A stretch of 64,000 bases of DNA, from contig JAVRCJ020000002.1 in NCBI GenBank assembly GCA_034530875.2, positions 160,001 to 224,000 on the forward strand, written 5' to 3'. The notes beneath the pieces were generated by a model. It was not told the origin of the DNA and searched no databases. It worked only from the letters and a program-made list of their open reading frames with translations. Position 1 is the first letter of the stretch. Every line of letters starts with the position of its first letter. Shown piece by piece: positions 1 through 64,000 of the stretch. The stretch is from Nostoc sp. DedSLP01 (lineage in GTDB: Bacteria; Cyanobacteriota; Cyanobacteriia; Cyanobacteriales; Nostocaceae). Made by a program: the position numbers and the translations under genes.

Positions 1-1310
1 GTTTGCAGCGAATTGAGGAAGAAATCGCCAATCTGACCGAGAAGCAACACATATTTAACGACCAATGGCAAGGTGAAAAGCAGCTATTAGAAGCGATAAG
101 TGCCCTAAAGAAAGAAGAAGACGCGCTGCGAGTGCAAATCGAACAAGCAGAACGTGCTTATGACTTGAATAAAGCCGCACAGTTGAAGTATGGCAAGTTG
201 GAAGGAGTCCAACGCGATCGCGAAGCCAAAGAAGCGAAACTGTTAGAAATTCAAAGCCAAGGTTCCACTTTGCTCCGAGAGCAAGTTACTGAAGCAGATA
301 TTGCCGAAATAGTCGCCAAATGGACAGGAATTCCCGTTAATCGGCTGTTGGAATCGGAACGGCAAAAATTACTCCAACTAGAAAGTCATTTGCATCAACG
401 AGTCATCGGCCAACAAGAAGCTGTAGAAGCCGTAGCAGCCGCAATTCGTCGCGCCCGTGCGGGAATGAAAGACCCCTCGCGTCCCATTGGTTCATTTTTG
501 TTTATGGGGCCAACAGGCGTAGGTAAAACCGAACTCGCCCGTGCTTTAGCTCAATTTCTCTTTGATTCTGACGATGCATTGATCCGCCTCGATATGTCCG
601 AGTATATGGAAAAACACTCAGTTTCTCGGCTGGTGGGAGCGCCTCCTGGATACATCGGCTACGAAGAAGGCGGTCAACTTTCCGAAACAGTTCGGCGTCG
701 TCCTTACTCAGTGGTGTTGTTGGACGAAGTAGAAAAAGCACACCCCGATGTGTTTAATATTTTATTGCAGGTATTAGATGATGGCAGAATTACTGATTCT
801 CAGGGGAGAACAGTAGATTTTCGCAACACCGTCATTGTCATGACCAGTAACATTGGTAGCGAACATATATTGGATGTATCTGGTGATGATTCCAAGTATG
901 AAACCATGCGGAAGCGGGTAATGGACAACTTGCGATCGCATTTCCGCCCGGAATTCCTCAACCGCATTGACGATTTAATTCTCTTCCATACCCTCAGCCG
1001 TTCCGAAATGCGGCATATCATCCGCATCCAACTCAAACGAGTCGAAAATCTGCTCAGAGATCAAAAAATCTCCTTGGAAATCTCCCAAGGTGCCTGTGAT
1101 TACTTGGTAGAAGCAGGCTATGACCCAGTTTACGGCGCCCGCCCACTCAAACGAGCAATTCAGCGAGAAGTAGAAAACCCCTTAGCTACCAAGTTACTCG
1201 AAAATACCTTTATTTCCGGAGACACCATTCTCATCGATAAAAATGAAAACGGTCTGTCTTTCACGAAAAAAGTACCAGTAAAGGTTTCAGTGACGCAGGT
1301 TGTGACGTAG
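1..1310 (+). CDS. clpB: ATP-dependent chaperone ClpB (5'-truncated by window edge)
   Basis: Coiled-coil middle domain (AERAYDLNKAAQLKYG), second AAA+ domain with GPTGVGKT, RLDMSEYMEKHSVSRLVGAPPGY and FRPEFLNRID. Confidence 0.95.
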   Translation, partial: LQRIEEEIANLTEKQHIFNDQWQGEKQLLEAISALKKEEDALRVQIEQAERAYDLNKAAQLKYGKLEGVQRDREAKEAKLLEIQSQGSTLLREQVTEADIAEIVAKWTGIPVNRLLESERQKLLQLESHLHQRVIGQQEAVEAVAAAIRRARAGMKDPSRPIGSFLFMGPTGVGKTELARALAQFLFDSDDALIRLDMSEYMEKHSVSRLVGAPPGYIGYEEGGQLSETVRRRPYSVVLLDEVEKAHPDVFNILLQVLDDGRITDSQGRTVDFRNTVIVMTSNIGSEHILDVSGDDSKYETMRKRVMDNLRSHFRPEFLNRIDDLILFHTLSRSEMRHIIRIQLKRVENLLRDQKISLEISQGACDYLVEAGYDPVYGARPLKRAIQREVENPLATKLLENTFISGDTILIDKNENGLSFTKKVPVKVSVTQVVT

Positions 1311-1321
1311 CTCTTGAAAAA

Positions 1322-1435
1322 GGGAGTAGGGAATAGCGAATGGGGAGTGGGGGAGGCACAGAATCGAAGCGAAAAGAGTACTACAACTTCTCCCTCATTT
1401 TCCCTACTCCCTACTCCCCATTCCCCACTCCCCAT
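1322..1435. repeat. STRR-type heptamer repeats in inverted arrangement; likely bidirectional terminator hairpin
   Basis: GGGAGTA/GGGAATA/GGGAGTG run followed by complementary TACTCCC/CATTCCC run between convergent genes. Confidence 0.7.
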
Positions 1436-1439
1436 TTTT

Positions 1440-2396
1440 TCAGCAATAACCAATTAATTCATTGCCAGTCCATTCCAATGTGTCACCAATTTTTTCGCCG
1501 TCGTGGTAAGCGGCGAGTAAGATTTCGCTGGTTTTACCCCAAGCGATCGCGCCAGTTGCATCTAAGGCGATCGCTCCTAAATCCCGTTGATTTTGGTACG
1601 CTTCCTTAAAGGATCGCTCCATAGCATCCTTCAACGACAAACCATCAGTCACCCGCACCACAATCCTGGGTGCTAAACACTCATCAATAATATCTTCGCC
1701 AATACCAGTACAACTAACTCCAGCTTGTTTAGTAGCATAATTACCTGCGGGCATCGCAGAATCGCTTACCCTACCAATCCGTTCAAAGCCTTTTCCGCCA
1801 GTAGAAGTACCCGCGCTCATATTTCCAAAGGTATCTAAAGCTACTACGCCAATAGTACCGCGACCAGCATTACTCGTTTCTGCCAGTTCGGGTTCTGCGA
1901 TGACATTAGCCATCGTACTTTTAAAATTATCCTGGCGTTCTTGTATCCACTCTTGCAATCGGAGATCGGTTAAAGCGTTATAGCTGGGAATTTGCATTTC
2001 CCGGGCTAATTCAGCCGATCCAAAATCTGATAGCACTCGGTCTGGTGAGGATTGTAAAAATTGTGCCAAATCAATGGGATTTTTTACCCGCGAAATATTA
2101 ATTACACCACTGAATCGCTTTAATGCGCCATCCATTAACGAAGCACTCATACGGATTTGCCCATCGGATTGCAGTACTGAACCAGTACCAGCATTAAAGC
2201 GGGGGTTATCTTCCAGCATTTGGCAACCCTGTACAACCGCTTCACAAGCGGTTGCTCCGGATAATAGCAAAGAATAGACTTGTTCTATTACTATATGAAG
2301 CGATTGGCGTACCGCTTCCAATCCTCCTTTACCGTGGAGAGAACTACCAGCCCCACCATGAATAATTAATTTAGGTTGCACCTTTAACTCCATCAA
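1440..2396 (-). CDS. Isoaspartyl peptidase / L-asparaginase type 2 (Ntn hydrolase)
   Basis: IIHGGAG, FNAGTGS, GTIGVVALD (catalytic Thr), TSTGG and GRVSDS motifs. Confidence 0.9.
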   Translation of the reverse strand: MMELKVQPKLIIHGGAGSSLHGKGGLEAVRQSLHIVIEQVYSLLLSGATACEAVVQGCQMLEDNPRFNAGTGSVLQSDGQIRMSASLMDGALKRFSGVINISRVKNPIDLAQFLQSSPDRVLSDFGSAELAREMQIPSYNALTDLRLQEWIQERQDNFKSTMANVIAEPELAETSNAGRGTIGVVALDTFGNMSAGTSTGGKGFERIGRVSDSAMPAGNYATKQAGVSCTGIGEDIIDECLAPRIVVRVTDGLSLKDAMERSFKEAYQNQRDLGAIALDATGAIAWGKTSEILLAAYHDGEKIGDTLEWTGNELIGYC

Positions 2397-2435
2397 TTCT
2401 TTGGCCTATTTGGGTCTGTCTTGCAGTTGATTTCA

Positions 2436-2640
2436 TTGGGGATTGGGCATGGGGCATTGGGTATTGAACAAACAGGGCAAGCAAGGAGTGGCAGAGGTGG
2501 GGGAGGTGTGGGAGGTGTGGGAGGATGGGGAAGAAATCTTTCCCCCCACACTCCCCACACTCCCCACACTTCCCCATCTCCCCATCTCCCCATCTCCCCA
2601 TCTCCCAATCCCCATTCCCTAGTCCCCAGTCCCCAATCCC
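2436..2640. repeat. Cluster of short tandem repeats (STRR-like 7-9 mers), G-rich block followed by C-rich block
   Basis: TTGGGCA/TTGGGGA, GGAGGTGTG, CCCCACACT, CCCCATCT and CCCCAGT arrays. Confidence 0.85.
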
Positions 2641-2792
2641 TTGTTACCTTCAGAACGGCGACGGCGACAACGTTCTGAGCAGTATTTCACATCTTCCCAG
2701 CAATCTTGCCACTTTTTACGCCATGTAAAAGGACGTTGACATACCGGACAGATTTTTGTAGGTAGGTCAGATTTAGAACGAACACGTCCCAT
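2619..2792 (-). CDS. Small Cys-rich protein, DUF2256-like (57 aa; not in ORF track)
   Basis: Manual translation: MGRVRSKSDLPTKICPVCQRPFTWRKKWQDCWEDVKYCSERCRRRRSEG...; CxxC and YCSxRC motifs. Confidence 0.85.
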   Translation of the reverse strand: MGRVRSKSDLPTKICPVCQRPFTWRKKWQDCWEDVKYCSERCRRRRSEGNKGLGTGD

Positions 2793-3253
2793 ATAAATAC
2801 TTTTTGAATGAAAGTTTGATTTCTCAGAGGGATGGAAAATAATTATAACCAGTTTGCCACGAAGGAAGGATCTGTTGGCAAAATAAATGTGTTGTCAATC
2901 TATCGGAAGACTTATTGTTAAAATTCTAAAGAATTATAAAGCAGCGAGACCTTCTCTACGAGAGGCTACGCGAACGGTGAGCTTCGCTAACGCTGAACCT
3001 TAAGCCAGTTTTATCCATGAAGCGCATCTTTGTTGGACACTCGAAGGGTAGTTGCTGCTTAATATGAATGTTACGCTGCTAACCTTTCTGGGAAAACTAG
3101 TCTCGTTAGCAAATTATTATATTTTCTCGATTTTTATGGGAATTCCTCAAATATTTGCCTTGGCAAACTTACTGCCAGGGGTAGCGTATGAAATTAATCA
3201 TTCAGCTGTTTTGATTGCCGGAAATTTGCCAGCCACTTTAGATGAGGTGTTTC

Positions 3254-5239
3254 ATGTCGGCAGTTAGCCTTAAAAAGATTGTTAACAAAGAAGAGTTAGC
3301 ATCTCTGGTTCAGGATTTAGTATACCGACTGAACATCGCAATTGATATTGAACTGATAGACGGGACAAAGGTAACTAGTATTGGCGAGCAAACATCAGCA
3401 AATCGATATCCAATTGAAGTCTCAGGAGAAATCATCGGTTGGGTTGTTGGCAAAGAACAGGCAACTTTAGTTGCGAGTTTGCTCTCATTTTTGGCAAAAC
3501 AGGAAGTTGAGAAGAAAATACTTGCTAAAGAATTACTGGAGCGATATCAAGAAATTGATTTGTTTGACGATATCTCGACTCAATTGACAACGAGTTTAGA
3601 TAGGCGAGAGATTGCCCAACTCGTGCTTCAGGAAATGAGTCAATTGATTGAATCGTCAGCAGGCATAATTTTATTGCTGAGTCCGGATGCAGCTGAGTTT
3701 GAAATTATTGGTGAATTTGGAGGGTTTTGTGAGCAGAATCAGCTGCAACCAGGCAAGGGAATTATTGGCAGCATTGTACGAACGGGTCGAGCAGAACTAG
3801 TCAATGACGTGCAAAGCGATTCTCGATTATCGGGAGAAAAAAATGTTAATGCTCTGATTTGCGTACCTTTAAGAACAAAAGAACGCGTACTAGGAGCGAT
3901 CGCCATTGGTACAGACAAAACCGACTGCTACAAGGCCGAACACCTAAAACTCGTGAGTATCTTTGCCTCGCAAACAGCGATCGCCATCGAAAAAGCTTTG
4001 CTTTACGAACAAAGCACCCAAGCAGCCATCCAAGCAAAAGCCCAAACGCAAAAACTTCAACAAGCTCTCCAAGAGTTGCAACTGGCACAAACTCAGTTAA
4101 TCCAAAGCGAAAAAATGTCTTCTTTGGGGCAACTAATTGCCGGAGTCGCCCACGAAATTAACAACCCGGTGAACTTCATCTGCGGCAATTTGAGGTATGT
4201 TGCAGAATACGCCCAAGACTTATTACACCTGCTGCAAGACTATCAGAAATTTTTACCTGTGGCTCCACCAGATCTGCAAACAGAGCTAGACAATATTGAT
4301 GTGGAATTTATCATGCAGGATCTTCCCAAACTGCTGGATTCGATGAAATTGGGCAGCGATCGCATTGTCGAAATTGTCCAATCCCTGAAAAATTTCTCCC
4401 GCCATGATGAAGCCCAAATCAAAGCCGTCAACATCCACGATGGCATCGATGGAACGCTGATGATTCTTCGCCATCGTCTGAAAGCCTCTGGTAACCGTCC
4501 AGTAATCGAAATCGTTAAAGACTATGCCAAACTCCCCTTGATTGAATGCTATCCAGGGCAATTAAATCAAGTGTTTATGAACATTCTGGCAAATTCAATT
4601 GATGCTTTAGAAGAGGGAATGGAAAATGGGGAAGAGGACAAGGCGACCCCATTGGACTCCAATTTTCATCTCCCCATTTCCTCATCTCCCCAAATCAGCA
4701 TTCGCACCCAACTGTTGGATGACGAATGGGTGGTAATTCGCATTGCCGATAACGGGCCAGGCATGAAAGAAAAGGTCATCCAACGCATTTACGATCCCTT
4801 CTTTACTACCAAAGAGATTGGTAAAGGAACTGGATTAGGCATGGCAATCAGCCGCCAAATTGTTGTAGACAGACATCGGGGAATTCTCAAGTGTCGTTCT
4901 CACTTGGGTGAAGGCACAGAATTCTGGATTCAAATTCCGGTGAATTATTCAGCGGTAGAAACTGTAAATTCTGCTGTACCAACTTCTATGGGCGAATTAT
5001 CTTCAACTGTCGATCCTGAAGGCTTTATCCCATCGACAACACCAATGCTTAAACCGGCTGATTTGCTCATCCGCCACACTCAGCTCATCCAGCGACTTTC
5101 ACAACACAATCCAGACATTGATGCTGCACCACCAGATCAAATTTACCAGCTCTTCCAACGCCATCCGATTTCCTTAAAGCTTTACGCCACCTTATTGTCC
5201 TGGTTCTGTTGCCAGAACCCCAGCCATCTCAACCAGTGA
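3254..5239 (+). CDS. GAF-domain sensor histidine kinase
   Basis: GAF (ALICVPLRTKERVLGAI), H-box AHEINNP, N-box LNQVFMNILANS, G-boxes; start placed at MSAVSL. Confidence 0.9.
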   Translation: MSAVSLKKIVNKEELASLVQDLVYRLNIAIDIELIDGTKVTSIGEQTSANRYPIEVSGEIIGWVVGKEQATLVASLLSFLAKQEVEKKILAKELLERYQEIDLFDDISTQLTTSLDRREIAQLVLQEMSQLIESSAGIILLLSPDAAEFEIIGEFGGFCEQNQLQPGKGIIGSIVRTGRAELVNDVQSDSRLSGEKNVNALICVPLRTKERVLGAIAIGTDKTDCYKAEHLKLVSIFASQTAIAIEKALLYEQSTQAAIQAKAQTQKLQQALQELQLAQTQLIQSEKMSSLGQLIAGVAHEINNPVNFICGNLRYVAEYAQDLLHLLQDYQKFLPVAPPDLQTELDNIDVEFIMQDLPKLLDSMKLGSDRIVEIVQSLKNFSRHDEAQIKAVNIHDGIDGTLMILRHRLKASGNRPVIEIVKDYAKLPLIECYPGQLNQVFMNILANSIDALEEGMENGEEDKATPLDSNFHLPISSSPQISIRTQLLDDEWVVIRIADNGPGMKEKVIQRIYDPFFTTKEIGKGTGLGMAISRQIVVDRHRGILKCRSHLGEGTEFWIQIPVNYSAVETVNSAVPTSMGELSSTVDPEGFIPSTTPMLKPADLLIRHTQLIQRLSQHNPDIDAAPPDQIYQLFQRHPISLKLYATLLSWFCCQNPSHLNQ

Positions 5240-5252
5240 GGAAACTTCAACC

Positions 5253-8200
5253 ATGTCTAACCAACTTGATGAATATTACCATCAGCTATTTCAACAATGT
5301 CCAGTTGGTCTGGTACTGTGCCGAATGGATGGGACACTGATTGACATCAACCTTGCTTTTGCAGCGATTTTGGGGCAGACTGTCGCCCAAACTCTGAATC
5401 TCAACTACTGGCAGCTGACTTTGGCAAATTATGGTGCTGATGCAGCTATGCTAGAGAGCCTAGAACGAACTGGCCGCTATGGAGCTTGTGAGAAAGAGTA
5501 CATCCACAAAGATGGACATTTGATTCCAGTCAGGCTTTCGGCAGTGCTGGTGGAGAAAGATGGCGATCGCCTAATCTTATTAACTGTAGAGGACATTAGC
5601 GACCTCAAGTCTACCCAGCAACAATGCCAATCTGAAAAAATCTTGCAACGCAGCGAAGCACGATACCGTTCTTTGGTCACAAAAAACACGCAAATTGTTT
5701 GGGTCACCACACCAGAAGGTATTTGCTTTGAACTAGAAAGCTGGATTGCTTATACAGGTCAAAGTTTAGCAGCAGCTGAGAATGGAGGTTGGATTGACGC
5801 CGTTCATCCCGACGATCGCGCCCACACCGCCCAAGTCTGGAACTCTGCCGTCACCAACCGCAGTCTTTATCAAACTGAATACCGAATTTGCGGTCAAGAT
5901 GGTAATTATCGCTACTTTTGGGTCTGTGGTGCCCCAGTGATTGAAGAAGACGGCAGCGTTCGAGAGTGGATTGGTTCCTGCACCGATATTCACGAGCAGA
6001 AGCTGGCACAAGCCGAAAATCAGCGCATCAAAGAACGATATCGCACTCTAGTAACTACTACTTCACAAATCATCTGGGGTGCTACTCCAGAAGGGCTAGG
6101 AATCAGTAGTGAAATGCTGACTTGGATAGCCTACACAGGTCAGACGGAAGAGGAAGTAGGAGGTTGGGGTTGGTTAGATCCGATTCATCTTGACGATCGC
6201 GCCCACAGTGCAGAAGCTTGGAATAATGCTGTGGCAAACCGAGGTATCTACCAAACCGAATACCGACTCCGTGGCAAAGATGGTATATACCGTTACTTCT
6301 CGGTCTGTGGTGCCCCTGTCTTAGAACCAGATGGCAGCATCAGAGAATGGATTGGCACTTGCACCAATATTCACGATCGCAAATTAGCAGAACAAACTCT
6401 GCAACAGAGTGAAGAACGGTTTCGTTGTTTGGTGACAACTATCTCACAAATTTTCTGGGTGGCTACACCTGAGGGAGTGGGAATCCCCAGTGAAATGCTC
6501 AGCTGGATGGCGTACACTGGTCAAACTCAAGCAGAATTTGAGGGGCCGGGTTGGCTCGATGCCATTCATCCTGAAGATCGCGATCGTACAGCAGAAAGCT
6601 GGGTTGAGGGCGTGGCAAAGCGGAGTTTATATCAAACCGAATACCGCCTACGTGGTAAGGATGGCAAATACCGCCATTTTGCTGTTAATGGCACCCCCAT
6701 ATTAGAACCAGACGGCAGCATCAGAGAATGGATTGGCATCTGCACTGATATTCACGATCGCAAGCTAGCAGAAGCGGAAAATCAACGGCTGATGGATATG
6801 TTAAATCATTCCAGCGATGCCATTATCGTCCGCGATATGAACGACAAAATTTTGTACTGGAATCAAGGCGCACAAAGGCTTTACGGCTGGACGCGCGAGG
6901 AAGCAAAAGACCAATACATTTACACACTAATCGAAAAAACTTTTGCCCAACCAAAAGAAGCGATCGTTGCAGAATTATTACAGCAAGGCAATTGGGAAGG
7001 AGAAGTACAACAGATCGGCTGTAATAGTAAGCCGATTACGGTTCAAAGTCGATGGACTTTGCAACGGAGCATTTCTGGCGAACCTTGCGCTGTCCTAGAA
7101 ATTAATACTGATATCACAGCCCGCAAACAAGCAGAAATTGCTCTCAGGCAACTGAATCAAGAACTAGAAGCCAGAGTTGCAGAACGGACTGCTGCCTTAG
7201 AGAATACACTAGCAGAAGCCCAAGGTTTAAACGCCATTTTGGACAACTTAGCGGATGGTTTGTTAGTGACAGATATTACTGGACAAATTACCCACTTCAA
7301 TCCTGCGTTTTTAGCGATGTATGGATTAAAAGCCAATACCCTTAAAGGTGACTATCGGGAACTACCGATATCCGGTTTAGCAGATTTGGTGGAAAAAACC
7401 CAGTCCCATCCCAGCGAAGTGTTTGCTGCCGAAGTTTGCCTAGCAAAAGAACGTATCGGTCAAGCAGTAGCCACAGCCATCTTCAAAAGAGGGTCAGCCA
7501 ACGAAGCTGCTGCTTGCTTTGGTTCGGCGCTGCTGATTCGAGATGTAACTGCGGAAAAAGAAATCGACAAGATGAAGACGGATTTCATCTCCACAGTTTC
7601 CCACGAACTGCGGACGCCACTGACTTCTGTCCTCGGCTTTGCTTCCATCATTAAAGAAAAGTTGGAAACCGACGTCTTCCCCATGTTTACTACTGAAGAC
7701 CGCAAGCTTCAGAAAACAATCAAGCGTGTAGGTGAGAACCTTAACATTATTGTCTCTGAGGCAGAACGACTGACATCTTTGATTAACGATGTCTTAGACA
7801 TTGCCAAGATGGAAGCAGGTAAAGTTGAATGGCAAATGCAACCCCTCGATCCTAGCGAGTTACTAGATTGGGCGACTACTTCCACCTCAGCGTTATTTGA
7901 AACCAATGGCTTAGAGCTAATTACTCAGATCGAACCTGAATTACCCCAAATAGTCGGCGATCGCAACCGTCTACTCCAAGTCTTGATTAACTTGATTTCC
8001 AATGCGATCAAGTTTACCGCATCCGGTTCTATTACCTGCCGGATCCAAAAAGAGAGTAACGCTATTTGTATGAGCATCATTGACACAGGCGTTGGCATAG
8101 CACCTGAAGACCAACCGAAAGTCTTCGAGAAATTCCGGCAAGTTGGCGACACTCTCACCGACAAACCCAAAGGCACAGGCTTAGGACTGCCCATCTGCAA

Positions 8201-9002
8201 GCAAATCGTCGAACATCACGGCGGTAGAATTTGGGTCGAGAGTGAACTAGGTAAGGGTAGTACGTTTTCGTTTATTATTCCGATTTACACCAACAATCAC
8301 AAAAGCAGTGCCAAGCTGAATTTAGATACTCTGGTAAAACAACTCAAAGAACACGTCATTAGTACAAATAAGGCACCCAACGCCAACCGCAAGACCATTT
8401 TAGTGGTAGATGATGATGCCAACATTCGGGAACTGCTGCGCCAACAACTGGAAAACGAAGGCTACAACGTTCGAGAAGCCAAAGACGGTATGGATGCAAT
8501 TCATCAAATTAAAACAGTCCGTCCCGATTTGATTCTCATGGATGTGATGATGCCTCAAATCAATGGCTTCGATGTGGCAGCCGTCTTAAAAAACGATCCC
8601 CAAACCGCAGATATTCCGATTATCATTTTGTCGATTATTGAAAACAAGGAACGCGGCTACCATATTGGTATCGATCGCTATTTTACTAAGCCCATCAACA
8701 CAGAAGACCTGCTTAGCGAAATCGGCTTACTACTTACTCAAGGCACTTCCAGTAAAAAAGTATTAATTGTTGATAAAAATGCCTCAACTTTAAAAACCAT
8801 ATCCGATGTCCTACAAACTCAGGGATACAGCGTAATTGAAGCTTCTAATCCTCAAGAATGCATCAAGAAAGCTTTGTCAGTTAAACCTGATGCGATCGTT
8901 ATTGATTCTATATTCTCTCAAGAAGCTGATTTAGTCGTGAAAACATTACGTTTTGAAAAAGAATTGGAGAATGTATTCTTCATCATGCTGTCGGATCGTT
9001 AA
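5253..9002 (+). CDS. Multi-PAS hybrid sensor histidine kinase with two C-terminal receiver domains
   Basis: Three near-duplicate PAS/PAC units (W..YTGQ..GW.D.IHP.DR), further PAS domains, SHELRTPL, HATPase, REC (VVDDD, DVMMP) and a degenerate second REC. Confidence 0.92.
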   Translation: MSNQLDEYYHQLFQQCPVGLVLCRMDGTLIDINLAFAAILGQTVAQTLNLNYWQLTLANYGADAAMLESLERTGRYGACEKEYIHKDGHLIPVRLSAVLVEKDGDRLILLTVEDISDLKSTQQQCQSEKILQRSEARYRSLVTKNTQIVWVTTPEGICFELESWIAYTGQSLAAAENGGWIDAVHPDDRAHTAQVWNSAVTNRSLYQTEYRICGQDGNYRYFWVCGAPVIEEDGSVREWIGSCTDIHEQKLAQAENQRIKERYRTLVTTTSQIIWGATPEGLGISSEMLTWIAYTGQTEEEVGGWGWLDPIHLDDRAHSAEAWNNAVANRGIYQTEYRLRGKDGIYRYFSVCGAPVLEPDGSIREWIGTCTNIHDRKLAEQTLQQSEERFRCLVTTISQIFWVATPEGVGIPSEMLSWMAYTGQTQAEFEGPGWLDAIHPEDRDRTAESWVEGVAKRSLYQTEYRLRGKDGKYRHFAVNGTPILEPDGSIREWIGICTDIHDRKLAEAENQRLMDMLNHSSDAIIVRDMNDKILYWNQGAQRLYGWTREEAKDQYIYTLIEKTFAQPKEAIVAELLQQGNWEGEVQQIGCNSKPITVQSRWTLQRSISGEPCAVLEINTDITARKQAEIALRQLNQELEARVAERTAALENTLAEAQGLNAILDNLADGLLVTDITGQITHFNPAFLAMYGLKANTLKGDYRELPISGLADLVEKTQSHPSEVFAAEVCLAKERIGQAVATAIFKRGSANEAAACFGSALLIRDVTAEKEIDKMKTDFISTVSHELRTPLTSVLGFASIIKEKLETDVFPMFTTEDRKLQKTIKRVGENLNIIVSEAERLTSLINDVLDIAKMEAGKVEWQMQPLDPSELLDWATTSTSALFETNGLELITQIEPELPQIVGDRNRLLQVLINLISNAIKFTASGSITCRIQKESNAICMSIIDTGVGIAPEDQPKVFEKFRQVGDTLTDKPKGTGLGLPICKQIVEHHGGRIWVESELGKGSTFSFIIPIYTNNHKSSAKLNLDTLVKQLKEHVISTNKAPNANRKTILVVDDDANIRELLRQQLENEGYNVREAKDGMDAIHQIKTVRPDLILMDVMMPQINGFDVAAVLKNDPQTADIPIIILSIIENKERGYHIGIDRYFTKPINTEDLLSEIGLLLTQGTSSKKVLIVDKNASTLKTISDVLQTQGYSVIEASNPQECIKKALSVKPDAIVIDSIFSQEADLVVKTLRFEKELENVFFIMLSDR

Positions 9003-9166
9003 TTTAGCGAATAGGGAGTAGGGAATAGGGAAATCGGGAGACAAGAAAACAAGCTGACAAGCAGAATAATTCTTAACTCGTATACACGCAAGGGTTAATC
9101 CTGTCTCTACTCCCCACTCTCAACTCTCAACTCCCCACTCCCCACTTGCCATTCTCCAATCATCCT

Positions 9167-9544
9167 ATGACTCAAAAAATTCTAATTGTTGACGATGAAC
9201 CCAATATCTTAATTTTAATGGAACAAGCCCTAGAAGCTTTAGAAGATGAGGGGGTCGAACTTTTAACTGCTAGAAATGGTGAAGAAGCTCTCGAAATGAT
9301 TAAAACAGAAAAACCAAACTTGGTTTTTCTCGATGTGATGATGCCTAAAATGAATGGTTTGAAAGTCTGTCAAATTGTAAAACACGATCTGCAAATGACT
9401 GATACCTACATTGTGATTTTGACAGCTAAGGGACAAGAATTTGATAAACAAAAAGGAATTGAGGTTGGTGCAGACTTATATCTGACTAAACCATTTCGCC
9501 CCAAAGAAGTACTTGAAAAATCAATGGAGGTCTTGGGCTTTTAA
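9167..9544 (+). CDS. Single-domain response regulator (CheY-like)
   Basis: ILIVDDE, FLDVMMP, LTAKG and KPF motifs; ATG at 9167. Confidence 0.9.
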   Translation: MTQKILIVDDEPNILILMEQALEALEDEGVELLTARNGEEALEMIKTEKPNLVFLDVMMPKMNGLKVCQIVKHDLQMTDTYIVILTAKGQEFDKQKGIEVGADLYLTKPFRPKEVLEKSMEVLGF

Positions 9545-9721
9545 GAAAATTTTGACCAAAATTAGGCTGTAGGTGGTAGGTGTGGCAATACCGTTCTTCA
9601 TTTCCTTGCAGGGTATCGGTTTTACGTTAATTTGAGAATAGCTGTGCGCCCTGAAGTTTTTGCCAGAGACTCCATGATTTGCCCTTACAAGGAAGAATCG
9701 ATACAAAAAATCTGAGAACTC

Positions 9722-9817
9722 ATACCGTTTCACTTTAAGGTTGATATATTTAGGCAAGCAGGGGGAGCAGAGGAAGAAAGAAAAATGATTTGTATCAAGA
9801 ATTGAGTGAAATAGTAT
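9722..9817. mobile_element. Short MITE-like element with terminal inverted repeats
   Basis: ATACCGTTTCAC ... GTGAAATAGTAT; same family as the layer at 30003-30308. Confidence 0.55.
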
Positions 9818-9947
9818 CAAATAGAATTGCTCTGTTATACCATTTCACTAAAATAATAAAACAGATGTAAACCCACCAAAACCTTGCTAAGTTTTTTAAT
9901 TGCGTTAGCGAAGCGGGGCGTAGCCCATTGCGAATTGCGAATTGGTA

Positions 9948-12896
9948 TTAGGAATCATTACCAGCTAAGGGCAAAACTAAACGGCTAACTACTCGATTAT
10001 CAGGTAACTGATAGAAATTCAGTTCTCCTCCTAGTTCCTGCATGAGATTTTGGCAAATTACCAGGTGCAAACCTGGTGGTTTGTTCAGGTTAGAGGAAGC
10101 AAGGACATCTTTGAATGTCTTTTTTTCTAAGTCTGTCAGTAGTTGTGATTCGATCGCACCATTGTGTGTAATTGATAATTCTAAGGATGCCTGAGGAGTA
10201 GGTGCTACCCTCACACCACTATCTTGTCCGAACTGGGATATATTTCTCTTGGTATCTGCGGATTTATAGTCACTTAAACGACGACACCATATATCAATTC
10301 TGCCGCCACTGGGAGAACGGTTACAAGCATTAACTAATAATTCGTGAATCACTAATTCAATTTTCATAATATCGCCGACGATCGCCATTCCAGATTGAGG
10401 GTTAGAGCCAGGAACAGCTCTTGGTAATAAACCGCTTTTTGGTGACTGTCCATCCTCAATCGGTTGCCCCAAACCGTGTACGCCAATCCACAGCTTTTGT
10501 TGTTTGACTAAATTATCGATGCGTTCGAGCGATCGCTTTAATAAACTAGCTATGGGCATAGTTTCCCAGCTTTTGTGCAGCTGCCACTGTTCTAGTTTGA
10601 CTAATCCACTCATGGAAGTCGCTGCATGGTCTAACTGTCGTAGCAATAGCTGGTAGCGCATCTGAGTTAGTTCGTTTGCAGGAATACCTAAATCTCGTAT
10701 TTGGCTCAAAGACAGTGCTGTTATTCTTTGGATTTCCTCTAGGCGTCGATGTTTGTACCAGTTGAGCTGTCGTAATTCCTCGGTTGTCGATTCTAAGAGC
10801 TGGTTAATTTGCTTTTGACGACGCCACCAAGCTAATTGAGAAATTAGAATTGCTGTGGTGTTCTGACCTTGTTCTGTCCAGGGGCGATCCTGAGTGTCTG
10901 CTAATAAAACTACACTTGTAATTTCATGCACGGTATTAGTACGCAATGCCATGATAAAAATTTGCCCTTTATCTGGAGTATTGAACCATTTACGCGTTTC
11001 GGGCGGTAAATCGTCAACTTTCAAAATCAGGTAGCCTTCTGTATCCAATGCCCATTGAATTAGCGCTTCTGTTTGGATACAAATCGATGCATCGGCAAAA
11101 ATCCCAAATTGGCTGCTGGTAGTTACCCCAGGTATAATTTCTGCCCACCGATCGCCAGGCGACCAGGAAAATAAGACCGCTAGCGGACAGCCTAGAATCG
11201 CCGCTATTTGTTCGAGTGCCGTACATTCTAGTTCCTTTTTTTCTGGCTCAATTTTGCTGTTTTCCGATTCTGCCAGAATTTGCAGGCATCGCTCAAATGC
11301 CTGGGAAATTTTTTGTTGGTGCTGGGTGCGAGCGTGTAACTGCCACTGACGAACAATTACACCAATTTGTTGGCTGACAGCCCAGAGTAATTCTTTTTCT
11401 AAAGTTGTCCAAGTCCGATGAGTTTCGTGAGCGATGACCAAAATTGCTGGTGGTATGTGACCGTGAAGGCATTTACAAATCAGTAGCGATCGCATCCCAT
11501 TTTCTAACAAGAAGGGACGCCAATTAAAAAAGCGTAAATCTTCATCTAAGTTCTCAATTTCCACCGCTTGAGTTGAATTTTGTAAAAGTTGTCCATCTAA
11601 TTCTTTAAGGGTATCGAGGGCAAATTTTAACGCTCGGCGATTATGCGGCTGACTTTGATAAATAAATTGATAGTTATTGTGTTCTGCATCGTACTGCAAT
11701 AGCAAAAAGCGAGTAGCAGTAAATCGAGCTAAAACTCTTTTCGCACAATTTTGTAAGGTTTCTTGAAGTTCGTGTTCGCTAAAAATACCTTGGGCAATCT
11801 GGCTAGTTAATTGGGCATCTTCTTGAATTTGTTTGATTGTACTTTCGCTGTTTTCATTGGGAGCAACTAAAGAAATTAAGCCAGCAGCACCTTGGACAAA
11901 ATTTTTATCTGTCTCTGTCCAGATTCGAGGTTCGTTACTTTCCACCGCTATAAAACCGAGCAAATTTTTTTGCCAAGTAATCGGAGCTGCTAAAATCGAT
12001 CGCACCTTCAAACGTTGCAACAATTTTGCCGTAAAATGGCTTTTTAAAGAACTGCGGGCATCACCAATGGAAACAATTTGGTTGACTGACAAAGCATAAT
12101 AAAAATCGCTCAACTCCTGCACAGTCATTCCCGCTGCTGCCTCAGTCGTCGAATTAGGATCGATTTTCACTAGTTGATTGCTCATCCGGCACCAAAAATA
12201 TCGCCCTTCGCGCTCAAACCAGTAGATATTAGTTCGGTTGGGAGAAACAAATTTATGGGTTGCTTGGACTGCTGCTTCCAGTCTTTGATTCAAGTTACTC
12301 AGATTGCGTACATTTTCTAGCAATTCTAATAATGGCTCGTCGATTCGCCTGCTTTGCTTTTGCTGTAAATGTATTTCATGTTGATAAAGGACTGCCCCCA
12401 GTTGACCTAAAACCATCATCAACCGAGCTTTTGCTTCTCCTGTTAGTAGATAACCCCAGCGTTCTGAACCTAATAACAGCAAACCTAAACAGCGGTCTTT
12501 ATAGCGAATTGGGATCGCAATTGTCCCTTGGACTTGGAATTTTTCTGCAACTTTTCGCCATTCACCTGCACGGGTTTCAGCTCGTAAATCAGCAACGCCT
12601 AAGGGATGTTGTTCAATTACTACTTGCTCTAATAAATCGCCAGGGTTAATAACAACTTTTTGGTATAAAAGGCTTCTATCTTTTTGAGGAATGATACCAC
12701 CTTTACCCGACAATACGTGATTTAGGCGATCGTAAAGAGCAATCCAAACCAGTTTGTAGTCAAACTGTTCTTCGAGATAAGAAATAATAATTTGAATCAG
12801 AACATCAACATCATCTTCTTCCCTAAGGCTCTGGAGGACACGCCCCAATGAAAGGATCTGCTGTTCAGCGGCTATAGTTTTTTGCGGCTGCCCCAT
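9948..12896 (-). CDS. Multi-GAF protein with degenerate histidine-kinase-like ATPase domain
   Basis: Tandem GAF domains; C-terminus has HELLVNAC, SITHNG and GLHLVICQ resembling eroded N/G boxes; no clear H-box. Confidence 0.8.
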   Translation of the reverse strand: MGQPQKTIAAEQQILSLGRVLQSLREEDDVDVLIQIIISYLEEQFDYKLVWIALYDRLNHVLSGKGGIIPQKDRSLLYQKVVINPGDLLEQVVIEQHPLGVADLRAETRAGEWRKVAEKFQVQGTIAIPIRYKDRCLGLLLLGSERWGYLLTGEAKARLMMVLGQLGAVLYQHEIHLQQKQSRRIDEPLLELLENVRNLSNLNQRLEAAVQATHKFVSPNRTNIYWFEREGRYFWCRMSNQLVKIDPNSTTEAAAGMTVQELSDFYYALSVNQIVSIGDARSSLKSHFTAKLLQRLKVRSILAAPITWQKNLLGFIAVESNEPRIWTETDKNFVQGAAGLISLVAPNENSESTIKQIQEDAQLTSQIAQGIFSEHELQETLQNCAKRVLARFTATRFLLLQYDAEHNNYQFIYQSQPHNRRALKFALDTLKELDGQLLQNSTQAVEIENLDEDLRFFNWRPFLLENGMRSLLICKCLHGHIPPAILVIAHETHRTWTTLEKELLWAVSQQIGVIVRQWQLHARTQHQQKISQAFERCLQILAESENSKIEPEKKELECTALEQIAAILGCPLAVLFSWSPGDRWAEIIPGVTTSSQFGIFADASICIQTEALIQWALDTEGYLILKVDDLPPETRKWFNTPDKGQIFIMALRTNTVHEITSVVLLADTQDRPWTEQGQNTTAILISQLAWWRRQKQINQLLESTTEELRQLNWYKHRRLEEIQRITALSLSQIRDLGIPANELTQMRYQLLLRQLDHAATSMSGLVKLEQWQLHKSWETMPIASLLKRSLERIDNLVKQQKLWIGVHGLGQPIEDGQSPKSGLLPRAVPGSNPQSGMAIVGDIMKIELVIHELLVNACNRSPSGGRIDIWCRRLSDYKSADTKRNISQFGQDSGVRVAPTPQASLELSITHNGAIESQLLTDLEKKTFKDVLASSNLNKPPGLHLVICQNLMQELGGELNFYQLPDNRVVSRLVLPLAGNDS

Positions 12897-13042
12897 CTGA
12901 TTTATCGTTTTACATAACTTGTAATATATAAGATGCCCAGAAACAGACTCTGAATAATATTGCCGCAGGTATTAAAACAGTAAATAGTAATTAACAAAAC
13001 AGCTATTAACAGGTCAATAGTAAAATACAATAGGGTTTTAAC

Positions 13043-14005
13043 ATGAAAGAACGTAACTTTCGTACTATTAAGACCAACGGCGTTAATCTGAGGACAGTTG
13101 TCGAGGGTCAAGGGCCTCTGCTAATTTTGCTTCACGGTTGGCCTCAATGTTGGTATCTGTGGCGTCACCAAATCGACCCGCTTGTGGAAGCAGGTTTCCA
13201 GGTAGCTGTTCCCGACCAACGAGGTTACGGTGGTAGCGATGCCCCAGAAGACGTAAATGCTTATGACATTATCCATTTGACTGGGGATGTTGTTGGTATT
13301 GCTGATGCCCTTGGTCGTGAAACCTTCACAGTTATCGGTCATGATTGGGGTACAATTGTAGCCTGGAACACAGCACTGCTTTATGAAGAACGAGTAAATG
13401 CTGTTGTTGGTATGAGCGTCCCCTACTCTCGTTACCCAGTCGGACTATTAACAAAGCAAGAGAATTTTGGAGATAATTTTTGGTACACAGTCTATTTCCA
13501 AAAGCCTGGAGTTGCGGAAGCTGAATTGGAAGCCGATATAGCCCGTTCTTTGCGGATGATTTACTCTATTGGTAAGGGTTCCAACGCTGAGGGAATTTTC
13601 TCTAAACCTAAACCATCAACATCTGGTTTTCTAGACGGGTTAATCGATCCTGAGGAGCCGCCCTTGGGGTTAACTCAAGAGGATCTAGATTATTATGTAG
13701 AGCAGTATCAACGCATTGGCTTTCATGGGGGGATAAATTGGTATCGCAATATTGACCGGAACATAGAAATTACCCCTCAACTGCAAGACAAAAAGATATC
13801 CCAAACAGCATTGTTCATTGCTGGTGAAAAAGATCCAGTGCTCAATTTTCCTGGCATGAAACTTGATGACATGAGTAAGTGGTTTTTGAACTTGAAAGAA
13901 CAAGTTATCATTCCTGATGTCGGTCACTGGGTAAGCGTAGAATCTCCCGAAGTAGTTAATCAAGCGTTGCTTAAATTCTTAAAAGGTTTGGGTTCTCAAA
14001 ATTAA
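13043..14005 (+). CDS. Alpha/beta hydrolase, epoxide hydrolase-like
   Basis: HGWP oxyanion motif, DQRGYGGSD, GHDWG nucleophile elbow, GHW. Confidence 0.9.
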   Translation: MKERNFRTIKTNGVNLRTVVEGQGPLLILLHGWPQCWYLWRHQIDPLVEAGFQVAVPDQRGYGGSDAPEDVNAYDIIHLTGDVVGIADALGRETFTVIGHDWGTIVAWNTALLYEERVNAVVGMSVPYSRYPVGLLTKQENFGDNFWYTVYFQKPGVAEAELEADIARSLRMIYSIGKGSNAEGIFSKPKPSTSGFLDGLIDPEEPPLGLTQEDLDYYVEQYQRIGFHGGINWYRNIDRNIEITPQLQDKKISQTALFIAGEKDPVLNFPGMKLDDMSKWFLNLKEQVIIPDVGHWVSVESPEVVNQALLKFLKGLGSQN

Positions 14006-14062
14006 CTTCTCTAAACCCGTAACTAACTCCAACCAAATTGCTGATTTAGCTAGTGAAGACGC

Positions 14063-14177
14063 GACGCCAGTCGCTACAACGGGGAGCCACTGCGTTGGAC
14101 GGGTTTCCCGGCTTGTTCGCCCTTGGCGTTCCCGAAGGGTAGCAAGTGGCGTGGGAACCCCCGCAATGCGCTGGCTC
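14063..14177. repeat. Composite small dispersed repeat element, related to 61532-61622
   Basis: Shares GACGCCAGTCGC, AGCCACTGCGTTGGACGGGTTTCCCGGCTTG, GCAAGTGGCG and GCGCTGGCTC with the copy at 61.5 kb. Confidence 0.75.
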
Positions 14178-14279
14178 ATGAATCGCGTCTCTACAAGATG
14201 ATTTGTTGCATTGTTTTTTTAATTGGTATAAATTCTGAATTCTGACTTCTGAATTCTGAATTCTCTTTACAAAAAGCTA

Positions 14280-15422
14280 ATGGATATTTATCAAGTTGCA
14301 ATTCGTCCACTGTTGTTCAATCTGGTAAAAGCAGACTCAGAGTGGTTACACCAAAAGACAATTAGCAGTTTTAATTGGCTATCACAAGCAGGTAGCAATC
14401 CTGCTGCTAGTTGGGTTAATCATCGGCTACAAAAATCTTTGTGCTTGGATGATTCACGTCTAGAACAAAATTTGTTTGGGCTAAAGTTCCCAAATCCCGT
14501 AGGTTTAGCTGCTGGGTTCGACAAAGATGGCGTTGCTGCTAACATTTGGCCAAGTTTGGGTTTTGGCTTTGCGGAATTGGGAACTGTAACTTTTCACGCA
14601 CAGCCAGGAAATCCGCGTCCGCGTTTGTTTCGCTTGCCATTGGATAAAGCTGCTCTCAATCGGATGGGATTTAATAATAGTGGTGCAGCAGCAATGGCAG
14701 CAAGATTGGCACCAAAAAAGCAGGAGTTAACTCGTTCAATACCCATAGGAATAAATTTGGGTAAATCTAAGGTAACTCCTCTAGAAGCAGCCGCACAGGA
14801 TTATCTTGAGAGTTTTCGCCTGCTTAAGGATTTGGGAGATTATTTTGTTGTTAATGTCTCTTCGCCAAATACGCCAGGGCTACGATCGCTCCAAGATGCT
14901 ACCATGCTCAGTGCCATCTTAGAGTTATTACAACAAGAAAACACTGCACAAAAACCAATTTTTGTCAAGATAGCACCAGATTTGTCTTATGAAGCGATCT
15001 CTGACATTATTTCGCTAGCTAAAACCTACCAACTAGCGGGAATTATCGCCACTAACACTACTATTAGTCGTGACGGACTCAAAACCCAAATAATAGAGCA
15101 AACTGGCAAATCACCACAGTTAGAAGCTGGCGGAATTAGCGGCGAACCATTGCGCGATCGCTCCACTGAAGTAATTCGTTTTATTTGGCGGCAAACTCAA
15201 GGACAAATTCCCATTATCGGCGTTGGCGGCATTTTTTCTTCACAAGATGCTTGGGAAAAAATTATTGCTGGTGCTAGCTTGATTCAGGTTTATACCGGCT
15301 GGATTTATGAAGGCCCAATGATGGTACGCCGGATTCTTAAAGGTTTGCTTTCCCATTTAGAAGCAAGCGGATTAAATTCCATCAGCGAAGCTGTTGGTTT
15401 AGAAGTAAAAAGTCAAAAGTAA
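14280..15422 (+). CDS. pyrD: Quinone-dependent dihydroorotate dehydrogenase (class 2)
   Basis: [34 protein letters not shown] and GGISG motifs. Confidence 0.96.
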
Positions 15423-15458
15423 AGCTTTGAAGTTCTTTACTTTTGCCTTGTATCCTGA

Positions 15459-16184
15459 TTATTCTTCCAGTGGGAAAAATTCTTTAGTTTTTTCCGAGTA
15501 TGACCAAGCAATACCATCGGGGTCTCTGCTGCGACTCCACTCTGGAAATTCTGGGTCATTGCGTCGTTTATAAACTGTACTGGAATAAACATTTAGCCGC
15601 TTGGCTAGTTCGGATTGAATTAGAGAGCCAAATACTAATTGTTTTTCTAGCGTTTTTGTAGTTTCGTTATGGGTTGGTTCTGGGAGCGATTCAGTTTCCT
15701 CGTCGGGTTCTTCCTCCTGTTCTATTGATGGTGGTGCTAAAAACGATAGCGGAGTTTTAGAAATTGGTTGAGCTGAAAGTTGCTTGACAGGTTCGCTACT
15801 ATCAAGAATGTTGCCCAGAATGCTGGCAGTTATGAAGTAATAGTACGGAGTTTCGCTGTCATAATTTAGGATACTAGCGCCAAATTCTTGAGCTTTGGTA
15901 TCTAAGTAGCGTTTTGCAGTTGCTCCGGGAAAATTGCCTCGGATTGCCAAATCCATTGGCGTCAGTTTTCCCTGATTTTCCCGAACTAATTGATGAAAAA
16001 TGGGGTTAACTCGCACAGTCCACTGTTGCCATTGATATTCCTGCCAAATCTTGAAGGCAATTACCAGCACAATTCCTGCCAGTAAAATTCTCCACGTGGC
16101 AACCAGGAAAATAATCAAAAACGAGAGGGGCAAAAGTATAACGAGAAAAGCCTTACCGTTACCTTCTATGGTTTGTTCACTCAT
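15459..16184 (-). CDS. Hypothetical membrane-anchored protein
   Basis: 241-aa ORF with two N-terminal hydrophobic segments and a C-terminal HTH-like segment (QSELAKRLNVYSSTV). Confidence 0.75.
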   Translation of the reverse strand: MSEQTIEGNGKAFLVILLPLSFLIIFLVATWRILLAGIVLVIAFKIWQEYQWQQWTVRVNPIFHQLVRENQGKLTPMDLAIRGNFPGATAKRYLDTKAQEFGASILNYDSETPYYYFITASILGNILDSSEPVKQLSAQPISKTPLSFLAPPSIEQEEEPDEETESLPEPTHNETTKTLEKQLVFGSLIQSELAKRLNVYSSTVYKRRNDPEFPEWSRSRDPDGIAWSYSEKTKEFFPLEE

Positions 16185-16371
16185 GCCTCATTTTTGCCAA
16201 GTGAATTTTGGAAAATAATTACTATTATATTGGCAAAAATTTGGACATTTTTTGTATAGTTTGGCAAATTTTCCGGCAAAAATGTTTTTTGGTGGGTCTA
16301 AGAGATTGGAAAATCGTACAAATTGAAGACTATAACTGAGAAATCTCGCAAAAATTGTTTGCTAAAGTGTA

Positions 16372-16400
16372 GCGATGCCTGCGGCGAGCTACACCTACGC
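16372..16400. repeat. SDR5-like 21-nt element inserted in a HIP1 site
   Basis: GCGAT-[GCCTGCGGCGAGCTACACCTA]-CGC splits GCGATCGC. Confidence 0.65.
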
Positions 16401-16441
16401 ACCCGACCAAAGTAGTACAAATAAATTAGTTTGTGAAACAC

Positions 16442-16470
16442 TTGACATCTTGTACTACATAAACTACATT
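16442..16470 (+). promoter_or_regulatory. Sigma70-type promoter for the Y-RNA/Ro60 cluster
   Basis: TTGACA (16442-16447), 17-bp spacer, TACATT (16465-16470). Confidence 0.65.
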
Positions 16471-16512
16471 AATAATACAAGCAGATGTTCATCAAGGAGT
16501 TAGCTTTCCTTA

Positions 16513-16656
16513 GTAGCGGATAGCTCAAATAACAGAGTGCCCACATAAAGTTTCCAACTTGCCTGTAAAGGCCGATATATCGAGGGTTATCGCATACTAA
16601 AACCCCCTCGATTTAACTTCTGGAGATGCAGGTGAAAATCCTGCTCCGCTACACCA
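16513..16656 (+). ncRNA. tRNA-like Y RNA candidate 1
   Basis: 8-bp acceptor stem GTAGCGGA/TCCGCTAC plus ACCA, D stem GCTC/GAGT, T arm GCAGG-TGAAAAT-CCTGC; anticodon arm replaced by an insert containing CTTGCCT-GTAA-AGGCCGA; adjacent to TROVE gene. Confidence 0.8.
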
Positions 16657-16715
16657 AATAATTTTAGATTTAATCCAAAATCTAAAATTTAAAATCTAAA
16701 ATCCAAAATTTTCAT

Positions 16716-16845
16716 GTGGTGGATAGCTCAGCGGATAGAGCGCCTAAATATCCTTGTTCGCTCCTTGCCTGCAAAGGCCGAAGAATTGAGGGTTATCGCC
16801 TGCCAAGCGGGAGGTCGCAGGTTCAAATCCTGCTCCACTACACCA
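16716..16845 (+). ncRNA. tRNA-like Y RNA candidate 2
   Basis: GTGGTGGA/TCCACTAC plus ACCA, TAGCTCAGCGGATAGAGC D arm, GCAGG-TTCAAAT-CCTGC T arm; insert with CTTGCCT-GCAA-AGGCCGA. Confidence 0.85.
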
Positions 16846-16857
16846 AATTGAGCAAAG

Positions 16858-16950
16858 TAGTTAGGAGTGAAGAGTTAGGAGTTGAAAGTTTTCAATTCAA
16901 AAATTTTTAACTCAAAACTCATAATTCCTAACTTCTAACTCCTAACTTTA
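16858..16950. repeat. STRR heptamer inverted array spacing the tRNA-like genes
   Basis: TTAGGAG repeats followed by complementary CTCCTAA/TTCTAAC repeats; a similar AT-rich heptamer spacer lies at 16660-16712. Confidence 0.7.
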
Positions 16951-16954
16951 ATAT

Positions 16955-17078
16955 GTGGCGGGTAGCTCAGCGGTAGAGCGCTAAACACCCTTGTTCACCC
17001 CTTGCCTGTAAAGGCCGACGAATTAGGGTTATCGATTAGGGTTCGAGAGGTCGCAGGTTCAATTCCTGCTCCGCCACC
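16955..17078 (+). ncRNA. tRNA-like Y RNA candidate 3
   Basis: GTGGCGGG/TCCGCCAC acceptor stem (no encoded CCA), TAGCTCAGCGGTAGAGC D arm, GCAGG-TTCAATT-CCTGC T arm; insert with CTTGCCT-GTAA-AGGCCGA. Confidence 0.85.
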
Positions 17079-17086
17079 TTTCATTT

Positions 17087-17106
17087 TTGCCTGCAAAGGC
17101 CGGGAG
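17087..17106 (+). promoter_or_regulatory. Stand-alone Ro-binding-type hairpin overlapping the Ro60 Shine-Dalgarno
   Basis: TTGCCT-GCAA-AGGCCGG, matching the Y RNA module, overlaps GGGAG (17102-17106), which lies 8 nt before ATG 17115. Confidence 0.7.
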
Positions 17107-17114
17107 ATGAAGAG

Positions 17115-18716
17115 ATGAATTACAATTTCTTTACTAAAAAGAAAACAACTACACCACAAAATCAGCCTATCCCCGGACGCGAAGCCGAGATGATTCAAGG
17201 ACGTTCCGGTGGTTGGATGTTTGATGCTGGCATTTGGAAGATGCTGCGCCGTTGTCTTTTGATTGGCACGGCAAAAAGCACTTACTATGCTGGCAAACAC
17301 GAATTAACTGAAGATTTTGTCGCAGTAGTTAAAGAAGCTGTTGCTGAAAATCCCAGTCGCGTGGCAGAAGAAATTCTTTATGCTAGCGATGGACGCGCCA
17401 TTAATAACAGTGCGCCGATTTTGGCTTTAGTTTTGCTGTCAATGGGTGAAACGCCAGAAGCAAAAAAAGCCTTTGGTGAAATTTTCCCCCAAGTTGTCCG
17501 CACAGGTAGCCATTTTTATGAATGGTTAAACTACACCAAATCTCTGCGGGGATTTGGCAAGGTGGTGCGCGAAGCTGGTAAAACTTGGCTATCACGAGAA
17601 GATGTCAAAGGTTTAGCTTATCAACTGTTGAAATATCAACAGCGCCAAGGATTTACCCACCGGGATGCATTGCGGTTGTTCCATGTCAAACCGCCTACAG
17701 AAAATCACCGTCAACTATTTGAGTGGGTTGTGAGAGGCTGGGATGAATTACCAGCAGACATCCCTTCAGAAGCGTTGGCGCAGATTTGGTGGTATGAATG
17801 GCTCAAGCGGAACCCTAACCAAACCCATGAAGCTATTTTGCAAGGACGCCTAACTCACGAAATGGCTGCACCTGTGGGCAAAATGGACAAAGCTGCTTGG
17901 CAGTTGCTATTTCAGGAAATGCCGATAGGTGCGATGCTGCGTAACCTGGGTTCTTTGACTGAACTCGGTGTGTTGCGAACTGACGAGGGCGCCAACTTGC
18001 AGCGAGTGGAAGCAGTTCTCAACAATAAAGAATATCTGCGTAAAGGTCGCATCCATCCGATTGATGTTTTGAAAGCACTCAAAACTTATCAATCTGGTGG
18101 TAGATTAGGACGCAGCCAGAAGACTTGGAACCCAGTTTCGCGGATTGTGGACATTTTAGAAAAGGCAGTTGAATTGTCTTTTGATGTGGTGCAACCCACA
18201 GGTAAAGTGTTTATGCACGCCGTAGACGTTTCTGGTTCTATGGGTAGCTTGGTTGCAGATATGGGACTGAGTTGTTGTGAAATTGCCACCACAATGGCAC
18301 TAGTCACAGCAAAAGCAGAGAAAAACTACATAATTCGCGGCTTTGCTACGGAATTTCGAGATTTGGATATCACCGCTAAAGATAGTTTTAGTTCTGCGGT
18401 TCGCAAAGCCAGCAACCAAAACTTCGGCGGAACTGATGCGTCTGTGGCTTACGACTGGATGATTAAAAATAAGTTCAAAGCTGATGTTGTCTGCTTTTGG
18501 ACTGACTCGGAAAGTTGGGCTGGGTATAAGCATCCAAGTCAAGCACTCAAGGAGTACCGCCAAAAGGTAAATCCCAACGTCAAGGCGGTGTATGTTACTC
18601 TGGCACCTTACCGCATTACTTTGGTAGATCCTGAAGATCCGCTGTCTTGGGATTTGGCAGGGTTCGATCCGGGTACGCCTCGGATTATCCAAATGCTAGC
18701 TACTGGTGAGTTATAA
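17115..18716 (+). CDS. rsr: TROVE-domain Ro60 ortholog (Rsr) with C-terminal vWA domain
   Basis: LRRCLLIGT..TYYA, AYQLLKYQQRQGFTHRDALRL.H, MPIGAMLRNLG, RIHPI, vWA MIDAS DVSGSM, GGTD and TDSE. Confidence 0.93.
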   Translation: MNYNFFTKKKTTTPQNQPIPGREAEMIQGRSGGWMFDAGIWKMLRRCLLIGTAKSTYYAGKHELTEDFVAVVKEAVAENPSRVAEEILYASDGRAINNSAPILALVLLSMGETPEAKKAFGEIFPQVVRTGSHFYEWLNYTKSLRGFGKVVREAGKTWLSREDVKGLAYQLLKYQQRQGFTHRDALRLFHVKPPTENHRQLFEWVVRGWDELPADIPSEALAQIWWYEWLKRNPNQTHEAILQGRLTHEMAAPVGKMDKAAWQLLFQEMPIGAMLRNLGSLTELGVLRTDEGANLQRVEAVLNNKEYLRKGRIHPIDVLKALKTYQSGGRLGRSQKTWNPVSRIVDILEKAVELSFDVVQPTGKVFMHAVDVSGSMGSLVADMGLSCCEIATTMALVTAKAEKNYIIRGFATEFRDLDITAKDSFSSAVRKASNQNFGGTDASVAYDWMIKNKFKADVVCFWTDSESWAGYKHPSQALKEYRQKVNPNVKAVYVTLAPYRITLVDPEDPLSWDLAGFDPGTPRIIQMLATGEL

Positions 18717-18765
18717 AAATTAGTGGAGGATAAAGGATGAAAAACTTTATCCTTCATAACTTCAT

Positions 18766-18874
18766 GGCGGGTTACCCTTGTTCGCAACTTGCCTTTCGGG
18801 GACGAAGAATTGAGGGTTATCGGTTACATCTCCAACATTTTGGGGATTAGCGGGTTCAATCCCCGCACCCGCCT
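18766..18874 (+). ncRNA. tRNA-like Y RNA candidate 4 (module in D-arm position)
   Basis: Acceptor GGCGGGT/ACCCGCC, T arm GCGGG-TTCAATC-CCCGC, module CTTGCCT-TTCG-GGGACGA and shared GAGGGTTATCG. Confidence 0.75.
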
Positions 18875-18880
18875 TTGTTT

Positions 18881-18993
18881 TGGTGTTGCTGATTGAGAAT
18901 TATGAATTTATGTCACGCAGAGTCGCAGAGTCGCAGAGAGTAAGAGTTGAGAAGAGGTGATTTTTAGATTTCATATTCAAATTCAGCAATGTC
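18881..18993. mobile_element. MITE-like element
   Basis: Ends GGTGTTGCTGA ... TCAGCAATGTC with internal CACGCAGAG/GTCGCAGA repeats; related sequence near 48120-48203. Confidence 0.5.
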
Positions 18994-19016
18994 CTCCTCT
19001 GCTCCTCCGCCTCTTC

Positions 19017-20234
19017 TTAAGCACTTCTTAAGGCAACAATTGGGTCGAGTTTAGCTGCGCGACGTGCGGGAACAACACCAAAGAATAAACCGATACCGCC
19101 TGAAACACCGACTGCTGTGGCAATTGCTACGGTAGAAATTCCGGCGTCTAAAGGGGTTAAGGCTGCTACTAAGAGAATGCCACTAACGCCAACGGCGGTA
19201 CCAACTAAACCGCCGGCGGCAGAAACTATTACTGCTTCAATGATGAACTGTAGCAAAATATCTTGCTCTGTTGCACCGATCGCTTTTCTTAATCCGATTT
19301 CTTGAGTGCGTTCGGTGACGGAGACTAGCATAATATTCATGATGCCAATGCCGCCGACAAACAGCGATATGGCTGCGATCGCTGCTAGCATAATTGTCAA
19401 TGCGCCCGTAATTTGACCAACTGTTTGCAAAGCATCTTTCTGGGTGCGAATCGTAAAGTCGTCTTCATCATTAATTTTGTGTCTTAGACGCAGCAAATTC
19501 GTAATTTGGAACTCTGCTGCATCCACACTATTACCATCACGAGCAGCAGCTACCACGTAATCTAAGGCGATTCCATAAGGAGAATTCTTTCCCACAAGGC
19601 GATTTGCAGAAGTTGTAATCGGGATTAAAGCAGCTTCATCATAATCTGCTCCGACGCTGGAACCTTTGGCTATTAATGTCCCAATTACTTGAAAGCTGGT
19701 ATTGCCAATTCGCAATTGCTGGCCGACAGCGTTACCACTACCAAATAATTTTTCTGCTAAGTCTGCACCTAATACAACAACTTGATTGCTGCGCTTAATG
19801 TCTACTTCGTTAAAAAACCTGCCTTTATCAGTTTCAAAATCCCGCACTGATAAAAAGCTAGGAGTTGTACCAATAATGTTGACATTGGTGTTTCGGTTAC
19901 GGTAAATAATTACTTGTCTTCGATTTAACTCTGGTGCAACTCCTATCACTGTTGGCACTTGAGAAGCGATCGCGTCAGCATCTTGCAATACTAAATTTTT
20001 TGGCACTTCAAAGGAAATCCGCTGAGTTTCTTGATTTCCTGGCAGTACAAATAATACATTTGGCCCTAGCGATTCCAGTTGTTTTTTAACAAATTTTTGC
20101 CCCCCTTCGCCAATACCAATCATGGCAATAACTGAAGCATTACCAATAACTATACCCAACATCGTGAGCGCACTACGCAGTTTATTCGATAGCAGGGTTT
20201 TCCCCGCCATTTGCACGCTTTCTAAAAAATTCAT
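19017..20234 (-). CDS. ABC transporter permease, MacB/FtsX-like
   Basis: RSALTMLGIVIG, GGIGIMNIMLVSVTERTQEIGLRKAIGA, PARRAAKLDPIVALR. Confidence 0.93.
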   Translation of the reverse strand: MNFLESVQMAGKTLLSNKLRSALTMLGIVIGNASVIAMIGIGEGGQKFVKKQLESLGPNVLFVLPGNQETQRISFEVPKNLVLQDADAIASQVPTVIGVAPELNRRQVIIYRNRNTNVNIIGTTPSFLSVRDFETDKGRFFNEVDIKRSNQVVVLGADLAEKLFGSGNAVGQQLRIGNTSFQVIGTLIAKGSSVGADYDEAALIPITTSANRLVGKNSPYGIALDYVVAAARDGNSVDAAEFQITNLLRLRHKINDEDDFTIRTQKDALQTVGQITGALTIMLAAIAAISLFVGGIGIMNIMLVSVTERTQEIGLRKAIGATEQDILLQFIIEAVIVSAAGGLVGTAVGVSGILLVAALTPLDAGISTVAIATAVGVSGGIGLFFGVVPARRAAKLDPIVALRSA

Positions 20235-20272
20235 GTCTTAATAATTACGAATTACGAATTACGAATTACGAA

Positions 20273-21742
20273 TTAAGAATTATCCTTTTCTTTGGCCTTT
20301 TCAATTTTGTAATCTTTCGGTGGGTTAACAAAAATGCGATCGCCTTGTTTAACTCCTCCTAAAATCTGAGTTTGGTCTTTGATTTGCGCTCCTACTGTGA
20401 CTTCACGGAATTGAGGTTTATTATTTTCATCTGGTACGAGTACGCCAGTTCTACCTTTTTCGGTGACGATGGAAACTGTTGGTAATACTAAGGCATTATT
20501 AACGCGATCGCCCAAAAAAGTCAGATCCACATTTAAGCCAGAACGCAGTTTATCTATGCCAGTATCCAGAGCAACTCGCACTTGGAAGGATGTCACACCT
20601 TGTTCTACCACTGCTTCCGGAGCAATCAAGCGCACGTGTCCTTTAAAAACTTGGTCTGGATAAGCATCCGCGACAATTTCCACCTGTTGTCCCGGTTTGA
20701 TTCTACCAAGATCGGCTTCGGGAACTTGAGCTAATATTTCTAAACCCCGCGCTACAGCAACAATTGAACTGGAAGTTGCCGACGCACTGGTAGACGCGGA
20801 AGTTGTGGGTGTCACAAACGCACCAACGTTGGCATACTTTTGCGTCACAATTCCCGAAAAGGGAGCGCGAATAATTGTATCTTCCAGCTGCACTTGCACG
20901 CCTTTCAACTGAGCCTCAGCAGATGCGACAGCTGCTTGACGCTGGGCAATTTCCTCAGAACGGGTACCATCTTCCAAGAGTACTAATGCGGCGCGTGCTT
21001 CATTAACAGCCGCTTGACGTTGGGCGATTTCTTCACTGCGAGAACCACTTTGAACTAAAGACAATCGCTTTTTCGCTTCTTCTAAATTAGCTCTGGCACT
21101 TTTATCTTCACTGAGGGCTTGATCGAATAATTGTTTTTTCTCTGCACCCTGTTGATATAGATATTCGTAACGCTTTACTTGTTCGGCGGTGTAATTCACC
21201 TTTGCCTGAGCTGCATCTACTTGGGCTTGAGCTTGGGCAATTTCTTGGGGACGATTACCTACACGAGCTTGGGTTAACTGGGCTTGGGCTTGGGCTAATC
21301 GCGCCTTAGCTTGGGCTATTTCTTGAGGACGGCTACCAGCAAGGGCTTCGGCTAACTGTGCTTGACTTTGCGCTAAGTTTGCAAGATATTGACTTTTTTG
21401 TGCTTCTATGGCTGCGCTATCCATGCGGGCGAGAATTTGCCCTTTTTGAACGCGATCGCCTTGTTCGACATACAATTGCGACAGCACGCCAGGATTTTTG
21501 GGGCTAATATTCACGCTCTCCACTGGCACGACTTTACCGCTAGCCGTTATCCGCAATGTAACGTTTTGTGCGGCAACTGGGACAGTTAGGCGATCGATGT
21601 CTTCTTTGTTTGTACCTTGATTTATCAGCGTAAAGTTTGCAAATGTACCAACAACTAAGGCTCCCCCTGCCATCAGCCCAATTAGCCAGCGTAATGGATG
21701 CTTTACTTTGCCAATAACTGGAATTTCTATGTACGTAACCAT
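20273..21742 (-). CDS. Efflux periplasmic adaptor subunit (HlyD/MacA-like)
   Basis: N-terminal TM, lipoyl half-motifs (VEQGDRVQKGQ, IRAPFSGIV), long coiled coil. Confidence 0.92.
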   Translation of the reverse strand: MVTYIEIPVIGKVKHPLRWLIGLMAGGALVVGTFANFTLINQGTNKEDIDRLTVPVAAQNVTLRITASGKVVPVESVNISPKNPGVLSQLYVEQGDRVQKGQILARMDSAAIEAQKSQYLANLAQSQAQLAEALAGSRPQEIAQAKARLAQAQAQLTQARVGNRPQEIAQAQAQVDAAQAKVNYTAEQVKRYEYLYQQGAEKKQLFDQALSEDKSARANLEEAKKRLSLVQSGSRSEEIAQRQAAVNEARAALVLLEDGTRSEEIAQRQAAVASAEAQLKGVQVQLEDTIIRAPFSGIVTQKYANVGAFVTPTTSASTSASATSSSIVAVARGLEILAQVPEADLGRIKPGQQVEIVADAYPDQVFKGHVRLIAPEAVVEQGVTSFQVRVALDTGIDKLRSGLNVDLTFLGDRVNNALVLPTVSIVTEKGRTGVLVPDENNKPQFREVTVGAQIKDQTQILGGVKQGDRIFVNPPKDYKIEKAKEKDNS

Positions 21743-22134
21743 ATTATCGAAGCCTGTAAATATTGCTGTGTGAGAGTAGCCTTAGTTAGAGGAAAAGTGC
21801 AGAATACGGAGTTTTGTCAGTTTTGGAATTAAATTTTTATAAACTAGCTAACAACTAGACGCATAATCAGCTTCATAGTTGCTTAATCTTCCTTCATATT
21901 AGGCATCAGTATATCTATATGCCTTCACCTGAATGGGTGACTTGAGCCACTGAAATTGCTCAATGGCATCAAACATCCTACGGTCTTTCTCATTTGCTTG
22001 ACGTACAAAGCAGGGTAGGTAGCACAACTAGCTGTGCTACCCTACAAAATCTAATCATTTAATATCTTCTTTTTTTGTCTTGTTCAGTAAAGACGTAGCA
22101 CTGCTAAGTCTCTACTAAAGAAGACAAAACACGG

Positions 22135-22782
22135 TTAAACACATCCAACTCGCACCGCCCTAGTAGCAGCCTCCGTGCGGTTGGTTGCTCCTAACTTATT
22201 TAGTACCTGACTTACATGATGTCTAATGGTAGAAGGACTCAATTTCATTCGTTGAGCGATCGCTTCATTACTCAATCCTAAAGCCAAGAGTGTTAACACC
22301 TCTGCTTGTCGCCTGCTCAGTTCGTATGCAGGAGGGGATGATGGTTGAGTCGGTTGCACCAACGCCTGAATTACCTCTGCTGCCAAAATAGATCGACCAA
22401 TCGCAGCACAACGTATAGCATCCGCTAACTCATCAATCGAGACGCCCTTGAGTAAATAGCCAATGGCTCCGGCTTGCATTGCTTTCTGTACTAACCCCTT
22501 ATCTAGAAAACTGGTCAAAATTAAAACCTGGATTTCTGGGTATTTTTTGCGGATAACTCTTGTGACTTCCGCCCCATTCATCCCCATCATCATCAAATCC
22601 ATCAGCACTACATCTGGTTGCAAGTTTTCGCAAAGACGTATTGCTTCATCTCCATTACCCGCTTCCCCCACTAACTCAATATCATCAAAGGCCAGCAAGA
22701 GAAATTTAATACCTCCCCGCAAGATTTGATGATCGTCAACAGTTATGACCCGAATTGGTTTGACCAATTTATCTGTTTCCAT
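22135..22782 (-). CDS. NarL/FixJ-family response regulator (REC plus LuxR HTH)
   Basis: VDDHQILRGG, DVVLMDL, GYLLK, LSRRQAEVL..LALGLSN..IA..TIRHHVS. Confidence 0.93.
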   Translation of the reverse strand: METDKLVKPIRVITVDDHQILRGGIKFLLLAFDDIELVGEAGNGDEAIRLCENLQPDVVLMDLMMMGMNGAEVTRVIRKKYPEIQVLILTSFLDKGLVQKAMQAGAIGYLLKGVSIDELADAIRCAAIGRSILAAEVIQALVQPTQPSSPPAYELSRRQAEVLTLLALGLSNEAIAQRMKLSPSTIRHHVSQVLNKLGATNRTEAATRAVRVGCV

Positions 22783-23306
22783 ATTTAAATCCGGGTTGTT
22801 AAAACTATTTTTTTAATAGATTAATATTATTTTCTATTATTCCATCGTTAATTTTTTAGAAAAAAATCTTAATCTTTAATTTGAATTTTTTACCAGCAGA
22901 CAATAAAACTTTGCAAATGCAAATATCAATAATAATCTGTATTTTCCAAATCAGTCAAGGTAAATAAATATAACTATAGGATTCCGATTTGATTGCTGAA
23001 CTATTCGTAGAGGCAGGAGACAGGGTTGGGCTAAAAACGAATAAAAGTGTACCTAGCTTCGTATAAATCAAATATGAGTTTTATGTATTGCAATCAGCTT
23101 TAGTTAAGAAAATTCTTCTGTAAAAGTGGGAATAGAGAATAAGAAACAGTAAACAAAGGCAGAAAAACAAGCTTGTCTAAACTGGAATTAACTATATTAC
23201 GAAAAATAAATATCTCTAAAAACCTTACTATTGAGCAATAAAAAGCAAAAATGTCGATTGTATTTAGTTAAGTTTATTTGTGCCCACTTTAATGACTCAT
23301 TTGCAA

Positions 23307-24677
23307 TTATGAATTTTCTATTCTCAAGATAGAGGTTGACCAACTTAGAGAAATGTCAGTTCCCCTTCCTAAATAGCTTGATAAGTGAAAATTAGCGCCA
23401 ATGGACTCGGCTCGTTCTTTCATAATTGCTATCCCTAAATGACCAGATGGTATCTCTCTAGGGTCAAAACCACAGCCATTATCACTGATAGCCAAGACCA
23501 GCTTTTGTAAATCGTACTCAAGGCTGACTGATACTTGCGTAGCTTGGGCATGTTTAATAATATTATTAAGTGCTTCTTGAGTAATCCGGTAGAAAACGAG
23601 CTTTACCTCACTAGATAAAGAAAAATTACCTTTTACCGTTGTTGTTACTTGTAAACTTGCTCGTCCAGAAATCGCCTTGGCTAACTGCTGTATTAATTCA
23701 CCTAATGATTTCTCTGCCAAACCATCGGGACGCAATTCGATTAGTAAATTTCGCATCTCTGCTAAAGCGCCTTGTGTGAGTTGGGCGAGTTCCTCTAATC
23801 CTTGTTGGGCTATGTCTGGGTGGCGTTTCCAAACTCTAGGTAAAGCTTCGGCAATAGTCGCTACAGTAAACAATGTCTGCGACACTGAATCGTGTAAGTC
23901 ACGAGCGAGGCGATTTCGCTCGACTTCCACGGCTGTTTTGCGTAGCCGTTCGCTTTCTAGCAATTGTTCGCGTAGTTTTACCGCTTGGATTAAATCTTTG
24001 GATAAGCGTAGACTCATAATTACCACGAAGGACATAAATCCAAACTCACCCAGGTATATAAATTTGATCTTTCCCAAATCTACTAGGCGATCGTGTTGAA
24101 CAGTTGCTATTAAAATTGCTAAACTTAGTCCGAGAGTGAGTGCTGCTTGTTTCTCGCCGCGCCGATATTGAAGGTAACAGGCAAAAAAAACGAAAACAGT
24201 ATTACTGAAGAAAGCTAATAATTGGAAAATGAATAGGGGATTGAGCGTAGCTTCTGGGTAAGGAATCGATTCGCCCCAAGGCAAAGAAATACTTGATAGG
24301 TTGCTGATATGAGAGTAGAGAATTCCTGTCAGTGAAATTTGGTTGATTAACAGGCTGATGAAGTACAGGCTATTGATTCCTAAAATTAAACGCACTGGTC
24401 TAATATTGGTATACACAGACACAAACCAAGCTATAGTAATGCCGTAAATATAGCCCAAAGAACTTAGTAATTTTGTGGCATTTATATAATCGTCTACATT
24501 CATGGCTTTATATTCAGCTATAAGAGCCAAAACATAACCAAAAGCTACCAAGCAGCTTAATCCAAAGCATAAGTTTAGTGCGGGTTTTAATCGCCCAGAG
24601 GCAATTAGTAAGTGTAAAAAACCAATATATATGATAATCCCAGCAATTATACTTAGAACGGTTAGAATTAAAGTCAT
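23307..24677 (-). CDS. Membrane sensor histidine kinase, HisKA_3 (NarX/DegS-like)
   Basis: Multiple N-terminal TM segments; ERNRLARDLHDSVSQ, QEALNNIIKHA, DNGCGF and HLGIAIMKERA. Confidence 0.93.
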   Translation of the reverse strand: MTLILTVLSIIAGIIIYIGFLHLLIASGRLKPALNLCFGLSCLVAFGYVLALIAEYKAMNVDDYINATKLLSSLGYIYGITIAWFVSVYTNIRPVRLILGINSLYFISLLINQISLTGILYSHISNLSSISLPWGESIPYPEATLNPLFIFQLLAFFSNTVFVFFACYLQYRRGEKQAALTLGLSLAILIATVQHDRLVDLGKIKFIYLGEFGFMSFVVIMSLRLSKDLIQAVKLREQLLESERLRKTAVEVERNRLARDLHDSVSQTLFTVATIAEALPRVWKRHPDIAQQGLEELAQLTQGALAEMRNLLIELRPDGLAEKSLGELIQQLAKAISGRASLQVTTTVKGNFSLSSEVKLVFYRITQEALNNIIKHAQATQVSVSLEYDLQKLVLAISDNGCGFDPREIPSGHLGIAIMKERAESIGANFHLSSYLGRGTDISLSWSTSILRIENS

Positions 24678-24782
24678 TACTTATTCTCTGAAAATTTCTA
24701 TCTAGCAATAAATAAGTAATATCACTTCAATAGAAACGTCTCGCCTTTTGTATATAGGTTCTCGATTCTTAAATTAGCTAAA

Positions 24783-24950
24783 TGCATCGGCTTGCACCTT
24801 TGTTGCATTGGGTTGCACCTTTGTTGCATTGGGTTGCACCTTTGTTGCATTGGGTTGCACCTTTGTTGCATCGAGTTGCACCTTTGTTGCATCGAGTTGC
24901 ACCTTTGTTGCATTGGGTTGCACCTTTGTTGCATCGGGTTGCACCTTTGT
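24783..24950. repeat. 21-bp tandem repeat array 1 (8 units)
   Basis: Unit TGCATYGRSTTGCACCTTTGT read directly. Confidence 0.95.
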
Positions 24951-24969
24951 TGTATTACAGCAGTTTTTA

Positions 24970-25064
24970 TTAGACATCTCCAAGAAATTAATTCTGCGTT
25001 AACCGAAAACCCAGTAGAGACGTAGCATTGCTAGGTCTCTACATTGTTTTTTGGAGATGTCTAA
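24970..25064. mobile_element. MITE-like element containing a REP-like palindrome
   Basis: TTAGACATCTCCAA ... TTGGAGATGTCTAA ends; internal GTAGAGAC-N-GTCTCTAC hairpin. Confidence 0.65.
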
Positions 25065-25190
25065 GTTATTCTTCTCCCTCCTGGCTCTAAACTTCATACA
25101 AATGAAAACTGCTGTAAATCTTTCACCTTACTGATAGCTTTAGAGTGACAATGGGTACATTAAATACATAACTGATAACAGTATGCTAAT

Positions 25191-25559
25191 ATGGCTACCC
25201 AAAATACAACACGCCGTTTGCGCCCTCAATTAATTAGTGAAGATGTAAGTTCATGGTACGGTTTACAAACCGTCAGTACCTATGAAACTAACCGTGCTGA
25301 TGCCTCTGCTGCCAAATTACAGCAAGCTTATCAAGCTATGTTAGCCCAGCAACAAGCGGAAACCGAAAAACAAACTTTATACCGTGCTGCGGCTGATGCT
25401 GCGCGATTAGCAGAATGGGAATTTCACAATGCCGTATTAGCAATGAAACAAGTTGTGCGCGGACAATATGGATTAGATAGCGATCAAGCTCAAGCAGTAG
25501 GACTGAAGAAAAAATCGGACTATAAGCGTCCTAGTCGCAAAAAGTCAGTCGCATCATGA
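25191..25559 (+). CDS. Hypothetical small alpha-helical protein with basic C-terminal tail
   Basis: 122-aa ORF, Ala/Gln-rich helices, ends GLKKKSDYKRPSRKK. Confidence 0.8.
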   Translation: MATQNTTRRLRPQLISEDVSSWYGLQTVSTYETNRADASAAKLQQAYQAMLAQQQAETEKQTLYRAAADAARLAEWEFHNAVLAMKQVVRGQYGLDSDQAQAVGLKKKSDYKRPSRKKSVAS

Positions 25560-25719
25560 GCTAAGTAAAATTAAGACATTTTAAGTGAGCGATCGCACTT
25601 GATATTACTTGTGCGATCGCTTTCTTGCATAGATGAGAACTCTGCAAAACTCTGTATCACTTGTCATCTGTCATCAAAATTTTAACACTGCTAATAAGTA
25701 TAAGTAACTATTATATAGG

Positions 25720-25784
25720 ACAAAGATCCTAGTCAAAACTTGGATCTTTGTTCGATGCGGTGATTAAGGCAATCGCTATATAAT
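25720..25784 (+). promoter_or_regulatory. Palindromic operator plus -10 module, copy A
   Basis: ACAAAGATCC-N12-GGATCTTTGT (25720-25751), 27 bp, TATAAT (25779-25784). Confidence 0.75.
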
Positions 25785-25827
25785 CCATCTTGCTACAGCA
25801 AAATTTAGGTAATTACCTCACCTGACA

Positions 25828-26367
25828 ATGAATAAAATCTGGTTTGGCAATACTTTATTGTTTAGTTCAGTTTTAGCAAGTACCTTACTTGCTAGTCCTA
25901 ATGTTGCTAGGAGTAACGACTTCACCGTACCCGAAACTCTAGCAAATACAGCACCTTGTCGCCTTAACGTCACTGGTGCTTATCTAACAACAATCTTCAA
26001 CCCAGATAACAGCGTCTCCTCTCGTGGAGTTATTACACTGACCGCAGATGGTAACTTTTTTGTCACTGACTCCAATCAAGGTGGTGTAACCAACGTCTTC
26101 AATCCCTTTAGTAGCGGACAAGGCGCTTGGAAGTGTAATGGCAAAACTGGAGTAAGTGCTAGGTCTATCACCTTTGCTTTTCCTGGAAGTGCAGGAGCCG
26201 GTGGCTTTGGCCGCGCCGACTACCAAGCTACCTTTAATCCCCAAACGCAGACAGTACAAGGGACTATCACACTGCGCTTATTCAACCTCAATGCTAATCC
26301 GTTGTTAAATAATGTCCCGCCTGTAGGAACGTTCAAATTCTCTGGGCAACAAATCAAACCTAATTAA
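25828..26367 (+). CDS. Hypothetical secreted beta-rich protein
   Basis: Signal-peptide-like N-terminus, alternating beta-strand pattern, one Cys pair. Confidence 0.75.
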   Translation: MNKIWFGNTLLFSSVLASTLLASPNVARSNDFTVPETLANTAPCRLNVTGAYLTTIFNPDNSVSSRGVITLTADGNFFVTDSNQGGVTNVFNPFSSGQGAWKCNGKTGVSARSITFAFPGSAGAGGFGRADYQATFNPQTQTVQGTITLRLFNLNANPLLNNVPPVGTFKFSGQQIKPN

Positions 26368-26617
26368 TTTTGAACGAAGAAAGGCACAGAGAGTAGAAGG
26401 TTTAAGGATAAATTATTTCCTTTGCCAAAACGGTATTGAGCCACTTAGATATAGCATTCTCGTTTGGATGCAATACGCTGTAGGGGCGCACATCTGTACG
26501 CCTCTACAAAGGAATATTTTTTCTTTGGAAGTCGCTTGAAAAACACTGAAGCGATGTCTACGACAAGGCTTACGCCTACGCCACTCTCATGATTGACATA
26601 AGCAATAGTTATCTAGT

Positions 26618-26712
26618 CCAAAGATTGAAGTTAAAGCTTGGATCTTTGTCCGATGCGCTCACAGAGGCGTAGACGTGCTGCTTCGGCTTGTCGTCAGACA
26701 TCGCTCTATAGT
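26618..26712 (+). promoter_or_regulatory. Operator-promoter module, copy B (degenerate, with 30-nt SDR insertion)
   Basis: CCAAAGATTG-N12-GGATCTTTGT; HIP1 split by a 30-nt insert; TATAGT at 26707. Confidence 0.6.
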
Positions 26713-26759
26713 CCACTTCACCTCAGCAAACTTAACAAAAAACAACGAAGGTAATAGCT

Positions 26760-28649
26760 ATGACAACTATCAATTTTGACGATTTAGCTCCTAATACAGT
26801 TGTAAGCAATCAGTATTCAGGAGTAACGTTTTCATCTGGTGTAGGAAGTTCTGTTGTAGCATTTAATTATGGTTCTTTCGCACCCTCTCAACCAAACGCA
26901 ATCTTTGCAATAAATCCCTCCACCGGGTTTGATCGAATTTTGAATGTTGATTTTGCTCAACCAGTTAATAATTTATCATTTTCTGTATTTGCGGATAATA
27001 CTGCTGGTCTTAGTGGCAAAATTGATGTTTTTACTACTACAGGATCGCCCATTACAGTTGATCTCATTACTGATGGTCAGCAGTTAACTCCAGATCTTGT
27101 AAATTTATCATCATTTACAAACATCACCCGCATTAGTGTCAACAACACAGGAGATCCTAACGGTATTGCATTTGATAACTTTCAATTCAACTTTGCTCCA
27201 GTTGCCGTTAATGACAGTGGCACCACTAATGAAAACACCGCCTTCAGTGGCAACGTACTAGCCAATGATACTGACCTAGATACAGGTGATATCCTCACTG
27301 TTAGCGCAGTCAACGGTAGTACGGCTAATGTTGGCAATCAAATTACTTTAACTTCTGGTGCGCTACTCACTCTCAACACCGATGGCACATTCGCCTACAA
27401 CCCCAACGGTCAATTTGAATCCTTGGGCGTAGGAGCTAGTGCCAGCGACAGTTTTACTTATACTATTAGCGATGGCAATGGCGGCACTGCTAGTGCCACA
27501 GTTAACCTGACTATCAACGGCGTTAACGATGCGCCAACAGGTTCACCCACAGCGACTTTAAGTAATACCCCAGAAGATATAGCGATTACCATTACTGCGG
27601 CAAACTTATTAGCAGGCTTTACGGATGTCGATGCTAGTGATATCCTTTCCGTTGCCAACTTAACTGCTACTAACGGTGCATTGGTAAATAACAATAATGG
27701 CACTTATACCTTCACCCCAACAGCCAACTTTAACGGTACTGTCACCCTCACCTACAATGTCACCGATGGCACAGCTAGTTTAACCGGACAAACTCGGAGT
27801 TTCTCTGTCACCCCTGTTAACGATGCCCCTGTTGCTGGTGATGACAGTGCTTCCACATTCTTTGGTACTACCGTCAACATCGCAGTTAGCACCCTACTAG
27901 CTAACGATAGCGATGTTGATAGTTCCTCCCTCAGTATCACTGGTGTCAGCGGTGCTACCAACGGTACTGCCGTCCTCAATAATAACGGCACAGCCAACAA
28001 CAGTGCAGATGATTTCGTTTCCTTTACGCCAAATCTTCTGTTTTTTGGTAATGCCAGCTTTAATTACACCCTCAGCGATGGTAGCCTGACTGATACTGGT
28101 ACGGTGACTGTGGCTGTCGGTCTTAACAGTAATGGCACGAATCAACCGGATAACATAATTGGCACCCTTGGTAACGACATCATCAACGGCGGCAATGGCA
28201 ACGATACCATCTACGGCGGCGCGGGTAACGATAGCCTCAACGGTGATAATGGCAACGACATCTTGTATGGCGATGGGCTGATGGATGGCGGCGCGGGTAA
28301 CGATACCCTCAACGGTGGTAATGGTGATGATACCCTATACGGTGGTGGCGGTAGCGATCGCCTCACAGGTGGTAATGGCAACGATCTCCTTTATGGTGGT
28401 GCTGGCAGCGATACCCTCACAGGTAGCAATGGTAACGATATCTTTGCCTTTGCTGCTCTTGAAGGTACTGACACGATTACTGATTTCTCTAAGGGTAGCG
28501 ATCTGATTGGATTGTATGGTGGTTTAAGCTTTGGGCAACTGAGTTTCTCTGGTAACAATATCTTAGTGACTTCCACTAATGAAATTTTGGCGACGCTGAC
28601 TGGTATTAATACTACGACGCTGAGTGCCGCTAATTTTGTAACGCTTTAA
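26760..28649 (+). CDS. Secreted RTX (Ca-binding nonapeptide) protein with cadherin/Ig-like domains (RTX-A)
   Basis: APVAVND/NVLANDTD/FTYTISDG cadherin-like repeats; GGxGxD nonapeptides; T1SS-type C-terminus. Confidence 0.9.
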   Translation: MTTINFDDLAPNTVVSNQYSGVTFSSGVGSSVVAFNYGSFAPSQPNAIFAINPSTGFDRILNVDFAQPVNNLSFSVFADNTAGLSGKIDVFTTTGSPITVDLITDGQQLTPDLVNLSSFTNITRISVNNTGDPNGIAFDNFQFNFAPVAVNDSGTTNENTAFSGNVLANDTDLDTGDILTVSAVNGSTANVGNQITLTSGALLTLNTDGTFAYNPNGQFESLGVGASASDSFTYTISDGNGGTASATVNLTINGVNDAPTGSPTATLSNTPEDIAITITAANLLAGFTDVDASDILSVANLTATNGALVNNNNGTYTFTPTANFNGTVTLTYNVTDGTASLTGQTRSFSVTPVNDAPVAGDDSASTFFGTTVNIAVSTLLANDSDVDSSSLSITGVSGATNGTAVLNNNGTANNSADDFVSFTPNLLFFGNASFNYTLSDGSLTDTGTVTVAVGLNSNGTNQPDNIIGTLGNDIINGGNGNDTIYGGAGNDSLNGDNGNDILYGDGLMDGGAGNDTLNGGNGDDTLYGGGGSDRLTGGNGNDLLYGGAGSDTLTGSNGNDIFAFAALEGTDTITDFSKGSDLIGLYGGLSFGQLSFSGNNILVTSTNEILATLTGINTTTLSAANFVTL

Positions 28650-28825
28650 TCATCTCGATTCATGCAACGTCTTTTAGATGCGTAGGTTAGGCTTACCGTG
28701 GGAGAACCCAACCTAGATAGTGTTTTGAGGTGTTGGGTTTCGTCCCTCAACCTAACCTACATTTGCATCAGATTTTTTGTGAAAGTTTAACTTTGTTGGG
28801 TGGGCAAATGTTTGCTCACCTAACC

Positions 28826-29003
28826 GCACCTTTGTTGCATCGGCTTGCACCTTTGTTGCATCGGCTTGCACCTTTGTTGCGTCGACTTGCACCTTTGTTG
28901 CATCGGCTTGCACCTTTATTGCATCGACTTGCACCTTTGTTGCATCGGCTTGCACCTTTATTGCATCGACTTGCACCTTTGTTGCATCGGCTTGCACCTT
29001 TAT
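28826..29003. repeat. 21-bp tandem repeat array 2 (about 8.5 units)
   Basis: Unit TGCATCGRCTTGCACCTTTRT. Confidence 0.95.
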
Positions 29004-29039
29004 TACATTGCTAATAACTATAACTAATCCTTATATAGG

Positions 29040-29104
29040 ACAAAGATCCTAGTCAAAACTTGGATCTTTGTACGATGCGCTCACAAAAGCGATCGCTCTA
29101 TAAT
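29040..29104 (+). promoter_or_regulatory. Operator-promoter module, copy C
   Basis: ACAAAGATCCTAGTCAAAACTTGGATCTTTGT (29040-29071), 27 bp, TATAAT (29099-29104). Confidence 0.75.
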
Positions 29105-29247
29105 TTCTTTCGCTACAGCAAATTTAGGTAATTACCTAACTAAAAAACGATCGCTCAACTGATGAAGCGATGAATCTTGTGCCTTTTTTCCCAAGTTGCA
29201 CTTTAGTTGCATTGACCTAGAAAGTTAACTTAACTAGAGACAAAACC

Positions 29248-29814
29248 ATGAATAAATTCTTTTCGACTCTAACCTTAACAACAGCTACAACTTTAGCTAT
29301 TGCATTCACTGGAGCAACAATCGCTAATCACCTTGTTTTAGGGCAGACATCTATTGACTTAGCCAAGTTACGTAGCGATGCTGTATCTGCACACAACACT
29401 TATCGAGCTAAGCATAAAAGTCCTAACGTCACCATTGATGATACTCTCAACCAGAGTGCCCAAGCTTGGGCACAAACCATAGCAGCTAAAGGTGACTTAG
29501 AACACAGTACCAATCGCAACAATGTCGGAGAGAACATATACTGGGGTGGAGAATCAGCAAACTCAGGTACCGAAGCAACTGACAGCTGGTACAGCGAAGT
29601 TAAAGACTATGACTACAACAACCCTGTATTTTCTAGCTTAACCGGACATTTTACTCAGGTAGTCTGGAAAGGCAGTACAAAAGTAGGCTGCGGTGCTGCA
29701 CCCGGCCCTGCAACAATTGAGGGTACTAAGTACGATGGCGTCTATGTAGTTTGTCAGTATTCTCCCGCAGGAAATGTAAAAGGACAGTTTGCTGATAATG
29801 TCCTAAAACCGTAG
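29248..29814 (+). CDS. Secreted CAP/SCP (PR-1-like) protein
   Basis: Signal peptide; HNTYRAKH, GENIYW, WYSEV, GHFTQVVWK, VVCQYSPAGN. Confidence 0.93.
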   Translation: MNKFFSTLTLTTATTLAIAFTGATIANHLVLGQTSIDLAKLRSDAVSAHNTYRAKHKSPNVTIDDTLNQSAQAWAQTIAAKGDLEHSTNRNNVGENIYWGGESANSGTEATDSWYSEVKDYDYNNPVFSSLTGHFTQVVWKGSTKVGCGAAPGPATIEGTKYDGVYVVCQYSPAGNVKGQFADNVLKP

Positions 29815-29924
29815 TAGTTGATTGCCAACCGCTAGGTTAAGCGTAAAAGGCGATCGCTACATCATCGATTTTGCCACGGCAAACGTTTAACACTGCCAAC
29901 AAGTATAAGTATCAATTATATAAA

Positions 29925-29956
29925 ACAAAGATCCTAGTTTTGACTAGGATCTTTGT
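29925..29956. promoter_or_regulatory. Operator palindrome, copy D (perfect arms, inverted loop)
   Basis: ACAAAGATCCTAGT-TTTG-ACTAGGATCTTTGT. Confidence 0.75.
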
Positions 29957-29976
29957 TTGATGCGATCGTTGGGGTG

Positions 29977-30313
29977 TAGACGCGCTGCTTCGGCTTGTCG
30001 TAATACTGTTTCACTTTCAACTTGATACAAATACCTTGGTAGGGGCTTTACAGCTGTCATACGTGTCAACTTAACGTGAAAGCCTTGTCAAAACTCGATT
30101 TTGGATTTACTCACTTCCCATGAAGATCCGCGTTACCCCACCCCAGCTTTGCTGACGCAAAACTTCCCCTCTCCTTGCCAAGGGGAGGGGATTGAGGGGT
30201 GGGGTAAAGTGCTGTGGGATAAGCGTTTGACGTTAAGTTGACACCAATGTACAGCTGTAAAGCCCCTACGGAAAATCCAAATGTATCAAAATTTTCGTGA
30301 AATGGTATGAGAC
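29977..30313. mobile_element. Nested SDR / MITE-like insertions
   Basis: Four concentric inverted-repeat pairs inside a split SDR, itself inside a HIP1-like site. Confidence 0.75.
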
Positions 30314-30433
30314 ATCGCTCTATAATCCACTTCGCTACAGCAAAATTGTCACAACTGCCTAGCCTGTGCAAGCAAAGCGCATAGGTACAAAAGCTTTCAT
30401 ATCAAGGCAACAAATCAAAACTAATTAACCGTA

Positions 30434-31282
30434 ATGACTGGCAAAATCCACTTTATCTCCGGCTTACCTCGTTCCGGTTCCACCTTACTCGCAGCCTTAC
30501 TGCGGCAAAATCCGCGATTTCACGCCAGTATGACAAGCCCCGTCGGGAGTTTGGTAAACCGAATGCTCGAAGCGATGAGCGAAGACAACGAATATTCTGT
30601 CTTTATCACCCCAGAGCAAAAACGGGCATTAACCTTAACGATATTTTCCACATTCTACCAGCCCCAAGCTGATAAAGAAGTCATCTTCGACACTAACCGC
30701 TTGTGGTGTAGCAAATTGTCTTTAATTCACGAGCTATTTCCTGGCTCAAAGGTGATTTGCTGCGTGCGGAATGTGGCTTGGATTATGGACAGCATCGAAC
30801 GGCTGATTAGAAAAAACGCCTTTGATGTGTCGCGGATGTTTAACAATTCTGGCGAAGGTTCCACAGTTTACACCCGCACCGAAGCTTTGAGTGGTGGGGG
30901 AAGGTTAGTCGGATTTGCTTATAACGCCCTCAAAGAAGCTTTTTATAGCGAACACAGTGCTTGTTTGTTGTTGGTGGACTATGACTTATTAACTCAAGCA
31001 CCAGATAAAACCCTATCGCTAATTTATCAATTCATAGAAGAAGAACCCTTTGACCATGATTTTGACAATGTGGAATATGAAGCTGAGGAATTTGATTCGC
31101 GGCTGAATACCAAAGGGTTACATCAGGTGCGTCGCAAAGTTGAGTTTAAACCGCGATCGACAATCTTACCACCGGATTTATTTGCTCAATATGATGCGTT
31201 GTCTTTTTGGCAGAACCCCAGTAATAGCCGAGCGAATGTGATTGTCGCCCAGCCGATACCAGCGGCGAATTCATCAAGCTGA
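30434..31282 (+). CDS. Sulfotransferase, RaxST/TPST-like, copy 1
   Basis: 5'-PSB motif [14 protein letters not shown], 3'-PB motif [28 protein letters not shown]. Confidence 0.9.
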
Positions 31283-31431
31283 GAATTTTCTCTCTTTGTT
31301 GCTGCATAGAGACTGTAGGTTGGGCTTACCGTGTGAAAACCCAACAAAGACTTGCAGATGTTGGGTTTCGTTGCGTCAACCCAACTTACCATTTTCTTCT
31401 CATTTACCTAATACCAAAGGAAATCAATCAA

Positions 31432-33390
31432 ATGACAAATTTCACTGTTAACCAAACCACTGATGACGGAACTGGCTTAACTGCTGGAACCCTCAGTTAT
31501 GCCATTCGCCAAGCTAACCAACTGGCAGGGGATGACACGATTACCATTGATAACGATGTCCGCATCACTGGGGTAATGAAAACCCTGGTGAACAGCAACA
31601 TCACCATTGTCGGCAACAACCACAGTATTAGCGGCGATGCGAATAATGACGGCATCAACAATAACGGCGACGTGCGCCCCCTGTTTATCCTATCCGGAAA
31701 TGTGGAGATTTCCAATTTAACCATCACCAACGGACGAGCTAAAGGCGGAGATAGTGGAGCTGGTGGCGGCGGTGCAGGACTCGGCGGCGGCTTGTTCATC
31801 TATGATGGCAATGTTTCCTTAACCAATGTCGCCTTTACTAATAACGCAGCACAAGGCGGTAGTAGCGGTGTCGGCGGCCGTGGCGGCGGCGGTATGTTTG
31901 GCAACGGCGGCGGCAACGGCGGCGGCGGACTGTTTGCCAGTAGCACTGGCGACAACGGGGGCTACGGGGGCTACGGCAACTACGGCGGCTTTGGCGGCGC
32001 CATCTTCAGCAACGGCGGCTTCGGCGGCGGCGGCGGCTACGGCACCGCCAACGGCGGCTTCGGCGGCTTTGGCGGCGGCGGCGGCGGCGGCTACTTCGGC
32101 AACGGCGGCTTTGGCGGCTTCGGCGGCGGCGGCGGCTTCGCCATCTACGGCGGCGGCGGCGACGGCGGCTACGGCAGCGGCGGCGGCGGCGGCAGCGGCG
32201 GCGGCGGCTTCGGCGGCAGCTTCGGCGGCTTTGGCGGCGGCTTCGGCGGCGGCGGTGCTGGATTAGGGGGTGGCATCTTCGTCCGCAGTGGCTCTTTAAC
32301 CCTCAACAACACCAGCTTTACCAACAACACAGCCACAGGTGGGACGGGTGCTAACTCAGGTCAAGGCTTGGGTGGGGCAATCTTCATTATGCAGTCTACC
32401 AACAATACCAACGGCAATAACCAGGGAATGCCGACTACCCTTGGCAGTGTCAGTTCTGCTGGTACCCAGCCTACCTTTAGCGGCAACAGTGCGGCGAATG
32501 ATGCGGCAACACCGACAAATAACGATGATGTTTACGGCACAATTAACGTCACTGCAACCAACCAAGCCCCCGTTGCTGTTGATGACATTGTTTCCACATT
32601 CTTTGGTACTAGCGTCAACATCCCAGTTACTACCCTACTAGCCAATGATAGCGATGCCGATGGCAACCCTCTGAGCATCACTGCTGTCAGCAGTGCTACC
32701 AACGGTACTGCCGTGCTGAATAATAACGGCACCCCCAACAACAGTGCAGATGATTACGTTACCTTTACTCCAAATCTTCTATTCGTTGGTAATGCCAGCT
32801 TTAACTACACCCTCAGCGATGGTAGCCTCACTGATACTGGTACGGTGACTGTGGCTGTCGGTCTTAACAGTAATGGCACTAATTTTGCTGATAGCTTGAT
32901 TGGTACCCTTGGTAACGACATCATCAACGGCGGCAATGGCAACGATACCATCTACGGCGGCGCGGGTAACGATAGCCTCAACGGTGATAATGGCAACGAC
33001 ATCTTGTATGGCGATGGACTGATGGATGGCGGCGCGGGTAACGATACCCTCAACGGTGGTAATGGCAATGATACCCTCTATGGTGGCGGCGGTAGCGATC
33101 GCCTCTCTGGTGGTAATGGCAACGATTTACTCTATGGTGGTGCCAGCAGCGATATCCTCACAGGTGGCAGTGGTAACGATATCTTTGCTTTTGCTGGTGG
33201 GGAAGGTACTGACACCATTACTGATTTCATTAAGGGTAGCGATCTGATTGGATTGTATGGTGGTTTAAGCTTTGGGCAATTAAGTTTCTCTGGTAACAAT
33301 ATCCTGGTGACTTCCACTAATGAAATTTTGGCGACGCTGACTGGCATTAATACTACGACGCTGACTGCTGCTAATTTCGTCACGCTTTAA
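31432..33390 (+). CDS. Glycine-rich secreted RTX protein (RTX-B)
   Basis: ATG 31432 after AAGGA; beta-helix-like N-terminus, long GGF/GGY tract, cadherin-like domain, RTX nonapeptides. Confidence 0.9.
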
Positions 33391-33409
33391 TCATCCTTAT
33401 TTGATGCAA

Positions 33410-33466
33410 GCACCTTTGATGCATTGGCTTGCACCTTTGATGCATTGGCTTGCACCTTTAATGCAT
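33410..33466. repeat. 21-bp tandem repeat array 3 (about 2.5 units)
   Basis: GCACCTTTGATGCATTGGCTT units. Confidence 0.85.
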
Positions 33467-33510
33467 GAGCGTTGCAAAAATTAGCCTTGCTCAGTCTTCA
33501 GAGAGTGGAG

Positions 33511-33541
33511 GCGATGTCTACGACAAGGCTTACGCCTACGC
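33511..33541. repeat. SDR5-like element in a HIP1 site; identical copy at about 26551-26581
   Basis: GCGAT-GTCTACGACAAGGCTTACGCCTA-CGC. Confidence 0.7.
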
Positions 33542-33577
33542 TACTCTCACGTTTCACATAAGTATCAATTATATAGG

Positions 33578-33642
33578 ACAAAGATCCTAGTCAAAACTTG
33601 GATCTTTGTACGATGCGGTCGTTGAGGCGATCGCTATATAAT
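33578..33642 (+). promoter_or_regulatory. Operator-promoter module, copy E
   Basis: ACAAAGATCCTAGTCAAAACTTGGATCTTTGT (33578-33609), 27 bp, TATAAT (33637-33642). Confidence 0.75.
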
Positions 33643-33745
33643 CTCACCAACGCAAAATTTTAACAACTGTCTAGCCTGTGCGGGTAAAACACACAGGTGC
33701 AAAAGCTTTTATATCAAGGCAATAAATCAAAGCCAATCAATCATC

Positions 33746-34588
33746 ATGACTGCCAAAATCCACTTTATCTCCGGCTTACCTCGTTCTGGTTCCACCTTAC
33801 TCGGAGCCTTACTGCGGCAAAACCCCCGGTTTCATGCCAGCATGACTAGCCCTGTTGGTAGTCTGGTGAACCGAATGCTCGAAGCGATGAGCGAAGACAA
33901 CGAATATTCTGTCTTTATCACCCCTGAGCAAAAACGAGCATTAACCTTAACTATATTTTCCACATTCTACCAGCCGCAAGCAGATAAAGAAGTCATCTTT
34001 GACACTAACCGCTTGTGGTGTAGCAAATTATCCTTAATTCACGAGCTATTTCCTGGCTCCAAGGTGATTTGCTGCGTGCGGAATGTCGCTTGGATTATGG
34101 ATAGCATCGAACGGCTGATTAGAAAAAACGCTTTTGATGTGTCGCGGATGTTTAATAATGCTGGTGAACGCTCCACAGTTTACACCCGCACCGAAGCCTT
34201 GAGTCAAGGGGGACGGTTAGTGGGGTTTGCTTATAACGCCCTCAAAGAAGCATTTTATAGCGAACACAGCGCCTCTTTGCTTTTGGTGGACTATGACTTA
34301 TTGACCCAAGCACCTGATAAAACCCTATCGCTGATTTATCAATTTTTACAAGAGGAACCCTTTAAGCATGATTTTGCCAATGTAGAATACGAAGCTGAGG
34401 AATTTGATAATCGCCTGAATACTAAGGGACTACATCAGGTGCGTCGCAAAGTCGAGTTTCAGCCGCGACTGACAATTTTACCACCGGATTTATTTACTCA
34501 GTATGATGGGTTGTCTTTTTGGAAGAATCCTAGCAATAGTCTAGCAAATGTGATTGTCGCCCAGCCAGTAGAAGCAGTGAGTAAATGA
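33746..34588 (+). CDS. Sulfotransferase, RaxST/TPST-like, copy 2
   Basis: Near-identical paralog of 30434-31282 with the same PAPS-binding motifs. Confidence 0.9.
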   Translation: MTAKIHFISGLPRSGSTLLGALLRQNPRFHASMTSPVGSLVNRMLEAMSEDNEYSVFITPEQKRALTLTIFSTFYQPQADKEVIFDTNRLWCSKLSLIHELFPGSKVICCVRNVAWIMDSIERLIRKNAFDVSRMFNNAGERSTVYTRTEALSQGGRLVGFAYNALKEAFYSEHSASLLLVDYDLLTQAPDKTLSLIYQFLQEEPFKHDFANVEYEAEEFDNRLNTKGLHQVRRKVEFQPRLTILPPDLFTQYDGLSFWKNPSNSLANVIVAQPVEAVSK

Positions 34589-34618
34589 AGCTTTGAATTT
34601 TCCCCTTCTCTACCAGGC

Positions 34619-34771
34619 TGCAACTTAGATGCATCGGCTTGCAACTTAGATGCATCGACTTGCACCTTTAATGCATTGACCTGCACCTTTGATGTATCAA
34701 ATTGCAACTTTAGTGCATCGGCTTGCAACTTAGTTGCATCAACCCGCACCTTAGTTGCATCTACCTGCAAC
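34619..34771. repeat. 21-bp tandem repeat array 4 (about 7 degenerate units)
   Basis: TGCAACTTAGATGCATCGGCT-type units. Confidence 0.85.
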
Positions 34772-34874
34772 AAGCAAGTTTGTAGTAAGAACTTTAGTCG
34801 TTATTTTCTAAGCACTAAAGTGCTTACTACAAACCCTCAAAACATCTGAATTTGTAGGGTGCGTTATGGAGATA

Positions 34875-34953
34875 CAGCACCAATGAAATCCTGGCAACGC
34901 TGACGGGTATTAATACCACTACCCTCACATCTGCTGATTTCTTAACGGTCTAG
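34875..34953 (+). pseudogene. Orphan 3' fragment of an RTX gene
   Basis: Encodes [29 protein letters not shown], near-identical to the end of RTX-C. Confidence 0.75.
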
Positions 34954-35277
34954 GATTATAGCTTTTTTAGTTGATTAGTGATGCGATCGCTTTTTCTTTT
35001 GACCTCAAAGGCGATCGCATTTTCGCCCATCAAGTCTATTTAATCAAACGCGCTGAAAACAACAGGAATTACTCTATGCCTAATTGCGAGCGCGCCAGAC
35101 GATTTTACCACCAGATTTATTTACCCAGTCTAATCAGTTGTCTTTTTGACCAAATCCTAGCAATGGTTTGGCGAATTTGATCGCTCCCCAGCCCATAGAG
35201 ACAACGGTTAAATCTAGTTTCCTTTTTTAAGGGACAAAAGTTTCACTGACTCGAACTAAACCAAGGAAAAAAATCAA

Positions 35278-37215
35278 ATGGCAACTTTTAATGTAACTTC
35301 TACTACCGATGACGGAACTGGCTTAACCACAGGCACCCTCAGTTATGCAATTCTCCAAGCCAACCAACAGGCAGGGGATGACACGATTAGCATCGATACC
35401 GATGTCCGCATTACAGGGGTGATGAAAACCCTCGTCAACAGCAATATCTCCATCGTCGGCAACGGCAACAGCATCAGTGGTGATGCCAACAACAACGGCA
35501 TCAACGACAACGGCGACGTGCGCCCCCTATTCATCCTATCGGGAAGCGTCGATATTTCTGACCTGACCATCACCAACGGACGAGCTAAAGGCGGAGATAG
35601 TGAACAAGGTGGCGGTGGTGCTGGTATGGGAGGCGGCTTGTTCATCTATGATGGCAATGTGTCTTTGACCGATGTCGCTTTCACTAATAACGCAGCACAA
35701 GGCGGTAATAGCGGTATCGGCTTCGGCAACAACGGTGGTGGTGGGATGTTCGGCAATTCTGGCGGCTACGGCGGCGGCGGACTGTTTGGTTCGAGCAACG
35801 GCAACAACGGCGGCTATGGTGGTAACGGTAACTACGGCGGCAGCAGCAACGGCGGCTTCGGCGGTGGCGGCTTCGGCAGCAGCGGTATCGGCGGCAGCGG
35901 CGGCTTCGGCGGCGGTGGTGGCAGGGGTGTTGTCGGCGACGCCGGCAGCGGCGGCTTCGGCGGCGGTGGTGGCAGTAGCGTTGCCGGCGATGGTGGCAGT
36001 GGCGGCTACGGCGGCGGCGGCGGCTACTTCGGCGGCAGCGGCGGCTTCGGCGGTGGCGACGGCACTGGCTTTCTCGGTGGCGGCGGTGCTGGACTAGGGG
36101 GTGGCATTTTCGTCCGTACTGGTTCTTTAACCCTCAACAACACCAGCTTTACCAACAACACGGCTACAGGTGGTTCGTCTTTAAACGATGGCCAAGGCTT
36201 AGGTGGGGCAATCTTCATCATGCAGTCCACCACCAATACCAACGGCAACAACCAGGGAATGCCGACTGTCCTACCTACCGTCAATTCTGTAGGTAATCCT
36301 ACCTTTAGTGGCAACAGTGCAGCAAATGATGCAGGAACAGCCACCAATAACGATAATGTCTACGGCACGATTAACATCACTGCCAGCAACCAATCCCCCG
36401 TCGCTAACCCCGACAGTGCGACCACTGCCAAAAATACTGCCGTCAGCATCTCGGTAAGTACCCTGTTAGCTAACGATACCGATCCCGACAGCAACCCCCT
36501 CAGCATCACTGGTGTCAGCGGTGTGACTAACGGTACTGCCGTCTTTAACAATAACGGCACAGCCAGCAACACGGCAGATGATTTCGTTCTCTTTACTCCA
36601 ACTACTGGATTCAGTGGTAATGCCAGCTTTGACTACACCCTCAGCGATGGTAGCCTCACTGATACTGCTACAGTTACCGTGGCTGTCGGTAACAACATTC
36701 TAGGCGGTAATGGTGCTGATAGCCTGAGTGGCACAGCAGGCAATGACTCCATTGCCGGAGGCAATAGCACTGACACTCTCAACGGCTTGGGGGGTGATGA
36801 CACCCTTGTCGGCGGTAATCAAGGGGATATCCTCAATGGAGGCGATGGCAATGACCTCCTGCTAGGGGAAGAAAGCGATAACAGTGGCGGTGGCAAAGAC
36901 ATTCTCAATGGCGGTGCTGGTAATGACATTCTCAATGGCGGTAACGGCGTAGATAACCTTACAGGTGGTACTGGCAACGACATCTTAACTGGTGGCAATG
37001 GTTCTGATACTTTCATCTTCGCCGCCCTAGACGGCACCGATACCATCACCGATTTTAGTGGAGCAGATGTAATTGGTTTGTCTGGGGGTCTGAGTTTCGG
37101 CGCTCTGTCCTTCTCTGGCAGCAACATCATTGTTACCAGCACCAATGAAATCCTGGCAACGCTGACGGGTATTAATACCACTACCCTCACATCTGCTGAT
37201 TTCATCACGGTCTAG
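35278..37215 (+). CDS. Glycine-rich secreted RTX protein (RTX-C)
   Basis: N-terminus paralogous to RTX-B, Gly-rich tract, cadherin-like domain, RTX nonapeptides. Confidence 0.9.
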
Positions 37216-37324
37216 GATTATAGCCTTTTTTCGGTGATTAGTGATGCGATCGCTTTTTCTTTTGATCTTAAACGCGATCGCATTTTCGCCCATAAAGCCT
37301 ATTTAATCAAACGCGCTGAAAACA

Positions 37325-37482
37325 TTAGTTTGGGTCAAGGAGACAAAATCGGTTTGTCTGGCTTGAGTTTTAGTCAGTTGTCTTTCTCTGGTAATGAGAT
37401 TCGGTTAGGTAATCAAACTTTAGCAATACTCACTGGCTTTGATACGACGACGCTGACACAAAACAACTTTACTTCTGTTTAA
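37325..37482 (+). pseudogene. Second orphan RTX C-terminal fragment
   Basis: LGQGDKIGLSGLSFSQLSFSGNEIRLGNQTLAILTGFDTTTLTQNNFTSV-stop with no credible N-terminus. Confidence 0.7.
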
Positions 37483-37528
37483 GTCTTTTGGGTGGGCAAA
37501 CGTTTGCCCACTCAACAAATTGGCTAAA

Positions 37529-37618
37529 TGCATTGACTTGCACCTTTGTTGCATTGACTTGCACCTTTGTTGCATTGGCTTGCACCTTTGTTGCATTGGC
37601 TTGCACCTTAATTGCATT
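37529..37618. repeat. 21-bp tandem repeat array 5 (about 4 units)
   Basis: TGCATTGRCTTGCACCTTTGT units. Confidence 0.9.
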
Positions 37619-37624
37619 AAAGGA

Positions 37625-38266
37625 TTATTGTTGAAATTGGCTCAATAACCAAGCACCAACTTGACTTTGATACATTTGACGAGTTCGCCGTAATGCTTCG
37701 TTTAATAAAGAAATAGCTAATCCTGGCAACACCTGAGATTCTGTAATTCGGCGGCTACCTTGGTTTTCAATGGCAAAAGCCATAATTTCCACGTTTTGGA
37801 CATTTGAAATCCAGTATTCTTTGACTCCTAAATCTTCGTATAGTAACCGTTTGTTACCGAGGTCGTCAGCAAGGGAAGTATTGGCAACTTCAATTACTAA
37901 ATCTGATGGTGGATAGATGTCTAAGTTAACAATAGAAGTACCGTAGGGAATAATATTAGCATTCTCGCTAATGTAGTAAGACACATCAGGTTGAGCTTCA
38001 TTCAAGCCTGTTTTTCGATATGTACAATTATCTTTACCATTGAGAGCAATGCCTTTGATGGTGGCAAACAAGTTAACAGCAAACAGAATAATTGTATGGT
38101 CGCTGGCGTGGTCATTTCCTACTGCGTAGATTTCAATCCTCATGTGTCCATTGTGGTAGTAGCCCTTGGCTTTTTCGTAGGCAGGATTTTCTATGAATCC
38201 AATATATTCATCCCAAGTGGCTTTTATCCAAATATCAGTTACTAGTGGGATCTGTAATTCGCTCAT
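37625..38266 (-). CDS. Uma2-family (PD-(D/E)XK-like) endonuclease
   Basis: QPDVSYY, DLVIEVA, KRLLYEDLGVKEYW; start placed at MSELQ. Confidence 0.88.
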   Translation of the reverse strand: MSELQIPLVTDIWIKATWDEYIGFIENPAYEKAKGYYHNGHMRIEIYAVGNDHASDHTIILFAVNLFATIKGIALNGKDNCTYRKTGLNEAQPDVSYYISENANIIPYGTSIVNLDIYPPSDLVIEVANTSLADDLGNKRLLYEDLGVKEYWISNVQNVEIMAFAIENQGSRRITESQVLPGLAISLLNEALRRTRQMYQSQVGAWLLSQFQQ

Positions 38267-38499
38267 AATATTATTGCCAAAGGATAACTCGAACAACGAT
38301 CGCACAAGTTGTATCACCATTAAGCTGATAATAAAGCTTTCGTCGCCTTCTTGCTGACTCTTTTCGTAAGATATCCCAAAGCCTCTAAAGTGATTTTTTG
38401 TAAAATTATATACTGCACTTTTCAATTTTCTGGGTAATCAAAATTTAGAGGCGATCGCTACTTAAAATTTGAGAATGCGATTAAATTTTAAATAAAACT

Positions 38500-39084
38500 A
38501 TGAAACAACAAGGCATAATTCTCTGGCTAACAGGCTTAAGCGGTGCTGGAAAAACAACCATCGCCCACGGTGTCGCCCAAGAACTACTTCTGAGAAATTA
38601 CGCACTAGAAGTACTAGATGGTGATGTGGTTCGCACCCATCTTTCGCAAGGGTTGGGTTTTAGCAAACAAGACCGAGATACAAATGTGCGTCGTATTGGC
38701 TTTGTTGCTGAATTACTCAGTCGCAATGGCATAATTGCGATCGTTGCTGCAATCAGCCCTTACCGTGAAATTCGAGACGAACTCAAAAAGACTTCTACCA
38801 ATTTTGTAGAAGTTTATGTAAAAGCTCCACTTACAGTTTGTGAATTACGTGATGAGAAAGGACTTTACGCTAAAGCCAAGGCAGGAGAAATCAAACATTT
38901 TACTGGAATCTCTGACCCCTATGAAGAACCATTAAATCCAGAGATTATCTGCCAAACCGATAAATTTACTATTGAGCAATGTGTTAACCGAGTAATTAAC
39001 TATTTAGAACACAAAAATTTTATCGTTGCTGATAAAAAATCTCATGCTAATTTAATTACAATCTCTCATAAAGATATGATTTAA
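38500..39084 (+). CDS. cysC: Adenylyl-sulfate (APS) kinase
   Basis: WLTGLSGAGKTT, LDGDVVR, LGFSKQDRDTNVRRIG, ISPY, KGLY, FTGISDPYE. Confidence 0.95.
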   Translation: MKQQGIILWLTGLSGAGKTTIAHGVAQELLLRNYALEVLDGDVVRTHLSQGLGFSKQDRDTNVRRIGFVAELLSRNGIIAIVAAISPYREIRDELKKTSTNFVEVYVKAPLTVCELRDEKGLYAKAKAGEIKHFTGISDPYEEPLNPEIICQTDKFTIEQCVNRVINYLEHKNFIVADKKSHANLITISHKDMI

Positions 39085-39402
39085 TGATTAAAAGTTGATG
39101 ATTCCTATCAAGCCTTGGCGAATAAAATTCGCGGCTACACAAGCGAAGTCCGCCTATCGCGCTTGCGCTGCGCTTGACGCACTACGCGGACTAACAGAAA
39201 ATTAAGGTTTTGAAACCCACGTAGATGGGTAAAGTTTAGTGTAGACGCGGTTTCTAACCGCCCTTGTAACGTTAAGCTAACTTTATATAATTTTTAACCC
39301 ATAAGCGATCGCACTACAATACTGGGAAAAAGTTTTTAAAATTTGGTGGTAGTTAAAAGCCACCACCAGAATTTTTTAATTTGGTATCAAATCCCCTTGA
39401 CT

Positions 39403-40068
39403 TTACTTTTTCAAAACTATTTGAAAGGAATTTAAATACCCCGTAATAGTTTTAGCTAATGTCTTTTGCTGCTTTTTGGTCGTTATTGCCATTACTTGAT
39501 ATAACCTTCCTTCAGCAACATACATTCTACTTCTAGTGATTTTTCCTCCAGAATTGATGTACTCAATTTCTTTGCCGGGATGATTATTTGAACTCCGAAT
39601 GTTTCGTTGACTAATTAAATTACTTTGCGTAGTTTTGAGAGCCATATCCCGTGCGTTATTCAGTACAGCTTGGGGGTCAGTCATCTCTCCATAACTAAAA
39701 GGAAAATCATTGTAAGTAACTATGTATGCTACTTGCTGTTTTGGTGGTTGAGCGACAAATATTTCTAAGTTAATTTCGCCCATGTAAGTTTTTTGGAATT
39801 GGGTTTCTCTGTTGGGTCTTCCCGGCATCAAAATAGTAAAACGCCCATCTGGAGGAGTAAATAATTTCCATTTTGGTTGTTTTACGGGTTGAGAAACGGT
39901 TGGTTTAACCTTGGCTTTAATAGTTGGTTTGACTTTTGGTTTAACAGTTGGTTTGGGAGTTGTTTTGACAACAGGCGCAGGTGATTTGGGTTGACGCGCT
40001 TCCACCAAAACAGATCCGCCACAAATAAATGTGGCGGCGAGCAATGGCAACAGACGTTTAATTGTCAT
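39403..40068 (-). CDS. Hypothetical secreted protein with Pro/Lys-rich linker
   Basis: Signal peptide, KPTVKP repeats, globular C-terminal domain. Confidence 0.78.
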   Translation of the reverse strand: MTIKRLLPLLAATFICGGSVLVEARQPKSPAPVVKTTPKPTVKPKVKPTIKAKVKPTVSQPVKQPKWKLFTPPDGRFTILMPGRPNRETQFQKTYMGEINLEIFVAQPPKQQVAYIVTYNDFPFSYGEMTDPQAVLNNARDMALKTTQSNLISQRNIRSSNNHPGKEIEYINSGGKITRSRMYVAEGRLYQVMAITTKKQQKTLAKTITGYLNSFQIVLKK

Positions 40069-40112
40069 ATTTTTTGCCTTTGAGATGCTAATCTCACTGA
40101 TGATGCCAGCTG

Positions 40113-41138
40113 TTATAACCTAGCAGCACACAAAGCAGCACCTATTAGGCCAACTTGAGGGTTGAGAATAATATACACGGGTATTTCTTCCAGCAGGGGA
40201 CGCATCCTACCCTTTTGGGTGAAATTGAGTAAGAAACTGCTGTTTTGGATTAACGGCAGGATTTTGGGCGCAATTCCACCAGCAATGTATAAGCCGCCAT
40301 AAGGTAGGAGTTTAAGGGCGAGATTACCGGCTTCTGCACCGTAAGCTTCTATGAATAATTGCAAGGTTTGTTCGGAAAGGCGATCGCGTTTTTCTAGTGC
40401 AGCTGTACCAATGACAGCACCAGGATCGACGCTTTTCTCTTCCTTGCCGGCTTCTTGTTCCCAAGTTCTCACGACTTGGGCGACGTCTGGTGATTCGCTG
40501 GCAAATTTGCGATCGCGCAAAAATTGGTAAATTGAGACAATTCCCATTCCCGAAACTACGCGTTCTACAGAAATGCGCTGGATATCATGCTTACCAAGCA
40601 GGTATTTCAACAATTGAAACTCCATCTCGTTTCGGGGAGCAAAATCAGCGTGTCCGCCTTCTGAGGGAAAAACTTGATAGTAGTTACCCTGTCTAATTAA
40701 AAATCCTTGCCCTAAGCCCGTACCGGCACCAATAATGCCAACTGGGGCTTGTGGTTGAGGTTTGCCAGCCTGTAAAGTATGCAAGTCTTGTTTTTCTAAA
40801 CCGGAAATGCCATAGCCGACGGCTGCGAAGTCGTTTATTAAAGAAATTTGCGGGATACCCAAGTCTTGTTGTAGACGTTCGGTATCCAGGAACCAAGCTA
40901 AATTAGTTAGCTTGGCAGTATTTTTAACAATGGGGCCGGCGATCGCAAAACAAGCTTTTTCTGGTATCGATGTATTAGCTTTAGCCAAAAACTGCTGCAC
41001 TATGGGTGCTAAATCGGGAAAGTCTGCACTGTGGTAACTTTCCTGATGAATAGTATGTAAACTCTGCGAATCGGATGTTTCAACCAATCGCAGAATAGTT
41101 TTCGTACCGCCGATATCTCCCGCAAGTAGCAAAGTCAT
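40113..41138 (-). CDS. glk: Glucokinase
   Basis: LAGDIGGTKT, LINDF, GAGTGLG, SEGGH, ERVVSG, GGLYIAGGI; start placed at MTLLLAG. Confidence 0.95.
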   Translation of the reverse strand: MTLLLAGDIGGTKTILRLVETSDSQSLHTIHQESYHSADFPDLAPIVQQFLAKANTSIPEKACFAIAGPIVKNTAKLTNLAWFLDTERLQQDLGIPQISLINDFAAVGYGISGLEKQDLHTLQAGKPQPQAPVGIIGAGTGLGQGFLIRQGNYYQVFPSEGGHADFAPRNEMEFQLLKYLLGKHDIQRISVERVVSGMGIVSIYQFLRDRKFASESPDVAQVVRTWEQEAGKEEKSVDPGAVIGTAALEKRDRLSEQTLQLFIEAYGAEAGNLALKLLPYGGLYIAGGIAPKILPLIQNSSFLLNFTQKGRMRPLLEEIPVYIILNPQVGLIGAALCAARL

Positions 41139-41222
41139 AGAATTTATTGGCGAATTCATTATTTTTTTGGAGGATATACCCAACGTAGCAAAAGGCACGA
41201 TTTTAAGTACCTATCTGACGAT

Positions 41223-41870
41223 TTAGGCAAACCGAATCACTTTCTCTATATGGGTCAAATGGGAAGTATCTCCCTTTAGTTCTAATAACCATTGTGGTTC
41301 TTCGCGTACCACTTTTACCAAGGAACATAGAGAAGCTTTGACTTCTGTTTTGGCTATTTCACCGACTAACCCCATTGCGGCACCCAACACAGACGCACCA
41401 TGTGCTACTAACAGGATATTGTCTGGAAAAAATTCATGGGCTAGACATCTGGCAGTTTGTCCGGAACGTTCCCGCACTTTTTCGTGAGTTTCAGGATAAT
41501 TGGCAGCAATGCGCGGAGTGTAACTAATGTCAATTCTCTGGAATAATTCTGCCAAGGCTGGAGTTGAAAGCCTTTCGGGTTCTTCTGTCATCCAAGCTGG
41601 ATTTAGCCATTCACTCAAGCCTGTTTCGAGTTTGATAGGTAAATTGAGAACTTCTGCTACTGCGTTTGCGGTTTGTACGGTTCGTAAGAAAGGCGATGCA
41701 AAAATATGAGCAATTTTTTCTCCCTGCAAACGATTTGCTAACTGGTGGGCTTGGATTATACCATCGTCAGACAAAGGTGGATCGTAGCGTCGTTCGGCGG
41801 TGAGAAACCAATCAGGATTTACGAAGTCGAGGCGGTTGGCGTGTCTTGCGATCCAGACTATTTGACTCAT
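41223..41870 (-). CDS. Histidine phosphatase (phosphoglycerate mutase) family protein
   Basis: ARHA, SPFLRTVQTA and LVAHG motifs. Confidence 0.9.
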   Translation of the reverse strand: MSQIVWIARHANRLDFVNPDWFLTAERRYDPPLSDDGIIQAHQLANRLQGEKIAHIFASPFLRTVQTANAVAEVLNLPIKLETGLSEWLNPAWMTEEPERLSTPALAELFQRIDISYTPRIAANYPETHEKVRERSGQTARCLAHEFFPDNILLVAHGASVLGAAMGLVGEIAKTEVKASLCSLVKVVREEPQWLLELKGDTSHLTHIEKVIRFA

Positions 41871-42065
41871 GGGTTTAAATATTCTCGCGAATAAAATTCG
41901 CCGCTAAACAAATATAGATATCTGCAAACAGGGCTGCAAATATTAATATAAAACAAAATTTGTAATGATTTGTAATAAATCAAACTCTCGAATTATCTGT
42001 TGCCAAAAAATTATACTAGCGATCGCTATAACCTTCGTCTCATCCCTACACCATAATTTTCCAGC

Positions 42066-45000
42066 CTAAAAGCGATTGCACAGATGTCGATCTTCTTGTT
42101 CTACCTCATGGCTATTTTTAAGATAGTCCTTTGTCCAATTACAAGCGCGAACCATCAGTTCGTCGAGAAGCCGTTCTGTATCTAAACCGTTGAAATCCCA
42201 CAGCATTACATTATTGTCTCCACTAGCAGAAGCTAGGGTATAACCGTTAGGGCTAAAGACCACATTACTAACTGTAGCCTGATGCCCAATGAGGGTTTGT
42301 AGTTCGTTTCCCTCTAAATCCCAGATTTTGATGGTCTCGTCTTCACTTGCAGAGACTAAAGTTTTACTATCGCGGCTAAAAACTATACTATTCACTTTAG
42401 CCTTATGCCCTTTCAAGATGCGCGGTTGCAATTCCCAATTCATGAAATTCCAGAGTTCGATGGTTTCATCTTCACTGCTAGCAGCCAGCATTTTGCCGTC
42501 GGGGCTAAAGACAATGCTGGTAATGCCATCTTTAGAGTTATCATTGGAGCGATCGGGCATTTGCAATTGGATGCTTCGGGGTTTGTTGCCGTTTAAATTC
42601 CAAACTTTAACACTACCGTCTTCACATCCAGAAGCAATGGTTTGATTATCGGGACTAAAAACTATACTTGTTACCCCAGCCTTATGCTTGAGGGTTTGCA
42701 GCAGTTTGCCATTTAAGTCCCAAAGTTTCACAGTTTTGTCTTCACTTGCAGATGCTAGGGTTTTGCCATCAGCGCTAAAGACTACACTTGCTATTTCAGC
42801 CCCTTCTTGTTGAAATATTTTCGGTTTGTTGGTTATTAAATTCCAAAGTTGAACAGTACCGTCTTGATTAGAGAATGCCAGATTTTTACCATCGGGGCTA
42901 AAGGCTATACTTGTAATCACAGCCCCATCTTTTGAAAGGATTTGCGATCGCGGTTCCTTGCTTGTTAAAGTTTTTACATCCCACAGTTGAACAGTACCGT
43001 CTTCGCTACCAGAGGCAATGCTTTGGCCCTTGGGATTAAACACCACAGTGACTACCGCAGCGTGATGCGGGAGACTTGATAGGGGCTTACCTGTGAAATC
43101 CCACAGTTGAACTGTTTTGTCATCACTAGCAGAGGCTAAAGTTTTACCATCAGGACTGAAGACAACTTCGTTGACAGAATCCTGATGCTTTGAAAGGGTG
43201 TGGAGTTCCTTTAAATGCCAGAATTTAACGGTTTTGTCATCACTACCAGATGCCAGAGTTTTACCATCAGGGCTAAAGACTACACTTGTCACCCCTGCTT
43301 CATGCCCTCTGAAAGTTTGCAGACGCTTGCCTTTGAAACTCCATAGAATAACGGTATTATCTTGACTAGCAGATGCCAGAGTTTTGCCGTTGGGATTGAA
43401 GGCAACACTTGTCACCCCTGCTTCATGCCCTTTGAGAATCTGTGGTTTATAGGCGTCCTTGAGATTCCACAGGATAACAGTCTTGTCTTCGCTAGCAGAT
43501 GCTAGAGTTTGACCGTTGGGACTGAAAGCAACGCTTGTAACTACTGCCTTATGTTCTCTAAAGGTATGCAGGGGGTGACCATCTAAATCCCAGAGGATAA
43601 CAGTATTGTCAACGCTTCCAGATGCCACAGTCTGACAATCGGGACTCAAAGCTACACTTGTAACTGCATACTTATGTCCTGTAAAAGTTTTTTGTAGCTT
43701 GTTGCCTATACTCCAAAGTTTAACAGTCTTATCTTTACTTCCAGAGACTAAGAGATTACATGTTTGTGGTGGCAAAGCAAAGGCTACACTTGTAAACACT
43801 GGCTTGTTTTCTGCAATTAGAACATCTGCCTGATGTCCGCGAAAGGTTTGCAAAAAATTGGCTTTTAAATTCCAAAATCTAATAGTGCTGTCTTCGCTAC
43901 TAGATGCCAGGGTATTACCATCGGGGCTAAAAGCCACACCTGTAACTGTATAGTTGTGTTGTGTGAAAGTTTTTTGCAGCTTGCCATCTATACTCCAAAG
44001 TTTAACAGTCTTGTCTTTGCTAGTAGATGCCAGTGTATTACCGTCAGGGCTAAAAGCTACACTTGTCACTCCTGCTTCATGTCCTGCAAAAGTTTGCAAA
44101 AGCTTGCCCTGTAAATTCCAGAGGATAACAGTATTATCTTTACTAGCAGAGGCAAGAGTGCTGCCATCGGGACTAAAGGCTACAGTTGTGACATCAGCCT
44201 CATGTCCTATAAAGCTTTTCAGGCGATCGCCCTGTAAATTCCATATTGTAATAGCATTATCTTTAGTAACAGAGGCTAGAGTTTTACTATCGGGGCTGAA
44301 AACCACAGTTGTAACCTCTGCATCATGCTTGAGGGGGAGTTTTGTCAGTTCCTTGCCCTTTTTTAAATCCCAGAGTTTAACGGTTTTGTTTTCACTACCT
44401 GATGCCAGAATTTTATTATCGGGGCTAAAAGCCACAGTTGTAACCTCTCCACCATGCTTGAGGGTGTGTAGTAATTTGCCCTTTAAATCCCAGAGTTTAA
44501 CTGTTTTGTCTTTACTAACCGATGCCAAAGTTTTACCATCGGGGCTGAAAACCACAGTTGTCACCTCTGCATCATGCTTGAAGGTGTGTAGTAATTTACC
44601 GTTTAAATCCCAGAGTTTAACAGTTTTGTCTTGACTCCCTGAGGCAATAGTTTTACCATCGGAGCTAAAAACCACACTTGTAACCTCTGCACCATGTTGG
44701 AGAAGGAATTTTTTCAGTTCCTTGCCGTTTAAATCCCAGAGTTTAACAGTTTTGTCTTCACTAACCGATGCCAAAGTTTTACCATCGGAGCTGAAAACTG
44801 CACTTGTCACCGCTGCATCATGCTTGAGGGGGGATTTTGTCAGTTGATTGCCGTTTAAATCCCAAACTTTAACGGTTTTGTCTTCACTAACCGATGCCAA
44901 AGTTTTACCATCGGGGCTGAAAACTACACTTGTCACCCCTGCACTATGGTTGAGGGGGGATTTTGTCAGTTCTTTACCCTTTAAATCCCAGAGTTTGATG

Positions 45001-48000
45001 GTTGTGTCGTTACTAGCTGTGGCAATAGTTTTACCATCTGGACTAAAAACCACACTTGTGACCGCAGAGGTATGTGCAGTTAAGCGATTGCGTGCTTGTA
45101 CTATATCAATAGCTTGCTGCAATGCTGCGATCGCTTTTGACTGGGCATCAATTTGACCTTTGCCTTTGAACCACAATAATCTCCCAATTATCGAGTTTTT
45201 GAGAATCATTCTCGCCTTAATTCCTTCTACAAGGGATTGCAAATCTTTGTGAGATTTAGAGAGTAACAAAGAATTTTGGCTGAGAGAATTGGCTTTATTT
45301 AATTCGGCTTCATAGGTTTTGATTGAGGCTATTAACCCCAAACTAGTAGTAACAATAACAACAACTGCTCCACTCAAAATTGTTCTATTTGTGCGGATAT
45401 CGCGACGACGACGACTTTCTTGTTCTTGTTGTTGGCGATCGCGCAATTCAACACATGCTTGCACGTAATTAGCTTCTAAAAAATTAAAAAAATTCGATTT
45501 TTTTAATAGTTCTTTGGCTTCCTCTAAACGTCCGCCTCGATGTAATAGATAGCTTTCGTCTTTTTGAAACTTTTCCCATTCCAAAGCTGCTTGGCGGATA
45601 GTTTCCCGCAACTGAAGCAGGGTACGGTCTTCGTCTAACCAAGCCAGCAATTTCGGCCAGTAACGAATTAAGGCTTCGTGGGCAACTTCCACTTCTTCCT
45701 GCTGTGTAGCTGAATCTACACTGGTAACTATTAAGCGGGCGCCATCACCAGCTAATCGCTTGAGCAACTGTTTGATGGGATTGCGATCGCTACCAGCAGG
45801 GACTAATTCTTCTAACCCAACTCGTCGGCGCGTGTCGCGGCGTTTCTCTCCCGGTTCTTCAGAGTCATCTAAACGGGTGAGGCGCACAAAAATATTCTTG
45901 ATTTGTTCTTGTTCTTCTGGCGTACAGCTATCGTAAAAAGCATCGGCGGTTTGAGCGATCGCCATATTCACGCCACCAATCGCTTCATACTCTACAGACC
46001 GCAACCATCTGCCATGTCGCCGCTTCCACAATTCCAACAGTGCATGTTGTAGTAATGGCATTGCCCCTGGTTCATCTTGGACATCATCCAAAATCCGATT
46101 GCTCAAACCTGGTTCAAAGCGCAATCCCACTTGAGCCGCTTGCATTTCCATTGCTTTTCGCAGTTCTGCGGTATCCATCGGGCCGATCAATTCTTGCCGA
46201 CATTGCATTAATTCTTTGAGTTTCGGGTAGGAAGCACACTCACCCCAAAAGTCTGCCCGCATGGTAATCGCTACTGTTTGCTGTTGCACGACGAACAGGA
46301 ATTTATCAATAAATTCCAGCCTCATGTTTTCATCGGTACAGAGGGTGAAAAGCTCCTCAAATTGGTCGATGACTAGGATTGAAGATTGATTTTGCACCCC
46401 TGACAAAGTAGCTGCTAGTTGCTCAATGGGATTACTACTTGGTGTCATGTAGGCCATGACTAAATCGGGCTGTTTTTCCAACAAAGCCGGAATCAGCCCC
46501 GCTACTACCATTGATGATTTACCGCTACCGGAAGCGCCAAATACAGCTAAGAAGTTATGGGTTGCTAACTGCTGTTGCAATTGTTTGATTAACTTTTCCC
46601 TACCAAAGAAGAATTTACGGTCTTTGATGCGGAAGGGATACAAGCCGAGAAAGGGACACAGAGCATCATAGACAGGTGGCTGCTCTGCTAAAGCTAAAGC
46701 ATTGAAAGTCAGGTCAAGGACTTCTTGACATAAATTGTTGACCTCTTGTAAAGCTTGCGATCGCTCTTGCTGAGTTTCTTTGCTTAAGGCTGTAGTATTT
46801 GTATTGAGAACGTTAGCTAACTTCTGGGCTGGTTCTTGCAGCTTGGATTGCAGTATAGGCGATCGCTCTTGCAAAAATACTTGTAAGCGCTCCAATCCAT
46901 ATTTAATTTCGCTGTTGGTTAAGTTGCGGTCGAGTTGGTCGCTAAATAACGGCCGTCCGCCCAAGCGACTAAACAAGGCTGGGACTGTAATATCACCCCG
47001 CTTTGCTAAAGCTGCTGTCGCTTCATGCAAAGCAGAATCCACCTCTCCCGATGCTCTGAGTTGTTTATAAAAGCTCTCTATTAAGGTTTGCGCTGTTTTG
47101 ATAGTTACTTTATCGGTCATTGCTACCACCGCAGGCATCCCCAAATCCCGGACTAATCTTTGCCCTAAGCCTCCTAAGGAACCTTCAGCTTCCGGGCTGG
47201 CGCTTTCACAAGTACAAAGAAAGGTAAAGTGCGGTAAACCTTTGGCTCCCCGTAACGGCCGCAATCGCTCTAGTAAGTGCGTTGCTGGGATGGCGTCTAC
47301 TGTATTATCAGCTTTTGACCAGTAGACAATGGTTTCACCGCTATCCGTTACTCTACCGTGACTGACAAAATGTAGTATTGTATATTGTTTGTTGCGATCG
47401 CTTAATTGGCTACACAGTTGGTCGATGGTAGGCAAACCAATAGCTCCATCAAGTGTTGCCAGGACATCACAAGGTATTTCCCCCAATGCAGACTTGACGC
47501 TATTAACGCTGGCTGCAACATCGAATTCAGCTAATTTATACTTTAGGGAATCGCTAGGACTAGCAACTAACACCAGCGCCCGCAAATCCCGCCGCCCAAT
47601 GGGGGGAAAGCTACGGTCAGTAATTGCCGGAATGTAGAAAGAAAATGGTACTCGCTGATTTAGTGCTAATAACTCCCAGTCCCCATCAACAGGGGCGCAT
47701 AGCTTTTCCCAACGTAAGGTTCTTAATTCTGGATCTGATGCTTCAATAAAAAGCAACATTCTCAGTGCTTCCTCAGTTTCACGCAAAGCACAGATAAAAG
47801 CATCGCGTACATCATCGAGAAATAGCTTTTTTCCTAGTAATTTACCGTAGTCTTTCGGCTGTCCGAGAAGGCTGGTTAGCTGTTGAAAATTTTCAGGAGT
47901 GAGTTCGAGATTACCTTCTGAGCGTAACGGCAAAAGTTCGCCAAATCTGGTATGTTCTACAACAATTGGCCAGTTATTTCCTGATTTGCGCTGGATGGTA

Positions 48001-48017
48001 ATCTCAAAGGTGTTCAT
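42066..48017 (-). CDS. CHAT (caspase-like) - nSTAND NTPase - TM - WD40 repeat protein
   Basis: LHFVSHG and FLCTCES dyad motifs; FFGRE, GASGSGKSS, LVIDQFEELF, PLLQHAL; about 20 WD40 repeats. Confidence 0.9.
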   Translation of the reverse strand: MNTFEITIQRKSGNNWPIVVEHTRFGELLPLRSEGNLELTPENFQQLTSLLGQPKDYGKLLGKKLFLDDVRDAFICALRETEEALRMLLFIEASDPELRTLRWEKLCAPVDGDWELLALNQRVPFSFYIPAITDRSFPPIGRRDLRALVLVASPSDSLKYKLAEFDVAASVNSVKSALGEIPCDVLATLDGAIGLPTIDQLCSQLSDRNKQYTILHFVSHGRVTDSGETIVYWSKADNTVDAIPATHLLERLRPLRGAKGLPHFTFLCTCESASPEAEGSLGGLGQRLVRDLGMPAVVAMTDKVTIKTAQTLIESFYKQLRASGEVDSALHEATAALAKRGDITVPALFSRLGGRPLFSDQLDRNLTNSEIKYGLERLQVFLQERSPILQSKLQEPAQKLANVLNTNTTALSKETQQERSQALQEVNNLCQEVLDLTFNALALAEQPPVYDALCPFLGLYPFRIKDRKFFFGREKLIKQLQQQLATHNFLAVFGASGSGKSSMVVAGLIPALLEKQPDLVMAYMTPSSNPIEQLAATLSGVQNQSSILVIDQFEELFTLCTDENMRLEFIDKFLFVVQQQTVAITMRADFWGECASYPKLKELMQCRQELIGPMDTAELRKAMEMQAAQVGLRFEPGLSNRILDDVQDEPGAMPLLQHALLELWKRRHGRWLRSVEYEAIGGVNMAIAQTADAFYDSCTPEEQEQIKNIFVRLTRLDDSEEPGEKRRDTRRRVGLEELVPAGSDRNPIKQLLKRLAGDGARLIVTSVDSATQQEEVEVAHEALIRYWPKLLAWLDEDRTLLQLRETIRQAALEWEKFQKDESYLLHRGGRLEEAKELLKKSNFFNFLEANYVQACVELRDRQQQEQESRRRRDIRTNRTILSGAVVVIVTTSLGLIASIKTYEAELNKANSLSQNSLLLSKSHKDLQSLVEGIKARMILKNSIIGRLLWFKGKGQIDAQSKAIAALQQAIDIVQARNRLTAHTSAVTSVVFSPDGKTIATASNDTTIKLWDLKGKELTKSPLNHSAGVTSVVFSPDGKTLASVSEDKTVKVWDLNGNQLTKSPLKHDAAVTSAVFSSDGKTLASVSEDKTVKLWDLNGKELKKFLLQHGAEVTSVVFSSDGKTIASGSQDKTVKLWDLNGKLLHTFKHDAEVTTVVFSPDGKTLASVSKDKTVKLWDLKGKLLHTLKHGGEVTTVAFSPDNKILASGSENKTVKLWDLKKGKELTKLPLKHDAEVTTVVFSPDSKTLASVTKDNAITIWNLQGDRLKSFIGHEADVTTVAFSPDGSTLASASKDNTVILWNLQGKLLQTFAGHEAGVTSVAFSPDGNTLASTSKDKTVKLWSIDGKLQKTFTQHNYTVTGVAFSPDGNTLASSSEDSTIRFWNLKANFLQTFRGHQADVLIAENKPVFTSVAFALPPQTCNLLVSGSKDKTVKLWSIGNKLQKTFTGHKYAVTSVALSPDCQTVASGSVDNTVILWDLDGHPLHTFREHKAVVTSVAFSPNGQTLASASEDKTVILWNLKDAYKPQILKGHEAGVTSVAFNPNGKTLASASQDNTVILWSFKGKRLQTFRGHEAGVTSVVFSPDGKTLASGSDDKTVKFWHLKELHTLSKHQDSVNEVVFSPDGKTLASASDDKTVQLWDFTGKPLSSLPHHAAVVTVVFNPKGQSIASGSEDGTVQLWDVKTLTSKEPRSQILSKDGAVITSIAFSPDGKNLAFSNQDGTVQLWNLITNKPKIFQQEGAEIASVVFSADGKTLASASEDKTVKLWDLNGKLLQTLKHKAGVTSIVFSPDNQTIASGCEDGSVKVWNLNGNKPRSIQLQMPDRSNDNSKDGITSIVFSPDGKMLAASSEDETIELWNFMNWELQPRILKGHKAKVNSIVFSRDSKTLVSASEDETIKIWDLEGNELQTLIGHQATVSNVVFSPNGYTLASASGDNNVMLWDFNGLDTERLLDELMVRACNWTKDYLKNSHEVEQEDRHLCNRF

Positions 48018-48488
48018 ATAACAGTCAGCTTTGATTTGGAGAACTTATTTACGAGGTAATAAGAAAGAAGGCTCTTTGAGTTTTACTGAGTTTGATATAA
48101 GGCTTGTGTGTTAAGTCCGGGGTTGCTTTATCTCACGCAGAGGCGCACAGACGCAGAGAGAATAAGGAGTTAAAAATTTCATCATCCCCTGATTCAGCAA
48201 TGCTTTAAGTCCAATGGAAAACTAGCCCCAGCCTTTGTTCTACAAGCGTTGGGAAGTAAGATTTTATATCACTGAATTATCACTGAGCAAAAATTATACT
48301 AACTGCTAAAGAATAGCTTTACAAAATCTCAAAGTCTTGAGTAAGAATACTGAGCATTTGAGATAATCGCTTTTCATCTGTGATGTGCGCCCAGAAAAGG
48401 GGAAAGGTGTAAAATTACCCTTTCCCCTTTAATACCAATTCACGAAATTACTGTTACAAATCACTTCCTCTGCTTCCCCTTACATTTA

Positions 48489-49220
48489 TTACCCCAAATA
48501 AGCCTTTTTCACTCGCTCATCACTAATTAATTCTGATGCTGCGCCTGTTAAAGTTATAGAACCAGCTTCTAGAACATAACCGCGATCGGCAATTTGAAGT
48601 GCTAAATTAGCGTTTTGTTCAACTAACAAAATAGTCACGCCAGTAGCTCGTAAATTTTCAATAATCGAGAAAATTTCCCGAACGATCGCAGGTGCTAAAC
48701 CTAAGCTAGGTTCGTCTAAAAGTAACAGTTTTGGTTTACTCATTAAAGCACGAGCGATCGCTAACATTTGTTGTTCGCCACCACTCAAAGTTCCTGCTAA
48801 TTGATTGCGTCTTTGTGACAAACGGGGAAATAGCTCAAATTGACGTCCGATATCTGCTTTTATCTCTGCTTGGTTAGAGCGAATATAAGCACCCAAAAGT
48901 AAATTATCAAATACTGTTTGTCGTGCTAAAACTCTCCGCCCTTCTGGACAATGAGCAATCCCAAGTTGTACAACTTCATGAGCTTGGCGGCGGGTAATAT
49001 TTCGTCCATCATAGATAATTGCACCACTTCTGGGATTAACTATTTTCGATATAGCCCGGAGTGTAGTAGTTTTCCCAGCACCATTAGCGCCAATTAAAGT
49101 AACTACCTCACCTTTTTTAATAACTAAATTAATTTTCTTCAGAGCTTGAATACCGCCATAGTTTACATCAAGTTCTTGAATTTCTAAAATTGTATAATTT
49201 TGTGTAATATCAACGTTCAT
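48489..49220 (-). CDS. livF: Branched-chain amino acid ABC transporter ATPase (LivF-like)
   Basis: GANGAGKTT, PEGRR, LSGGEQQMLAIARAL, LDEPSLGLAP, VEQN. Confidence 0.92.
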   Translation of the reverse strand: MNVDITQNYTILEIQELDVNYGGIQALKKINLVIKKGEVVTLIGANGAGKTTTLRAISKIVNPRSGAIIYDGRNITRRQAHEVVQLGIAHCPEGRRVLARQTVFDNLLLGAYIRSNQAEIKADIGRQFELFPRLSQRRNQLAGTLSGGEQQMLAIARALMSKPKLLLLDEPSLGLAPAIVREIFSIIENLRATGVTILLVEQNANLALQIADRGYVLEAGSITLTGAASELISDERVKKAYLG

Positions 49221-49399
49221 TGGCGGTTTAGATCGAGAAATATATTGATTTAAAACTTAACATACATCAATTATAGGTTTCTAAAAACAGTACTTAGTTG
49301 TAGCTGGTTGTAGATATTGCATCAACTTAAAAATCAATGCCACAATACTGCAACCATTTTGGTATAGCATTAATTAGCGATCGAGATAACAAGCGTCCT

Positions 49400-50243
49400 G
49401 TGGCAAAAGCAGCAGATATTGGTAGTAAGCGACTAATTAATTTAGCTCCCGATACATGGGTAAAGTGGGTAACACAGCGTCCAGAAGTTGTGGCAAAAGA
49501 AATTCTTGGTTCCGAGTTTCAATGGATTAGCCGAGAAACAGATGTTTTGGTGAAAGCATACAGTCCTACTCACGGAGATTTTCTTGTACTGAATGAACTA
49601 CAGTTGCGTTACACAACACACATGCCACTACGCATGAGAGCATATACTGCCTTGGCACAAGAACGGTATCGACTCCCGACTTACCCTGTACTTATTAACA
49701 TCTTACCGCCCTCACCCAGCTTAACTATTGTTAGCAGTTACGAGCAGGAATTTTTAGGATTACGTGCGATTCAAGATTATCGCGTAATTAATTTGTGGGA
49801 AGTGGACGCTGAAATAGTGTTTCAGCAACCACTACCATCATTGTTACCATTTGTACCCATTCTGCGGGGAGGGGGAGAAGCATCAGTAGTGCAACGCGCA
49901 CTAGAAATATTGCGAGCAGATGCACAGTTAGACCAATTAGAATCTTTGCTGGCATTTTTTGCTTGCTAGCTTTGTGTTAGACACACCTTTAGTCCAACAA
50001 ATTATGAGGTGGGATATGGCAATATTGCGAGAATCGCCTTGGTATCAAGAAATTGAGCAAAGAGGTATTCAGCAGGGTGCGCGACAGCAGTTAATTCGAG
50101 TATTACGACGACGATTTGGCGAACTTCCTCAAGAATTAGAAGCAAGACTTCAAGGCCAAAGTGTGGAACAATTAGAAACTTTAATGGATAGTGCGATCGC
50201 AGTCAATTCTTTAGAAGAATTCGTCAACATTTTGTCTGTTTAA
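49400..50243 (+). pseudogene. Rpn-family (PD-(D/E)XK, DUF4351-like C-terminus) gene split by a 4-bp duplication
   Basis: GTG start (MAKAADIGSKRL), ETDVLV..NELQ nuclease-like motif; TGCT-TGCT at 49960-49967 shifts the frame; the second frame continues ASFVLD..LRESPWYQEI. Confidence 0.85.
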
Positions 50244-50288
50244 ATTTCCTATTTCCCTTCTAAATTCTAACTTTTCAATTCTGCTTTC

Positions 50289-51059
50289 TCATTCATTTCC
50301 CAAATACGCTTCAATCACAGCCGGATTATTTCTAACTATAGATGGTTCGCCCAAAGCAATCAATTGTCCAAAATCTAAAACGGCAATGCGATCGCATAAA
50401 CCCATCACTAAAGGTACGTGATGTTCGATCAGTACAATTGTTAAATTAAACTGTTCTCTCAAACTGCGGATAAATTCACTCAGTTGTTGCTTTTCATAGG
50501 GGTTCATTCCCGCAGCTGGTTCATCGAGAAGTAAGATTTGCGGTTCTAGGGCTAACGCACGGGCAATTTCTAGACGGCGTTGGTCGCCATAAGCAAAGTT
50601 TTTCGCTTTTTCCTGGGCGCGATCGCTCAAGCCTACCATATTCAATAATTCCAAAGCTTTTAGTCTGCTTTTTTTCTCTTCCCTACGCGCTTGTCGTAAT
50701 CCCAAAACTCCTGTTAATACATTACTTTTATTATGTAAATGTCGAGCAGTTATTACATTTTCTAACGCTGATAATTCACCAAATAAGCGAATATTTTGAA
50801 AAGTCCGAGCAATACCTAAACCTGCAATTTCATGGGCGCGTAGTTGGGAAATGTTTGTATTTTTATAGCGTAATTCTCCACTAGAAAGTGGAATAAAAGC
50901 TGTAATCAAATTAAATAGTGTTGTTTTCCCAGCACCATTAGGGCCAATCAGTCCAAAAATCTCATGTTGATTGACTGTAAAAGATACATTATTCACCGCC
51001 ACTAAACCTCCAAAGCGGCGAGTCAATGATTTGGCTTCTAAAATAATGTTGTTTGTCAT
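50289..51059 (-). CDS. livG: Branched-chain amino acid ABC transporter ATPase (LivG-like)
   Basis: FGGLVAV, GPNGAGKTT, RTFQNIRLF, YGDQRRLEIARAL, DEPAAG. Confidence 0.92.
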   Translation of the reverse strand: MTNNIILEAKSLTRRFGGLVAVNNVSFTVNQHEIFGLIGPNGAGKTTLFNLITAFIPLSSGELRYKNTNISQLRAHEIAGLGIARTFQNIRLFGELSALENVITARHLHNKSNVLTGVLGLRQARREEKKSRLKALELLNMVGLSDRAQEKAKNFAYGDQRRLEIARALALEPQILLLDEPAAGMNPYEKQQLSEFIRSLREQFNLTIVLIEHHVPLVMGLCDRIAVLDFGQLIALGEPSIVRNNPAVIEAYLGNE

Positions 51060-52582
51060 TGCGCTGCGGCTTTAATCAAATCGGCTGCTTTTTCACCAAT
51101 CATAATTGTCGGTGCATTAGTATTTCCCGTGGTAATAGTTGGCATGATTGATGCATCTACTACACGCAAGCCCGTAACACCATGCACTTTTAGTTCGGGG
51201 TTTACTACTGAATCAGGGTCAGTTCCCATTTTACAAGTGCCGACTGGATGGTATGTACTGTCGCAAGTTTCCCGAATGTAAGCCAGAAGTGTTTCATCAC
51301 TATTATTATCAGCACCAGGGGCTACTTCTTCTCCTCGGAATTCATCAAATACACTTGATTGGAATATCTGCCGCATAATTTTGATTCCTGCTAGCAGCTT
51401 TTGCAAATCAGATTCGCTTTGAAGATAGTTCATCCGAATTAGAGGTGGATCTTTGGGAAAAGCAGAACCCAGACTGACACTACCACGACTTTCCGGATTA
51501 GTCACACATACTGTAGCTGTGAATCCCGGCGCAGAACGCGCATAAGTAGGATGCGTCCACAAAATAGGGCCAGAGAAAAACTGTAAATCTGGCGCAACAT
51601 CTAAACGACCTTCTGTATGCAAGAACAATCCAACTTCTGCAATATTGCTGGTTAAGTCGGGTTGCAAATCCTGTGTTGCTTCGTGTGCTACACCGACTAA
51701 CAAGTGGTCTTGGAGGTTCTGACCGACACCAGGTAAATCAACGATCGCAGCAATGTCCAAAGCCTGTAATTGTTTTGCATTCCCAATTCCAGAGAGCATC
51801 AACAACTTGGGCGAATCGATCGCACCAGCACTTAAAATCACTTCCCGTTCTACCCAAACTTGGTGTATAGTTCCCTGATGGATGTATTCCACCCCTACAG
51901 TCTGCGTTCCCTCAAACAATAACCTAGTAACTAACGCACCAGTCGTAACGGTTAAATTAGGACGCTCCAAAATCGGTAGTAGAAAAGCCGTCGCCGTACT
52001 GTGGCGCTTACCATCTTTAATTGTCAACTGATAAAATCCGGCTCCCTGCTGTTGTCCGCCATTAAAATCAGGATTCTCTTCGTAGCCAAGTCCAACGGCG
52101 GCTTCCACAAATCGGTGTGAAATAACGTTAGGAGCTATGGGATCTGTCACGCTCAAAAATCCATCAACACCGTGAAATTCAGATGTTCCTCGCTGCTGGT
52201 TTTCAGATTTTTGGAAATAGGGCAATACGTCTTGATAACTCCAACCAATATTGCCTAACTTTTCCCAGTAATCATAATCATAACGACTGCCTCGAATATA
52301 AATCATGGCATTAATTGCACTGCTGCCACCCAAGACTTTGCCCCGCGGACAATAGATTTTACGGTTATTAATATATGGTTCTTCTTCTGTAAAATATGCC
52401 CAGTCCGCTTCTGTACCCCAAAGTTTTATCCAGCCTACAGGAAGTTCGTGTTCTGGTAGGTTAGGCGGATTGCCTGCTTCCAATAACAATACTGTTGTTT
52501 CGGCATCTTCCGTTAACCGATTAGCAACGACACAACCCGCCGAACCCGCACCAATGACAACATGATCGTATTTGGTCTTCAT
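51056..52582 (-). CDS. GMC-family FAD oxidoreductase (choline dehydrogenase-like)
   Basis: GAGSAG, RGKVLGGSSAINAMIY, GQNLQDH, YHPVGTCKMG, GNTNAP. Confidence 0.93.
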   Translation of the reverse strand: MKTKYDHVVIGAGSAGCVVANRLTEDAETTVLLLEAGNPPNLPEHELPVGWIKLWGTEADWAYFTEEEPYINNRKIYCPRGKVLGGSSAINAMIYIRGSRYDYDYWEKLGNIGWSYQDVLPYFQKSENQQRGTSEFHGVDGFLSVTDPIAPNVISHRFVEAAVGLGYEENPDFNGGQQQGAGFYQLTIKDGKRHSTATAFLLPILERPNLTVTTGALVTRLLFEGTQTVGVEYIHQGTIHQVWVEREVILSAGAIDSPKLLMLSGIGNAKQLQALDIAAIVDLPGVGQNLQDHLLVGVAHEATQDLQPDLTSNIAEVGLFLHTEGRLDVAPDLQFFSGPILWTHPTYARSAPGFTATVCVTNPESRGSVSLGSAFPKDPPLIRMNYLQSESDLQKLLAGIKIMRQIFQSSVFDEFRGEEVAPGADNNSDETLLAYIRETCDSTYHPVGTCKMGTDPDSVVNPELKVHGVTGLRVVDASIMPTITTGNTNAPTIMIGEKAADLIKAAAQ

Positions 52583-52605
52583 AATAATTGGTCTATTTGT
52601 GTTTG

Positions 52606-53568
52606 TTAACTTGTTTGTCTTGAAGTTTTTAAAATTAAATTTTTCAATAATTTTTTACACTTTTTCAAAATATCTGGAGTCACAAACCCTTGAGGAAAAA
52701 ATATAGTACCTAGCACTATTAACAATCCATAAATAATTAGTCTTCCATCTCGTAAAAATTGCGCTAACCAAATAGGTAAACCTGCTATATCGGCTATTCT
52801 GCGTAAAATAATTTCTAATAAAACTTTCAAGACAACAGCGCCTACTACCGAACCTAAAAAAGTTCTCGAACCGCCAATTAATACAATCGTTAAATAGGTA
52901 ATGCTGGCATCAAAAGTACCTTGTCGAGCATTCCAGGTATTAAGGAAATGAGCGCTGATGACACCGACAATTCCCGCAAGAATTGCTCCGAGAGTAAAAG
53001 CTAAAACTTTGTAGTAAGTTGGGTTAATTCCCATTGCACTGGCGGCTAATTCATCTTCGCGGATGGCGATGAATGCCCTACCCGTGCGAATGCGTTCTAA
53101 ACGGTAAAATAACACCATACTAATTAATAGTAATGGCAGCGCAATCCATAAATATTGCAGTTGGGTTGAAAATGGTTGAGGAATACCAAAAATTCCGACA
53201 GCACCGCCTGTAATATCTAAATTTAATGATACAACTCGTAATACTTCTACAAAGGCAATAGTGGCGATCGCTAAATAAATTCCCCGCAATCGTAACGCTG
53301 GAATTCCCACTACTATAGCCAATATACCAGACACTAAACCAGCAATTACCATTTCCAATAAAAGAAATGGAATCGGAAATGAATTATTAGTAGATGTAAA
53401 AACTTTTGTCGATAAAATTGCTGCAATATATCCACCTAAAGCATAGAATCCCGGACTAGCCAAAGACAATTGTCCAGCCATCAACGGTAAATAAAGCGAT
53501 AGTCCTAATAAAGCCTCCAATACCATGTAGACTATTGGCGATTCATAAGTAGAAAAAAATTCAGCCAT
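52606..53568 (-). CDS. livM: Branched-chain amino acid ABC transporter permease (LivM-like)
   Basis: GQLSLA, LRLRGIYLAIAT, GRAFIAIREDELAA. Confidence 0.9.
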   Translation of the reverse strand: MAEFFSTYESPIVYMVLEALLGLSLYLPLMAGQLSLASPGFYALGGYIAAILSTKVFTSTNNSFPIPFLLLEMVIAGLVSGILAIVVGIPALRLRGIYLAIATIAFVEVLRVVSLNLDITGGAVGIFGIPQPFSTQLQYLWIALPLLLISMVLFYRLERIRTGRAFIAIREDELAASAMGINPTYYKVLAFTLGAILAGIVGVISAHFLNTWNARQGTFDASITYLTIVLIGGSRTFLGSVVGAVVLKVLLEIILRRIADIAGLPIWLAQFLRDGRLIIYGLLIVLGTIFFPQGFVTPDILKKCKKLLKNLILKTSRQTS

Positions 53569-53741
53569 TGTAAAATATTTTGATTAAGGAGTCAGGAGTC
53601 AGAATTCAGGAGTCAGAAGTAAAAGTATTTAAATATCCCATCCAATTTTCAATCTGGTAGTCTACAATTAGTGGCGGGTCTAAATCTCCTACTAATTAAT
53701 TCTGAATTTTGAGTTCTCTATTCTGTATTCTGTATTCTTCT

Positions 53742-54344
53742 TCAAGCTGTTAATATTTGCTCTGCTGTCAGCGCTAATTCAGGAAAAGTTCGTGAGACAA
53801 TTCGCTCAGAACCTCTAAAGTGTGTGCGTTGGTATTTACCCTCAGCATCTAATAGAAAAACAAATACAGTTGGAATTTTAGGATTTCCTAAATACTCTCT
53901 CGAACCAATTGCTAAATAATCTACAATCCAATATTCTGTAATCCCTAAGCGTTGGTATTCATCTAATTTATCAATGTAGTCATCTTCCCAATTAGTTGAT
54001 GTTACCTCTACCGCTAACTGGATGGGTTCTTCAAGTGCGGAATAAGCAGAACGATTTGAGCGCCATACATCTTTATCTATCACGCTGACATCAGGCTTAC
54101 GTCCTTGTTCTATGCCATTGGCGGTTATAGTTTTTAAAACTGCTGTGTTTTTTACTACGTAATTCAGATTTATTCGCCTAATTTCATCATTGAAGCCAAA
54201 GAATAAAAAATCAGCAACATCATCATGATTTCTCGTTGCACGCACTTCTACAATTTCTCCATTCACAAGTTCATATAAACCTTCCTCTGGACACTGTTCC
54301 AAAAAATCATCAAAAGTTAGTTTTTGTTTGGTGGATGTTTTCAT
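53742..54344 (-). CDS. Uma2-family endonuclease
   Basis: YELVNGEI, RKPDVSV, LAVEVTS, KLDEYQRLGITEYWIVD. Confidence 0.9.
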   Translation of the reverse strand: MKTSTKQKLTFDDFLEQCPEEGLYELVNGEIVEVRATRNHDDVADFLFFGFNDEIRRINLNYVVKNTAVLKTITANGIEQGRKPDVSVIDKDVWRSNRSAYSALEEPIQLAVEVTSTNWEDDYIDKLDEYQRLGITEYWIVDYLAIGSREYLGNPKIPTVFVFLLDAEGKYQRTHFRGSERIVSRTFPELALTAEQILTA

Positions 54345-54358
54345 AGTGCTACGTCTGT

Positions 54359-55309
54359 TTAAACTTTCTGAATAAATCGACGACCTAGCAAACCTTGGGG
54401 TCTAACTAACAACATGATAAATAATATTCCGTAGGCTACAGCGTCTTTGTAACCGGAATATTCCGCCGGCACAAAGGCTTCAACTAATCCAATCAGTAAT
54501 CCTCCTAAAACTGCGCCGGGAATACTACCCAAACCACCCAAGACAATTACTGCTAAACCTCTCAAACCAAAGGCAATACCGAAATACGGCCCGGCAATAC
54601 TAACACTAGAAGCGACTAAAGTTCCTGCTAATCCTGCTAAGAAACTGCTGATAAAGAATGTTAAGACGATAAAGCGATCGCTATTAATTCCTAATAAACT
54701 CGCAGTAATTGGATCTTCAGCGATCGCTTGCATTGCTTTACCATATTTTGTCCGATTGATAAAATAGCTGAGAATTGCCACAATCGTCACTGATACAGCA
54801 AAAATTATTATCTGAACGGTGCGAATTGGAATTTCCTGCTCTTGAGTACCAAAGTTAATCGAAGGTGGCAAATTACCGTAAGTATTTGCTGGGTAAGTGT
54901 AACTTTCTGCGCCTACTAAATACTGGATTAAATTTACAATTACTACTGCTACTCCCAAACTCGAAACAACAGTCAGTAAAGGATCGGATCCTTGACGCCG
55001 CAGGGGTTGAAAAGCAAACCGTTCCATTACTACCCCAACTAACCCCGCTAAGCTACTTCCTATAATTAAGGCTAAAGCAAATGGTAATTTTATCGGCAAG
55101 GCTGCATTAGCTAATAAGCCATTAAATCCAAAGTTACCGCCCATGAGTGCATAAGTAAAATATGCACCCAAGGTAAAAATCGCTCCATGAGCTAAATTAA
55201 TGATGCCCAAAATGGAATAAACCAAGGTATATCCTAAGGCAAAAATCGCATATACGCTGCCAATGGATAAGCCGTTTAATAATTGCTGCAAAAATATAGT
55301 TATATTCAT
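54359..55309 (-). CDS. livH: Branched-chain amino acid ABC transporter permease (LivH-like)
   Basis: QQLLNGLSIGSVYA, INLAHG, GGLGSIPGA, RPQGLLG. Confidence 0.92.
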   Translation of the reverse strand: MNITIFLQQLLNGLSIGSVYAIFALGYTLVYSILGIINLAHGAIFTLGAYFTYALMGGNFGFNGLLANAALPIKLPFALALIIGSSLAGLVGVVMERFAFQPLRRQGSDPLLTVVSSLGVAVVIVNLIQYLVGAESYTYPANTYGNLPPSINFGTQEQEIPIRTVQIIIFAVSVTIVAILSYFINRTKYGKAMQAIAEDPITASLLGINSDRFIVLTFFISSFLAGLAGTLVASSVSIAGPYFGIAFGLRGLAVIVLGGLGSIPGAVLGGLLIGLVEAFVPAEYSGYKDAVAYGILFIMLLVRPQGLLGRRFIQKV

Positions 55310-55316
55310 CTAGCAA

Positions 55317-56561
55317 CTATTTCAAAAATGTAAATTTACCTTGACTTCCATCTTTTTCCATTTTGATTTGCGCTACATAGAAATCTTTTTGCACAACCTC
55401 ACCCACTGGAGTAAATCCAAGTTCGCCCAGCGGTGTATTGTATTTTCCAGTGAGTATTTCTTTATTTAATTGCGTCCGTAATTCTGGTAGCTGTAATTTA
55501 TTAACTTTGCTCTTATTATCTAAAGCTTTCAGTGCTTCGACATAAACTTGCACTGCTGCAAAAGCTTGGGCGCTAAATTGGGGTGGTTCTTTCTTATATT
55601 CGTCAACATAAGCTCTGCGAAATGCTGCATTAATCTCGCCTGGATGTTCTGGACTGTAAGCTTGAGCAATCAATACACCATCACAAAGTGCTTTACAAAC
55701 AGGCAATATATTTGATGTATTTAGACCGTTACCACCAACAATTAAACCTTTATAACCAAGTTCTCGCAATTGTCGGACTAAATTACCGCCATCAGCAGCC
55801 AATCCAGAAATAATAACTAAATCTGGCTTGAGATTAATTGCATTGGTAGCTTGGCTTTGAAAATCTGTATCGCTAGTTTGGAATTTTTGAACTGTAACTA
55901 ATTCCAGTCCTTGATCCTTAACTGTTTGCTGAAAAATCTCAGTTTCAGATTTGCTAAATGCATCATTTTGAGCATAGAAAACTGCGACTTTTTTAATTTG
56001 AGGGTTTTGCTTGAGGGCAGCTTTTACTGAATTAGGAGCCACAACCGAAACCGGCGCGGAAACACGAGCAACATAATCACCAATTTCCGGAATATTTTTG
56101 GCAGTATTTGACGGGCCAATAATTGGTACTTTTGCACGTTCGGCAAGGGGGTCGGCACTAAAGGCTTGCTGTGATAAAGTAGGCCCAACAATACCAATAA
56201 CTTTATCTTTATTAATTAAAGTTTGAACAGCGTTAATTGCTCCTGCTTCATCACCGCTAGTATCTTGAAATACTAATTTAATTGGAGTACCATTGATACC
56301 ACCCTTAGCATTGAAATACTTCTCGGCAATTTTGACTCCAGCGACTTGTTCTTGACCCAATAATGCTACATTGCTAGTTTGAGCAACAGCAATACCAATA
56401 GGAATTGCACCCGATGATGTTTCTGTTGTCGCTGCGGCATTAGCTGGAGTGCTATTCGCAGTACTTTGAGGATTGACGCTAGTAGTGTCACTACCACATG
56501 CTGTAAGTAGCAAACTACAACTTGATAAAAATGCTGTGATCCCAAAAAACGTGTTTTTCAT
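55317..56561 (-). CDS. Branched-chain amino acid ABC transporter substrate-binding lipoprotein
   Basis: Lipobox LTAC; N..GGING.PIKLV; periplasmic binding protein type 1 pattern. Confidence 0.9.
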   Translation of the reverse strand: MKNTFFGITAFLSSCSLLLTACGSDTTSVNPQSTANSTPANAAATTETSSGAIPIGIAVAQTSNVALLGQEQVAGVKIAEKYFNAKGGINGTPIKLVFQDTSGDEAGAINAVQTLINKDKVIGIVGPTLSQQAFSADPLAERAKVPIIGPSNTAKNIPEIGDYVARVSAPVSVVAPNSVKAALKQNPQIKKVAVFYAQNDAFSKSETEIFQQTVKDQGLELVTVQKFQTSDTDFQSQATNAINLKPDLVIISGLAADGGNLVRQLRELGYKGLIVGGNGLNTSNILPVCKALCDGVLIAQAYSPEHPGEINAAFRRAYVDEYKKEPPQFSAQAFAAVQVYVEALKALDNKSKVNKLQLPELRTQLNKEILTGKYNTPLGELGFTPVGEVVQKDFYVAQIKMEKDGSQGKFTFLK

Positions 56562-57001
56562 CGTTAAATAATCATCTAGTTATTAGATAATTTGCAAAAA
56601 TTAAAAGTAAAAGTTAGAATCTGCGAACAAAATGAGGCAGATTTAGACTTTTGCAAGAATTAAACCTAGAATTCACAATAGGTTACGTCCTGCTATGCTC
56701 ATAGCAGTAAAACAGGCTTGATGTTTAGTTATCAAACCCAATTAGCGTAACTTACTCAGTTGAAATCTGCTGTATATTAAATCATTTTTATTTGACCATA
56801 CAAAGACAAATATTCAAAGTGTTTGTAAATACAAATTCTAGCAGGCAACGATTTTATCACCCCCAGGTTCAATCTGGGAATGTAGTACTAATATTCTTAT
56901 AATTCTTCAACTATCCTAAATTCTGGCTCTCCAAAGCTTCGATTAAAGGAAGCCTTTGTTGGAGACGCTACGCGAACTGCTCGAACTTCTCTGTAAAATT
57001 C

Positions 57002-57394
57002 TTACGCCTTTTTTTGATTGCTAGCTAATTCTTTCGGCTCGTAGTGACGACAACCGTTACATGGCCCGTCAGGATTCACGGCACAGCGGATGTAACCAGA
57101 TCGGGCATTATATTTACAGCTGATGTCGCCAATTAGGTAACCCACCCCTTCTAAATAATAGCGATCGCCTTCTGGTGATGTGAAGTTTTGCCCTTGCCGC
57201 ATTCGTGGGAAATTCATCGCTGCTTGTCTCATCCGTAAACGCGTTCGCGATCGCGTTTTGCGGATTACCCACAACGAAAACAGGGACGGTAAAAAACCAA
57301 TGGCAATTACTAAAAGTGTCTTTAACACCTTCTTTTTACCTCTTTTTAACACCGATCGTCCGCAATCTTGCACTTTGCTTTTACAAAAGCGCAA
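57002..57394 (-). CDS. Conserved hypothetical protein with Cys-rich C-terminus (DUF6464-like); true start may be downstream
   Basis: One TM segment; IGDISCKYNARSGYIRCAVNPDGPCNGCRHYE. Confidence 0.75.
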   Translation of the reverse strand: MRFCKSKVQDCGRSVLKRGKKKVLKTLLVIAIGFLPSLFSLWVIRKTRSRTRLRMRQAAMNFPRMRQGQNFTSPEGDRYYLEGVGYLIGDISCKYNARSGYIRCAVNPDGPCNGCRHYEPKELASNQKKA

Positions 57395-57673
57395 ATCTCC
57401 GGGCAGATGTGCCGATTGCTACTAACTGTGGTTGCAACTAGCAATGGCAACGTGGTAACTGGCAATTTTAAGAATATTTTCCTTCTACCACTTCAATCAG
57501 CATAACTTTTACAACCTCAGAGGTGGGTTGCCTTTAAATGGCGATCGCTTTAAGATTTGTTGACTAACGTCAGCAAGAAAGCAACAGGTTTTTCCTTCCT
57601 GTTGCTTTCTAGATGTAATTACCAGGTTTGAGTCTCCTACGAATTGAGCGTGTCACTTAATTCGTAGTACGCC

Positions 57674-58198
57674 TTAGTGGGAGTTCAAAGTCCCGATCAT
57701 ACAAAGTCTCCGTTCCCTATTCGCCGTTCCTTGTTCCCTTTTACTCGCATCCTTGTTTTTTCTGTGTCGTTGGGATGCTAATCTTTTTTTCGTTTGCTGA
57801 CGAAGTTGCTGTGCTAAAAGTGCTGCTTCCCTTTCTGCTCGGAATAAATCAACTCTTCGCGTGGTCAAAATAAAAGACTTGTCTGATTTTTGTCTGACAC
57901 AGGGGACGCTAACTGCTAAATACTCACAAATATTTTTACGTGGTTTCGGCTTGATGAGTGAATAACGTTTTTGCGTATTGAGCGTATTAGCGATCGCTTT
58001 CAACTCCATTATCGCGGCTTCTAGCTCCCCTGCCATCCGGTTGATACGTTCAACTTGCGCCGCTAAACGTTCCTCATCGCTAATGATTTTTTCCTCTTGC
58101 GGTTGTAATGGCGCTATGGCAGTAGTTACAGATGTCGGCTGCAACAGGGAAACTTTTGCGGAAATAGGCTGTTTGTAGCTGTCTTGGATTTTTTTCAT
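57674..58198 (-). CDS. Hypothetical basic coiled-coil protein
   Basis: 174-aa ORF with GAGG RBS upstream; coiled coil and VDLFRAEREA motif. Confidence 0.72.
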   Translation of the reverse strand: MKKIQDSYKQPISAKVSLLQPTSVTTAIAPLQPQEEKIISDEERLAAQVERINRMAGELEAAIMELKAIANTLNTQKRYSLIKPKPRKNICEYLAVSVPCVRQKSDKSFILTTRRVDLFRAEREAALLAQQLRQQTKKRLASQRHRKNKDASKREQGTANRERRLCMIGTLNSH

Positions 58199-58248
58199 AC
58201 TACCTCAAACAAGGCTAGCTGACTTGTAAGGCATTTTAGCAGCAAAGC

Positions 58249-58262
58249 AGTACATTTGTACT
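58249..58262. promoter_or_regulatory. Cyanobacterial LexA-type box
   Basis: AGTAC-ATT-TGTACT fits the RGTAC-N3-DGTWCB consensus; 50 bp upstream of the gene starting at 58198. Confidence 0.7.
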
Positions 58263-58460
58263 GTAAAATTTTATATATGAGGTTTAATGTGAAGGAAAAA
58301 GGCAGCAATTATACCAATTCATTTATTATTGGCGACCGAGTGAGAAAATTTTACACAGAATAAGCATAGATAATCGTAGGGGCGCACAGCTAGCTGTGCG
58401 CCCCTATTTGTGTGCTTTATCGGGAAAGGCAGAGGGCAGGAGGCAGAAGGCTTTTATGAA

Positions 58461-58676
58461 TTAACTATTAGCGGTTCGATAATCAGCATCCAACCAACAG
58501 CGTGGTAAATCTTCACCAGAAGGAAAAACGAGATTTTCTTTTTTAAAAGTATCGGCTTGCTGTTCTTCTTGGCCTTCTTGGTCTTTTGCACGAACAACAT
58601 CAGTATTAGGGTCGAGTAATTCTTCAATTTCTACAATTTTGACCAATTCACCACTGTCTTTGATTTGTAAAAGCAT
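58461..58676 (-). CDS. Small conserved hypothetical protein
   Basis: 71 aa; QEGQEEQ...LVFPSGEDLPRCW motif. Confidence 0.8.
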   Translation of the reverse strand: MLLQIKDSGELVKIVEIEELLDPNTDVVRAKDQEGQEEQQADTFKKENLVFPSGEDLPRCWLDADYRTANS

Positions 58677-58778
58677 ATAATTAGCCTCAATAAATTTACA
58701 TGGAAAATTACGACGAGTTTCAATACAAACTCGTCAAAGGCAGAGAATTTATTCTGATACGTTAATTCTGACTACCGA

Positions 58779-59087
58779 TTAAATTTCGCGTTGGTATTTT
58801 TCCAAAATATCTACTAAATTGACTTGGCATTGCAACGGTAGCAAGTCAATTAAAGGTAGTTCGCGTTTGCCGCCACCAATTTTTACGGGGATGGATTCCA
58901 ACACTTGTTTAACTTTGTCTTCATTTACAGTGTTGGAAGTAATTAAAGGATATAGTTTTTCAGCAACAATTGTATGCAGTTTGGCATTAGATAAATAAAG
59001 ATGCCATTTGGCGACGTCTATATAGACGTTTTCACCAATTTCAGCTGCTAGGGCTTCCAGTAGTTCTGTGGTGTTAGTCTTAGCCAT
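58779..59087 (-). CDS. Conserved cyanobacterial hypothetical protein (DUF3181-like)
   Basis: IGENVYIDVAKWHLYL, IGGGKRELPL; start placed at MAKTN. Confidence 0.8.
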   Translation of the reverse strand: MAKTNTTELLEALAAEIGENVYIDVAKWHLYLSNAKLHTIVAEKLYPLITSNTVNEDKVKQVLESIPVKIGGGKRELPLIDLLPLQCQVNLVDILEKYQREI

Positions 59088-59208
59088 AAAAATAACCCTA
59101 CTTTGAGAAAGAGCGCGAAATTCCAAGCTCTATTTAGATTATGGCTCAATTCACGAGGCTGATTCTACTGCCACAGGTTACAATCGCCCTAGCATCAGCA
59201 GTCCATCT

Positions 59209-59466
59209 TCAGGTGGATTTGGGCGGTGTTTCGGTGTAGTTGGCGATCGCAGCAATATAAATTAGATGTCCCAACAATATTACTAGCCAACTAACAGTCA
59301 ACCAGGGCAGCCACTCCCAATTAGTTCCTTTCAAATTGTGGAAGAACCACAAGCCAGAATTAATAGTAGCAGCGATCGCCACATGCACGGCAAAATTCAT
59401 TCGGTCATCGATTTTGCGGTACTCTGGGTCATTGCGATCGGGTTTGCGAGGCCAACGAGGAGGCAT
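59209..59466 (-). CDS. Small two-TM conserved protein
   Basis: MPPRWPRKPDR..DDRMNFAVH; two hydrophobic segments. Confidence 0.82.
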   Translation of the reverse strand: MPPRWPRKPDRNDPEYRKIDDRMNFAVHVAIAATINSGLWFFHNLKGTNWEWLPWLTVSWLVILLGHLIYIAAIANYTETPPKST

Positions 59467-59527
59467 AAATATTTGTTACAGATTTAAATACACCCTACTC
59501 ATTCTAAGGTTTTTGCAGCTGCCCTTG

Positions 59528-60022
59528 CTAATAATCTCCTGATTTACCGCCAGTTTTACTAATTAACCTAATTGATTCAATTTGAATCGACTTTTCTAAA
59601 GCTTTGGCCATATCGTATAAAGTTAAAGCAGCAACAGAAACGGCAGTTAAAGCTTCCATCTCTACACCAGTCTCGGCTTTAGTTTTGACTGTGGCTTGAA
59701 TTTCATAACCGGGTAGTTCGGCATCGGGGATAACCTCGATCGCAATTTTTTGCAATGGTAAGGGATGACATAAGGGAATTAAAGTCGCTGTTTGCTTGGC
59801 TGCCATAATTCCAGCCAACCTCACAGTCCCCAACACATCGCCTTTTGGCACATTTCCGGCTTGAATTGCAGCAAAGGTTGTCGGCAGCATCCGCACCTTG
59901 GCTGCCGCTACTGCTTGGCGAACGGTGGCTGCTTTTTCAGACACATCGACCATTTGTGCTTGCCCTCGCTCGTCTAGATGGCTTAGGTTGGCAGAATTAG
60001 ATGAAAAATTATCTTGCGTCAT
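59528..60022 (-). CDS. moaC: Cyclic pyranopterin monophosphate synthase MoaC
   Basis: [42 protein letters not shown]. Confidence 0.96.
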
Positions 60023-60056
60023 TTAAGAACAACGTGTTAATATAATTTCTTGTCAA

Positions 60057-60130
60057 GGGCGTGTAGCTCAGTGGACTAGAGCACGTGGCTACGGACCACG
60101 GTGTCGGGGGTTCGAATCCCTCCTCGCCCG
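60057..60130 (+). tRNA. tRNA-Arg(ACG)
   Basis: Canonical cloverleaf; anticodon arm CGTGG-CT-ACG-GA-CCACG; T loop TTCGAAT; TATAAT at 60041-60046. Confidence 0.96.
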
Positions 60131-60175
60131 TTTTTTAAAGTTAGGAGCTATCGATTAAAGCTCCTGACTTTTCAC

Positions 60176-61402
60176 TTATTTTAAAGCATAGGTATCTGGG
60201 GCACGACCTAATGCAAAGCGCCAAGAGCTAGATAAATCTTTACTCGAATTGGTGCAGAAAATTACAAATGCCACACAAGTGATTGCAGCAGCATAGCCAA
60301 ACATATTGGGATAGCCAACTTGCTCGGCAACAGAACCTAAAACAGGTGCGGCGATCGCAATTCCCAAATCAAATCCAGTGACGCAAATAGCAAAAATTCG
60401 GCCCCGTTCTTGTGGCAGCGATCGGTCTGCCATCATCGTCACAATCATTGATATAACTGTACCAGCACCAGCACCTTCACAAATCGCTGCCAGCAAGAAA
60501 CTACTTACATTCCTAGCCTGCCACAGCAATATAGAAGATAGAGTATAACAAATTATACCAATAGTAATAAACAAACCACGACCGAGGCGATCGCTGGCTT
60601 TACCAGCAAATACCCTGGTACTAAAACTAGCAATTGCAGCAACCGTAAAAAACAAGCCGCCATTAAAGTCTATCTGAATTGATTTGATAAACAACGACAC
60701 AAAAGTATGTACCGCACCCACAGACAAACCAACCAGCAACATAACTAAAGTCGGAATTCTCACGCGCGGGCTAATGAGAATTTGCCAAAATTTCTGATTA
60801 TTGTTTGGAGTTTGCTCCTGTGTCTGTACTGGTGGATTGCTAACTTGTAAAATTGCCAAGAAAGCCACAAAACCCAACTCAGCAGAAAACAAAAATAACA
60901 ACCCATAACCAGTTGTGGCTTCTAAAAACGATCCCAAAGCAGGGCCAATTGCTAAACCAAGGGGAGTTGCTAAGGTCATGTAACTAATAATTTCACCACG
61001 TTTTTCAGGTGGGGCTAAATCTGCAATTAATGCACTGTAGCCAGTGGTAAAAGCAGCAATGCTAACGCCGTGAAAAATCCGCACCAGAATCAATAAATTA
61101 ATAGATTGGGTTGCCAAGTAACCAAAAGGTGCGATCGCAGCTACTATGCTACCAAGCAACAAGACAAATTTTCGCCCGCGCTCATCGGCTAATCGTCCCA
61201 GCATCGGGCGAGTCAGCAATAAACCAATGGCGAAACTGCCCGTTACAATGCCAATTTGCTGCTTATTCGCGCCCACATGTTCGATATAAAGCGGTAGAGT
61301 TGGCAACAACGAAGACAAACTCGACCAGAATAATAAACCTGCCGTGAATAAAATCAGCAGGTTAGACCGCAGTTCGGTGTCAAAAGTATTAAATGCTTTC
61401 AA
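60176..61402 (-). CDS. MFS transporter
   Basis: About 12 TM segments; motif A GRLADERGRK and GKASDRLGRG. Confidence 0.92.
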   Translation of the reverse strand: MKAFNTFDTELRSNLLILFTAGLLFWSSLSSLLPTLPLYIEHVGANKQQIGIVTGSFAIGLLLTRPMLGRLADERGRKFVLLLGSIVAAIAPFGYLATQSINLLILVRIFHGVSIAAFTTGYSALIADLAPPEKRGEIISYMTLATPLGLAIGPALGSFLEATTGYGLLFLFSAELGFVAFLAILQVSNPPVQTQEQTPNNNQKFWQILISPRVRIPTLVMLLVGLSVGAVHTFVSLFIKSIQIDFNGGLFFTVAAIASFSTRVFAGKASDRLGRGLFITIGIICYTLSSILLWQARNVSSFLLAAICEGAGAGTVISMIVTMMADRSLPQERGRIFAICVTGFDLGIAIAAPVLGSVAEQVGYPNMFGYAAAITCVAFVIFCTNSSKDLSSSWRFALGRAPDTYALK

Positions 61403-61419
61403 GGTAGATGCAAGTTAAT

Positions 61420-61471
61420 TAGTTATTAGTCATTAGTCATTAGTCATTAGTTATTAGTCATTAGTCACTAG
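61420..61471. repeat. STRR heptamer tandem array (TCATTAG/TTATTAG)
   Basis: About 7 tandem heptamers read directly. Confidence 0.85.
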
Positions 61472-61531
61472 TTTAGAGTTACCAATATTTACTCTTCACT
61501 ATTTATTAATTACCAATGCGCTATGCCCAAT

Positions 61532-61622
61532 GACGCCAGTCGCCTCAAGTCAAGCCACTGCGTTGGACGGGTTTCCCGGCTTGAAGCAAGTGGCGCGGGA
61601 AACCCGCCCACAGCGCTGGCTC
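61532..61622. repeat. Composite small dispersed repeat, related to 14063-14177
   Basis: Shared blocks with the 14-kb copy but lacking its inner insert. Confidence 0.72.
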
Positions 61623-61650
61623 CCCTATGCCCATTTTCACTATTTTTACC

Positions 61651-62655
61651 TTAGTTAACCTTTTTTGCTACCACCTCTCGCACGCGATAGATAGGCCGGC
61701 CTTGGGATTCATGATATGTACGCATGAGTAATTCTGCTAAAAGGCCAAAGCAAAATAATTGTACTCCAGTCACTAACAACAGAACTGCCAAAATCAGTAG
61801 CGGGCGATTGCCAATCATTTCACCTAAAGCTAATTTGATGAATGTCAAATAAATTCCGATTAACGTTCCCGAAACCATTGAAATCAATCCCAACAACCCA
61901 AAAACATGCATCGGGCGTGTGAGGAACTTTTTCATAAACAAAATGGTTAACAAATCCATCAACACTCGGAATGTACGCCAAATCCCATACTTACTGCGGC
62001 CAAAGCGGCGGGGGTGATGGCGCACGGGCATTTCTGTAATTCTTGCTCCTTCGATGTATGCCAAAGCAGGTAAGAACCGATGTAATTCACCGTAGAGGTT
62101 CATATCTGCCAATAGTTCTGCACGATAGGCTTTGAGGGAACAGCCATAGTCATGAATATTCACGCTAGTGGTGCGACGAATTAACCAGTTGGCAATTTTG
62201 GAAGGAAGCAACCGATTTATGGCACCATCTTGGCGTTTTTGCCGCCAACCACTCACCAAATCGTAACCTTCATCGAGCTTGGCCAATAACATGGGAATAT
62301 CAGCCGGGTCATTTTGCAAGTCAGCATCTAAAGAAACGATCGCTTTACCTATTGCATAATGAAATCCAGCAGCCATAGCCGCAGTTTGGCCGTAATTGCG
62401 ACGCAGGATCACAGCTTTTAAATCAGAACGTGTTTGCGCTGCTTGCTTGAGAAATTCCCCAGAACCATCGCTAGAACCATCGTCTACACAGATGATTTCA
62501 TAGCTTATCTGACTCGAAGATAATGTAGATGCGATCGCTTCTAATAAAAGTGGCAAACTTTCCACTTCATTATGTATCGGCACCACCACTGAAACATCTG
62601 GCGCAATTGTCGAAATCGCGCCATTTACCCCGCCATCAACCAACCCACTCCTCAT
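61651..62655 (-). CDS. Glycosyltransferase family 2 (ArnC/DPM-synthase-like)
   Basis: VSVVVPIHNE, VDDGSSD, RRNYGQTAA, LDADLQNDP; two C-terminal TMs; start placed at MRSGLV. Confidence 0.92.
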   Translation of the reverse strand: MRSGLVDGGVNGAISTIAPDVSVVVPIHNEVESLPLLLEAIASTLSSSQISYEIICVDDGSSDGSGEFLKQAAQTRSDLKAVILRRNYGQTAAMAAGFHYAIGKAIVSLDADLQNDPADIPMLLAKLDEGYDLVSGWRQKRQDGAINRLLPSKIANWLIRRTTSVNIHDYGCSLKAYRAELLADMNLYGELHRFLPALAYIEGARITEMPVRHHPRRFGRSKYGIWRTFRVLMDLLTILFMKKFLTRPMHVFGLLGLISMVSGTLIGIYLTFIKLALGEMIGNRPLLILAVLLLVTGVQLFCFGLLAELLMRTYHESQGRPIYRVREVVAKKVN

Positions 62656-62716
62656 CTTCCTGTGCTTCCTCAGCGTATTGACCGAAGTTCTGAGCGGCGG
62701 AAGCCGCCGCTCAGAC

Positions 62717-63418
62717 TTATCTCTGTGGTTCGTAACTCTCGATAACTCTACCAGCACCTCGCAGCTGTTGATAGTAGGACTGACTAACCGCATCGCCGTG
62801 TTCCGAAAGAATATCAATCCCAATTCCATTGCGTCCCTGTTCTTTTCCAGAACTGTGGATATAATAACCATCCGCCAAATACAGTCCGACATGTGTTGCT
62901 TTTTGGCTAGTTCCAAAAAATACTAGATCCCCAGCCTCTAATTGTGCAATGGTAATTGGTTGGGTAAATCCTTCTTGTTGATAAGCATCTCTCGGTAACC
63001 AAATACCCACCGAAGCGAAAGCCGCTTGCATTAATCCAGAACAATCATAATTTGGCCCTACCGTACCGCCCCAAAGGTAATAATTTGATTGTTGCATGGC
63101 TTTTTGGGTAAAAGCGATAACCTCTGTTAGTAGTTTTTTTATTTCAGATTCAGAAAATCTTGCAGCCTGATAAAGTACAGTAGCAGATTGTAAGAAACCC
63201 AAATCTGAAAAGGATACCCATCCCGGATAGTCATCTTCACGCAAATACACCTCAACCGCCGAACCCTGATGATTTGATGTTACCCATAAATGTCGCCCAG
63301 CAGCGGCTTGAGTTGATAGGCGCGTACACTCAGGAGAATCGTATAAGTTCAGGTCAGCTAGACACTCATATTCTCCTGACTTGAGATTTTGGATTTGGGA
63401 TTTTAGATTAAAGGACAT
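62717..63418 (-). CDS. NlpC/P60 (C40) cell-wall peptidase with SH3-like N-terminus
   Basis: YLWGG, DCSGL, LPRDAYQQ, GDLVFF, HVGLY, YIHSS. Confidence 0.92.
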   Translation of the reverse strand: MSFNLKSQIQNLKSGEYECLADLNLYDSPECTRLSTQAAAGRHLWVTSNHQGSAVEVYLREDDYPGWVSFSDLGFLQSATVLYQAARFSESEIKKLLTEVIAFTQKAMQQSNYYLWGGTVGPNYDCSGLMQAAFASVGIWLPRDAYQQEGFTQPITIAQLEAGDLVFFGTSQKATHVGLYLADGYYIHSSGKEQGRNGIGIDILSEHGDAVSQSYYQQLRGAGRVIESYEPQR

Positions 63419-63427
63419 TATTCAAGA

Positions 63428-64000
63428 ATGGTTTTTTTTAATAAAGACGAACAACTCGAAAATCTTGGGTTAGGCATTTTAGATGCAACTTGGGCAGCAT
63501 TTCCCACATTAGCGCGCAATCAAATTGCCTTGACTTGGGTTGTTTACGACCCACCAGTGCCGGTAAATACTGGTGGCGCGCTGACTCCCAACGCTTTTTG
63601 GAATCACCCAGTTCGTGGTTTTAGTTATCGCGGTGTCGAACGGATTTACCCTGCAAGTGTAGTCAAACTATTTTATCTGGTGGCTGTGAATGAATGGCTG
63701 GAAAAAGGCATGAGTCAAACGTCCAAAGAATTGGAACGAGCCTTGCGGGATATGATTATAGATTCTAGTAATGATGCTACCAGCTTGGTTGTTGACATTC
63801 TCACTGGCACCACCTCAGGCCCAGAACTACCAGTAGCCCCATTTGAAACTTGGAAATATCAGCGTAATATCGTTAACCGCTATTACCAATCTTTAGGATG
63901 GGAAGAAATGGAGACGATTAACGTCTGTCAAAAAACTTGGGGTGATGGCCCTTATGGACGGGAGAGGGCATTTGTAGGAGAGTTACTAGAAAATCGTAAT
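63428..64000 (+). CDS. Serine hydrolase / class A beta-lactamase-like protein (3'-truncated by window edge; not in ORF track)
   Basis: Manual translation MVFFNKDEQLENLG...; YPASVVKLF (SxxK) and DSSNDA (SxN). Confidence 0.85.
   Translation, partial: MVFFNKDEQLENLGLGILDATWAAFPTLARNQIALTWVVYDPPVPVNTGGALTPNAFWNHPVRGFSYRGVERIYPASVVKLFYLVAVNEWLEKGMSQTSKELERALRDMIIDSSNDATSLVVDILTGTTSGPELPVAPFETWKYQRNIVNRYYQSLGWEEMETINVCQKTWGDGPYGRERAFVGELLENRN

Follow-up and report, generated by a model that had tools for sequence, protein, structure and literature searches.

A candidate tyrosine-sulfation locus in Nostoc sp. DedSLP01: RaxST-family sulfotransferases encoded beside RTX proteins with glycine-rich inserts

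Introduction

The closest described system is the rax locus of Xanthomonas. In the relevant passages of a 2022 review (PMC9372746), most bacteria are described as encoding no tyrosylprotein sulfotransferase (TPST), RaxST-RaxX is the sole worked case, and known TPST sites are acidic. RaxX is a 60-aa peptide with a GG leader and one DY site, Tyr41, which is preceded by GGG-D. In the parts of the rax reports considered here, Asp precedes Tyr in the known RaxST substrates (10.1101/442517), His50 and Arg129 of RaxST are the proposed RaxX-binding residues and are needed for RaxX sulfation (PMC6637879, 10.1101/442517), and what the many raxST homologues act on is treated as open (PMC6637879). Printed work already mentions cyanobacterial homologues with approximately 40% identity, together with a link to exported proteins; the passages concerned presume other substrates for the homologues and name no partner family, glycine-rich insert, or sites, and those of the 2022 review hint at the pairing as unpublished (PMC9372746). 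We found no description of a pairing of this enzyme with a glycine-rich exoprotein in the open-access literature.

A second point of reference is HlyC, which acylates HlyA before export, and RTX proteins remain unfolded until they are exported. The Nostoc locus resembles this pair in having a modifier gene directly 5' of an RTX gene and in its proposed order of events, cytoplasmic modification followed by type I export. It differs in that HlyC transfers an acyl group to Lys of a pore-forming toxin, whereas this locus encodes a sulfotransferase and an adhesin-like protein.

Results

Organization of the locus

The window analyzed was a stretch of 64,000 nucleotides from one contig of the Nostoc sp. 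DedSLP01 assembly, and the genes named in the original prediction were all confirmed among its open reading frames, on the + strand, at the positions given below. ST1 (30434..31282) encodes a 282-aa RaxST-family sulfotransferase and is followed by RTX-B (31432..33390), which is 652 aa long if translation begins at the ATG that homologues use and 685 aa long from a GTG further upstream, at 31333. ST2 (33746..34588) is an ST1 paralogue with 92% identity. The expectation that an enzyme gene stands before each RTX gene held for ST1 and RTX-B but not directly for ST2 and RTX-C (35278..37215, 645 aa), which are separated by 690 bp. Because this gap holds both the final stretch of an RTX gene that has been lost (34875..34953, +), which matches the end of RTX-C at 97% DNA identity, and, immediately upstream of RTX-C, the broken 3' remnant of what was a third sulfotransferase gene (35078..35212, +; 58% to ST2 residues 236 to 278, with two stops), we interpret the array as a decayed triple tandem. 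An 82-codon open reading frame (37234..37482, +), without a family match in profile searches and with a second half like the RTX C-terminal tail, is probably one more relic. Repeats and relics accounted for the intergenic stretches, and a promoter and terminator scan returned chance levels (15 versus 14.5).

The APS kinase gene cysC (38500..39084; TIGR00455, 242.7 bits against a cutoff of 138.7), of which the genome has two copies, was present at the edge of the island as proposed but was cut off from RTX-C by the relic RTX tail and an opposite-strand Uma2-family gene (37625..38425, -). The latter belongs to the conserved backbone outside the system and adjoins a glucokinase block in relatives. 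The same island carries RTX-A (26760..28649, +), encoding a cadherin/RTX protein that lacks both the glycine-rich insert and an enzyme of its own, and a gene for a CAP-domain protein (29248..29814, +), which was beside the enzyme in only 1 of 20 relative loci. The suggestion that such neighboring secreted proteins are substrates was thus rejected on linkage, and RTX-A is probably not a substrate.

ST1 and ST2 are the sole two PF13469 matches in the 8.6-Mb genome, and RTX-B and RTX-C are its sole two open reading frames with at least 20 Gly in 40 residues; because both genome-unique pairs lie here, their association is not due to chance. Contigs from three DNA runs of one study, which may be the source sample, matched the locus without differences and bridged ST1/RTX-B, ST2 to 34904, 35004 to 35594, and Uma2/cysC.

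ST1 and ST2 are RaxST-family sulfotransferases

RaxST orthologues were identified by synteny with raxX, raxA, raxB, gcvP, and an MFS gene in raxX-raxST-raxA-raxB clusters. The RaxST motifs named in the original prediction proved real: ST1 was 47% identical to a RaxST orthologue over 261 residues (E of 1e-86), and identities of ST1 and ST2 to two orthologues ranged from 44 to 47.5%. The PAPS-binding residues Arg11 and Ser118 of RaxST (PMC6637879, 10.1101/442517) correspond to Arg13 and Ser120 in both proteins, which like RaxST are cytoplasmic enzymes lacking an anchor. Both genes are intact, and both PAPS motifs are kept under strong purifying selection (dN/dS of 0.08). In a tree of RaxST-type relatives alone, RaxST fell within the same starred (99*) 57-row clade as ST1 and ST2, on a long branch of its own.

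The locus otherwise departs from rax. It lacks raxA and raxB, His50 and Arg129 of RaxST are replaced by Asn52 and Asp131, and no GG-leader peptide with a DY core was found beside the enzymes among window open reading frames of at least 80 aa. With no linked raxA/raxB and with both residues replaced, the locus is probably not a RaxX-type RiPP system. As in the rax reports, the enzyme is encoded beside an exported partner and the putative target Tyr lies near a glycine run, but the partner here is an RTX protein of 650 aa that contains many Tyr.

Among other sulfotransferases, human TPST1 and TPST2 ranked first in profile searches (E of 1e-12 versus 5e-8 for the next class) and in structural comparisons of the predicted ST2 fold (Z of 19.4 to 20.0 over 240 residues, rmsd of 3.1 to 3.2). 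CurM and OLS act on ACP-bound beta-hydroxy acyl chains within a PKS. These cyanobacterial PKS sulfotransferase domains (PDB 4GBM and 4GOX) were the next-best structural matches (Z of 16.2 and 15.1, rmsd of 4.5 to 5.4 versus 3.1 for TPST), but the locus contains no PKS; heparan sulfotransferases reached a Z of at most 14.1 and cytosolic SULTs at most 13.1. ST1 and ST2 are therefore predicted to have a TPST-like fold and, by profile and fold, do not group with carbohydrate or small-molecule sulfotransferases. They share 15 to 21% identity with TPST1 and TPST2 (PDB 5WRI, 5WRJ, and 3AP1), which differ in being Golgi membrane enzymes that favor acidic sites, and the TPST catalytic Glu had no clear counterpart in the alignments.

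The RTX partners and their glycine-rich inserts

RTX-B comprises a predicted beta-helix domain with a glycine-rich insert, a cadherin-like domain, eight GGxGxDxL nonamers near the C terminus, and a C-terminal tail common to RTX-A and RTX-C; RTX-C has the same architecture with six nonamers. Both regions matched NF033943, and by-eye reading of the N termini revealed no hydrophobic stretch, features that predict RTX type I secretion substrates. Scores against the RTX-toxin profile were 84 and 80 bits, far under its 1,000-bit cutoff. The window contains no type I secretion ATPase, as had been noted, and no C39-ABC gene among open reading frames of at least 150 aa; three HlyB-family ATPases above the cutoff are encoded elsewhere in the genome.

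The RTX-B insert (31861..32253, +; residues 144 to 274) is 61% Gly and has seven Tyr, at 178, 181, 184, 203, 221, 239, and 247, which are candidate sulfation sites. That of RTX-C (35707..36084, +; residues 144 to 269) is 57% Gly, contains the family's ten-residue motif, and has five Tyr, at 164, 180, 186, 244, and 250. A right-handed beta-helix is predicted to bear the insert. Pfam contained nothing for this N-terminal domain, Foldseek gave no match at an E of 0.001, and VIA-align returned generic beta-helices (Z of at most 15.7 over approximately 175 residues, insert unmatched), so no lyase activity is claimed. In the domain model with the insert in place, residues 190 to 270 had a pLDDT of 71 to 87 and no DSSP helix or strand; the insert matched the polyglycine II bundle of phage gp38 weakly (E of 0.49). 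A complex prediction for ST2 with RTX-B residues 1 to 375 scored 0.00, gave no answer, and carries no weight as evidence.

Enzyme and insert domain are paired across cyanobacteria

The enzyme was found in 26 of 401 cyanobacterial genomes, 21 of which also had the domain, and the domain occurred in 30 of the 401 overall. A neighborhood survey bore out the proposed linkage: the enzyme gene was directly upstream of the insert-domain gene in 19 of 20 cyanobacterial loci. The conserved unit therefore consists of two genes, encoding the enzyme and a beta-helix domain with an approximately 130-residue glycine-rich insert, and a second enzyme clade with only 22 to 27% identity occupies the same position in three genomes (G091, G029, and G299). 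Two genomes (G295 and G335) had an intact enzyme and no glycine-rich neighbor of this kind. No accessory gene recurred across clades in 103 loci. The original prediction had treated cysC as a fixed part of the system, but it adjoined only 5 of 59 cyanobacterial enzymes (3/56 plus 2/3), all five Nostoc-like, and 2 of 80 in a further locus set. These counts rule out cysC as a core gene; it is an optional PAPS supply and an occasional add-on.

Insert tyrosines track the enzyme

The median Tyr content per 100 insert residues was 4.10 beside an intact enzyme (n = 44) versus 0.95 in enzyme-less genomes (n = 31). Tyr-free inserts numbered 0/44 and 11/31, inserts with at least two GYG 34/44 and 2/31 (33/43 and, for Tyr-free, 0/43 without G213, which was scored as linked although circularity of its contig was not shown), and Tyr/(Tyr+Phe) was 0.41 versus 0.17. 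Metagenome loci chosen by the domain alone gave 10/12 versus 1/12 for the same contrast. Ser, Thr, Asn, and Asp were equal or lower in linked inserts; Phe and Gly, like Tyr, were higher. Inserts beside enzymes lacking the catalytic Arg (GLPCSG) had 0 and 1 Tyr. The contrast is largely that of one clade: a tree-aware test found eight changes and four independent pairs on starred branches (3.0 in the same direction, 0.1 opposite; P = 0.25), and a separate analysis gave two pairs. Several enzyme-less inserts keep Tyr (4 GYG in L335; 8, 12, and 8 Tyr in L366, L341, and L338; 11 Tyr in metagenome L227).

The earlier proposal that GGYGG tracts are the likely sites was strengthened by these data, and DDVY, DNVY, and DDY lost their place as main targets: inserts are poor in acidic residues, of the 269 Tyr counted in linked inserts, only 8 directly follow an Asp, and the RaxX-binding His and Arg are replaced.

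The pairing outside cyanobacteria

Of the mycobacterial-type loci, 23 of 49 had a glycine-rich open reading frame within 700 bp, as did 21 of 31 loci from proteobacteria, with relatives in Mycobacterium and Dyella adjoining glycine-rich exported proteins. PGRS tracts beside the enzyme had 1.23 Tyr per 100 residues versus 0.63 in 22 control PE_PGRS pieces, each the first approximately 500 residues of a mycobacterial protein. The enzyme family is nonetheless not tied to glycine-rich proteins. None of 18 non-rax Xanthomonadaceae loci passed the glycine filter, six of them adjoining large non-glycine autotransporters and one (L219) a partly glycine-rich autotransporter. Other relatives lie within an operon between MATCAP and PLP decarboxylase genes, and a Ralstonia copy, with cysC, sits before an NRPS; SulN-like monobactam chemistry was considered for that context, and one A-domain pocket was extracted.

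Discussion

Recurrence of the same pairing across many other bacteria points to a likely role for these enzymes in sulfating tyrosines of large surface proteins. Judging from sequence, we give a probability of roughly 60% to the reading that ST1 and ST2 carry out cytoplasmic Tyr O-sulfation of GGYGG/GNYGG sites in the insert before type I export, which keeps the RTX proteins as the likely substrates originally predicted. The enzymes would transfer sulfate from PAPS, topped up by the local cysC, while the RTX protein is still unfolded, as for HlyC and HlyA, and export would follow through a type I secretion system that is probably unlinked. The outcome would be five to seven sulfates clustered on an otherwise almost uncharged glycine-rich surface domain, where they may serve adhesion or recognition.

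We consider it unlikely that the enzyme instead sulfates a small phenol or peptide metabolite, with the RTX linkage reflecting a mobile, coregulated island and the Tyr-rich insert a clade trait. The NRPS and MATCAP contexts of relatives with approximately 50% identity fit this possibility, as do the nonsignificant phylogenetic contrast and the patchy distribution of the locus, with its duplicated and decaying copies. However, the two-gene unit persists while its flanks change, the pairing recurs with two distantly related enzyme clades and over four routes of export (RTX, autotransporter, PE, and PEP-CTERM), the window island has no metabolite gene, enzyme and domain were lost jointly in G351, and a broken enzyme lies beside an insert-less gene in L182.

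Modification of the partner elsewhere, at the DDVYG/DNVYG end-of-domain site, at Ser/Thr, or on an attached glycan, is quite unlikely. Tight pairing would suit any partner site, a GNAT gene adjoins some distant-clade enzymes (L168 and L169), and the end motif is acidic like the TPST sites in the review passages (PMC9372746); among the 33 enzyme-linked proteins where this motif was found, 24 carry its Tyr. It was located in just 5 of 37 unlinked rows, however, and so gives no usable contrast. Against this alternative, presence of the enzyme goes with no rise in Ser, Thr, Asn, or Asp, no glycosyltransferase recurs in the 103 loci, and carbohydrate sulfotransferases matched with a Z of at most 14 versus 20 for TPST. 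A noncatalytic binding or export chaperone for the insert, its tyrosines structural (packing or cross-linking), is very improbable: the Arg-less clade still adjoins the domain gene (L168 and L318) and aromatics are generally raised in linked inserts, but ST1 and ST2 retain selected PAPS motifs, Arg-less enzymes accompany Tyr-poor inserts, and cysC was recruited next to the enzyme on repeated occasions: in Ralstonia, at two loci of proteobacteria, on a Nostoc plasmid, and at several loci of Nostoc-like genomes.

The locus points to one candidate substrate domain and, within it, to five to seven residues as candidate sites. If tyrosine sulfation of the insert is correct, bacterial surfaces would gain a further protein modification, and the enzyme would be a TPST with a nonacidic site preference useful for making sulfoproteins. 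Any part played in plant or lichen association is speculative. We raise tentatively, at somewhat less than even odds, that a widespread bacterial family normally performs multisite Tyr sulfation of glycine-rich domains in large surface proteins, whatever the export route (RTX/type I secretion for cyanobacteria, autotransporters for Dyella and Pseudomonas, PE_PGRS for mycobacteria, and PEP-CTERM), and that RaxST is one derived, specialized member of it. There would then be an unrecognized class of bacterial polysulfated surface proteins, read by way of a neutral GxY-G code, and the hormone mimic RaxX would have originated when an enzyme of this kind was retargeted to a GGG-DY peptide.

Kinship of ST1 and ST2 with RaxST

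The window derives from a Nostoc-like genome, with Nostoc linckia (97%) as the best named match, and all of the genes named in the original prediction were present in it. The paralogous sulfotransferases ST1 (30434 to 31282) and ST2 (33746 to 34588), both on the plus strand, were 92% identical with a dN/dS of 0.08 and were the only PF13469 matches in the whole 8.6-Mb assembly. The RaxST reference came from two Xanthomonadaceae genomes and was identified by synteny: raxX is oriented divergently from raxST, which is followed by genes for an HlyD protein and a C39-peptidase ABC protein, and the cluster is flanked by gcvP and an MFS gene. This order agrees with the description of the rax genes in PMC6637879. 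ST1 and ST2 were 44 to 47.5% identical to the two RaxST orthologues and retained RaxST Arg11 and Ser118, and His50 and Arg129, which are put forward as RaxX binders (PMC6637879), were exchanged for Asn52 and Asp131. A quick 81-row tree, from which sulfotransferases outside the family were absent and which carried a warning that long branches meet, placed RaxST as a long branch within a well-supported clade together with members from cyanobacteria, mycobacteria, proteobacteria, and Ralstonia. The identity and the shared clade bear out the proposed kinship with RaxST.

A PDB search with a 61-sequence profile ranked TPST1/2 first, and an AlphaFold enzyme model (pLDDT 94.8) was predicted to resemble TPST1/2 (Z, 19.4 to 20.0); CurM came next at 16.2, while heparan enzymes reached at most 14.1 and cytosolic SULTs at most 13.1. 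With TPST1/2 first by profile and fold and RaxST inside the well-supported clade, the enzymes did not group with carbohydrate or small-molecule sulfotransferases, the result set beforehand as speaking against the prediction. One clade among the distant enzymes was full length and lacked the catalytic Arg (L168:5699-6520, L318:12513, and L321:971); the first two loci read GLPCSG, and in L168 a GNAT gene followed.

The island and its partner proteins

RTX-B (31432 to 33390) and RTX-C (35278 to 37215) shared an N-terminal domain, a cadherin-like domain, RTX nonamers, and a C-terminal tail, and were the only open reading frames in the 8.6-Mb assembly with at least 20 Gly in 40 residues. Their N-terminal domain had no Pfam match. 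RTX-B residues 1 to 375 (pLDDT 80.9, pTM 0.85) were predicted to form a right-handed beta-helix with a 130-residue Gly-rich insert, the helix model matching lyases and tailspikes with Z scores up to 15.7 over about 175 residues. Residues 170 to 190, containing [11 protein letters not shown], were modeled with low confidence, and the rest of the insert was confident without helix or strand, so a polyglycine II bundle would fit the model. In the domain alignment, Tyr was conserved in two motifs, [10 protein letters not shown] and GGYGGGG. The RTX-B insert contained no Lys. Between ST2 and RTX-C lay two remnants, one the terminal part of a lost RTX gene and the other the tail of a broken third sulfotransferase, indicating that the array formerly held three enzyme-RTX units.

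Tandem arrays of a 21-base repeat, also common elsewhere in Nostoc-like genomes, followed most island genes (24720 to 25019, 28752 to 29072, 33389 to 33487, 34567 to 34824, and 37519 to 37617) and may have driven duplications and deletions. A palindrome of two 10-base arms and a 12-base spacer stood upstream of four island genes (25721, 29041, 29926, and 33579); its fifth genome copy was on contig C50, and it was not found in 10 homologous loci. It may have arisen by duplication of a promoter segment, or it may be an operator, perhaps one served by the NarL-type regulator and HisKA_3 kinase encoded at 22135 to 24677. A 122-residue gene without firm family (25191 to 25559), with many copies in the genus, flanked the enzyme-RTX unit in four compared genomes (G189, G351, G996, and G1004). 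A TROVE/Ro60-like gene, whose usual partner is a Y RNA, was at 17115 to 18716. Near the island, on the minus strand, were a MacB-type permease and an HlyD-family adaptor (19017 to 21742), and 27 kb away was an isolated ABC ATPase (48489 to 49220); these are not an HlyB-type type I secretion system.

A conserved two-gene unit in cyanobacteria

The enzyme was encoded in 26 of 401 cyanobacterial genomes and the N-terminal domain in 30; 21 genomes had both, with kin not independent in these counts. The co-occurrence of enzyme and Gly-rich partner suggested from the window held in the neighborhood survey: in 19 of the 20 top-scoring enzyme loci the enzyme gene immediately preceded the domain gene in the same orientation, despite partners of approximately 500 to 2,400 residues and differing flanks. 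Six further loci gave three pairings, one nonpairing, one contig end, and one broken enzyme adjoining an insert-less gene, and three additional Nostoc loci were all paired. Three of nine domain-only genomes had an intact second-clade enzyme (22 to 27% identical to ST2) just upstream. Of the other six, three had no enzyme, one had an Arg-less enzyme downstream, one carried a distant enzyme elsewhere on its contig, and one was a deletion remnant. No other gene recurred across clades in 103 loci. In L033:12220-12528 (G371), a DUF4915 (TIGR03032-like) fragment followed the enzyme, RTX, and CAP genes.

The APS kinase gene cysC (38500 to 39084), originally taken as part of the system, was present in only 3 of 56 cyanobacterial enzyme loci, plus 2 of 3 further ones. 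The window copy is an insertion adjoining a conserved Uma2 gene, and another copy lies elsewhere in the genome; cysC is an optional add-on.

Relatives in other phyla

A search with a mycobacterial homologue gave at least 589 matches, of which the best 80, a nonrandom sample, were surveyed. A Gly-rich open reading frame lay within 700 bp of the enzyme in 23 of the 49 mycobacterial-type loci and in 21 of the 31 from proteobacteria. These neighbors included PE_PGRS proteins and ESPR autotransporters, and adjacent PGRS tracts had 1.23 Tyr per 100 residues versus 0.63 in 22 control pieces from four control genomes. In L122, a PEP-CTERM protein was 1.8 kb from the enzyme.

None of 18 non-rax Xanthomonadaceae loci had a Gly-rich open reading frame within 700 bp. 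In one Xanthomonadaceae subclade (L207:6521-10143 and L208:6509-10165), the enzyme lay between genes for MATCAP, of the tyrosine carboxypeptidase family, and a PLP-dependent decarboxylase, an operon that hints at a tyrosine-derived small-molecule pathway. On a Ralstonia megaplasmid (L132:9001-18807), a 49% homologue and cysC preceded a large NRPS gene; 149 plasmid records matched, 133 of them from Ralstonia, and Rsp0167, a raxST homologue of Ralstonia, is listed among the unknowns in PMC4023598. Cyanophages S-SKS1, S-SRM01, and S-SCSM1 carried 28 to 33% homologues (L134:3512-4342), with a 2OG-Fe(II) oxygenase gene nearby in S-SKS1; one cyanophage copy had no Gly-rich neighbor within 10 kb. These non-Gly-rich contexts indicate that the family has several uses. 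The foremost alternative, that the cyanobacterial enzyme acts on a small molecule and is linked to the RTX gene by hitchhiking, is nonetheless unlikely; the unit was constant in 19 of 20 loci.

Tyrosine content of the insert and presence of the enzyme

We pooled 80 of about 160 domain matches with the earlier loci, excluding inserts shorter than 80 residues, rows lacking the closing motif, and matches that were weak or partial. Of the 102 domains kept, 44 had an intact enzyme encoded in cis (linked) and 31 came from enzyme-less genomes; for 12 the enzyme was encoded only elsewhere, 9 adjoined a fragment, 4 were from genomes whose copies were all broken or degenerate, and 2 adjoined an Arg-less enzyme. 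Median Tyr per 100 residues was 4.10 in linked inserts versus 0.95 in those from enzyme-less genomes, a contrast weakened by the linked domains forming one clade. Tyr-free inserts numbered 0 of 44 versus 11 of 31, those with at least two GYG 34 of 44 versus 2 of 31, and Tyr/(Tyr+Phe) was 0.41 versus 0.17. Phe (6.6 versus 4.8) and Gly were also higher in linked inserts, Ser and Asn were equal, and Thr and acidic residues were lower. GGYGG (78) and GNYGG (19) were the most frequent of the 269 linked Tyr contexts. Among metagenome loci selected solely on the domain, where trans enzymes are invisible, at least two GYG occurred in 10 of 12 linked versus 1 of 12 unlinked inserts.

A tree including the metagenome rows had eight changes; four independent pairs on well-supported branches gave 3.0 in the same direction and 0.1 in the opposite (P = 0.25). 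Read by eye, six of eight enzyme-less lineages inside the linked clade were Tyr-poor (L166, L331, L344, L167/L168/L318, the L269 group, and L257) and two retained Tyr (L335 and L227). Outside that clade, L338, L339, L341, and L366 were Tyr-rich without an enzyme in cis. That the sulfate is placed at another site, or on a glycan, of the same partner is the second alternative and is also doubtful.

DISCUSSION

Because the enzyme lacks an anchor and the RTX proteins, their N termini judged by eye, lack a signal peptide, the two would meet in the cytoplasm. RTX substrates are unfolded until export. There, the enzyme would transfer sulfate from PAPS to several tyrosines of the insert, the RTX protein would leave through one of the genome's unlinked HlyB-type systems, and outside the cell the RTX and beta-helix parts would fold, displaying a sulfated Gly-rich surface domain. 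We give this reading a probability of about 0.6; that the enzyme is instead a noncatalytic chaperone is very improbable.

The known RaxST substrates have Asp before Tyr (10.1101/442517), and this holds for only 8 of the 269 linked tyrosines. The proposal therefore requires a shift in site preference, which the exchanges at His50 and Arg129 would fit. Cyanobacterial raxST homologues are already in print with substrates unknown (PMC6637879), and a statement in PMC9372746, given there as unpublished, places such genes often beside genes for extracytoplasmic proteins. No published account of the Gly-rich partner was found in the open-access literature searched.

Gly-rich pairing is the commonest use of the enzyme family in these samples. 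The ST-RTX pair is not a member of the raxX RiPP system, but by analogy its proposed mode of action would resemble that of RaxST and RaxX. The observation is real, and the pair is a directly testable variant of the RaxST-RaxX type of pairing.
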